Positions 1-64,000 of a DNA stretch of 64,000 nucleotides are shown piece after piece (position 1 is the stretch's first letter; every line of letters starts with the position of its first letter). The stretch lies in the sequence record NZ_CP097382.1. One strand, given 5' to 3'. Source of the DNA: a plasmid. Below the pieces are notes generated by a model, which saw only the letters and a program-made list of their open reading frames with translations, did not search any database and was not told the DNA's origin. The position numbers and the translations under genes are program-made.

Positions 1-688
1 CGCTTCAGTGACGGGAAACAGCAATCCCTCTCCGATGCAGTTTCGGTTAACGGGCAAGCTGATTATGCCGAATAATGAAGAATATGATTTAAGTGGTTGT
101 GCCGTTACCGCTGGGGTGTATGGCGATATTTCCAGTGAACGCGGATTAGTGCGTACCGACAGACTGTCTTGCAAACTGTTTGGTCATACTATTGATATGC
201 CCTTTAAAGGCCACGTCTCTTTTATGGGGAAAAACGGTATTAAAGGTGAGCCGGTCATCCGAAATGGTGAGTTAGTCGGCTACGCCTTTGGCGGTGGCTT
301 TCTTGAAGCGGTCGGTTCCGGTTTTTCAAAAGTGGGGGATACCACTGTTGGGATTGGTGCTAGTAGCACAACCACGATGGCCGATGTTGCCCGCGGTGGT
401 GTTGGCGGTGGGGTACAGCAATCCGGAAAAATGTTATCGGAATATTTCATTAAACGCGCTGAGCAATACCATCCAGTTATCCCAATCGGTGCAGGCATTG
501 AAATTACTGTTGTTTTCCAAGAAGGTTTTCAGTTGAAGTTTATTGAACAAATGAAGAAAGCCAAATCGCAAAAGCAAGAGAGTAATTCCCTGGAAAACTC
601 CATTAACCAAGGTATCACCGTTTCAAAACAAGCATTAGAACGGATTTCTTTAGGGGATGCCGCCCCCGTTGAGAATAGCCCACAGTAA
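1..688 (+). CDS. traB: TraB (VirB10-like core protein of the F-type T4SS), C-terminal part. The gene starts upstream of the window.
   Basis: The ORF is open to the window edge. It has a Gly-rich C-terminal region typical of TraB/VirB10. It sits directly upstream of the traV-traC block in F-like gene order. Confidence 0.7.
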   Translation, partial: ASVTGNSNPSPMQFRLTGKLIMPNNEEYDLSGCAVTAGVYGDISSERGLVRTDRLSCKLFGHTIDMPFKGHVSFMGKNGIKGEPVIRNGELVGYAFGGGFLEAVGSGFSKVGDTTVGIGASSTTTMADVARGGVGGGVQQSGKMLSEYFIKRAEQYHPVIPIGAGIEITVVFQEGFQLKFIEQMKKAKSQKQESNSLENSINQGITVSKQALERISLGDAAPVENSPQ

Positions 689-722
689 TAGAAGTCCTTT
701 AAGTCTCTATCCTTAATTTTCA

Positions 723-941
723 TTGTCATCATTCAGGTACAGCCCAATGCAAAACCGAATTCGTCAGCTAAAAAAGCGGATGCGTTTGAGCACGTTACTT
801 ATGACGCTCATTACGATTTCTCCGGCCGCGTTATTTGTTTCCCATCATGTGAGTTGGGATTCCGTCATCTTTTTAGCCATTTATAGCGGGTTAAGTGTTT
901 GGGTTGTACAAATCCTGAGTGCTGACCATCAACTAAAGTGA
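723..941 (+). CDS. Small hydrophobic protein at the position of traP/trbD in F-like operons
   Basis: A 72-aa ORF with one predicted TM segment lies between traB and the NusG-like gene. No recognisable motif. Confidence 0.3.
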   Translation: MSSFRYSPMQNRIRQLKKRMRLSTLLMTLITISPAALFVSHHVSWDSVIFLAIYSGLSVWVVQILSADHQLK

Positions 942-947
942 GTCATC

Positions 948-1439
948 ATGGAAAAGTGGTATTTATTATATTGTAAACGTGACCAAGTTTTACGCGCGAT
1001 TGAGCACCTTGAGCGTCAAGGGGTAACTGTGCATAACCCGACCTACAAAACGGAAAAAATGGTGAGAAACCGCCGCAAGAAAGTGATGGAGCCGTTATTT
1101 CCCAATTATTTATTTGTGAAGTTTGATCATGAAGTTATCCACTTTTCAACAATCGGTTCAACACGCGGGGTGAACTACTTTGTGCGCTTTGGCCAGAACC
1201 CTGTGGTAGTGCCGAATGAAGTGATTGCGACACTGGTTGTACCTGATTTCGTTAAAGAGATGAGTGATAACCTGCCGCAAAAAGGGGATGAAGTTGTCAT
1301 TACAGACGGTATTTTTGCGGGGATCCAAGCTATTTATAACGAACCGGATGGGGAAGCACGTTCGGTATTACTTCTTAAAATCCTCAATAGAGACGTTCCC
1401 AAAGTTGTCGATAATCGTAGCTTTGAAACCATCAAATAG
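948..1439 (+). CDS. NusG/RfaH-family specialised transcription antiterminator (ActX/RfaH-like paralog)
   Basis: 163 aa. The N-terminus MEKWYLLYCKRDQVLRAIEHLERQGV...PLFPNYLFVKF matches the NGN domain of RfaH/NusG paralogs. The C-terminal region GDEVVITDGIFAGIQAIY is a KOW-like motif. The gene is embedded in the tra operon. Confidence 0.75.
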   Translation: MEKWYLLYCKRDQVLRAIEHLERQGVTVHNPTYKTEKMVRNRRKKVMEPLFPNYLFVKFDHEVIHFSTIGSTRGVNYFVRFGQNPVVVPNEVIATLVVPDFVKEMSDNLPQKGDEVVITDGIFAGIQAIYNEPDGEARSVLLLKILNRDVPKVVDNRSFETIK

Positions 1440-1570
1440 CAGAGGGATGGAAAAAAATTATGAGTCTGAGGTGAAGAGAGTAACCCCAACAAGATAAAGT
1501 GCAATACTCATCTTTGGTAATAATTAATAAAAGACGACAGTATTCTTATATTTAAAAAGGTAATGCGAGT

Positions 1571-1843
1571 ATGGAGATAAACCCAATTTGGATTTTCTTT
1601 TATATGGTGATTTCTTTTGTTGCTCTTTTAGCTTGGTTAGCTTACTCGGGAAAACGTGAGGATGTTGAAAAACACATTCCAAATGGTGAGCGGTATTCTA
1701 AGCTTGAAATTTTCAAATCAATAGAACGAAATGGCGAGGTTATCTATTATTTAGGTGATGAAAGAAATCAAATCGAAGTTTCTAAAGTAGATTACGATTA
1801 TGCAATTAAAGTTTACCAAGAGAGTATAAGAAATGAAAAATAG
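1571..1843 (+). CDS. Hypothetical single-pass membrane protein on an AT-rich mini-cassette
   Basis: A 90-aa ORF at about 33% GC, flanked by AT-rich spacers, sits inside the ~50% GC tra operon. It has an N-terminal TM helix. No family recognised. Confidence 0.35.
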   Translation: MEINPIWIFFYMVISFVALLAWLAYSGKREDVEKHIPNGERYSKLEIFKSIERNGEVIYYLGDERNQIEVSKVDYDYAIKVYQESIRNEK

Positions 1844-1966
1844 AAGGGTGATTTATGTGGTTTTCTTTTCCGTAGGACTTGCCATTAAATTCAGTTAAAT
1901 AGCGTTTTTTTGATATTTCTTGTCGTTCTCTTCTTTTTACTTACTTCGTATTCAAAAGGTTTAATT

Positions 1967-2521
1967 ATGAAAAGACTCCTCATTCTAGGCGCATTAACCC
2001 TGCTCGCCGGTTGCACAGCGGGCATGAAAGATTCCTTTGATTGCAATGCCACCGCGCAAGATAGCTGCATGACGATGGAAGAAGCCAATCAAAAAGCGGC
2101 ACAGCAAAATATCACGTGGAACCACCCATCTAATGGGGAGGGCGCATCCCAAAAGCGAGCCGAACTGCCGCGGTTAGCACCGTTGGCAACCCCGACTGTG
2201 CCAGTTGTGACAACCGCGTCTCCAGCTCAGTCTGTTCGTACTGTGGTGCAGGATAATCGCGCTTCCTCACAAAGCGCGGGTGCATTCAAGCCTTCATCCG
2301 CATCCGTTAAAAAATCCGTGCCATCCAATACACTTCCCCCCATTCAACACACGGCACAAGCCTGGGCGAGTTGGAGTGATATCGGTATGGCACCGCCTCA
2401 ACGATTACCGACCACGACGGCTCGCTTATGGATAGCCCCGTGGATAGATGAACAAGATAACCTGTATCAACCCGCGGTTGTCTCTTTTGTGGTGAAAGAT
2501 GGTCAGTGGAGAGTCCAGTAA
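1967..2521 (+). CDS. traV: TraV outer-membrane lipoprotein of the F-type T4SS
   Basis: The protein starts MKRLLILGALTLLAGC, a lipobox. FDCNATAQDSCMTMEEAN and LWIAPWIDEQDNLYQP match F TraV. The frame-start M at 1910 is probably not the real start. Confidence 0.85.
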   Translation: MKRLLILGALTLLAGCTAGMKDSFDCNATAQDSCMTMEEANQKAAQQNITWNHPSNGEGASQKRAELPRLAPLATPTVPVVTTASPAQSVRTVVQDNRASSQSAGAFKPSSASVKKSVPSNTLPPIQHTAQAWASWSDIGMAPPQRLPTTTARLWIAPWIDEQDNLYQPAVVSFVVKDGQWRVQ

Positions 2522-2522
2522 C

Positions 2523-5234
2523 ATGAACGAAAAACCGTCCTTAATCGATAAGCTGCTTGCCCCGTTTCTCCCCAAGTCAAAAGACATTGTGTTTGATGAC
2601 GAGCCCGAACCGGTATCGTTGCAAGAAGCGGTATTCAAAAATTTATTTACCGCATGGCGAGAGCCGGATGGAAGTAAAGGGGCATCTGAAGCCTTGGAGA
2701 ATATGGATTACCCCTCCTTTTGCAGCCTTTTACCGTATCGCAACTACGATGCCAAATCCGGACTGTTTATCAATAAAACCACCATTGGTTTTGCCTTAGA
2801 GTGCACGCCCTTAGTGGGGGCCAATGACAAAATTGTCGATGCACTGGATTATTTTTTGCGTAATAAACTCCCACGCAAAATACCCTTAACGTTCATGTTA
2901 TTGGGGAGTAAGTGTATCAGCGAGCAGTTAGTCTATGGATTAAAAGACTTTGGGTGGCAAGGGGAAGAAGCGGAGAAGTTTAACCATATCACGCGCGCTT
3001 TCTACGAGCGCGGTGCTTTAGTGGGGTTGGATAACAAGCTCAATCTTCCGTTATCGTTACGCAATTACCGTTTGTTTGTGTGTTATGCCGAAGAGCATAA
3101 AAAAGCCGATGCGCTGACATTACAAAAAGTGAATCAAATTCTCAGTATTGTCATGAAGTCTTTGGCAGGTGCATCTTTGCATTGTGAACAAATGAATGAC
3201 AAAGGGTTACTGCAACTGGTACGTGAAATCAGCAACTTTCGGCACGACCAGATTGCGTTGCCAAGTAGCCACGTTGACCCCTATGAGTCACTCAATGACC
3301 AATGTGCTGACCGCTCTTTGACTCTTGAAATTCGTCCCGATGCCATTCATCAGTCGTTATCGATGGACAAGGGGCAAAAAAGTCAAACCCGTATCATGAA
3401 TTATATGTTGGAGAAAAACCCGACCCAGTTCGCCTTGTGGCAAACGGGCGATAACTTGAGTAATTTGCTTGACCCTGCATCCAGTGTGTCCTGCCCGTTT
3501 GCCATTACCATGACCGTGTACGTTGAAGATTTGGTCAAAACCCAAAACGAGGCGAAGAAAAAGTTTATTACCAATAACAGTCGGGCAAACTCCAAGTACA
3601 TCAATTGGGTGCCTGGAGTTAAGCGTAAAGCCGAAGAGTGGGGAGCGTTGCGTGAGGGACTCGATACCAATCAAATTGCACTCGCGCGTTACAGTTACGG
3701 TATCACTTTATTTTGCGAAGACGATGATGATAAAGCGCTGGAAGCGGAAATGGCGTTGATGAATACCTACACCACCAATCACTTGAAGCTGTGTCCACCG
3801 ACCTTTATGCAATTACGTAACTATTTGGCACTGTTCCCTTTTGTCATGCAAGAGGGGCTGTGGGGCGATATGGTTCGTTCAGGCGGCACACTCAGAGCGA
3901 AAGCCTTTAATGTCGCCAATTTATTACCCGTGGTGGCAGATAATCGGATCTGTCAAAAAGGCTTACCTATCCCGTCGTATCGGCACCAACTCTCCTTTCT
4001 CGATATTTTTGAGCGAGGTTCTGGTCTCGGTAACGACAACTTTAATGCGGCAGTATGCGGGACGTCAGGCAGTGGTAAATCGTTTCTCATGCAAGCGCTA
4101 ATTCGTCAAGTGCTTGATGCAGGCGGGTGGGCGTATGTCCTCGATATGGGGGATTCGTATAAAGAGCTGTGTCACAGCCTTGGGGGCGTCTATGTCGATG
4201 CGCGTGACCTTAAATTCAATCCGTTCGCGGGTGTCGTCGATATTAAAGAGGCCGCGGAAAGTATTCGTGACCTGCTCATCGTGTTGGCGAACCCTTCGGG
4301 CGATATGGATGATGTGTCTAAATCTATCCTACTCAATGCCGTTCAAGAGGTGTGGGAAGGAAAAGGGCCAAATGGACGTAAAGGAAATAAAGTCCTGATT
4401 GATGACGTTCATGATTACCTCGAAGCCGAAGTGAAAGCCGCTTATTTCGATCCGCAAAGTACGGTTCAAAATAAGATGCAAGAAATCATTGTGGCATTGA
4501 AAAAATACACCACCAAAGGGCTGTACGGAGAGTATTTTAACAGTGACAAACCGGCTCTGAATGAACAAGTCCGCTTTACCGTACTTGAAATGGGCGGGTT
4601 GCAAAATAAACCCGATCTGTTAGCCGCCGTCATGTTCTCGATGATGATTTTCATCCAGCAACGGATGTATTTAACGGCGCGCAGTATCAAAAAACTCGCG
4701 GCCATTGATGAAGGTTGGAAGCTACTGGATAACAAGAGTCGCTTTGTCGCCGACTTTATTGAAAGCGGTTATCGAACAGCCCGTAAATACGGGGGGTCTT
4801 ACATTACTATCTCGCAAGGGATTGATGATTTTGACGGCGATAGTGCCAGTACTGCCGCGAAAGCCGCGTGGAGTAATTCTTCCTTCAAAATTATCTTGCG
4901 TCAAAACATGGAAGCGTTCCGTAAATACAACCAAAAGAATCCCGACCAGTTCAATCCTGTTGAGCGTGCCATTATTGAAGGGTTCCCTGCGGCAGGGGAT
5001 GCACACTTTAGTGCCTTTATGCTGCGAATTGCGGGGCGCTCCTCATTCCATCGGTTGGTAACTGATCCGATTAGCCGGGCATTGTACTCAACGGATGGGG
5101 ATGACTTCCAATTTCGTGAAAATCTCATGGCGGAAGGACTGTCACAACAAGCGGCGTTATTGGCACTGGCTAAGCGCAAATTCCCACAAGAAATGGAGAC
5201 CTTATCCCAATGGCAGAGTCAAACACGACATTAG
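2523..5234 (+). CDS. traC: TraC, the VirB4-family ATPase of the F-type T4SS
   Basis: About 900 aa. The N-terminus is collinear with F TraC (…SLLPYRNYDAKSGLF…). A Walker A motif GTSGSGKS is present. The ATG at 2523 lies 1 nt after the traV stop. Confidence 0.9.
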   Translation: MNEKPSLIDKLLAPFLPKSKDIVFDDEPEPVSLQEAVFKNLFTAWREPDGSKGASEALENMDYPSFCSLLPYRNYDAKSGLFINKTTIGFALECTPLVGANDKIVDALDYFLRNKLPRKIPLTFMLLGSKCISEQLVYGLKDFGWQGEEAEKFNHITRAFYERGALVGLDNKLNLPLSLRNYRLFVCYAEEHKKADALTLQKVNQILSIVMKSLAGASLHCEQMNDKGLLQLVREISNFRHDQIALPSSHVDPYESLNDQCADRSLTLEIRPDAIHQSLSMDKGQKSQTRIMNYMLEKNPTQFALWQTGDNLSNLLDPASSVSCPFAITMTVYVEDLVKTQNEAKKKFITNNSRANSKYINWVPGVKRKAEEWGALREGLDTNQIALARYSYGITLFCEDDDDKALEAEMALMNTYTTNHLKLCPPTFMQLRNYLALFPFVMQEGLWGDMVRSGGTLRAKAFNVANLLPVVADNRICQKGLPIPSYRHQLSFLDIFERGSGLGNDNFNAAVCGTSGSGKSFLMQALIRQVLDAGGWAYVLDMGDSYKELCHSLGGVYVDARDLKFNPFAGVVDIKEAAESIRDLLIVLANPSGDMDDVSKSILLNAVQEVWEGKGPNGRKGNKVLIDDVHDYLEAEVKAAYFDPQSTVQNKMQEIIVALKKYTTKGLYGEYFNSDKPALNEQVRFTVLEMGGLQNKPDLLAAVMFSMMIFIQQRMYLTARSIKKLAAIDEGWKLLDNKSRFVADFIESGYRTARKYGGSYITISQGIDDFDGDSASTAAKAAWSNSSFKIILRQNMEAFRKYNQKNPDQFNPVERAIIEGFPAAGDAHFSAFMLRIAGRSSFHRLVTDPISRALYSTDGDDFQFRENLMAEGLSQQAALLALAKRKFPQEMETLSQWQSQTRH

Positions 5235-5635
5235 TCGACAAGGCAGTAAAAACCCCTGCTCTAGGCATGAGCCGTCGCCGCAAACAATGTTTAAAAGCCA
5301 TGAGCTTTTTTATGGTCATTGCCGTGGTGCTGAGTTTCAGTATTTCGGTGTTTGTGGTGCGCTGGCTTGCCCCCGTTACCGTCACTTTCGACATGGCGGG
5401 CACGGTTAACCAATATCAGCAGCAAATGGCCATGCAGTTTAACAGCGAAAACCCATTGAGCGAACAGCAAATTGCAGATGCCACTCACCGTTTTCAAATG
5501 GCGCTCAGTGACAGTTTATCCGAGTACCAACACACCCATCAGGCCCTGATTTTAGTCACGCCTGCGGTGGTGATGGGCGCGGAAGATATCACGGTCGATA
5601 TTCAAGCCGCGATTGCGGACAAAATGGCGCAATAA
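5210..5635 (+). CDS. trbI: TrbI inner-membrane protein
   Basis: 141 aa. APVTVTFDM…ALILVTPAVVMGAEDIT parallels F TrbI (APVTVAFNM…AVILVSPAVVQGAPDIT). It is positioned after traC. Confidence 0.75.
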   Translation: MAESNTTLVDKAVKTPALGMSRRRKQCLKAMSFFMVIAVVLSFSISVFVVRWLAPVTVTFDMAGTVNQYQQQMAMQFNSENPLSEQQIADATHRFQMALSDSLSEYQHTHQALILVTPAVVMGAEDITVDIQAAIADKMAQ

Positions 5636-5644
5636 GGAGGGAAA

Positions 5645-6277
5645 ATGAAGCGAATACGGCAGTCTACACTGGCAGTCTTGTTTTGTTTACCTTGTCTTGT
5701 TACCGCTAAAGATCTTGGTGTATGGGGGGATGTCTATCCCGTTCAAGAGCAAAGTATGTTGGACTTTATCCAAGGGCGGTTAAAACAAATGGAAGGGACG
5801 GGCGAAATCGCGCAGATGCAACAAGATTTTAAAGATCGCGTGATTGAAAACACGTTGCGCCCACCGCCAGTGGATTGGCTCAGTACGGATACCGAAGCAC
5901 ATACAGTGTGGTACGACCCGACATTTACGGTTCAAGGGGATTATGCCGACCACAATGGCGTGGTGTTTGCCCGACAGGGCGACAAAATTAACCCGCTGAG
6001 TCATGTGGCACTGGGGCAAACCCTGTACTTTTTAGATGCGGATGATCCGCGCCAAATCGCGTGGATGAACGCCCAGCAGCCTGCGACCTTGCGTTATAAA
6101 GTCATTTTAACCAATGGCAATATTAAAGAGGCCACGCAGGCACTGAATACGCGCGTGTTCTTTGACCAAGGGGGCAGTTTAAGCCGTCAGCTCGGGCTTC
6201 AGTACATTCCGGCGGTGGTGACGCAAGAGGGAGACAAACTCAAAATCGTTTCGGCGGCGATGCAGGAGGGGCGATGA
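5645..6277 (+). CDS. traW: TraW pilus assembly protein
   Basis: 210 aa, the same length as F TraW. It has a signal peptide and lies between trbI and traU. Confidence 0.75.
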   Translation: MKRIRQSTLAVLFCLPCLVTAKDLGVWGDVYPVQEQSMLDFIQGRLKQMEGTGEIAQMQQDFKDRVIENTLRPPPVDWLSTDTEAHTVWYDPTFTVQGDYADHNGVVFARQGDKINPLSHVALGQTLYFLDADDPRQIAWMNAQQPATLRYKVILTNGNIKEATQALNTRVFFDQGGSLSRQLGLQYIPAVVTQEGDKLKIVSAAMQEGR

Positions 6278-7269
6278 GAAAATTTACCCGTTGGTTATTG
6301 AGTGCCTGTGTACTGGGGTGTGTAACAGTAGCAACGCCAGCGAAAGCCGATGTGATGTGTGAAGGGAATTTTGTTAACCCGATCACCGATATTTGTTGGG
6401 ATTGCCTGTTTCCGATGACCATCGGTAATGTCCCCGTTTTCCCTGGCGTGGCACCGGATACAGAAAACCCCTCGATGCCGATCCAAATTTGCCCGATGGG
6501 GATTTTATACCGTATTGGCCTTGCCATTGGTTATTGGGAGCCCTTTGCCCTAACGGATGTGACCCGTTCACCGTATTGCATGGTGAATTTAGGCGGCTTT
6601 AACATCAACGTTGGTAAGATGGGCGGGGGCAAAGGCACGCAAAATGACCCCGCAACGCAAGGGGCGTTTTACCATGTGCATTGGTACAAATATCCACTGA
6701 CTTATTGGCTCAATATCATTACCTCGGCAGGCTGTTTAGAGCGCGGGGATATGGATATCGCTTATTTGTCAGAGCTAGACCCGTTGTGGAATGACAGCTC
6801 GTTGTCGTCGATTATTGCCCCTGAAGCCTTTGTGTTTGCCAATCCCATCGCGCAAGGGGCGTGCGCCGCCGATGCGATTGCCAGTATTGGCAATAAGCCG
6901 TTAAATGCGCTCTTTTGGTGTGCCGGTTCACAAGGCAGTATGTATCCGTTTACGGGGTATACGGGGAATGAATTTAGTCCGCAGGCTTCCTCGGTTCTTC
7001 TTTCTGAGCGCATGGCGTTTAAGTTGCATCGGCAAGGGTTGGTGATGAACAGCGTCGGGAAAAATCAGGATGTGTGTTACACCTATCCGTCCCCGATTAT
7101 CCCGAAAGACCGTTATCGTTATCAAATGGTGAACATGTATCCCGATACTGCACAGTGTCATCCTTTTGGTCGTTCCGTGATGCGCTGGCAAACAGGGCAT
7201 GCTTCACCCAACAGTCGTAAAAACTTCGGTTATCTCATCTGGCGTAAACGTAACTGCGTTTTCCTCTAA
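6274..7269 (+). CDS. traU: TraU pilus assembly / DNA transfer protein
   Basis: 331 aa, Cys-rich, with a signal peptide. The N-terminus CEGNFVNPITDICWDCLFPMTIG is characteristic of TraU. Its start overlaps the traW stop. Confidence 0.85.
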   Translation: MRKFTRWLLSACVLGCVTVATPAKADVMCEGNFVNPITDICWDCLFPMTIGNVPVFPGVAPDTENPSMPIQICPMGILYRIGLAIGYWEPFALTDVTRSPYCMVNLGGFNINVGKMGGGKGTQNDPATQGAFYHVHWYKYPLTYWLNIITSAGCLERGDMDIAYLSELDPLWNDSSLSSIIAPEAFVFANPIAQGACAADAIASIGNKPLNALFWCAGSQGSMYPFTGYTGNEFSPQASSVLLSERMAFKLHRQGLVMNSVGKNQDVCYTYPSPIIPKDRYRYQMVNMYPDTAQCHPFGRSVMRWQTGHASPNSRKNFGYLIWRKRNCVFL

Positions 7270-7284
7270 TACGAGGTCCTTTTT

Positions 7285-7905
7285 ATGAAATCCGTTTTCT
7301 TTTTATTCGCAAGCGTGCTGCTTGCGTCGACGAGTCATGCCTTAACGGATGACCAACAGTTTTTAGAACAGCTACGTGACCAAAGTGCGGCCTTGCGGGA
7401 ACACTCCTTGCCGCCGGATGGCTTTAAGCCACCGGAAATCTCGGCCAAGGATAAAGCCTGGATTGATAGCTTATTAGCCAAACAGCAGCACGCGCAGCAA
7501 CAAGTTGCCGATGCAGCTAAAGCACAAGCCGTGCAGGAAAGTCCCTTTGTTTACTTTGTGTCGTTTTCGATTCCTGAAGCGGGACTCAAACAGATGGTGC
7601 CGGAGGCGACACAGCTTGGTATCCCCACGTTGATTAATGGCCTGATTGACAATGACTTTCGTAAAACGGCCAGTGCCGTGTTTGAACTGACGAAAGACAG
7701 TGGCGAAGGGGGCGTGCAAATCGACCCAAAAACCTTTGCCCAATACGGCATTACACAAGTGCCCGCACTGGTTTTGCGCTGTGAGCACGGTTTTGATGTG
7801 ATGTACGGCAATATCCGTTTGAACTCAGCTATCGAGCGGGTTGCTAGCAGTGGCGATTGTCGTCAGGTTGCTCAAGATTGGTTGGCATCGAGGGCGCGGA
7901 AATGA
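7285..7905 (+). CDS. trbC: TrbC periplasmic pilus assembly protein
   Basis: 206 aa with a signal peptide. It sits between traU and traN, matching F-like order and size. Confidence 0.7.
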   Translation: MKSVFFLFASVLLASTSHALTDDQQFLEQLRDQSAALREHSLPPDGFKPPEISAKDKAWIDSLLAKQQHAQQQVADAAKAQAVQESPFVYFVSFSIPEAGLKQMVPEATQLGIPTLINGLIDNDFRKTASAVFELTKDSGEGGVQIDPKTFAQYGITQVPALVLRCEHGFDVMYGNIRLNSAIERVASSGDCRQVAQDWLASRARK

Positions 7906-9782
7906 AACGGTTATTGATTGCATTATGTGGAGTGGGTGTTTTGTCATTGGGGTTTGCGGCCAATGAGTATAAAGCAGGTTCAGAATTTGCCAGCGGCCTG
8001 AAAAATAAAGGGACAGACACGATAAAAAACACCAACCCCGCCAATATCATCCCGAATTACACCGCTAATCCGTCAGAAAGTGGTTATTACGGTGGGGTGA
8101 CGTCAGGCGCAGCCTCGGGGCTGGAAAATGCCGGTATGAAAGCCATGAATGACACCGATGCGGGGCAAACCACGATGGAGGTCATGAAAAATCGCCCACC
8201 GGATAAGTTAGATTTGGACGCACCGTTCTTAAAAGCGGGCATTGATATGCGGGAAAAAGCGGAGTCAGAAAGCGGGCAAATCACGGTGCCGTGTCAGGAT
8301 GTGACGCTGGATAAAACTGAAATTACATCACACCAATGTGAGCGTATCCCTGCAGCCAGTTTAGCGTGTACTCGGACAGCAAAAATCACCTGGGAGGAAA
8401 CGGATGGATGGGAAAACAGCGAAATCACCGTGCCCTACAATAAAATCAAATATTGGGGGGATAGCCCGAGGATACGATTCTCTTTTACCATGCCGGAAAG
8501 TGTTTGGGTGACACAATTGACCTTTTATGGCTGGAATCGCATGTGTGGAAACAGTGGGGATGGACGTATTCCACCGAATGACCAACCCGTCAGTTTATTG
8601 GGGGCAAACTTTAAATCCGTATTCAGTCAATCTTGTAATCTCAGTGATATTGGTACAGGTGTGAGTGTCGCTACCAAAGAGGTTTATGTTAAAGAAGGTG
8701 ACGTCGTTAATGGACTTTATACGGGTTTAACAGGATTGAATTCAAGGTTGGTTGACTATTTTGTTACTAACTTTAATCAGGGGCATCTCAAGCACACAAT
8801 AAAACTGCGCGTCCGTAAGCAAATCAAAGTGGTTACCCCAAAAATTGAATGGGTTGAACATTGTCCGTTTGATAAATCCGAAGAAGTGAAGGTGGAAACC
8901 CAATGTACGGAAAAAGGGGGCACCAAAACCATCACGGTGGGCGGTAAAAAATACGATGTTTATAGCGAGTGTTGGCAGTACACCGATTATTACGCCAAGC
9001 AGTCGGCAGACAATGGCAGCTGCGGTGACTACATGAAAAATCCCGCCTGCACCATTGTGAAAACCACTTGCATTGAATCCGTTGGCAGTACGTGTTTGCG
9101 TGAGCAAGCAGTGTTTTCCTGTGAAAAAGGGCTGACCGGAAGCGGGAAAATGTGCGGTGTTGAGCTGATTTGTGCCAGTGGCGAGTGTGACCAAATCAAG
9201 AATGACAAAGCCAACAGTTTCCAAAAAGCGGTATCCGCGTTAGCGGCCGTGGCCGCCGCAGGGGAAGATGTGGCAGAGCTCAATGACGTGAATGTAAGGG
9301 CCTTTACGGGACAGCGTTACACCTGCCGTAAAGCCGCAGCAGGGTTTAATAACTGCTGCAAAAGTGGCGGTTGGGGAAGTGATGTGGGGCTAGCGCACTG
9401 TGACAGTGAAGAAAAAGCCCTCGGTAAAGCTAAAAGTCGCAATCTCACCATTTATGTTGGCTCATACTGCTCGAATAAAGTGCTCGGAGTGTGTCTTCAG
9501 AAGAAAGAAGCCTACTGCGTGTTTGACAGTAAGCTCGCCAAAATCGTGCAAGAGCAAGGGCGTGGGGGGCAATTACGGATTGGGTTTGGCAGTGCCAAAA
9601 ACAGTGATTGTCGCGGTATTACCGTCGATGAATTGCAGGCTATTAACTTTGACCGACTGAACTTTGCGGATTTCTATGCCGATTTGGAGTCAGGCACCGA
9701 TATTCCCGCTGACCAAGAGCTGATTGACCGTGTGAAAAATCAAATCGCCAATGGCCTGCAAGAGCAAGGGGGACAAGGATGA
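7902..9782 (+). CDS. traN: TraN outer-membrane mating-pair stabilisation protein
   Basis: About 626 aa from MKRLLIAL, with a signal peptide. The C-terminal half is extremely Cys-rich (…CGDYMKNPAC…CASGECDQ…NNCCKSGGWG…), typical of TraN. ATG 7902 overlaps the trbC stop (ATGA). Confidence 0.85.
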   Translation: MKRLLIALCGVGVLSLGFAANEYKAGSEFASGLKNKGTDTIKNTNPANIIPNYTANPSESGYYGGVTSGAASGLENAGMKAMNDTDAGQTTMEVMKNRPPDKLDLDAPFLKAGIDMREKAESESGQITVPCQDVTLDKTEITSHQCERIPAASLACTRTAKITWEETDGWENSEITVPYNKIKYWGDSPRIRFSFTMPESVWVTQLTFYGWNRMCGNSGDGRIPPNDQPVSLLGANFKSVFSQSCNLSDIGTGVSVATKEVYVKEGDVVNGLYTGLTGLNSRLVDYFVTNFNQGHLKHTIKLRVRKQIKVVTPKIEWVEHCPFDKSEEVKVETQCTEKGGTKTITVGGKKYDVYSECWQYTDYYAKQSADNGSCGDYMKNPACTIVKTTCIESVGSTCLREQAVFSCEKGLTGSGKMCGVELICASGECDQIKNDKANSFQKAVSALAAVAAAGEDVAELNDVNVRAFTGQRYTCRKAAAGFNNCCKSGGWGSDVGLAHCDSEEKALGKAKSRNLTIYVGSYCSNKVLGVCLQKKEAYCVFDSKLAKIVQEQGRGGQLRIGFGSAKNSDCRGITVDELQAINFDRLNFADFYADLESGTDIPADQELIDRVKNQIANGLQEQGGQG

Positions 9783-18627: not shown

Positions 18628-20850
18628 ATGAGTTCAACCAAGCATATTACGCAGGGTGGACAAGTCTTTAGCTATATGCTCGGCATGTTCATGCAAGTGA
18701 ATAAGCGAATATCATTTTGGCTTATTCTGGTTTTCTTGATCATCTTTCCGGTCATTTTTTATTTTAAAGTGCCGCTGCAAGAAATTAAAAATGGCGGGTT
18801 ATATTGGTGGTTATATTTAACCGCAGGCGGTGAAAAAGCCTTATACCGTGTTGCTCCCATTTATGACGTGCATTTTGATGGTCAAGTTTATCGGTTTACG
18901 TCTGATGCGATATTAAAAGACGACTACATGATCTATGCCGGTAATATCGTGCTGCAAGAACTGGGATTATCCCTGTTATGGGCGTGTATTATCGTTATTG
19001 TGCTGTTTTTTGTCATCTACCGAGTGTTTCATGGCTTAGGTAAGCGTCAAGCGAATGATGATGTGATTGGTGGGCGTACACTCACGGACGATATTAAGCA
19101 TGTTCGCAATATGCTGCATGCACGACGTGAAGCGTCGCCTATCACTTTTGACGGATTACCCCTGAAGCTTAACAGTGAAGTGCAAAACATGCTAATGCAC
19201 GGAACGCCTGGATCAGGGAAATCAAACACCATAAATAAGCTGCTAATTCAATTACGAAAGCGCGGTGACATGGTCATTGTCTTTGACAAAGGGTGTTCAT
19301 TGGTCAAACGACATTATAACGAAAATATCGACAAACTTCTCAACCCACTTGATGAGCGTTGTGAAAATTGGGACTTATGGGGGGAATGTTTAACCACGCC
19401 GGATTTTGACAGTGTGGCGAATACGCTTATTCCGCAAAGTACCTCGGAAGACCCCTTCTGGACGGGATCGGCGCGAACCATTTTTACTACGGTGGCCGCC
19501 AAACTTGGTTCTGATGACCAGCGCAGCTATAACAAGTTATTACGCACCTTACTGGCTATTGATCTAAAGTCATTACGCGCGTATGTCGAGAAAACTGAAG
19601 CCAGTAACTTGATGGAAGAAAAAGTCGAGAAAACCGCTATTTCTATCCGTGGGGTGCTGACCAACTATGTCAAAGCGTTACGTTACCTACAAGGGATTGA
19701 GCGCAATGGCAAACCCCCGTTTGCCATTCGGGAGTGGATGAAAACGGTTAACGAGCCGAAAAAACGCCATGGTTGGTTATGGATCACCAGTAATGCCCGT
19801 CAACATGAGTCGTTAAAACCGTTAATTTCTATGTGGTTAGCGCAAGCCGCGAATTGCCTATTGGAGATGGGGGAAAATCCTGAACGCCGAGTCTGGTTTA
19901 TTTACGATGAATTAGCCTCACTACACAAATTGCCGGAATTACCGCAAGTGTTATCTGAGGCCCGTAAGTTTGGTGGATGTTTTATTCTTGGTTTTCAAAA
20001 TAAACCACAGCTGGACTACACCTATGGTCATGATTATGCCAACGCCATGATGGATTTACTTAATACCCGCTTTTTCTTTCGCTCTCCTGATGAAAGTGTG
20101 GCGAAGTGGGTACGTGACCAACTGGGGCAAACACGCAAAAAAGTGGCGAGTGAACAATACAGTTTTGGTCCTGAAACGGTACGTGATGGGGTGTCATTCA
20201 GTAAACAACAAGAGGATGTCGATTTAGTCAACTATTCTGACGTGCAATCGTTACCCGATTTAGATTGCTACATCACGCTGCCAGGCCAATACCCTGTTGT
20301 CAAAATCTCGATGCGCTATGAAAAAATCAAACCGATTGCGGCAGAATTTACGCCTCGACCGATTAATGACAGTTTAGACCAAGAAATTGAAGCTGAGATT
20401 AAATCCCGAATGCAAGAGGATGCGCTCCCTCCAGTGATGAATCAAATAATTGATAACCTGATTAGTGGCAAACCGATTGAAACACCCGTTGATACGGCAC
20501 AAAACAATATCGCTCCGGAAGTGGTTCAGACTCAACCAAAGCCTATCGTTGAGCTTGAATCGAAGTCAGTCACACAAAACTCCACGCCGATAACAACGGA
20601 AACCGCAGCATCCGACAATCCACCGGAAAACCAAGGCGGGCAAGAGGTCATCATTGATAACGTCAAAGTGAACACCGAAACAGGGGAGGTTCTTGGACGC
20701 GTGATTGATGGTGAAGAGAATCCCTATGATCAATATGACAGTTATACACGCATGCGGCAGGAAGAAAAGGAAATTTTTAACCGACCCAAACCTTCCCAAG
20801 AAAAGCCAAAACACATAAATGATGATCATGATGAACCGGAGATGTGGTGA
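18628..20850 (+). CDS. traD: TraD type IV coupling protein
   Basis: 740 aa. It has N-terminal TM helices and a Walker A motif GTPGSGKS. The long Q/P/E-rich acidic C-terminal tail resembles F TraD. Confidence 0.9.
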   Translation: MSSTKHITQGGQVFSYMLGMFMQVNKRISFWLILVFLIIFPVIFYFKVPLQEIKNGGLYWWLYLTAGGEKALYRVAPIYDVHFDGQVYRFTSDAILKDDYMIYAGNIVLQELGLSLLWACIIVIVLFFVIYRVFHGLGKRQANDDVIGGRTLTDDIKHVRNMLHARREASPITFDGLPLKLNSEVQNMLMHGTPGSGKSNTINKLLIQLRKRGDMVIVFDKGCSLVKRHYNENIDKLLNPLDERCENWDLWGECLTTPDFDSVANTLIPQSTSEDPFWTGSARTIFTTVAAKLGSDDQRSYNKLLRTLLAIDLKSLRAYVEKTEASNLMEEKVEKTAISIRGVLTNYVKALRYLQGIERNGKPPFAIREWMKTVNEPKKRHGWLWITSNARQHESLKPLISMWLAQAANCLLEMGENPERRVWFIYDELASLHKLPELPQVLSEARKFGGCFILGFQNKPQLDYTYGHDYANAMMDLLNTRFFFRSPDESVAKWVRDQLGQTRKKVASEQYSFGPETVRDGVSFSKQQEDVDLVNYSDVQSLPDLDCYITLPGQYPVVKISMRYEKIKPIAAEFTPRPINDSLDQEIEAEIKSRMQEDALPPVMNQIIDNLISGKPIETPVDTAQNNIAPEVVQTQPKPIVELESKSVTQNSTPITTETAASDNPPENQGGQEVIIDNVKVNTETGEVLGRVIDGEENPYDQYDSYTRMRQEEKEIFNRPKPSQEKPKHINDDHDEPEMW

Positions 20851-23800
20851 TGCTGACTGTTGCACCGATTGCCAATAATGCGGCAAATTATTATACCCAT
20901 GAAGACAATTATTATTTTCTCGGCAACCTTGAAGCCCGCTGGATGGGTGAAGGGGCTAAATCCCTGGGATTAGAAGGCGAAGTCACTAAAGACCAATTAG
21001 GTGAGATCCTTGAGGGGCGCTTACCCAATGGCCAAAGTCTTGAGCGGATGGAAAACGGTAAAAACGTCCACCGTGAAGGGCATGACTTAACGTTTTCAGC
21101 CCCTAAAAGCGTTTCGGTACTCGGTATTGTGCTGGGTGATAAGCGCATGATTGAGGCTCATAATCGTGCCGTTGAGGTTGCGCTCCATGAAGTAGAAGGT
21201 ATTGCCTCTACACGGATGATGGTTGAGGGAAAAACTTCACTGGAAATGACCAAAAACCTTGTCGTTGCGGCATTTAACCATGATACGTCTCGGGAGCATG
21301 ATCCACAGCTCCATACGCACGCGCTAGTCATGAACATGACAGAACACAATGGTGAGTGGCGCACATTATCGAGCGATACACGAAGCAAAATGGGGTTCAG
21401 TGAAGCATTGTATGATTTACGGATCGCATTAGGGGAAATCTATCAAAATACGCTGCGTAAAGAGATTGAAGGAATGGGATTTAAAACCCACAACGCAGGA
21501 CGTAATAGCTTGTGGGAAATTGATGGTGTTCCTGTGGCGCCCTTCTCTCAACGTCGTCAGCAAATCCTTGATGCGGTGGGGCATGAAGCTTCACTCAAAT
21601 CCCGTGATGTGGCGGCGCTTGATACCCGTCAGGCCAAAACAACCCCTGAAAAAAGTGAGTTATTAACCGACTGGTTTGACCGTTTGGAGAAAAATAGTTT
21701 CGGGGCCGATGCGCGTAAAGCGTTTTACGCTGAAGCCGAGCAGCGCCTTGCTAAAGGGGATATGGGGGATACCTCTCGGGAGATACAGCCCGATATTACC
21801 CGCGCTGTCACTGATGCGATAGCGTTACTCAGTGATAAGCAGCTCAGTATGACCTACAGCCAAGTGTTGGCTAAAACCCTTGGGGGATTGGAAGCTCGTG
21901 CGGGCATGATAGCACAGGTACGTGAAGCGATTGATGTCGCGATTGAACAGCGTCAACTTATCCCACTGGATGAGAAAAAAGGGCTGTTTACCTCCTCGAT
22001 TCATTTGATGGACGAGCTGAAGCTGCAACAGATTGCTACCGACATGAAGCAACATAACCGTACCGTCAGTTTTCAAGCGCGGACAGAAACGCTCAGTCCC
22101 GTGATGGAAAAATTAGCCGATACGTTACCCAATATTGCGATTGTGGCCAGTCAAGGACTCGGTAAAGCACAGCGTAATGGTGTGTTAGACGGTGTTACGA
22201 TGGCGCAATCACAAGGGCGTGACGTGGCGGTGATGACCCTCGATGCGGCCAGTGCTAAAGCCTTTGCCAATGATAAGCGTTTTGCTTATGTGCCGAAAAT
22301 GACCCTAGGTGATGGTCAACCCCTTAAACCCAACAGTACCTTAGTGGTGGCTAATGCCGAAAAACTGTCCTTGAAATCGGCCTTATCTCTACTGGAAAGC
22401 GCTCAATCTGCCAATGTGCAGGTGCTCATGATGGACAGTGGCGGGCGTAAAGGCACGGGAAACGTGTTGGCCACCTTACAAGATGCGGGTGTTCCGCGTT
22501 TTCAGGGCGATTCTTCCGCTGTCTTGACGGTGAAAACGGCACACATTCCCGATAAAAATCATCGTTATGCGGCACTGGCGGCGGATTATGCACAGCTGCA
22601 CAGCGACATGAAACCCGTGGTTGCGCAGGTCAGTGGTGTTCGGGAGCAAAAAATCATGACCGATACCATTCGCCAAACACTGACCGAGCGCGGGATGCTC
22701 AGTGAAAAAACGGTGACAGTAACCCAGCTTAAACCTGTGTGGCTCGACAGCCATTCGCGCAAGCAAATCGACAGTTACCGTGAAGGCATGGTGATGGAGC
22801 GTTGGAACGCCGATAAAAAAGAGGTTGAGCGTTTTACCATTGACCGTGTCACCCCTGAAACCCGTTCCGTCACCTTGCTTGACAGTCAAGGGCAAAAACA
22901 GGTGATGAAGCCGCAGCAATTTGATGGTCAATGGAGTGCCTATCAGCGTCAAACGATGGACATTGCTCAAGGTGAACAGTTAACCATACTGGCGAAGCAA
23001 AACAAGCTCTCCGCACGTGACAGGGTCACGGTAACTAGGTTTATGCCAAATGCGATTATGGTTAATTTTAATGGCAAAACCCATCGGATTGATGTGCGAG
23101 ACGGTGTCAAAGCCGATTATGGGTATGTTACCGCGCCAGGGCAACAGGCTAACGATACGGGCACAGTGTTATTGGCCGCGTCTGCGCGGGATACACAGCC
23201 GAGCTTACTCAATACGGCAGCCCGCAGTGGTGAACATATTACCGTGTATACGCCACTGGATAAGATGGAAACCGAGCGTCGTATATCGCGTTCGCCTGTT
23301 TATCAGCAAGCGCGACAGTTAGCGGGGGTTGAGGGATTGGACGCCAAAGCGATTGAGCAAGCGGCCGATAAAGCCACGGAAGCGTTATGGTCTAAACCTG
23401 AAAAAGCCCTGCAACAAGGTATGGCGTTAGCGCAAGGGAGTCAGGTTTTTTTCTCGCGCATTGATGCGATTGCCAAAGCGTTACCGTTACACAACTCGCT
23501 TGACAGTCAATCGCTGGGGAAAGCCTTTGACCGCTTAGTCGCCCAAAAAGCCATCATCCCCGTGACCAGTGGTAAAGGGGCAGCCCAACAACACTACGTG
23601 ACGGCCAGTACCTGGGAGATGGAAAAACAAATTCTGACCACCATTTTATCGGGCAAAGGAACACAAACTCCGCTGATGGCGTCTGTGCCCGAGGCGCAAC
23701 TGAACGGATTAACCTCAGGGCAAAAAGCGGCGACTGAGCTGATTTTAGGCAGTCGTGACCAATTTGTCGGTATCCAAGGCTATGCCGGGGTGGGGAAAAC

Positions 23801-25976
23801 CACGCAATTTACTGCCGTTCTCAAGGCACTGGATACGCTGCCTGCTGCGCAGCGGCCAGAAGTGATAGGCCTTGCGCCCACGCACCGCGCCGTCGGGGAA
23901 ATGGCGGCTGTCGGCGTAAAATCGCAAACTTTGCATGCTTTTTTGATGGATGCGAACCAACGTCAACAGCAAGGTGAAACACTGAATTTTAAAAATACCC
24001 TGTTTTTAGTCGATGAAAGCTCCATGATAGGCAACCGAAATTTAAGTGAAGTCTTGCAAATCATTGCTCAGAGTGGGGGGCGAGGCGTGCTCAGTGGGGA
24101 TACGGCTCAGTTATTGTCAGTGGACAGTGGCACTCCCTTTGCACTTGCACAAAACCGTTCTGCACTTGATACCGCCATTATGAAAGAAATTGTGCGACAA
24201 AATCCCGAGCTTCGCCCTGCTATTGAAGCCATCATCGCGGGTCAGGTTCAAACGGCCATCGACACCATGAATAGCGTGACACCGGATGTGGTTCCTCGTC
24301 GAGCGGGGGCAAAATTGCCCGAACAGTCGGTGGTAGACTCAGGTAATAAGGTTATCACACATATTCTTGATGATTATCGCAGTCGAACGCCTGAAGCCCA
24401 AAAAGAGACACTCATTGTGGTGCAAACGAATAGCGATAAAGATGTTATTAACCGTGGTGTTCATGACATTTTAATCGAGCAAGGGCAATTGCAAGGGGGG
24501 AAAGCCGTACCGATATTAGTGCGCGAAAATACCCGTACCGAAGCCTTGTTATCAACGGCGGGGATGGCGGAACATGCAGGTAAAATTGCCCTCATTCAAG
24601 AGCAGTACTATCGGATTGAGGTGACTCAAGAGGGAGTCAGTGACGGGATTGTGACCCTGGTTGATGAACAAGGCAAAGGGCATTTACTCTCAGCCTTTGA
24701 AAGTAGCTTGCGAGATATTGGTATTTACCGCCAAGAAGGGCGTCACATTGCCGTCGGCGAAAAAATCACCTTTACTCGTACAGACAAAGAGCGTGGACGC
24801 GTGACGAACAGTGATTGGACGGTCAGCGAAGTCAATGAACATGGGCAAATCACCCTGACGAATGGTGAGGAGTTACGCGTGCTTGAACCGAATGGGGCAT
24901 TGACTGACCAACATCTGGATTACGGCTATGCGGGCACGGCACACAAAGCGCAAGGGGCAAGCAGTCCGTATGTGATTGTTTTAGGCGGTGTGGAAGCTGG
25001 ACGACGTATGTTGGCCACCTTACGTGATGCGTATGTCGCTTTATCCCGGACTAAAGCGCATGTCCAAACCTACAGTGATGATTTGGATAAATGGACAAGT
25101 AAAATTACAAACCCGGGCAACCGAAAGACGGCTCATGATGTGTTGTTGGCTGAACAAGACTATGCCGCCAAAGTGGGTAATCAATTGTTTGACCATGCGA
25201 AACCCCTTAATGAGACGGCGATTGGTCGCGCATTAAGCCGCCAAATGGGGTTGGGGGAGTCACACGAAGGGAAGTTTGTTTACCCCTCCACCAAGCACCC
25301 CGAACCGCATGTGGCGTGGCCCGCTTTTGATGAACACGGTAAAGCCCAAGGCACCGTGTTACAAGCGATTGAACTCGATGGGGATAAATTGCAGGGGCTT
25401 CGTGCTGAAGGGCGTTTACTCGGCAGCGAGCAGGCGCAATTTATTGTTGTGAAACCCAGCCAAAACGGGCAAACCGTGATTGTGAACAGTTTAGAATCGG
25501 CTTTCGAGACGATGGCACAGCAACCTGAACTGGGCGTGGTGGTGCAACTTAATCCCGATGACCGTTTACACACGGTAATGATTGAAAAAATCACGCAAGG
25601 GGAAGTGGATAACGCCTATTCCAACCAAAATACTGCGCAAACCGATAAAGCAGACAGTGACCCGAAAAATCTGCAAACCCCGGAGGAGCAGGCGATTGAT
25701 AAAGCCTTAAAAGAGGCTGAAGCGGCCTTGCGTCAGCAAGCAAACAGCGAGTCCAAGGCACCAGAACTCAACGAGGACGAACTGCGGCAGGTGATGGCGC
25801 AAGAGCGTGATAGCTTGCTGAAAGGGGAACATGACTTAATGGAGGCAAAAGAGCGCGTCATTGAAAAATCCGTTCAGCTTGAACGTGAACATCAGCAACA
25901 ACAACGGGACGTCTTGCGCCAACAAGAGCGTGAAATGGTGATGGAAAAATCCCGAGACCGTGAGTTTGGTGATTAA
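20850..25976 (+). CDS. traI: TraI relaxase-helicase (MOB-F)
   Basis: About 1708 aa. The N-terminus ANNAANYYTHEDNYYFLGNLEARWMGEGA matches the F TraI tyrosine-rich relaxase motif, and HTH/HDH motifs are present. There is a central helicase domain with GYAGVGKT and a C-terminal coiled-coil. The ATG overlaps the traD stop (TGATG). Confidence 0.9.
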   Translation: MLTVAPIANNAANYYTHEDNYYFLGNLEARWMGEGAKSLGLEGEVTKDQLGEILEGRLPNGQSLERMENGKNVHREGHDLTFSAPKSVSVLGIVLGDKRMIEAHNRAVEVALHEVEGIASTRMMVEGKTSLEMTKNLVVAAFNHDTSREHDPQLHTHALVMNMTEHNGEWRTLSSDTRSKMGFSEALYDLRIALGEIYQNTLRKEIEGMGFKTHNAGRNSLWEIDGVPVAPFSQRRQQILDAVGHEASLKSRDVAALDTRQAKTTPEKSELLTDWFDRLEKNSFGADARKAFYAEAEQRLAKGDMGDTSREIQPDITRAVTDAIALLSDKQLSMTYSQVLAKTLGGLEARAGMIAQVREAIDVAIEQRQLIPLDEKKGLFTSSIHLMDELKLQQIATDMKQHNRTVSFQARTETLSPVMEKLADTLPNIAIVASQGLGKAQRNGVLDGVTMAQSQGRDVAVMTLDAASAKAFANDKRFAYVPKMTLGDGQPLKPNSTLVVANAEKLSLKSALSLLESAQSANVQVLMMDSGGRKGTGNVLATLQDAGVPRFQGDSSAVLTVKTAHIPDKNHRYAALAADYAQLHSDMKPVVAQVSGVREQKIMTDTIRQTLTERGMLSEKTVTVTQLKPVWLDSHSRKQIDSYREGMVMERWNADKKEVERFTIDRVTPETRSVTLLDSQGQKQVMKPQQFDGQWSAYQRQTMDIAQGEQLTILAKQNKLSARDRVTVTRFMPNAIMVNFNGKTHRIDVRDGVKADYGYVTAPGQQANDTGTVLLAASARDTQPSLLNTAARSGEHITVYTPLDKMETERRISRSPVYQQARQLAGVEGLDAKAIEQAADKATEALWSKPEKALQQGMALAQGSQVFFSRIDAIAKALPLHNSLDSQSLGKAFDRLVAQKAIIPVTSGKGAAQQHYVTASTWEMEKQILTTILSGKGTQTPLMASVPEAQLNGLTSGQKAATELILGSRDQFVGIQGYAGVGKTTQFTAVLKALDTLPAAQRPEVIGLAPTHRAVGEMAAVGVKSQTLHAFLMDANQRQQQGETLNFKNTLFLVDESSMIGNRNLSEVLQIIAQSGGRGVLSGDTAQLLSVDSGTPFALAQNRSALDTAIMKEIVRQNPELRPAIEAIIAGQVQTAIDTMNSVTPDVVPRRAGAKLPEQSVVDSGNKVITHILDDYRSRTPEAQKETLIVVQTNSDKDVINRGVHDILIEQGQLQGGKAVPILVRENTRTEALLSTAGMAEHAGKIALIQEQYYRIEVTQEGVSDGIVTLVDEQGKGHLLSAFESSLRDIGIYRQEGRHIAVGEKITFTRTDKERGRVTNSDWTVSEVNEHGQITLTNGEELRVLEPNGALTDQHLDYGYAGTAHKAQGASSPYVIVLGGVEAGRRMLATLRDAYVALSRTKAHVQTYSDDLDKWTSKITNPGNRKTAHDVLLAEQDYAAKVGNQLFDHAKPLNETAIGRALSRQMGLGESHEGKFVYPSTKHPEPHVAWPAFDEHGKAQGTVLQAIELDGDKLQGLRAEGRLLGSEQAQFIVVKPSQNGQTVIVNSLESAFETMAQQPELGVVVQLNPDDRLHTVMIEKITQGEVDNAYSNQNTAQTDKADSDPKNLQTPEEQAIDKALKEAEAALRQQANSESKAPELNEDELRQVMAQERDSLLKGEHDLMEAKERVIEKSVQLEREHQQQQRDVLRQQEREMVMEKSRDREFGD

Positions 25977-26104
25977 TACCCTATTATTTCTGTTTTAACC
26001 CGCATTGTCGGCGATTTCCGCCAGTTTCTTTTAGTTTTCTCTCGCGTCGAACCTCAAGTTTTATCACAGATTATGGTGAAAAATCGCGTCTTTATCGTGA
26101 AGAC

Positions 26105-26133
26105 GTTGCTTGAATGCGCATAGAGTGCTAAAT
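26105..26133 (+). promoter_or_regulatory. Candidate sigma70 promoter for the repA leader
   Basis: TTGCTT, a 17-nt spacer, then TAAATT. Confidence 0.4.
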
Positions 26134-26230
26134 TAGCCGACAATTGATGTGAATTTTGTGGTCGCCACGCCGAAAGGTGGCAAGTGATGGGATGTAACAC
26201 ACAAACATGTGCTGTGAACCCAAATAGAAA

Positions 26231-26280
26231 ACCCCTGTAATCTTCTTCATTCTTGGCGGAGCGAAAAGATTATCAGGGGT
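26231..26280 (-). ncRNA. copA: Candidate CopA/CopT-type antisense RNA stem-loop of an IncFII-like replication control region
   Basis: A 14-bp stem (ACCCCTGTAATCTT / AAGATTATCAGGGGT, one bulge) encloses a 22-nt loop. It lies in the repA leader upstream of tap, as in R1/R100. Strand and exact ends are not determinable by eye. Confidence 0.35.
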
Positions 26281-26336
26281 CATCAGAGCAATTCCGCTAG
26301 GGGTAATGTTGAACTCCTAGCGGGGAGTATAGAATT

Positions 26337-26393
26337 ATGCGCAAAAAAATACAACTCCTTCCGTACAACATAAGTGCGGAGAAGCATGAATAA
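26337..26393 (+). CDS. tap: tap-like leader peptide (18 aa) translationally coupled to repA
   Basis: MRKKIQLLPYNISAEKHE*. Its stop TAA (26391-26393) overlaps the repA ATG (26386) in the sequence ATGAATAATG. Confidence 0.5.
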   Translation: MRKKIQLLPYNISAEKHE

Positions 26394-27324
26394 TGCTATA
26401 TCAAATCCTGCAATTCCTTGTTCCGTCGGTAAAATTCATCGGCATTATGTGCCAAAATTTTTAGGACAATTACCTAAATTAGTGCCTGTGCGTCGTTTTG
26501 CGGCCGCGTTAAAACGGCATGATTGGAACCGAAACCCTCATATTTACCAACTGCGCTACAGCCGAAAGCAACGGATATCCGTGCGTTCAGAGCGTCGCGA
26601 AACCTTTGATGCGTTAGCAATGGCCATGATTGCCTATGCGGATTACAACCCTGAAAGTGATGCGTTGTTCGAAGTAATGTGCTCCGTAGAGAAGTTGGCG
26701 GAGTTGTGTGGCCAACTGTATCGCTATGACAGTGGTCGTAAAAGTTATGACCCCATCCTCCATGCTTTGCGCGATTGGGAACAAGCTAATCTGATTGTCA
26801 TTGACCGCGATTTTGATATCGAGGCCAAACAATACAAAGCCATGCGGATTTGGATACGGCCTGAATTTTTCCATGGACTCGGGTTTTCTGCGTTAGAGTT
26901 GCGCGAAGTGGTGTCTAGTTTTAGCCGTTGGATGGAAAAAAAGGGATTAAAAGAGAGCTATCAAAAACGCTACGCCCAACATGTCTTACGGCTTGCCCGT
27001 GCGAATGTGGCGTCACTCGACACTAAGCACAAACTTCGCAATCTGCTCAACAAGCTTAAAACCCTAGTGGTTGGTAAAGATGAAGCGCTCAAACAAGAAA
27101 AGAAACATTTAGCTAAAGCGCTGAAGGAAAAGAAAACGTTAGCCAAAAGTTTGGAAGCGCCAGAAAGCGCCGAACATGCTGCATGGCGACGTTTTGAAGC
27201 GTGGAAGGTGACACAGCCGATAGCGACGGTTATGGCCTTTGAGCGTAAAATGAAGACCTTGTACCCGAGCGTCCAAGGGCAGGCACTTTATCTGCATTAC
27301 CTGGAACACTTGCCCGACGCCTAA
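26386..27324 (+). CDS. repA: RepA replication initiator (IncFII RepA1 family)
   Basis: About 313 aa. …ETFDALAMAMIAYADYNPESDALFEVMCSVEKLAELCGQ… parallels R100 RepA1 …AIDALLQGLCFHYDPLANRVQCSITTLAIECGLAT…. The C-terminal half is basic and K/R-rich. Confidence 0.7.
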   Translation: MNNAISNPAIPCSVGKIHRHYVPKFLGQLPKLVPVRRFAAALKRHDWNRNPHIYQLRYSRKQRISVRSERRETFDALAMAMIAYADYNPESDALFEVMCSVEKLAELCGQLYRYDSGRKSYDPILHALRDWEQANLIVIDRDFDIEAKQYKAMRIWIRPEFFHGLGFSALELREVVSSFSRWMEKKGLKESYQKRYAQHVLRLARANVASLDTKHKLRNLLNKLKTLVVGKDEALKQEKKHLAKALKEKKTLAKSLEAPESAEHAAWRRFEAWKVTQPIATVMAFERKMKTLYPSVQGQALYLHYLEHLPDA

Positions 27325-27560
27325 TTCCTCTCGTTTTATTTACTGCCTTGACTGGCGGTGGTTTCGTTCGTTTTAAATCTGGGCAGCCTGTTTTTAAACA
27401 GAAAAATCGTTATCTCTATCTCCCAATTCATATCTATGATGGCAGAGCGAAAAATTTCGCTCTTTATTTAACCAACTAACTTCGAATGCGTTTGTTCTCT
27501 GCAATTAACTACGAATAGTATTGATATTTTATGGTTAAATTCGTTTTTAGGTTCTGAACT
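27325..27560. other. Candidate vegetative origin (oriV) downstream of repA
   Basis: AT-rich tract with TTATCT-type DnaA-box-like motifs directly 3' of repA. This is the expected place for the ori of IncFII-type replicons. Confidence 0.3.
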
Positions 27561-28027
27561 AAACGTCCTTTTAAATAAAAGGAGTTGCGGCTCTGCTTTT
27601 TCAAGCCGCACACTTTAAAGAGATAGACCCAATAAAGCCTTCGCTTACAAGCCATAAATGGCTGTCGCTCAGAATAGGGTGTCAACATCGTGCCATTGCC
27701 CCCGTAAAGCTGGCCGATGGCCACCTTAACGCGCAGCTACAGCCGTTCATCGAGGCGTCGCCTCTCGCCCGTCTCACTGCGTTTTTCAAAGGGTCAAACA
27801 AGCAAAATAACGGTGTTAATATCAGTCGGCTCAATCAGGGCAGGGGGGAGATTGGGGCATTAAACAGCTCGCAACCGCTCCCGCGGGTCTCGACGGCCCT
27901 AACCTTCATTGTCCCTCTGTCACCTTTTTTGCCGTCTACAGCCCTTCGGGCGAGTGATTTCGGTTAAATTTCGTGATAATCTGCCACTAATGTATTGACG
28001 CTAAACGTGATTTCGGTGTGAGGATGT

Positions 28028-28597
28028 ATGGAACGCAAAAAATTAACCTTAAAGCGGGCGACAACAGAAAACGTTGAAGAAAGTACAACGCCTGTTATTT
28101 CGCCTCGTCGTAAAAAAATGGTGGTTAATACACAGCGTAAAGCCAAAAAAACCGTCAAAACAACACCAACTCAACCCCTTAAAAAAGTGACCTCTCCGCC
28201 TGCGCAAAAACAGAAAGTGGTAGTCGTTCCGTTAGAAAAAAAAGTCGTTCCGCCGACGCCGCCAAAGCAACATCTACCATTAGAAGAGGCGATTGCCAAT
28301 ATTTCAGCCTATTGGCCACAACTCTTTCCCGATGGACAACTTCGACCGATGGCAGTGGGGACACGAGAGGCCTTACTTGCGGACAAAAAAGTCCGTGAAC
28401 TGCCTATTTCGACTAAAAAACTGAAACGCAGCCTCGCGGCCATTAGTCACAGTGTCAAATACCGCACCACGATTATGCCTGGTGCAGTACGCTATGATAA
28501 TGATGGTCAGCCTAACGGGGCTGTCACGGAATCGGATGTGGCCGATACGTTAAAACGCATTCAAAAACTGGTTAAACAACAATCACGACCCGCATGA
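28028..28597 (+). CDS. finO: FinO RNA chaperone (ProQ/FinO family), the fertility inhibition protein
   Basis: 189 aa with a Lys/Pro-rich N-terminus. …AYWPQLFPDGQLRPMAVGTREALLAD…KKLKRSLAAISHSVKYRTTIMPGAVRYDNDG… is collinear with F FinO (…[26 protein letters not shown]…KKLRRALKAITRSESYL…GACRYDTEG…). Confidence 0.85.
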   Translation: MERKKLTLKRATTENVEESTTPVISPRRKKMVVNTQRKAKKTVKTTPTQPLKKVTSPPAQKQKVVVVPLEKKVVPPTPPKQHLPLEEAIANISAYWPQLFPDGQLRPMAVGTREALLADKKVRELPISTKKLKRSLAAISHSVKYRTTIMPGAVRYDNDGQPNGAVTESDVADTLKRIQKLVKQQSRPA

Positions 28598-28996
28598 CAA
28601 AAAAATCACTTCCCCTGTTACAATTGAGCTGAAAAGTTTTATTTGGGGTTCTGCACCGGAACCGCCGGAAATTCCGATACCATTTATTTGATTTTTTTTA
28701 TACATATTTATCATTATTAGGATGTACGATTAAGGTCCCATCAATGAGAATTAATACGTACCAAGCATATGAAACGTAGTAATCAGATTTTTTTTGCAAG
28801 AAACAGCTACTTTTTTACTGTCCGGTTAACCTCGGTCTTACGTACAAAACTCTCTAACCACCAAAATTAAGCATTTCGTAAATTTCGGCGGTTCCGGCGT
28901 GGAACCCCGAAAAGATAAAAAACATTTGAAAAACGGACAGAAAATCGATTCTGCGTTATGATGCACAGTCTTTAGTGAAGAGTGAGTGACCGAATA

Positions 28997-39472: not shown

Positions 39473-40006
39473 ATGATAAAAATAAATCTAGTTACAATAG
39501 CGGCTTGTTGTTTTTTAGCGAGTAGTTTAACTTGGGGTAATAATACAACTTCAGTTAATTATGATGGTACTCTAGTTAATCTGGCTTGCGTTATTGATGA
39601 TGAGACTCCTATTGAAGTTAATATGGGCTCCATAATCGATAAACAAATCTATTTACATGGTCACTCAGTTAATAAAAAATTTAATTTAATCTTAAAAGAT
39701 TGTGATCCTATGTTAGCTAATTCTATAGTAATAACACTTAATGGTAGTTCAGGAAATGTTACGCCTGATGGATACCTAAAATTTGATACAGGTAGTGAAG
39801 CAAAAGGTGCTGTGATAGGAATTGCGGATGATAAATTATCTCGTGTTCAGATTGGTAAGGAATTGTCACCTAGACTAACAGAATCAGGAACAATGAGTGT
39901 TCCTTTATATGCTTTCGTTCAAGGAACTCCTGAAGCTATACAAAATAATTCTATTACACTTGGTCAATTTACTGCGACATTATTTTACACTATCAATTTT
40001 GAATAA
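39473..40006 (+). CDS. Fimbrial minor subunit
   Basis: Signal peptide, …DGTLVNLACVIDD…, and a C-terminal …YTINFE. Confidence 0.6.
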   Translation: MIKINLVTIAACCFLASSLTWGNNTTSVNYDGTLVNLACVIDDETPIEVNMGSIIDKQIYLHGHSVNKKFNLILKDCDPMLANSIVITLNGSSGNVTPDGYLKFDTGSEAKGAVIGIADDKLSRVQIGKELSPRLTESGTMSVPLYAFVQGTPEAIQNNSITLGQFTATLFYTINFE

Positions 40007-40061
40007 ATCATATAGTGTTAGATAAATATTCCCAGCGATATGATTCACAATAGGTAGATAA

Positions 40062-40613
40062 ATGAATAAATATGAAGGTATCGTAAAAATGGAGAGAGCA
40101 TTAAAGCAATTCATCGGTGGAATTTGCATATTTTTTTTGGTTTCTCCAACTCAGGCTGTAGAGATTTCACCTGGTAGCAGGGGGACTTTGCCTCTTACTG
40201 TTAGTGTCACTGTGCAAGCCGTTACTTGTGATATTAGTGGTTCAGATAATAAGGATGATATAACTGTTGACTTTAAAACTATAACAAAGAAAGGAATTGA
40301 TAATGGCGATTATGAATTGTCTGTTCCAATAAAAATTACGTGTAGTAATAATACACCATCGTTAAGTTTGCAATTAACAGGCACACCAGCGAATTTTAAT
40401 AAAACATTATTAAAAGCTAATGAAATTTCAGCGTTAGGTTTTGAGTTTTATATCAATGACCAAAAATGGGCATTGAATAGTACATCTCCAAATTTTACAC
40501 TAACTTCGATCCCAGTGATAACGGTTAAACCTAAGCTAAGTGAGTACGCTACAAACTTAAATGGTGGAGAATTTACTAGTACTTCTGCTAGCTTGATATT
40601 AAATTATGAATAA
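40062..40613 (+). CDS. Fimbrial minor subunit
   Basis: Signal peptide (probable start at the MERALK Met, 40089), Cys pair, and a C-terminal …LILNYE. Confidence 0.55.
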   Translation: MNKYEGIVKMERALKQFIGGICIFFLVSPTQAVEISPGSRGTLPLTVSVTVQAVTCDISGSDNKDDITVDFKTITKKGIDNGDYELSVPIKITCSNNTPSLSLQLTGTPANFNKTLLKANEISALGFEFYINDQKWALNSTSPNFTLTSIPVITVKPKLSEYATNLNGGEFTSTSASLILNYE

Positions 40614-41048
40614 AGTATTTTTTTATAAAAATAACTAAAGAGATTATCTTTTCTATAATGTTAATTTTTATGTTTTATTTACTATTATGTTAAGTTACAG
40701 ATAAATACCAAATATTAAAAATTATGATTAATAAGTATAACAACAAAACTGGTTCATTTTGGAGGATTCAGACATATAGTAACGTATCCTTTCATTCTAC
40801 TCATGATTGGAGAGATTAATATCGTTTTACCATTATATGTTATATAGTGGTTTGAAGCGGATTTAGTATTGATGAATAAATGACAGCGCAGTAATTTAGC
40901 TGCTTATGGAAAGACGATATGGTGAAAAAACTCAATAAAATTAAAATAGTAAAATATTGGACACCAGTAGGCAGTCATAATCCTTCTTGGATATATTTAT
41001 ATGCTGATTTTATTGAAAAATCAGGTGAAAGTAAGGAATGTTATTATT

Positions 41049-41972
41049 ATGTTTAACTATGCCAAATATTTTTTGATTTTTGTGGGCTTAATTTTTTTTG
41101 TATCAAATGCAAACTCTGAAAATTTAAAACCAGTAGTGACAAGTTCAGTGTTAAGAGTAGCTCCACATTCTCCTGATCAGGTAATCCACACAATTTCTTG
41201 GTCTTCATTTAGTATTTCTGATGAAGAGGCGAATCGTATAATTTATTGTCCAGCAGTTATTTCTAATCTTTGCGGATGGGGATTTGTTTATAGGCAAACT
41301 TATATCCCAACAGGAAGAACTGCTACATGGGGATTTAGAGGCGGATATAATGGAATGGGGATTAATTCACTCTATACAGTAGGATTTAGAGATGGGCAAA
41401 CACTTGGACAAGCATATAGGGATTTTATCGCGACATTTGGTGCGAGTGGTACAGCTGCAATGATAAGGAATCATAATAACAGACTCGGTGATAATTATCG
41501 TTATGCTGGCTGTTTTGCTCTTTTAAATTCGCGAGATAATACTCTATTCGACCCGCCTAATAACCTGGAATGTTTAGACACTCCAATTGACCCCATACCT
41601 ATGTCATGTCAGATCACTGGCCCAACAGGTGGTGATACAGTAAATCTTGACCATGGAATAGTCAGTACTGGTCGATTGAATGGTAATCAAGCCTCAGCGA
41701 AGATAGGTGTTAAATGTACCGAAAATGCATCTGTCTCATTCAGTTTTACTGAGACAACATTACAATTGGGGACAAACTTATCATCAACCCTTTCGTTAAA
41801 ACGAAATGGTATGGATATACCTATCAGTGATTCACCAGGAAGTAATAATAGTCAAAAAATAGATAAAAATATATTAACTTATATTGATGTTATTTCTACA
41901 TTATCTGCAGCAGGAACGATTGCCCCCGATCGTTATACAGGAAGCTCCACATTAGTTGTAACATTAAACTAA
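41049..41972 (+). CDS. Fimbrial tip adhesin (two-domain)
   Basis: About 307 aa with a signal peptide. It is the last gene of the locus and has adhesin-like size. The C-terminal pilin-like half ends …LVVTLN. Confidence 0.55.
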   Translation: MFNYAKYFLIFVGLIFFVSNANSENLKPVVTSSVLRVAPHSPDQVIHTISWSSFSISDEEANRIIYCPAVISNLCGWGFVYRQTYIPTGRTATWGFRGGYNGMGINSLYTVGFRDGQTLGQAYRDFIATFGASGTAAMIRNHNNRLGDNYRYAGCFALLNSRDNTLFDPPNNLECLDTPIDPIPMSCQITGPTGGDTVNLDHGIVSTGRLNGNQASAKIGVKCTENASVSFSFTETTLQLGTNLSSTLSLKRNGMDIPISDSPGSNNSQKIDKNILTYIDVISTLSAAGTIAPDRYTGSSTLVVTLN

Positions 41973-42043
41973 CACTCTCTATTTTAGTCCAAACCAAAAA
42001 AATTAAGAAGGCAATATGTCTTCTTAATTTTTGTAGATAAGCG

Positions 42044-42740
42044 TAAGCGACTCATTTAGACCGTCTATCTGTATTCCTCCAGTTAGTGGAAAGTAAGCGC
42101 CCCATGATCCCACGGAGCGCTTTAGTTTTAATGTAAGAAGTTCCAGGGAAGAAGTGAGTTGATATCTGGCTCTGACTTTGCCAGCTCTTTCATACATCTC
42201 ACCAGGTAATCGTAGAGGATTAGCCCGTTAGCTTTTGCTGTCTCGATGATGCTGTACAGCAGCGCACTGGCATCGGCACCATGTGCATTATTAGCAAAAA
42301 GCCAGTTTTTTCTGCCAATGACCAACGATTTGATGGCGCGTTCCGCACGGTTGTTGTCGATAGATAAATGCCCATCTTCAACATAGCGTATCAACTTAGG
42401 CCACTGACCCAAGGTGTATTTGATGGCTTTACCAAGCGGACTCGATTCGATGACTTTCTGTGAGGTTAACCAGTCATAAAGTTCATAGAGCATCGGTTTG
42501 GCTTTCGATTGCCTCTCAGACCAACGTTCTTCTACCGAAGCGTATTTTAATCGAGATTCAAGGGCGTACAACTTTTGGATTTTCGCTAATGCCACGTCGA
42601 CTTTACCCGATTTACCTTTACCCTGAAGCTTCTTCGCCTCCATGAACTTACGACGTGCATGCGCGAAGCAACCCACATTGCTCACTCGCGTTAATCCATC
42701 ATAAGCACCGTAGCCATTGTCCACTTCCCCTAAAATAAGA
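42044..42740 (-). mobile_element. IS66-family remnant (right end plus C-terminal TnpC fragment 42128-42724)
   Basis: The TnpC-like protein …FAHARRKF…HLSIDNNRAERAIK…KNWLF… lacks its N-terminal part. GTAAGCG-type terminal repeats occur at about 42044 and 42093. Confidence 0.6.
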
Positions 42741-42900
42741 CAGCTATAATTAGATTTTCTGCCCTAAAATTTGCAGAGGTCATGATGAAAAAAGCTCGTT
42801 TTACTGAAACTCAAATCGTTAATATTTTAAAACTCGCTGATTCTGGTATGAAAGTGGAAGATATTTGCCGCCAAAATGGGATCAGCAACGCCACTTATTA

Positions 42901-44212
42901 TATCTATGGACTACCTCCGTTTTGCAAGTACTGAATCAGGTTTTAGGTTGTTGCTTACATCTATCCGGCATCAGAAATATCTGTGCCCAAATGGGTAATC
43001 CGCACACAATCGCCTCAACAACTGGACGGCCACGAAGGCCAATATAATAATCAGGTTCCGATCGTGCAGGTTTAACCTGTGACCATTTTTCAATACTTTG
43101 CAACTTTTAAAGGTATGCTATTACACTGCCAGTCTGTACTCGGTTTCATTGTGAAGAATTGACCAAATAATTCTGGCATTTTTATTGGCGACTGCAACGG
43201 TCGTTTTGTTAAATCCTCGTCGCTCTTTTAGCTGATTAACCCATTGATTTAAATAACCCTCATTATTATTTGCAGCCACTCTAACGACTGCCCTGGCTCC
43301 ATGAATAAATAAGGTTCGCAAATGCTTGTCGCCTTTTTTCGTCATATTCATCAGTACCTGCCTGTCACCACTCGAGTGCTGTCGTGGAACCAGACCAAGC
43401 CATGCGGCAAAGTGACGACCATTTTTAAATTCAGTTCCTTTGCCTATCGCGGCAACAACAGCTGTTGCTGTTTTAGGGCCAATGCCTTTAACTTTGGCAA
43501 TGCGCTGGCAGGCTTCTGATTGCCTGAACACAGCATCAATTTCTTTATCAAAAAAGCCTATGCGACGACCAAGATCGTTAAAGAGATCATAAAGTTCTGC
43601 AATCGTCCTGCGCATTCTAACGCTAAGACCATTTTCAGCATCTTCAAGAATAAGCGGAACAGCACGACGAACTCTTGAGACTGCCGAGCCGATTGTTATT
43701 CCCCGATCAAGCAGCAGTCCCCGGATTTGACAAACTGTCGCAGTGCGGTGATTAACAATACGCTGTCTTGCACGGTGCAGAGCCTGAATATCCTGCTGTT
43801 CAGGGCTTTTGGGTGGTACGAACTGCATTGTTGGCTGCATCAGAGCAATTGCGATAGCCTGTGCATCATTACCGTCATTTTTTTGCCCGCGGACAAAGGG
43901 TTTTACATACTGGGGACTGATCACTTTTACCTTATGTCCCAGTTTTTCGAACTCACGCTGCCAGTAAAATGCTCCCGTGGAGGCTTCCACACCAATCAGG
44001 CAGGCCGGAATATTCGCGATAGTCTGTAGTAACGTTTTACGATCAGTGCGTTTTTTATAAACCGGTTTACCCGCCTGATTTAATCCACAAAGCTGAAAAA
44101 CATTTTTAGCCAGATCAATACCGAGATAGATAACATTCATGATAATGCTCCTGCTGAGTATATTTTATTCAGTTAACCTCAGAGGGAGGAGGTAGTCCAT
44201 CCCATTAATTGG
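42901..44212 (-). mobile_element. IS110-family insertion sequence (1312 bp) nested inside IS3 orfA
   Basis: Its boundaries are inferred from the precise interruption of the IS3 orfA reading frame (…ATYY | NWKSKYGG…). It carries the DEDD transposase CDS 43121-44140(-). Noncoding ends of about 220 bp lie 3' of the CDS and about 70 bp lie 5' of it. Confidence 0.65.
43121..44140 (-). CDS. IS110-family transposase (DEDD RuvC-like plus C-terminal Tnp domain)
   Basis: 339 aa. The N-terminus MNVIYLGIDLAKNVFQL… is the hallmark of IS110/IS1111-family transposases. …KGIGPKTAT…AWLGLVPRQHSSGD… is the family's C-terminal motif. Confidence 0.85.
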   Translation of the reverse strand: MNVIYLGIDLAKNVFQLCGLNQAGKPVYKKRTDRKTLLQTIANIPACLIGVEASTGAFYWQREFEKLGHKVKVISPQYVKPFVRGQKNDGNDAQAIAIALMQPTMQFVPPKSPEQQDIQALHRARQRIVNHRTATVCQIRGLLLDRGITIGSAVSRVRRAVPLILEDAENGLSVRMRRTIAELYDLFNDLGRRIGFFDKEIDAVFRQSEACQRIAKVKGIGPKTATAVVAAIGKGTEFKNGRHFAAWLGLVPRQHSSGDRQVLMNMTKKGDKHLRTLFIHGARAVVRVAANNNEGYLNQWVNQLKERRGFNKTTVAVANKNARIIWSILHNETEYRLAV

Positions 44213-44352
44213 AAATCAAAGTATGGTGGCATGGAAGCGAATGATGTTAAACGATTAAAAGAGCTTGAAGATGAAAATGCGAAACTGAAAAAGCTCTTTG
44301 CGGAAGTTAGCCTTGAAAACCACGCGATGAAGGAGCTTTTCGCAAAAAAGGG

Positions 44353-45198
44353 TTGGTAGTGGCTGAAAAGAGATCCTGTGCTCAATCATTAAAAGAGGCA
44401 GGCTTATCAGTCATTAAGGCTTGTAAGCTAACGTCGTTGTCACGAGCCACGTTTTACCATCAGCAAATAGATTGGCGTAAAAAAGACCAAGTAGTGATCG
44501 ATGCCATACAATCTGTGTTAGCGAAATCACCACAATCGGGATTCTGGAAATGCTATTTCCGACTGAGATTTCAAGGCTATCCTTTTAATCATAAACGAGT
44601 TTATCGCGTTTATTGTCGATTAGGATTGAACCTGAAACGGCGGGTTAAAAAAGTGCTTCCGAAGCGTGAAAAAAGACCATTAGTGATAGAAAAAGTCCCG
44701 AATATTCAATGGGCATTGGATTTTATGCACGACAGTTTATATTGCGGTAATCGCTTCAGAACTCTCAACATTATTGATGAAGGAACGCGTGAATGCTTGG
44801 CGATTGAGGTTGATACGTCATTACCGGCTGAACGCGTCATCAGGGTGCTTGAACGTTTAAAAGCCGAAAGAGGGTTACCGAAACAGATCCGAGTCGATAA
44901 TGGCCCTGAACTCATTTCAGTTAACTTATTGAATTATTGTGAAGATAACCAAATTTTACTGTGCCATATTCAACCGGGAAAACCGCAGCAAAATGGGTTT
45001 ATCGAACGTTTTAATGGTTCGTTCCGTCGAGAGTTTTTAAATGCGTATTTATTTGAATCATTAAGCCAAGTGCGAGAATTAGCGTGGTTTTGGCTGCAAG
45101 ATTATAACCAAAATCGAACCCATGAAAGTTTAAATCACCTCCCACCGGAGGCCTATCGTCAACAGTTAGAAAACTCTAATTTAACGTGTCTCAATTAA
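44353..45198 (+). CDS. IS3-family OrfB (DDE integrase-core transposase)
   Basis: 281 aa. …WALDFMHD…IIDEGTRECL…DNGPE…HIQPGKPQQNGFIERFNGSFR… are the DDE/rve motifs. Confidence 0.85.
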   Translation: MVVAEKRSCAQSLKEAGLSVIKACKLTSLSRATFYHQQIDWRKKDQVVIDAIQSVLAKSPQSGFWKCYFRLRFQGYPFNHKRVYRVYCRLGLNLKRRVKKVLPKREKRPLVIEKVPNIQWALDFMHDSLYCGNRFRTLNIIDEGTRECLAIEVDTSLPAERVIRVLERLKAERGLPKQIRVDNGPELISVNLLNYCEDNQILLCHIQPGKPQQNGFIERFNGSFRREFLNAYLFESLSQVRELAWFWLQDYNQNRTHESLNHLPPEAYRQQLENSNLTCLN

Positions 45199-45199
45199 A

Positions 45200-45700
45200 G
45201 GGGAGTGGACACAGGCTAAGTTGTTCTGCGGTGATCAATTTTGCTGGGCGTTTAAGCCAAGAATAGTAGGCAGAACGACTTATTTTCATTAACTTGCAGA
45301 GCTTCAGCACGGGAAACTGTGAAGATAATTGCTTAATCGTTTTAAACGCTACTTGGTTTCCTTTAGCAGGAGGGCGCTGGCTTTTTTTAGGATCTCTTTC
45401 TCCATCCTAAGTTCTTTATTTTCTTTTCGAAGCCTTAATAGCTCAGCTCTCTCATCGGCATTCAAGCGGCTACCGGATTGTTCAGCGTCGAATTTTGCTT
45501 TCCAGTTATAAAGTAATTTATCGGTGATCCCTAATGAAGCTGCCGCTTTTGGGACGCTATAACCTTGTTCGGTGACTAATGCGACCGCTTCTTGCTTAAA
45601 CTCAGTAGTATAAAACTTGTTTGTTCGTTTTTTCATTTAACACCTCAATAATTGGATTATATTCCATTATTAAAGTGTCCTGTTTGATTAAAGCAGATCA
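45200..45700 (-). mobile_element. Second, truncated IS3-family element (orfA intact, orfB cut after about 30 codons)
   Basis: OrfA (45349-45636, minus) reads MKKRTNKFYTTEFKQEAVALV…LYNWKAKF…LRKENKELRMEKEILKKASALL. Downstream on the minus strand MKISRSAYYSWLKRPAKLITAEQLSL… (start about 45291) is an IS3 OrfB N-terminus. It stops at about 45200, where the first IS3 element ends. Confidence 0.65.
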
Positions 45701-46100
45701 TTGCGCATAGCGATCTCCTCAGGATACATATCAGTATGGATGAAGATCTCTGAAAGTGAATGGGACTTTTTTCCGGGATACTTACAATTTAAGCTATCAA
45801 CATGAATTTTATTTGATTTTAGTAAAATAAAATCAAATATATCATTTATTTTTGACATCTTTTTTTAAAATTAAACTATATGTGATTAATTAATGTCGAT
45901 ATTTGACTATCTATATTTGACTTTAATTATAATTTATCTTTGACATTTTGATTTTTTGATTTAATTTATGATAATGTATTTCATAAATTTATTTTTAATA
46001 ATTCTATTTCATTTTTTTAAATGCTAAATATCTATAAATATGTAAATATCCATAAATATGATTGTCTTTTTTATAAATTTAATCATTATAGGAGTATTTC

Positions 46101-47546
46101 ATGGAATACAAGCTTAATAAGAATATCCCTATAGGAACTAATGCTACTGGACTACGAGAAGAATTCGATAGTATGGGAAAAGTAAATGTTCCCGCAGATC
46201 GCTATTGGGGTGCCCAAACACAACGCTCATTACAACATTTTAATATCGGTAATGACCTCATGCCAAAAGAGGTTTACCACGCCTACGGCTATGTAAAGAA
46301 AGCTTGTGCGTTAGTTAACTTTGCTGCTGGCAGATTACCCGATTGGAAAAAAGATGCCATTGTTATGGCTGCTGATGAGACTATCAGTGGTCAGCTTGAT
46401 GACCATTATCCTCTCTATGTATGGCAAACAGGCTCTGGTACGCAATCAAATATGAATGTCAATGAGGTACTTTCTAATCGAGCAATCCAATTATTAGGCG
46501 GTACATTAGGAACTCAATCACCTATAGGTCCTAATGATGATGTGAATATGGGGCAATCGTCAAATGACTCATTCCCAACTGCAATGCATATCGCTGCAAT
46601 TTTTGCGATTGATGAACAGTTAATTCCAAGCATTGAAAGTTTAATTCAAGTTATTGAAAAAAAAGCTGACTCATGGATGGCCGTGGTTAAAATTGGTCGC
46701 ACACACTTAGAAGATGCAGTTCCCCTCACCGTTGGCCAAGAGTGGCATGGATGGGCAGGTCAGCTCAAAGACGCGTTGGAAGACATTAAACGCAGTAAAT
46801 TAGACCTGTATAAACTTGCGATAGGTGGTACCGCGGTAGGTACGGGTTTAAACGCACCAAAAGGCTTTTCAAAAGATGTTGCTGAAAAAATTGCAGAATT
46901 AACACAAAAACCATTTGTTACAGCACCAAATAAATTTACTGCTCAAGGCTCTTTAGATGCATTAGTACGTGCTCATGCGGCTATTCGAGGACTTGCGGTT
47001 GCATTGATTAAAATAGCCAATGACATGCGTTGGCTAGCCTCCGGTCCTCGTTGTGGCTTAAGCGAATTGATTTTACCGGCAAATGAACCAGGTTCTTCAA
47101 TCATGCCAGGTAAGGTGAATCCAACACAGTGTGAAGCGATTGTCATGATTGGTATTCAAGTGATGGGAAATGACTCTGCAATATCTATTTCTGGTAGCCA
47201 AGGTAATTTTGAATTAAATGCAATGCGCCCTGTAATTATTAATAATTTATTACACTCGATTCGCATCATCTCTGATGGCTGCCATAAATTCAGAGAGTAT
47301 TCTGTTGAAGGCACTGAATTAAATAACACCAAAATTACTGAGTACGTCAATAATAGCGTGATGCTAGTCACTGCTCTCTCTCCAATTATCGGATATCAAA
47401 ATGCAGCTCATATCGCAGAAAATGCGATTGCAAAAAACATCACATTAAAAGAATCAGCTATTTCTTCAGGAAAAATAAGCGAAGAGGACTTTAACAAATA
47501 CGTCAATCCTATTGATATGACAGGTAATGGTTTATCTGGTGCTTAA
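46101..47546 (+). CDS. fumC: Class II fumarate hydratase
   Basis: 481 aa. VWQTGSGTQSNMNVNEVLSNRA and GSSIMPGKVNPTQCEA are the fumarase/aspartase-family signatures. It is collinear with E. coli FumC. Confidence 0.85.
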   Translation: MEYKLNKNIPIGTNATGLREEFDSMGKVNVPADRYWGAQTQRSLQHFNIGNDLMPKEVYHAYGYVKKACALVNFAAGRLPDWKKDAIVMAADETISGQLDDHYPLYVWQTGSGTQSNMNVNEVLSNRAIQLLGGTLGTQSPIGPNDDVNMGQSSNDSFPTAMHIAAIFAIDEQLIPSIESLIQVIEKKADSWMAVVKIGRTHLEDAVPLTVGQEWHGWAGQLKDALEDIKRSKLDLYKLAIGGTAVGTGLNAPKGFSKDVAEKIAELTQKPFVTAPNKFTAQGSLDALVRAHAAIRGLAVALIKIANDMRWLASGPRCGLSELILPANEPGSSIMPGKVNPTQCEAIVMIGIQVMGNDSAISISGSQGNFELNAMRPVIINNLLHSIRIISDGCHKFREYSVEGTELNNTKITEYVNNSVMLVTALSPIIGYQNAAHIAENAIAKNITLKESAISSGKISEEDFNKYVNPIDMTGNGLSGA

Positions 47547-47581
47547 TTTATTTTTAAATAATCCAATTATGAGGTTTTTAT

Positions 47582-49375
47582 ATGTATAACCGCCAAGCTG
47601 AAATCGTTGTTGAGAATAACATTCGAAAAATAAAAACTACAGCAAGAGGATATCAAGTATTACGAGATCCATCCTTAAATAAAGGAACCGCGTTTACTGA
47701 AGAAGAAAGAAAAGCACTGGACTTAAACGGTATTCTTCCTCCTGTTATTACAGAAGATATGGAAGTGCAATTAGACCGCTCTTATCGCGCTTATCGCGAA
47801 TGTCGTACAGACCTCGATAAACACATCTATATGTGGCGACTTCACGACAATAATGTCACATTATTCTACGCTTTATTACAGCGCCATATGTTAGAAATGT
47901 TACCTGTCGTATATGACCCTGTTGTTGGTGAAGCCATTGAAAAATATAGCGAAGTGATAACACGTCCAAGAGGTTTATTCTTAAGCATCAATGAGCCCGA
48001 ATTAATTGAAGAGAAATTACGTGCATTTGGTGCAGAAGGCAATGACATCCGACTGATTGTAACAACCGATGCAGAAGAAATTTTAGGTATTGGTGACTGG
48101 GGATCAAACGGTATCGATATTTCTGTTGGTAAATTAGCGGTATACACCGTTGCTGCCGGTGTTGATCCACACAGCGTCATTCCTGTTGTTCTGGATGTTG
48201 GTACAAACAATGAAAAACTATTAAACGACCCTTCATACGTTGGTAATAGACATGAACGTATTCAAGGCAAAGTATATGACGATTTTGTTGATGCCTACGT
48301 TAAAGCCGCAAGAAAACTTTTCCCAAATGCCGTCTTACACTGGGAAGATTTCGGTTCAACCAATGCACGCCGCATACTCGATAAATACCGTGCACAATTT
48401 GCCACTTTCAACGATGATGTACAAGGTACAGGAGCGATCGTACTTGCAGGTCTATTAAACGCCGTTAAATTGAGCAAAACATCGTGGACTGAGCAACGTG
48501 TTGTTGTATTTGGTGCAGGAACAGCAGGTTGTGGGATCGCTGACCAGATCCGTGACCAAATGATCCGCAGCGGACTTACGCGTGAAGAAGCAATTTCACG
48601 TATTTGGCTCGTTGATCTGCCAGGTCTGCTAACATCAGACATGACAGATGACTTACTGTACTTCCAAAAAGACTACGTTAAAGATATCCAAAGCGTAAGC
48701 AACTATCAAAGAAAAGTTGTTGATGTTTCTGTGGAAGCACAAACACGCTGGCCTGCAATGGCGAACATTCTGGCCAAAAACAATAAATCTAAAGGGATCA
48801 TTGACCTTGCCTCTGTCATTGAGCAAGTAAAACCCACCATCTTAATTGGTACATCTACCCAACCAGGCGCATTTACCGAAAGCATCGTGCGTAACATGGC
48901 AAGTAATGTTGAACATCCAATTATTTTCCCTTTATCGAATCCGACATTATTACACGAAGCAACACCACAACATTTAATCGAATGGACTGATGGTCGCGTA
49001 TTTGTTGCAACAGGCGCCCCTTTTGATGATGTCATTTATAAAGATGTTTGCTATAAGATTGGTCAAGCAAACAACGCAGCATTATATCCAGGGCTAGGCT
49101 TTGGGGCTATTGTATCGCAAGCTGAAAAAATTACTGACGAAATGATTTTCTCTGCGGTACAAGCGGTCGCAAGTCAAGCAACTCTAGGAGCGCAAGGCGC
49201 ATCATTATTGCCATCTAACGAAGATTTGCGTATTACATCCAGTATCGTGGCATTAGAAGTGATGAGAATGGCAAAATCTCAAGGCGTGGCAAAAGTGGAG
49301 CCAACGCTTTCAGAAGTGGAAGTTGTTAGAACTGCAGCATGGTGGCCAGTATACTTACCGGTAGAAGCTATTTAA
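47582..49375 (+). CDS. NAD(P)-dependent malic enzyme family protein (malate dehydrogenase, decarboxylating; a malolactic-enzyme type cannot be excluded)
   Basis: 597 aa. …LRDPSLNKGTAFTEEER…, …VVLDVGTNNEKLLNDPSYVG… and the NAD-binding motif GAGTAGCGIA are collinear with E. coli MaeA/SfcA. Confidence 0.8.
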   Translation: MYNRQAEIVVENNIRKIKTTARGYQVLRDPSLNKGTAFTEEERKALDLNGILPPVITEDMEVQLDRSYRAYRECRTDLDKHIYMWRLHDNNVTLFYALLQRHMLEMLPVVYDPVVGEAIEKYSEVITRPRGLFLSINEPELIEEKLRAFGAEGNDIRLIVTTDAEEILGIGDWGSNGIDISVGKLAVYTVAAGVDPHSVIPVVLDVGTNNEKLLNDPSYVGNRHERIQGKVYDDFVDAYVKAARKLFPNAVLHWEDFGSTNARRILDKYRAQFATFNDDVQGTGAIVLAGLLNAVKLSKTSWTEQRVVVFGAGTAGCGIADQIRDQMIRSGLTREEAISRIWLVDLPGLLTSDMTDDLLYFQKDYVKDIQSVSNYQRKVVDVSVEAQTRWPAMANILAKNNKSKGIIDLASVIEQVKPTILIGTSTQPGAFTESIVRNMASNVEHPIIFPLSNPTLLHEATPQHLIEWTDGRVFVATGAPFDDVIYKDVCYKIGQANNAALYPGLGFGAIVSQAEKITDEMIFSAVQAVASQATLGAQGASLLPSNEDLRITSSIVALEVMRMAKSQGVAKVEPTLSEVEVVRTAAWWPVYLPVEAI

Positions 49376-49451
49376 TTATTTAAATAATCATATTGATACT
49401 CTAAGGTTTCCTCAATGTTACTTAAAAAAGACTAAGTAGCATTAATAAAAT

Positions 49452-49492
49452 AAAACCTGACATCTTTAAATTAGATGTCGGGTTTTATTTTA
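49452..49492. terminator. Rho-independent (bidirectional) terminator after the malic enzyme gene
   Basis: AAAACCTGACATC-tttaaatta-GATGTCGGGTTTT is followed by ATTTT. Confidence 0.6.
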
Positions 49493-49790
49493 CTAAGGTT
49501 ATTGATAATGAAATTATTTTCACACCTTGAGGACCAAAATGGCAAGTCGTACGCAGATAAATAACCGGCTCTTCGATGTATTTTGCAACTCTTTTGGTTG
49601 GATTTTCAGGGCAGGGTTTATTGTTGATTAATCCTTTCTCGCCATCTCGTTCATAAGCTCTTTTCCAAGTATAAAAAGTTTCTCTACTGCTCCCAAAATG
49701 ACGACAAGTTTTAGCAATATTTTTGCTCTCACGGGCATGATTTAAGATTTTTGTTTTATGTGCAATATCTCGTTTAGCTTTAATGTTCAT
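49485..49790 (-). pseudogene. N-terminal fragment of an IS481/IS3-like HTH transposase
   Basis: 101 aa. …SRETFYTWKRAYERDGEKGLINNKPCPENPTKRV… is a transposase HTH segment. No catalytic domain follows. Confidence 0.4.
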
Positions 49791-49859
49791 TATATCTGAC
49801 CTCCGGCGACAATTAGGAAAAACTAATTGTCAACCGAAGTCCAGACTTTCATAGTGTCT

Positions 49860-51023
49860 TTATAAATAACATAATTCAATGATAGAGCGTCCCTTGAATT
49901 TAATTCCTTTATTAACATTGAGCAAATAGGCTTTATTAATAAAGGCTTGGACTTTTATTATACCTTTTATATTGGAAAAAAGAACAGGTTGTAAGCTCCC
50001 TAATTTAGCCCAAGATGTAATTTTATTGGAGGAATTATTTGGTAATAGATCCCCATTTGTATGTTGCCAAACTACATAAGGATCTCCACAAGAAGAATTA
50101 CCTGAGATTGGCTGTACTTTTTCAGCCTTATTATTATCGATATATAAAGAATTTAAGTCTAACGCTACGGCATAACCACCAATAGGAATACCTTCTTGAG
50201 TATTACCTAGCCCCCCGGCCATCATAGAGTGGCTCAATAACTGAACAGGAGGGAGGCCATAACCGTTAATGCCTTCTTGTTTATTTGGAGCTAGTGACGG
50301 TTTCATTTGATTAGAAACTTGGATAGCTATGGCCGTTTTTCCTGAATCACATTGTACAGTAAAGTTAATGTTTTTTTCAGGTAATATTGTATAAGAATAG
50401 TCATTTAGCTCATATCTATTTATAACACCATAATCAATGGAGGTCGAATCAACAATAAGATTACATGCGGTGGTCATTTCTGAATAGCTAATAGCTAAAC
50501 TTGTAGTTCCACCTAGCGTTTGTAAAGGTATTTGGCTTCTAACAATAACACCTTTTTTACTCAATGAATTAATTTTTAAATCAACAACTAAATTGAAGGA
50601 AAATACTTTTCCTTTTTTATCCTGAGCGGGTTGAATACGTATGTTGGGGTGAACTTTAATATCACTTTGTGATGAGTTGATTCTATTTGAACTATTTAAT
50701 TCAATAGCATCTAATAAAATAGGTTTCCCATCGAGCATTGCATTATTTATATTTAAAATAGCTTCAGATGTATTATTTGAAAATGTATTACTACTTTTAG
50801 AAAACTCAAGGTATGGAGTAATTTCTTCACTACATTCTATTACTACTGGAACAATTCGGGTTCCTGCATATACTGCGCCATCTTGTTTTTTTGTATTAAA
50901 ATCAGCCAAGGTATCATAGTTAATCTCATTAGCTCCCAAGCGGATGTTACATGTTCCGTGGCTATCCGATGCGAATGCACTAAAAGATAGGAAAGTAAGT
51001 AGTCCTGCAATTAATTTTATCAT
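49860..51023 (-). CDS. Fimbrial tip adhesin-like protein (locus 2)
   Basis: 387 aa with a signal peptide. It is the last gene after the usher and has adhesin size. Confidence 0.5.
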   Translation of the reverse strand: MIKLIAGLLTFLSFSAFASDSHGTCNIRLGANEINYDTLADFNTKKQDGAVYAGTRIVPVVIECSEEITPYLEFSKSSNTFSNNTSEAILNINNAMLDGKPILLDAIELNSSNRINSSQSDIKVHPNIRIQPAQDKKGKVFSFNLVVDLKINSLSKKGVIVRSQIPLQTLGGTTSLAISYSEMTTACNLIVDSTSIDYGVINRYELNDYSYTILPEKNINFTVQCDSGKTAIAIQVSNQMKPSLAPNKQEGINGYGLPPVQLLSHSMMAGGLGNTQEGIPIGGYAVALDLNSLYIDNNKAEKVQPISGNSSCGDPYVVWQHTNGDLLPNNSSNKITSWAKLGSLQPVLFSNIKGIIKVQAFINKAYLLNVNKGIKFKGRSIIELCYL

Positions 51024-51024
51024 T

Positions 51025-53400
51025 CTAAATCCTTTGGTCAGTCACAAAACAAATGGGATTTATTATTGTAAATAGCTCAGTTTTTGAAATGCTAATATCT
51101 TCGCTAAGATCAATAGTACATTTTTTATTATCATCTATTTCAACAAAGTAATTAGTCGGTAGGGATAAATTATCAATAATAATTCGTCCAGCATTGTCAG
51201 TTATTGTCAGTAAATTACCCATTTTATCATATACTCTTAAATTTTTTGAGAGTTTTTTCCCATTAAAAGATGGGATCAAAATAGCGCGGTTAACTTTATT
51301 AACGTAGAAATTAACTAAGGGAACACTTCCACTGGCAGGTTGAAATTCTATGATCCCATAAGGCGCATTCATATTTTTAGGTAATTTTTGATAGTCTATC
51401 TTGGCATAATTAGTTCTATAACTATCTATGCTAGGGATTACCGCGTAACCTTTACTATTCGTCATCACGGTTCCTGATGACGATTGTATTGGAATATTTT
51501 CCTGATTTTCCGTTTTTGCTATAGCAAACGTGTTCGATATTCGTTTTGATGAAAAAATGAGTTCATTGTCAAAATAAACCATCCCGCCTGATAGTGCCCC
51601 ATAGTAACTGTTGGTATTATTACCTTTACTAACATTGCCCGAAAGTAAAGTCACTGGGGTCGTATAATTAACATTTAATGAGGCGCTTTGATTGCTAGGA
51701 TAAGTATTTTTAATTGTACTAACAGAATAACTTAAGTAATCATTATTATGATTACTATATCTTGTTCCGTAACTTTTATTATCGCCGTAATGATTCATCC
51801 AACTTGATACGTTTTGCCTATTTCCTAACGAAATATCTACATTCAAATAAATAGTATTATCATTTGTGTTGTTATATAACCTTCGCTCATAGCCTAAATA
51901 AACGTTGTATTTATCTGAAAATAAATTATTCCAAGTTGCACTATAATAATTTATTGTTCTATCACCAATAGAACGGTTCCAATTTAACGAAAACGACCCT
52001 AGATTATTGACGTGTGAGTTTGCACCAATACCATATTGAGTTTCACTACTTTTTACATTATTTGAATAAATATTTGTATCATAATTATTTAATGTTTCAT
52101 TAAAGTCTTTATATTCTTTGCTCCGATATAACGAATTCGCCACTAAATTAGCGTTAGCAGCGATAGGGTAATTATAGCTTAATGTATAATATTCACCATA
52201 TTTTTTATCTCTATCTTTAGATATGTTAGTTGTTATCGTCGCTAAGGATAAATTCGGAAACGAATAAGTATTACTTAACCCTAGTCCTTGATAATCTTTT
52301 GATGCAAGTCCTCCGACAAAAATCAGCATATCAGGACGTAAATTAAATCCTTTGCTTATATTCATAACATAGGGTTTTTTATCTACATTATTTTGATTAA
52401 CCTTACCAAAACCAAAATTTATATCTTTATTCATATTATTTGTGGCTAATATAAATGAGCTGACAGGGACAATAAATGTATTTTTTTTATTACTTTGATT
52501 TATTACTGTTACAGATAAATCTAATCTATTATTTAATAGCGGTAGGTTTTCCAATGTATAAGGTCCTTCCGGTACCGTTGTTGTATATATTAAAATCCCC
52601 GCCTGCCTGACTTCAATAATAGAGCGTTCATATGCGATGCCACTGACAATTCCACCGTCTTGAGATGAGTTATCTAATGCCAATTCAGGAGATAACTGAA
52701 AACCAATAACTTGCCCAGAGCTAAAAAATGAATTAGGTAAACTAATCTGACCTATCTGCAAGTTTTTTTTCAAGGATTCTAGTGTTTTTTCTGCATATAA
52801 GGTTTGATGATCGAAACTTGTTTTACCATTAAAATGGGTATATGTTTGATCGCTTCGTACAATCCAATTATATATATTGAACCCTACTGTGAAATTTGAA
52901 TTCAAGAATGATTGAGAATGAAAATCACTTTTAGAAGAAAAATATTTTATATCATAATTGAGAACACCGGATTTTCCTGTATGGATCCAATTATCATTTT
53001 TTTTATTTCTTAACAGTGATGGTGATGCATATATATTGACCCGTAAATCACCCGGTATGAGTTCTATCTCTAAGTTATTGTACTCTTTTATTGTTGGACA
53101 CGTTGATTTACTTTTGGATAGAGCAATATCTGTAGTGTCAATAAACTGAGTATTAAGACAAAGCTCTCCTTTAACATTAAATAAAAAAGAGCTTTGACCA
53201 ATATAATTATCATTCAAGAAAACACTAACAATACTTTCACCTTGAGGAAAATGCGCCTTTTCACTGTACAACTTCGCAACATCAGTTGGTATACCTTTAT
53301 GTTTTAGAACATCTTGATCGAAAATGACTTCTTCTGCGTATGAATAAGTCGCTAGAAATAGTAAAATTGTAACAATTTTAAGCTTCTTTTTTCTAATCAT
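51025..53400 (-). CDS. Fimbrial usher (locus 2)
   Basis: 791 aa with a signal peptide, Asn/Tyr-rich beta-barrel composition, positioned between the chaperone and the adhesin. Confidence 0.8.
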   Translation of the reverse strand: MIRKKKLKIVTILLFLATYSYAEEVIFDQDVLKHKGIPTDVAKLYSEKAHFPQGESIVSVFLNDNYIGQSSFLFNVKGELCLNTQFIDTTDIALSKSKSTCPTIKEYNNLEIELIPGDLRVNIYASPSLLRNKKNDNWIHTGKSGVLNYDIKYFSSKSDFHSQSFLNSNFTVGFNIYNWIVRSDQTYTHFNGKTSFDHQTLYAEKTLESLKKNLQIGQISLPNSFFSSGQVIGFQLSPELALDNSSQDGGIVSGIAYERSIIEVRQAGILIYTTTVPEGPYTLENLPLLNNRLDLSVTVINQSNKKNTFIVPVSSFILATNNMNKDINFGFGKVNQNNVDKKPYVMNISKGFNLRPDMLIFVGGLASKDYQGLGLSNTYSFPNLSLATITTNISKDRDKKYGEYYTLSYNYPIAANANLVANSLYRSKEYKDFNETLNNYDTNIYSNNVKSSETQYGIGANSHVNNLGSFSLNWNRSIGDRTINYYSATWNNLFSDKYNVYLGYERRLYNNTNDNTIYLNVDISLGNRQNVSSWMNHYGDNKSYGTRYSNHNNDYLSYSVSTIKNTYPSNQSASLNVNYTTPVTLLSGNVSKGNNTNSYYGALSGGMVYFDNELIFSSKRISNTFAIAKTENQENIPIQSSSGTVMTNSKGYAVIPSIDSYRTNYAKIDYQKLPKNMNAPYGIIEFQPASGSVPLVNFYVNKVNRAILIPSFNGKKLSKNLRVYDKMGNLLTITDNAGRIIIDNLSLPTNYFVEIDDNKKCTIDLSEDISISKTELFTIINPICFVTDQRI

Positions 53401-54100
53401 TTTGCTGGTTATTTATCTTTATAGTGTATTTTTGAGTGGTTGAATATCCCCACTGAGTAAACGGTTGTATCGTGACTTCATCGATTAGTGTGGGAAGGTG
53501 TTGAGTTGTCGTTAACTCTATAGATTGATTAGGCAAAATATAATTGGATGGCAAGATCCACTGAATATTTCCAGGCAAACTCACAACACTATTGCTTAAC
53601 CTGACGATATAAGGACTAGGGTTGGTTGCGATTAATACGTTTTTTTCATACTTCCACTTTAACAACTCCCAAGGCGTATCATTTTCTGGTAGATTTTTAG
53701 GTTTTATAATAAGAGGAAGGTTTTGGCGAATAGTAAACTTAACCTGATCGGCATCGGGATTTGCTTGAGGTGGAATCCCTTCAAAAATAACTCTCATCAA
53801 TACTTCATGTTTTAACTCTGAATTACTAGTGAGCATAAAGCGGATTAATTGTTTAGCTTTAGGCTCAACCCGGATAAGTTGCGGGGTCGCAATAATTAGA
53901 TCTTGATATTCAGGATCGACATTTACTAATTCTGTTGTTAATAGGACAGGATAGTTATCTGTATTAGTCACTACTATCTCACCATCTTGACTTTTTTCAT
54001 TAACAATAGCAACGGATGTTGCAGGCAGTATACCTGAAGCGAATGATAGAAGAGGGGTTAATAATGAGCCTATTAGTAATAAGTATGTTTTTATTTTCAT
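53393..54100 (-). CDS. Periplasmic fimbrial chaperone (locus 2)
   Basis: 235 aa with a signal peptide and a PapD-like N-terminal domain (…VAIVNEKSQDGEIVVTNTDNYPVLL…). Confidence 0.75.
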   Translation of the reverse strand: MKIKTYLLLIGSLLTPLLSFASGILPATSVAIVNEKSQDGEIVVTNTDNYPVLLTTELVNVDPEYQDLIIATPQLIRVEPKAKQLIRFMLTSNSELKHEVLMRVIFEGIPPQANPDADQVKFTIRQNLPLIIKPKNLPENDTPWELLKWKYEKNVLIATNPSPYIVRLSNSVVSLPGNIQWILPSNYILPNQSIELTTTQHLPTLIDEVTIQPFTQWGYSTTQKYTIKINNQQND

Positions 54101-54159
54101 TTTAGCGGTATCATTTAAATAAGGTAACTAAATTAATTTAACTTAGTTACCTCTAAAAT

Positions 54160-54927
54160 TTAGATATAATTTAATTCAATTGTTGATAAGCCATTGAGTA
54201 ATACTGGTTTATTTTTACCAAACTCTGCAGCTTCTTGACTTACATACGCTTGAACTTGTAAAATTCCGTCATAAATGCTGGCTTCAATAGGAGTTGTTTC
54301 ATTTGCTTTTGCAAAAGACGTTTCTAAATCCATACTGTTTGAAAATAGGTTCCCACCTGAAAGCAACCACATATTGCTTATTGTATTATAATAAATATTC
54401 TGAACTTTATTGCCTGAAAGCGTGGTTAGCGTATTATTTTCGCCCAAGGAACTAATGTTCAAGCTATTAGCTTTGTAACGGACAATATATCCACCAATAT
54501 TTATGCCTGTTGAGGTTTTACCTAATCCAGCCACGCCATTTGAAGCATTTCCTGCGCCAATTCCTAATAATTTAATAGGAAGAGCTGCAAATCCTCGAGA
54601 ATTTTCAGTTGAACCAGCAACGGTACCTAAACGTTTACTCACGGCTGATAATTTAACGGGTGCATTAGCTGAGCAGCGAATTGTAAAACTAGCTTCTTGT
54701 ATTGGTAATGCAGCAAATTTCCCGCCAAAAGCGCCGTCTTCAAATGATAATGTGTCAGGATCGATTAGGCCATAATCGATATTCCCACCACCCGCAATAT
54801 CTAATTCACAAGCTGCGGGGTCAATTCGACCTGTTACGCTAATATCAATAGAGCCAACATTTATGGCTGAAGCTGTAAATGATAAAGCCATTGTAGAAGA
54901 AATAAGGAGCGGTAATAATTTTTTCAT
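54160..54927 (-). CDS. Fimbrial subunit (locus 2, unusually long at about 255 aa)
   Basis: The protein starts MKKLLPLLISSTMALSFTASA, a signal peptide. It has a Cys pair and a C-terminal …TIELNYI. Confidence 0.6.
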   Translation of the reverse strand: MKKLLPLLISSTMALSFTASAINVGSIDISVTGRIDPAACELDIAGGGNIDYGLIDPDTLSFEDGAFGGKFAALPIQEASFTIRCSANAPVKLSAVSKRLGTVAGSTENSRGFAALPIKLLGIGAGNASNGVAGLGKTSTGINIGGYIVRYKANSLNISSLGENNTLTTLSGNKVQNIYYNTISNMWLLSGGNLFSNSMDLETSFAKANETTPIEASIYDGILQVQAYVSQEAAEFGKNKPVLLNGLSTIELNYI

Positions 54928-55592
54928 ATTTGTGTCCAAGGTAATTGATTTATACTTATTATAAGTGTATTTGCGGATAAAATATAATTAAAAACCATTT
55001 GCACTTGTAAGTTAATGTTAATAAATTTATTATTCTATTAATTATAGAATAATATACTTCCTGTTTTTCGTAAAATGTATGTTCTATAATTGTATATTCC
55101 TGAGAGCTACTTAGAAAACAGAAAATATCCGGTTATGTATTCAATCTGGTGTGGAATCTGTAATATACGGTAATTTATGGTGAGTATTTATAACCTAGGT
55201 CTATGTAAGGTGCCCATTTTGTCAACGAACTCCTTCAGTGAAAAAATATGGTGTAGGGAGAACACGACATCAACGTTATTGCTGCTAAAATTGATGCTGA
55301 AGCTTCCAAGCGGATTATGAATATCGAACCGGCCAACTCCCGGTACTAAAGATAAAATTATTTATCTTACGAAGAATAATGCCAGTATTTGTGATACTGA
55401 TAGAGCCCTTCATATCAGCATCAATTTGCTTGTTCGTCTGTTAAAATACTCTTGCCGAGGCGGATAACATCTTTGCCGCTTGATAATTTGCACCTTCATA
55501 GAGCGTTTATTGAAGTGATCTCCATATTGAATGCATGACCTCATTTTGTTGCGTAGAACAATCACTGATGTTGTATAGCTTAACGGTGTAGT

Positions 55593-56945
55593 AGACTGGC
55601 ACCTTAGATCTCCAGATAGTTGGAGTCACTTAAATTAGTGATAATCTTAATACTAGTTTTTAGACTAGTTCTTGGAGATAACATGATCGATATATTAGGT
55701 CCTGAAGGCAGAAAACGACGTTCCCCACAAGAAAAAATCGCATTTTTCAGCAAAGCTTTGAGTCGGGTATGAGTGTTTCCATGGTTGCTCGCCAACATGG
55801 TGTTGCTGCAAGCCAGCTTTTCCTTTGGCGTAAGCAGTATCAAGAAGTAAGCCTGACTGAGGTGACACACAGTGACCGCAGGTGAACAAGTTGTTTCTGC
55901 CTCTGAGCTAGCCTCCGCAATAAAGCAAATTAAAGAGCTACAGCGTTTACTCGGCCAAAAAACAATGGAAAATGAACTTCTTAAAGAAGCTGTCGAGTAT
56001 GACCGCAAAAAAAGCGGACTGCGCTCGCGCCCTTATTACCCAAGGATGGAAAATAAGTTTAGTGAGCCGAACGCTACGAGTGTCACGAGCGCAGTTATAC
56101 GTTCTAGTAAAACGAAAAAGCGATTGTAAAGATGGACGAGGACGGTACCCTCAAGGTGATAATGATGCCCTTGCACGTATACACAATGTGATTGATAAGC
56201 TGCCAACGTATGGCTATCGCCGTGTCTGGGCAATACTTCGTCGGCAATCTGAAAATGAAGGTATCGCGATTATAAATGCCAAACGCGTTTACCGAATTAT
56301 GAAGCAATCCGCATTATTATTGGAACGTAAACCTGAAATCCCAGTCTCAACGCGAGCTCATACAGGAAAAGTGTCGGTGAGTGAAAGCAACCAACGTTGG
56401 TGTTCAGATGGTTTTGAGTTCCGATGTGATAATGGCAGAGAAACTGCGCGTTACGTTCGCTTTAGACTGTTTTGATCGCGAAGCCCTTCATTGGGCAGCC
56501 AGCACGGGAGGCTTCGACAGTGAAACCGTGCAAAATGACATGTTAGGTGCAGTGGAGCATCGTTTCGGTAACGGGTTGCCTTCAAAGTCAGTTGAGTGGT
56601 TGACAGACAATGGCTCAGCGTATCGAGCCCATGAAACAAGGTGGTTCGCTAAACAAGTTGGTTTATCCCCTCTAGACATACGGCGGTGCGGAGTTCACAA
56701 AGTAATGGAATAGCAGAAAGCTTTGTAAAAATCATGAAGCGTGATTACATAAGCCTCATGTCAAAACCTAACGGATTAACGGCAGTAAAGAATCTTGCGG
56801 CAGCCTTCGAGAATTATAATGAATCGCATCCTCACAGTGCACTGAGTTATCGTTCTCCGCGAGAATATCTGCGGTGTCGAATTCATAATGAAATAAGTGA
56901 TATAAAGTGTCTGGAAATATAGGGTCAAATACATGTAAATCCATG
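55593..56945 (+). mobile_element. Decayed IS2-like element (IS3 family) with frameshifted orfA and orfB
   Basis: The left end TAGACTGGC… and the right end …GTCTGGAAATATAGGG…AATCCA resemble the IS2 inverted repeats. OrfA reads [22 protein letters not shown]…[15 protein letters not shown]…[23 protein letters not shown] (compare IS2 InsC). OrfB is split across three frames (…[13 protein letters not shown]…[10 protein letters not shown]… / …[15 protein letters not shown]…[11 protein letters not shown]… / [10 protein letters not shown]…[14 protein letters not shown]). Confidence 0.75.
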
Positions 56946-57154
56946 TCTACGCAAAAACTGAGTGATGATAGTGGGTATAAAATGTTTACAATTGAACTCG
57001 TTTAGTGACATGAATTTATCCTAATGAGGCAATTAATAACCTTATCATTTAGGTAATTTTTGGCGATAAGCCCCACAAATTACCTAAAGCTGGTTCGCGC
57101 ATTGGGGGAACTTAAATACATTTTTTGCTTATCCTAATGATATCTGCAAAGCTA

Positions 57155-57262
57155 TTTATAGAACTAATACTATTGAATCGCTCAACAGAGTCATTCGTTA
57201 TTTAATTGAAAAAAGTAAGGTATTCCTCAACGAGGATTTGTGCAGATAGTAATTTATTTAGA
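57155..57262 (+). pseudogene. Short IS256-family transposase C-terminal fragment
   Basis: …TNTIESLNRVIRYLIEKSKVFLNEDLCR resembles the conserved IS256 Tnp C-terminus (…TNxIESLNxxIRK…KVFP…). Confidence 0.35.
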
Positions 57263-57730
57263 GATTGAATCGGTGTCTGAAAAATGGAGTATGTCAATAC
57301 AAAACTGGAAATAGGCAATCAGTCGTTTTATTATAACGTTTGGTGACCGCCTAGACGGTCACCTTTAAATGAAAGATAAATGCAAAGAATTATTTACAGG
57401 GCTGTGTTCAGCAATGAGCTCTCTATGCCCCATGTCAATGTTCATAACAAGAATCACCTGTAAATAATACATGAGAAACTTACACTAAATTATCTGCAGG
57501 TTCAACTTAAGCACAAATAACAGTAAATCAAAACATTCTTTAAACCAATCATGTAAAATAGTTATTATTGTTTTTAATTAATCTACTTTAAACAATAAAT
57601 AGAGTTATATTGAATTATTAATTCATCATTCATCTATTTGATTTAAATTATGATACATATCGTATAGCCATAATGAAAAATCAATTATATTTTGTAAATC
57701 ACTCGTATTTTACACATAGGCATATCATGA

Positions 57731-58036
57731 CTATGATTTTTTTATTATCGATGAACTTACATGGTGACATAAATATTCAAAAGGCAGTTCTTCCTTATCT
57801 ATAACCAATAAATCAAACAGTGTAACACCTAAAATTTCACTGATTTCAAATAAAAAATCAACTGTAATTTTGTTGACCCCTCGCTCATAACGAGACACTT
57901 GTTGTTGGCTAATGTTTAACATTCTCGCTAGTTTCTCACCTGTGATGCCTTTTTCCTTCCGAATACAATGTATTTTTTTTCCAATTAATATACTCACCGG
58001 ATAGCCTTTATTCTTCATCATAATATTATATTTCAC
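57731..58036 (-). CDS. MrpJ-like XRE-family HTH regulator (second copy)
   Basis: 101 aa. …GEKLARMLNISQQQVSRYERG… has the same ISQQQVSRYE core as the regulator at 31903. It lies at the distal end of fimbrial remnant locus 3. Confidence 0.65.
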   Translation of the reverse strand: MKYNIMMKNKGYPVSILIGKKIHCIRKEKGITGEKLARMLNISQQQVSRYERGVNKITVDFLFEISEILGVTLFDLLVIDKEELPFEYLCHHVSSSIIKKS

Positions 58037-58096
58037 TCTTTATTGGTGTGATAATACTTAAAAATAACACTACGAATTGTTAATATTGAATAACAA

Positions 58097-59224
58097 TCAT
58101 CTCAATACAATAGATAGCTCAGCACTTCCTTTAATTTTACCGGTGATATCCGTTCCTCGTGAATAGAGATTATATGTAATCGGATAGCTAAAATTCGTAT
58201 TTGATTGGTTTGCATTAATATTGCCGATATTAATGAATTCTCGATTAAACGGAATATTTGTTGGCCTACCATCAATATCAATGGACATCGTGACATAAGC
58301 TCCCGCTTTATTTTCACTGTTGAGTAAATTGACTTCATATTCATTGCCGGAATAATAAAGGACGTTAATACCGGCAGATAATGATAAGGTTGCCGATATA
58401 GGCTCCGTTTTTTGTTGACAATTTACTAATAAGTTGCCACCTGATTTCGTCGCTAATAATTGACCTGCACTTGAATTTGCGGGTTGTGGGCCAAAGTCAA
58501 TCGACGTAGGAACCATCAATGTGCACCCCAAATCACTAACATCAACATTATAGCGCCCCGCTGGCATTACCACTCCTGTTGGGAAGGGACCTGGACTACG
58601 AGGATCTCGAAGCAATAGTTGCAAAGGATTTGGTAAATTTATCCAACCTGACCGTTGCTCGCCTGTCCCATATATTAAGACACGCCCTGTAGCACTGACA
58701 TTATGATAGACTGAAAAACCATCTTTCCCATTATTCGGAGTAGATTGATTGGGAAGCCAGATACATCCATTCGGATTTCCTAAGTGTTGGCTGGTTGTAG
58801 ACCCATAGCCATTAAATATCGCGGTCACCGTATCTTGGAAGCTATTACCCCTTATATTCCAACTGCGATTATCCGTATATATAACCTCAGGGACTAACAT
58901 CAGTGTTTTTTGAGAATTGAGCGGTACCCCCATAACTCCATCAATTTCCATTAAATCTGACTCACCGAGTCTGCAAGCAGTATTACCTCCATAAAAAGTC
59001 AATTGTACGTAGGCACTAGGAAGAAAACTAACCTCATTAAGCGTATTTCCATAGAGTCTGACTGAAAATGATTCCCTCATCACTCCCACTAAGCCTCGGC
59101 CATTTTGCACTACAAAAGAATCATAACTGTATGCATAAGGCAAATAGCCCATTAAAATTAATCCAGCCCAGCATATTTTGATATAGTGGTGAAAACAAAA
59201 TATCAACTGCAATAGTAATTTCAT
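58097..59224 (-). CDS. Fimbrial tip adhesin-like protein (locus 3)
   Basis: 375 aa. It sits directly downstream of the usher fragment and has adhesin size and two-domain character. Confidence 0.5.
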   Translation of the reverse strand: MKLLLQLIFCFHHYIKICWAGLILMGYLPYAYSYDSFVVQNGRGLVGVMRESFSVRLYGNTLNEVSFLPSAYVQLTFYGGNTACRLGESDLMEIDGVMGVPLNSQKTLMLVPEVIYTDNRSWNIRGNSFQDTVTAIFNGYGSTTSQHLGNPNGCIWLPNQSTPNNGKDGFSVYHNVSATGRVLIYGTGEQRSGWINLPNPLQLLLRDPRSPGPFPTGVVMPAGRYNVDVSDLGCTLMVPTSIDFGPQPANSSAGQLLATKSGGNLLVNCQQKTEPISATLSLSAGINVLYYSGNEYEVNLLNSENKAGAYVTMSIDIDGRPTNIPFNREFINIGNINANQSNTNFSYPITYNLYSRGTDITGKIKGSAELSIVLR

Positions 59225-59235
59225 GGAATAACACC

Positions 59236-60050
59236 TTAACGTAATGAATTGGAATAAGTGGAGCCAGGAATGCTCAATTGACGGAGTGACGAATACGGGT
59301 TCTCTGCAGCTTCTGCCAAATTAAATTCAGCCCGACAACGCTGAACATCAGTATTTCCCCATTTTACATCAAGGTACCCTATCTCAGATAGACCGGATAA
59401 GTACACCTGACCACCATCCCCAACAATACTGGTGTTTTGTTCAGCAGAGTCGTTGTCACTATGGACAACCACTGTCGCTCCCAACGGTATCATGGCCTCA
59501 CATTTTTAATGTCATTAAGGCTTAATACCCATTTTTCGTTTGAAAATGGGCTTTCACAATTGCTCCTTTAGTGGGGTAAAGATTGATGGAAGTCTCTTCC
59601 GTTGTGATATTTTCAAGAAGCGTATTCACGTCTAAATTCACGGTATTCTTACTGTAATCAATCAAATAAGGCACCACCGTATACCCACCAGAGTCAACCG
59701 TCGCTATTCCTCCGTTTAATGTGCTTCCTACAGTATCAGGTGCTTCAACTACTGCCATTGAGGTCCCCATAAAGCGGCTAAATGTCACCCCGTGGGCATG
59801 AGCAATGAGTCCCCCATTCGCGTTGAGGTTCAAAGATTGACTTTCACTACCATAACTGTAGCCGCCCCCCCAAATACACATTGTCACCTTGATAACCCAG
59901 ATTTAGCGTGCTGTTGTGGTGTTGAGCCTGATTATCCCCACTCGCCGTTAATTGGTAGGTCAAAGCATTATCAAGTAATCGCCCAGTAATCCCTAATTGC
60001 TGATCCGCGCGCCCTTGATTATCGTGACTAATTTTTATTACAAACAAATA
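59236..60050 (-). pseudogene. Fimbrial usher, C-terminal about 270 codons only, frameshifted
   Basis: Three frame fragments match usher C-terminal regions (…HAHGVTFSRFMGTSMAVVEAPD…GYTVVPYL… / …IVGDGGQVYLSGL…KWG…). No N-terminal two-thirds and no upstream pilin or chaperone genes are present. Confidence 0.6.
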
Positions 60051-60210
60051 GATATTATATTTAATATATAAAATGAAGATTGAAAGTTATTATTTTCATT
60101 CATCAATAAATAATTAATCAAAATAATAACCTCTAATTCCGATTGCATCAAAAAGATAAATATTATGGTGATAATAATTAAGGATTTGATTTAAGTAAAA
60201 CTGTTAGTTC

Positions 60211-60248
60211 TGATCGAGATAGCCTATTGTGATAGGTTATCTCGATCA
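60211..60248. repeat. 38-bp near-perfect palindrome
   Basis: TGATCGAGATA-G-CCTAT-TGTGA-ATAGG-T-TATCTCGATCA. Confidence 0.6.
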
Positions 60249-62088
60249 ATCATCAGTTAATGATCGTCGATATCTGAGCTTTAATGTTGTAAATCAATGT
60301 AAATTATGAAATAAATCAAATTCACCCATAAAATCAACTTCAATCATAACAGTACTTGTTATATATTATATAAACATTAGATGCAACTCGTTTAAAACTA
60401 TTGATTATTTAATTTTAATCTAAAAATAATTTCATTCATTACTAGATTAGTATATGTAAAATGTAAACATTCAGAAAACAAATGACGCAAAATATGAGTA
60501 CATTCTAACTAAATATATTTGTAAGCGTCAAATATAATATGAATTCCAATCATTTTTCTCTTATCTAGTTACATTTAGATAATAATTAAAAATTTTTTTT
60601 AATAAACAAATAATTGCACATAAAAATCACTATCGGATAATTAAATTAAGATGGCGATTAAATCTAATAAGAAACAAATAATGATTAAATTAAAGATATA
60701 AAGTCCAGTTTTGGAAAAGAAATAAAAAATAGTTACATTTTGTTACTTTTTGTCTATTTTAACATATTAATCATAAATTATTTATTGGCAATAATTACAT
60801 CAGTATTGTTTAACTCTACCATGTACATTCAATAAAAAACCGGCTGAACGTATAAAGTTCACCAAATTAATTTAAGTGAAATTAATTGATTTAATTGATA
60901 ATTAATTATTTTGAAGCTCATGAAAATCGAGTAATCAAACAACTGTTAAGTGATTGAGTTATAAATTCTGTATTCATTTTAATATATTGCTAGCACACTA
61001 AGCACACTAATCAATAAGAAAAATTTATGTTTTTTTTCGTGCTTCTGTCTACTTAAGCACTGTTGATATGTCATCGATTTGAATTAGGGTGGTATATCAA
61101 TTAGTGATTAATCTATCTAAATAATTATCGCCCCCAAAATATACAAATCATTCAATAATGATAGTGACTAGTTCTGGTGTGGTAAATAGACAGGCATTGG
61201 TATAATGACATTATAAAATGATAACCAAGACCGCAATTGCATAATTTTACATTATCAGCGTAAATTTATTACCTCATTACGAATGAATTACTTACATAAG
61301 TACGAAAAAGTTCGATAAGACGGGAATATTGAGAGGGCTTTTAAAGTAGTGTCCTACTACGGCAAACAACCCCAACAAATTTTGTAAGAAGCCACTTTTA
61401 TGCTCTCAAGTTGCCTAAAATACGACTGCTCGTTAATGTTCTAAAAAGCACTGAGCTTGGTATGAAAGTTGAATTGCTAGAGGATAAATAAAGGATACAG
61501 CCTAGATATTGACAGCAATTTTTTGCTTTTGTTACGTATGTTCTCATATCCGGACGCCTTAAAAGATTGTTCATTTAGTTAAATCTTAATTGGCTGTGGC
61601 TACCGTCCTATTTTAGTCAGAATAATCTATATGCCTAAATCGGCATACAATCGATTTTAAGCATCTTTTTTATATATTCATCCAATCACATTGCATACCC
61701 TAATAAAGTCACTCTAAATCAATTCTGCACAGCCTATTTTTTGATCAATTCTTTTTTTTATCATTATTGCGCTTTACCGTCATTCTCCGCAAATGAGGCA
61801 TTTCGCTTATTTTCCCTTATTTAGTGTGATCGTGATGAAGATCTTCACTATATCTTGTTTATTTGAATGATTAATATTATCCGTGTTATGTAACTTATTG
61901 CGGTTTAAGGGAAAAAACGCAATAATACCTAAATTCAGCAGAGGTAAAAATCGGCCCTAAAAGGTGAAAGGATCCGATGGTCGTCATGCGCGAGTGCGCG
62001 ATTTTTTGTTACCGCGTTATATTTAGTTTTAGTCAATGATAATATTTAAAAGTAATTATTAGTATGGTGATTATTAAGGTGATGTATT

Positions 62089-62814
62089 ATGTCTACTTTT
62101 TTTCCTGTCAATCCTGAAAGTGGTAAATCAATTTTACAGCGACAATCTCAAGCTCTCTTACAAAATGGTCATTTAGAGCGTGCACGACAATTACGAAATT
62201 TGGCGATAGCGGCTGAATTAGATTGCCCAAAATATTTACTGGCACCAGAAGTAAACCAGCTTTTGCAATTTATTCCCGATCTGCATCAGCGAACGCTGAT
62301 TGATACGTTATGGAATACGGGAGCCCGTATTCATGAAGCGTTGGCATTAACCAAAGGGGATTTTTATCTCGATGAAGAAACCCCATTTGTGGTGTTGCGA
62401 ACACTTAAGCAACGAGAAATACAGACAAAGTCGAAGGAAATTAGAGTCAAGGCGCGTCCTAAACGGATTGTTGCACTCTTCGATCCCCAGTATGTGCAAT
62501 TGATGAAAAGTTACTTTGCGACGATGCGGCTGAAGAATCAAAGCCAGATTTGGCCAATCCAAAGTGATAATACGGTTAGAAATTGGTTACGCTCTGCGGT
62601 TGAACAAGCAGAAGCGAATGGTGTTTCCTATGTTGTTAACCCGATCACCTGTAAAACCTTCCGACACAGCTTTGCGATGCACCTTATTTTTAATGGGGTG
62701 CCCATGAAAGTGATCCAAGCGTATCTAGGACACAAAAAATCAAGTTCAACCGACGTTTATACAAAAATTTTTACGCTTGATGCCATGTTACATTTTGATA
62801 TTTCATTTCGCTAA
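62089..62814 (+). CDS. Tyrosine site-specific recombinase (FimB/FimE/XerD-like)
   Basis: 241 aa. …TGARIHEA… carries the catalytic Arg. …FRHSFAMHL…AYLGHKKSSSTDVYT… forms the H-x-x-R…Y catalytic box. Confidence 0.75.
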   Translation: MSTFFPVNPESGKSILQRQSQALLQNGHLERARQLRNLAIAAELDCPKYLLAPEVNQLLQFIPDLHQRTLIDTLWNTGARIHEALALTKGDFYLDEETPFVVLRTLKQREIQTKSKEIRVKARPKRIVALFDPQYVQLMKSYFATMRLKNQSQIWPIQSDNTVRNWLRSAVEQAEANGVSYVVNPITCKTFRHSFAMHLIFNGVPMKVIQAYLGHKKSSSTDVYTKIFTLDAMLHFDISFR

Positions 62815-63269
62815 TGGGATTAAGTGTTCCCATTACTCTACCTGAATTATATTTCTTCCCCCTATATTTATTGAAAAATAGCAGGAAATTTACAGATAAA
62901 AGCGTTAATTATTTTCGAAATTGAATAAATTGCAATTTTATTCGTCTTTTTCTATTTGATAATGATATTCATTAATGCTGTTTTTAGTACAAGATGAGTA
63001 AAAATACTAATTAAGGATAGGGCTGTGTCATTAGTATATTTAATAAAATTTAATTCTCACACTTTTAATTTCATTTGGAATTTAGAATTTAAATTGGTGA
63101 TTTCAGATTGAAATCTTATTTTTATTTTATTTAATATTCTTTAATATCATGGGTTTATGCTATTTTAAAGCTGTGGGGGAAAATAATTAGCAAAAGATTG
63201 TTTACAATACTAAGCTTATGTAGGATTATGCATCCTAATTAAGAATGCTGCATAAGGAGATAAACTGGT

Positions 63270-64000
63270 ATGGTTAGAGCAAATAATCAGTTCAACAAAA
63301 TTGCGAGTCGCTCTGTCAGATTATTGCAATCGTTGACTGAACAAGTTCAATCTCAAAAAGAGGAACTGAATGAAACCGCTTATTACCAAGTTTACTCTAA
63401 AGCAGCCGTCGCTAAATTGCCTAAGCTGACTCGCGCTAGCGTCGATTATGCTGTTAATGAAATGGAAAATGCGGGATACGTATTTGAGAAAAGGCAAGCA
63501 GGAACTGCATTAAAGTACGCGATGACAATCCAAAATATTGTCGATATTTATCATCATCGTGGTGTCCCTAAGTACCGTGATCGTTACCCTGATGCATTCA
63601 CTTTTTTTGTTGGAAATTTGAAAGGGGGGGTCTCAAAAACGGTCAGTACAGTATCGTTGGCTCATGCATTGCGTACGCATCCTCATCTCATATTTGAAGA
63701 TCTTAGGATTTTAGTAATAGATCTTGACCCTCAATCATCAGCTACTATGTTTTTAGATCATATGCAATCAATCGGCGTGGTTGATACTACTGCAGCTCAA
63801 GCTATGCTACAGAATGTGACTCGAGAAGAATTGCTAAATGAATTTGTTTTACCTTCAGTGATTCAAGGCGTTGATGTGATCCCCGCATCTATTGAAGATG
63901 CATTTATTGCCTCTCAATGGGAATTATTGTGTGCAGAGCATTTACCAGGTCATAATATCTATACTGTTCTGCGAGAGAATATTATCAATAAAGTTAAAAA
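63270..64000 (+). CDS. SopA/ParA-type (type Ia) partition ATPase, N-terminal part. The gene continues beyond the window.
   Basis: An N-terminal regulatory/HTH extension is followed by the deviant Walker A motif FVGNLKGGVSKTVST, as in F SopA/P1 ParA. The frame is open to the window edge. Confidence 0.7.
   Translation, partial: MVRANNQFNKIASRSVRLLQSLTEQVQSQKEELNETAYYQVYSKAAVAKLPKLTRASVDYAVNEMENAGYVFEKRQAGTALKYAMTIQNIVDIYHHRGVPKYRDRYPDAFTFFVGNLKGGVSKTVSTVSLAHALRTHPHLIFEDLRILVIDLDPQSSATMFLDHMQSIGVVDTTAAQAMLQNVTREELLNEFVLPSVIQGVDVIPASIEDAFIASQWELLCAEHLPGHNIYTVLRENIINKVK

Follow-up and report, generated by a model that had tools for sequence, protein, structure and literature searches.

RfaH and NusG Paralogs in Conjugative Plasmids

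Several specialized paralogs of NusG have been described in conjugative plasmids. The occurrence of rfaH genes on plasmids was reported by Wang et al. (2020), who found that plasmid RfaH proteins form a separate branch, and the proposal that tra operons house NusG paralogs of their own dates from the same year (PMC7593976). The PrfaH protein (or ActX) of IncX plasmids is essential for transfer and acts via an ops-like site located downstream of its own promoter, as was shown experimentally in 2025 (PMC11880322). The same source lists 3212 plasmids with annotated nusG-family genes, 10% of which are IncFII, and presents TraB of R64 as a homolog that is required for transfer (PMC11880322). TraB of this IncI1 plasmid, together with UpxY, LoaP, and TaA, exemplifies specialized NusG paralogs whose genes lie within or beside the long operon that they make processive, with recruitment signals that are different or unknown according to the literature (PMC11880322, PMC7593976, PMC7819879).

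The F plasmid relies instead on the RfaH protein of its host, a dependence that is published (PMC7593976) and with which the perfect ops element found in the F traV-traR spacer is consistent (GGCGGTAGCGTG, positions 9323-9334 of the F locus used here, L006). Between traB and traV, F carries traP, trbD, and trbG, and a NusG-like gene is absent there. On both of these points, i.e., the need of F for host RfaH and the lack of such a gene at this position, the first-pass annotation of the DNA considered below was right.

A plasmid-borne RfaH in a tra operon is an already recognized kind of arrangement, and its principle is published (PMC7593976, PMC11880322). What the present locus adds is an orthodox plasmid RfaH, an inferred target whose leader bears the canonical ops core of enterobacteria in a constant position, and a gene that lies in the middle of the operon; its value is thus confirmatory and comparative, not conceptual. 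A search of the available literature found no paper linking Providencia plasmids with rfaH.

An rfaH Gene in the tra Operon of Providencia Plasmids

The window, i.e., the whole 64,000-nt stretch of plasmid record NZ_CP097382.1 that was analyzed, opens with the 3' part of traB (positions 1-688, + strand), encoding an F-type TrbI/VirB10-like protein (NCBIfam NF010289, 316.6 bits over profile positions 235-434; Pfam TrbI, E 5e-21). Because the window starts inside traB, the tra leader lies outside it, upstream of position 1. The rfaH gene occupies positions 948-1439 on the + strand and runs uninterrupted from ATG to TAG; it encodes a protein of 163 aa (plus the stop codon) with an NGN domain and an RfaH-type C-terminal domain, and its GC content (~43%) is similar to that of the backbone.

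Between traB and rfaH lies a conserved small ORF of 64 aa, counted from an ATG at position 747 (747-941, + strand, within an ORF spanning 723-941), whose stop codon is found 6 nt before the rfaH ATG. A 195-nt version of it is present in the PGAP annotation of the related loci L001, L002, L004, and L014, and equivalents of 62-73 aa are called in L007-L009. Alignment of these products reveals a common core, PAV..WD..LFLAIYxGLSxWVxQIL, and the hydrophobicity of this core is the reason why the product is presumably a membrane protein. No Pfam or NCBIfam match was obtained for the small ORF, and its identification with TrbD of F was rejected, as the two share 13% identity and show no similarity in alignment.

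Downstream of rfaH, an AT-rich ORF of 90 aa (1571-1843, + strand, ~31% GC), identified from the ORF list and composition, occupies a variable cargo slot that extends to traV (1967-2521, + strand), which encodes the F-type T4SS lipoprotein (Pfam TraV, E 5.7e-17; TIGR02747, 79.7 bits for a cut-off of 44.75). The rest of the co-oriented tra operon (2523-25976, + strand) was assigned from ORFs and Pfam matches, with an order as in the PGAP annotation of L001: traC, trbI, traW, traU, trbC, traN, traF, trbB, an RHH/RelE-type module, traH, traG, traD, and traI. Pfam matches in its distal part include TraG_N, TraD (TrwB_AAD_bind), and TraI (TrwC relaxase plus helicase). These genes are the presumed beneficiary of an RfaH-modified RNA polymerase. 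Both TraD and TraI (1710 aa, ending at 25976) are intact in the window, although MOB-suite calls most of these plasmids non-mobilizable. Beyond traI, the window contains an IncFII-like repA, a ProQ/FinO gene, two chaperone-usher fimbrial clusters, insertion sequences, and metabolic genes. An Rfam scan of the window gave no gathering-level match, and promoter and terminator scans gave nothing above shuffled expectation.

The first 6 kb of the window are 98.7% identical to two 48.9-kb plasmids of Providencia stuartii, including L001, and match many further Providencia plasmids, which belong to a single replicon cluster, at 87-95%; the 54 PLSDB records that match this region are all from Providencia. 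Proteins sharing 64-100% identity with the query are encoded by 54 Providencia plasmid records and also by metagenomic contigs, the one from NZ_CP008919.1 (L014) being 100% identical. Outside the tra region, the window matches pRB151-NDM, a plasmid of P. rettgeri (L013), at 98% over ~15.7 kb. In relatives, the gene already bears the PGAP label [quoted passage not shown].

Nine related loci, with RfaH identities ranging from 64 to 100%, were compared (L001-L004, L007-L009, L013, and L014), and all nine have the same order: traB, small ORF (62-73 aa), rfaH, variable slot, and traV. In L002, L003, L007, L008, and L013, the interval from rfaH to traV is filled by 0.3-8 kb of unrelated genes, the ~8-kb insert being that of L007. 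Values of dN/dS for the plasmid rfaH are 0.06-0.17, with synonymous sites saturated in most pairs; the sole pair far from synonymous saturation, L002 versus L003, gives 0.07. Judging from these sequence comparisons, the plasmid rfaH is under purifying selection, and conservation among Providencia plasmids together with these dN/dS values rules out a chance ORF. L004 has fragmented tra genes, and its rfaH is likewise disrupted and unannotated, which suggests that rfaH decays together with the operon.

Family Assignment and Phylogenetic Position

The product of the gene contains a NusG N-terminal domain (Pfam PF02357, residues 3-95, E 2.3e-19, 70.1 bits for a cut-off of 22.2) and exceeds the cut-offs of both NCBIfam RfaH equivalog models, NF006534 (226.5 bits versus 124, residues 1-161) and TIGR01955 (175.9 bits versus 144.5). 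It falls below that of the housekeeping NusG model TIGR00922 (35.7 versus 135.7 bits) and below those of the UpxY (67 bits versus 100) and LoaP (33 bits versus 125) models. A NusG/RfaH-family paralog does then sit between traB and traV, as the first-pass annotation had proposed, and the HMMs specify it as RfaH. The same annotation had proposed a search for NGN and KOW domains: the former was matched and the latter was not, with no Pfam KOW match at E<=0.01, though residues 108-160 align to the isolated C-terminal domain of E. coli RfaH (PDB 2lcl, E 2.3e-13). Two structures of isolated RfaH C-terminal domains, 2lcl and 6tf4, match within residues 102-160. In a sequence search among solved structures, the top match is full-length E. 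coli RfaH (PDB 2oug, E 2.1e-52, residues 1-160), to which the protein is 54% identical in a MAFFT alignment. The TIGR00922 score, the lack of a Pfam KOW match, and the helical C-terminal domain predicted below rule out a housekeeping NusG. By sequence and predicted fold, the protein is an orthodox RfaH and not a divergent paralog.

A database search retrieved the proteins found in plasmid context (P0001-P0018) as a tight group with 64-98% identity; after a gap, these are followed at ~53-62% by the chromosomal RfaHs of Providencia, Moellerella, Xenorhabdus, Photorhabdus, Pectobacterium, Pantoea, and others. Identity to the chromosomal RfaH of Providencia itself is ~58-62%. Two apparent additions to the set were discarded, namely a Salmonella "plasmid" match (H40) that corresponds to a chromosomal ubiD-rfaH-tatD locus mislabelled as plasmid, and a Proteus match (H39) that comes from a 4-Mb record.

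In NJ trees, which have no bootstrap support and depend on midpoint or outgroup rooting for their deep branching order, the plasmid RfaHs form a single clade that branches outside every chromosomal Enterobacterales RfaH sampled and is not nested among those of Providencia. On the basis of the same NJ trees without bootstrap, a recent capture of the gene from the Providencia chromosome was rejected. Providencia chromosomes encode an RfaH of their own, e.g., P0041 and P0048, found on contigs of 3.9-4.4 Mb.

Functional Residues and Predicted Fold

Up to about residue 100, the numbering of the plasmid protein is the same as that of E. coli RfaH, and residues were compared between 17 sequences of the plasmid clade and 23 sampled chromosomal RfaHs. 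Roles for K10, R73, E48, I93, and F130 are stated in the literature (PMC7593976). The query has all the residues of ops contact, K10, Q13, R16, H20, R23, Q24, T72, and R73, and these hardly vary in the clade, where K10, R23, and Q24 are found in 17/17 sequences and H20 and R73 each in 16/17; the ops-contact residues of plasmid RfaH are identical to those of chromosomal RfaHs. H20, R23, and Q24 are among the DNA contacts seen in the RfaH-ops structure. Of the autoinhibition residues, E48, I93, and R138 show no variation in the plasmid clade, the query included; E48 and R138 presumably form the salt bridge of the autoinhibition interface. Position 130, F in E. coli, is Y in the query and across the clade, as it also is in 15/23 of the sampled chromosomal RfaHs, including most of those of Morganellaceae.

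Three positions, K42R, T66F, and T67S, are near-fixed in each group and differ between plasmid and chromosomal RfaHs. Residues 65-68 read HTTT in all 23 chromosomal sequences, but HFST in the query and in 14/17 clade members (T66F) and HTST in the other three, T67S being common to 17/17; plasmid RfaH thus departs from the HTT(T) motif while retaining H65. We take H65, T66, and T67 to contact the beta gate loop and to matter for antipausing, and a role of the HTT motif of RfaH was reportedly described by Sevostyanova et al. in 2011, a study cited in PMC7593976.

An AlphaFold2 model built on a 40-sequence alignment predicts the NGN domain with a pLDDT of ~90. The C-terminal domain is predicted with moderate confidence (block-mean pLDDT of 65-78) as a two-helix hairpin, with helices at residues 121-131 and 135-147, and not as a beta-barrel KOW domain; the training set of AlphaFold2 included RfaH structures, so that a bias toward the helical hairpin is possible. 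The best structural matches of the model found by Foldseek are autoinhibited RfaH (5OND, TM 0.90, rmsd 1.7 A), followed by 8PIB and 2OUG. As far as this prediction goes, the free-state C-terminal domain would be an alpha-helical hairpin packed on the NGN domain, as in autoinhibited RfaH.

The ops Element in the tra Leader

No ops element was found in the 64-kb window, whether searched as GGCGGTAGNNTG with <=1 mismatch, as exact GGCGGTAG, or as GCGGTAGY. The GCGGTAG 7-mers present on the + strand at 34684, 46833, and 52539 lie inside large ORFs (usher genes and a lyase gene) and are devoid of the flanking bases. The idea of an ops in plasmid cargo such as the fimbrial clusters was rejected on these grounds.

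The picture is different for the leaders of the nine relatives, each of which carries an ops core, (G/T/A)GCGGTAGC, on the sense strand of the AT-rich traY-traA spacer, 88-101 nt after the traY stop codon. Full scans of seven loci, 126.8 kb altogether, gave exactly one GCGGTAGC in each, always on the + strand. The perfect 12-mer identical to the F ops is found in L007 and L009; the full element reads GGCGGTAGCTTT in L001, L003, L004, and L014, AGCGGTAGCTTT in L013, GGCGGTAGCGCA in L002, and TGCGGTAGCTAT in L008. Both pRB151-NDM (L013) and the plasmid encoding the identical protein (L014) share this pattern. In a four-sequence alignment of the spacer, whose mean identity is otherwise 59%, GGCGGTAGC stands out as a fully invariant 9-nt block. 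Variation is found at the edges of the full element: G1 is replaced by T or A in two loci, positions 10-12 vary (CTTT, CGCA, CTAT), and G12 of the E. coli pause consensus is absent in most loci. In the complete 48.9-kb relative, the tra leader holds the sole sense-strand ops match on the plasmid, which precedes rfaH by ~3.8 kb and the end of traI by ~28.9 kb.

The first-pass annotation had predicted an ops-like element in the tra leader, and this prediction holds in the relatives (9/9), while the window, which does not include the leader, contains none. From the nine relatives, we infer that an ops lies upstream of traB in this particular plasmid as well. An Rfam scan of the leader of a relative gave no JUMPstart match and one spurious match to a miRNA family. 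RNAalifold predicts in the relatives a conserved 12-bp stem downstream of ops, with no compensatory changes.

A Probable Plasmid-Supplied Antiterminator and Its Alternatives

The reading that we favor, with a probability of about 0.78, is that the gene encodes a genuine autoinhibited RfaH, supplied by the plasmid as an ops-dependent antiterminator for its own tra operon. Membership in the RfaH family, the contact and autoinhibition residues, the predicted fold, synteny, purifying selection, and the ops elements in the leaders of relatives, all presented above from sequence and modeling, speak for it, as do the joint decay of rfaH and tra in L004 and the precedents of F with host RfaH and of IncX PrfaH; ops binding, antitermination, and feedback by the plasmid protein are what we infer. 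Under this model, transcription would start upstream of traY and RNA polymerase would expose the ops, (G)GCGGTAGC, on the non-template strand ~90-100 nt after traY. There, plasmid RfaH would bind it via K10, H20, R23, Q24, and R73, thereby freeing its helical C-terminal domain, and would remain on the polymerase with NusG excluded. Pausing and Rho-dependent termination would then be suppressed over ~29 kb, from traA to traI, including the AT-rich cargo between rfaH and traV. As rfaH lies inside the operon, ~3.8 kb downstream of its own ops, its expression is expected to be self-reinforcing: basal read-through would yield RfaH, which in turn would promote more read-through. The plasmid would thereby become independent of the amount or type of RfaH provided by its host. 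The earlier proposal that the plasmid carries its own antiterminator for a tra transcript of roughly 30 kb is supported at the sequence level, with ~28.9 kb separating ops from the traI end in the closest complete relative.

Several points count against this reading: the window itself shows no ops, the ops of the relatives varies at its last positions and gave no JUMPstart match, HFST departs from the HTTT motif, the C-terminal helices are modeled with moderate confidence, and most of these plasmids are called non-mobilizable by MOB-suite. Moreover, a host RfaH with the same contact residues is already present, so that the plasmid copy may not be necessary. Of the two roles previously envisaged, to replace or to supplement host RfaH, only the latter fits the native host: since Providencia chromosomes encode RfaH (e.g., P0041 and P0048), the plasmid copy most plausibly supplements the host factor there, via dosage or feedback. 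It would become essential only where the host makes little compatible RfaH or none.

A more elaborate version, put forward only tentatively, is that of an autocatalytic switch operating at the level of elongation, which would make distal tra expression and transfer competence bistable. The HFST and K42R changes would, in this scenario, tune the interaction with RNA polymerase so as to outcompete or differ from host RfaH, and permit read-through of AT-rich cargo.

Three other explanations have to be weighed against a plasmid-supplied antiterminator of the tra operon. Plasmid RfaH could act mainly in trans on other ops-containing operons, such as those for host LPS, capsule, or toxin, or on the fimbrial cargo, thereby remodelling the donor surface, with tra as no more than a convenient site of expression. 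Several unlinked surface or virulence operons are under RfaH control in E. coli (PMC7593976, PMC7819879), the plasmid bears chaperone-usher fimbrial operons, and the identity of its ops-contact residues to those of chromosomal RfaHs makes recognition of host ops sites plausible. However, neither GGCGGTAG nor GCGGTAGY is found in the window, both fimbrial clusters included, and the only sense-strand ops of the complete 48.9-kb relative is that of the tra leader; in addition, rfaH stays tightly linked to traB whatever the host and the cargo, and it has decayed along with tra in L004, both of which indicate that tra is the target under selection. As the main role of the protein, action in trans is hence unlikely, but it is compatible with antitermination of tra, of which it would possibly be a side effect.

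That same sharing of contact residues by the two RfaH copies would also allow the plasmid gene to be a redundant passenger, with host RfaH, encoded by Providencia chromosomes and sufficient on its own for F, loading at the plasmid ops and the plasmid copy adding nothing essential. A neutral passenger would, however, be lost, whereas rfaH keeps its position at every locus examined while the adjoining slot turns over freely; the plasmid clade is moreover old (synonymous sites being saturated in most pairs), monophyletic, and constrained (dN/dS 0.06-0.17), so that redundancy is quite improbable. The clade-specific K42R, T66F, and T67S changes, in or near the HTTT motif, might rather indicate a derivative with an activity altered through HFST, either ops-independent like NusG or a competitor limiting host RfaH/NusG on the plasmid. 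This is very hard to sustain, given that the autoinhibition residues, the predicted helical C-terminal domain, and the canonical ops of the relatives' leaders are all kept, which would be pointless for an ops-independent factor, and that three members of the clade retain T66 (HTST).

If antitermination of the tra operon by its own RfaH is true, the combination of a self-encoded RfaH with a canonical ops would render transfer-gene expression independent of the host RfaH supply, and could help explain both plasmid transfer and the tolerance of foreign cargo within the operon. The F-like plasmids of Providencia include clinical resistance plasmids, such as pRB151-NDM, which shares backbone with the window. 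With a plasmid RfaH, a host RfaH that has the same DNA-contact residues, and a single ops target, they offer a natural comparison system that is suited to the study of competition between RfaH paralogs, of positive feedback at the level of elongation, and of the role of the HTT motif.

Comparison With Chromosomal and Other Plasmid-Borne Systems

One close counterpart of the plasmid protein is the chromosomal RfaH (SfrB) of E. coli and other Enterobacterales, with which it shares family, domain layout, contact and autoinhibition residues, and a predicted helical C-terminal domain. The type of target is also the same when chromosomal RfaH acts on F tra, i.e., an F-type tra operon with a GGCGGTAG core. 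The plasmid gene differs by its location inside the target operon, whereas the chromosomal one stands alone beside ubiD and tatD, and by its product, which belongs to a separate clade, ~58-62% identical to host RfaH, with HFST in place of HTTT and with K42R. With respect to F, the ops of the Providencia relatives lies in the traY-traA spacer, while that of F is located much further in, between traV and traR.

PrfaH/ActX of IncX plasmids (PDB 9ik0; PMC11880322) provides another close parallel, as a plasmid RfaH-like activator co-transcribed with the T4SS genes that it activates, which would also apply in the present case. Both systems have an ops-like site upstream of the activator gene, and hence a self-reinforcing layout, with the ops known here from relatives; both proteins combine an NGN domain with a two-helix C-terminal domain, predicted in our case. 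Yet the match to 9ik0 (E 7.1e-11) covers only the NGN part (residues 3-100), with 24% identity in the structural alignment. The prfaH gene also opens a VirB-type (MPF_T) operon, while the Providencia rfaH comes seventh or eighth in an operon of MPF_F type, and the ops-like sequence of IncX is plasmid-specific, in contrast to the canonical enterobacterial core of the Providencia plasmids. Membership in the ActX/PrfaH group was rejected on account of the distant sequence and of the position of the gene inside an MPF_F operon. As for UpxY and LoaP, plasmid RfaH scores under the cut-offs of both models, while the likeness to R64 TraB is drawn from its description in the literature.

An rfaH gene adjacent to traB is also found in at least two more distant plasmid lineages. 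In pPrAq2 of Pectobacteriaceae and in the IncF plasmid pTMTA97592 of Phytobacter (the MPF_F loci L010 and L011), a gene named rfaH by PGAP directly follows traB, in the order traB-rfaH-...-traV, and both plasmids are conjugative (MOBF/MPF_F). Their RfaHs are 39-40% identical to the Providencia plasmid protein, and are thus more distant from it than chromosomal RfaH is; these plasmids lack traY as well as a small ORF before rfaH. Neither of them yielded a clear canonical ops, the related sequences being AGCGGTAGCTTTG, inside the 5' end of the annotated traA of pPrAq2, and GCGGAAGC, at the corresponding 5' end in pTMTA97592. As part of the same tentative scenario of an elongation-level switch, the presence of such different RfaH lineages in the slot next to traB would imply either recurrent capture or an ancient, fast-evolving RfaH resident in tra. 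On a broader scale, a tblastn search detected NusG/RfaH-like genes in 534 PLSDB records.

RfaH in related plasmids

The plasmid-clade RfaH proteins, including that encoded between traB and traV at positions 948-1439 of the window, are distinguished by clade-specific changes at residues 42, 66, and 67 (K42R, T66F, and T67S). The latter two turn the HTTT motif into HFST; HTTT is kept in all 23 of the chromosomal RfaH proteins sampled (23/23). Genes named rfaH by PGAP also lie directly after traB in two plasmids of other lineages, namely the IncFII plasmid pPrAq2 of a member of the Pectobacteriaceae (L010, 7001-7540) and an IncFIB/FIC plasmid of Phytobacter (L011, 7001-7513). Their products are only 39-40% identical to the RfaH of the Providencia plasmids and carry an insertion of 3-9 residues around residues 40-48, and a canonical ops, the loading element for RfaH, was not clearly found in the leaders of these two plasmids. 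A further, unannotated copy is disrupted in a 169-kb plasmid of P. alcalifaciens (L004, 7001-7476), where tblastn recovers it as two separate pieces. As traK, traB, and traC of this plasmid are fragmented too, rfaH and the tra operon appear to have decayed together. Two other PLSDB "plasmids" with rfaH were rejected as chromosomal: NZ_LN868946.1, which corresponds to the ubiD-rfaH-tatD locus of Salmonella, and NZ_OL790811.1, a 4.08-Mb Proteus record.

The position of ops also differs between F and the Providencia plasmids. F carries a perfect ops, GGCGGTAGCGTG, in the traV-traR spacer (L006, 9323-9334; positions 73322-73333 of the record), i.e., about 5.5 kb into the operon, whereas in the Providencia plasmids the element precedes traA. 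The variable traB-traC neighborhood thus holds ops in F, but rfaH in the Providencia plasmids.

Conserved elements of the traA leader

In the relatives, the traY-traA leader, which lies 5' of the window, contains a second conserved element about 25 nt 3' of ops. This candidate 12-bp stem, CG(C/T)TTTATTTCT ... (G)GAATAAAGCG, is found at 16418-16474 of the closely related 48.9-kb P. stuartii plasmid (L001), corresponding to columns 37-48 and 130-141 of alignment A4. Across seven loci, both arms are near-invariant, while the loop is variable in sequence as well as in length (about 20-90 nt). As the leader alignment shows no compensatory changes in the stem, it is unproven as a structure. The candidate stem could be a stabilizer of the traA mRNA, a processing site, or an attenuator. 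One relative (L008) has two tandem traA-like genes, at 4829-5188 and 5375-5737; the first has a pilin-like sequence clearly similar to that of traA in the P. stuartii plasmid, and the second is preceded by a duplicate of the leader stem element, without ops.

A putative terminator-like hairpin lies at 16484-16499 of the P. stuartii plasmid, where a conserved palindrome, GAGCTAATTAGCTC, precedes CTTTATTCC on the minus strand. This putative hairpin could end an antisense RNA produced opposite the traA leader.

Of note, these plasmids also encode a ProQ/FinO-family protein (window 28028-28597).

Mobility and other genes of the window

MOB-suite classifies 51 of the 54 Providencia plasmids among the PLSDB records as non-mobilizable. 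Nonetheless, the F-type T4SS appears complete in both the window and the P. stuartii plasmid, each of which also encodes TraD and the TraI relaxase/helicase at full length, and the label is probably an artefact of database sensitivity.

Within the tra operon, the trbB-traH interval contains a gene for a ribbon-helix-helix protein (window 11491-12100); the corresponding region of the P. stuartii plasmid is annotated as an RHH protein together with a RelE/ParE-family toxin. Elsewhere, the plasmid of the window has two chaperone-usher fimbrial clusters. One, on the plus strand (32380-41972), is MR/P-like and encodes an usher of 847 aa along with a fimbrial subunit and an adhesin that has an MrpH_C domain; the other, on the minus strand (49860-54939), has a 791-aa usher. 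A search of both clusters found no ops-like element in either. Metabolic cargo is located at 46101-49375 and encodes two enzymes, a 481-aa lyase of the fumarase/aspartase family and a 597-aa malic enzyme. Transposase genes of the IS110 and IS3 families (43121-45198) flank this cargo.
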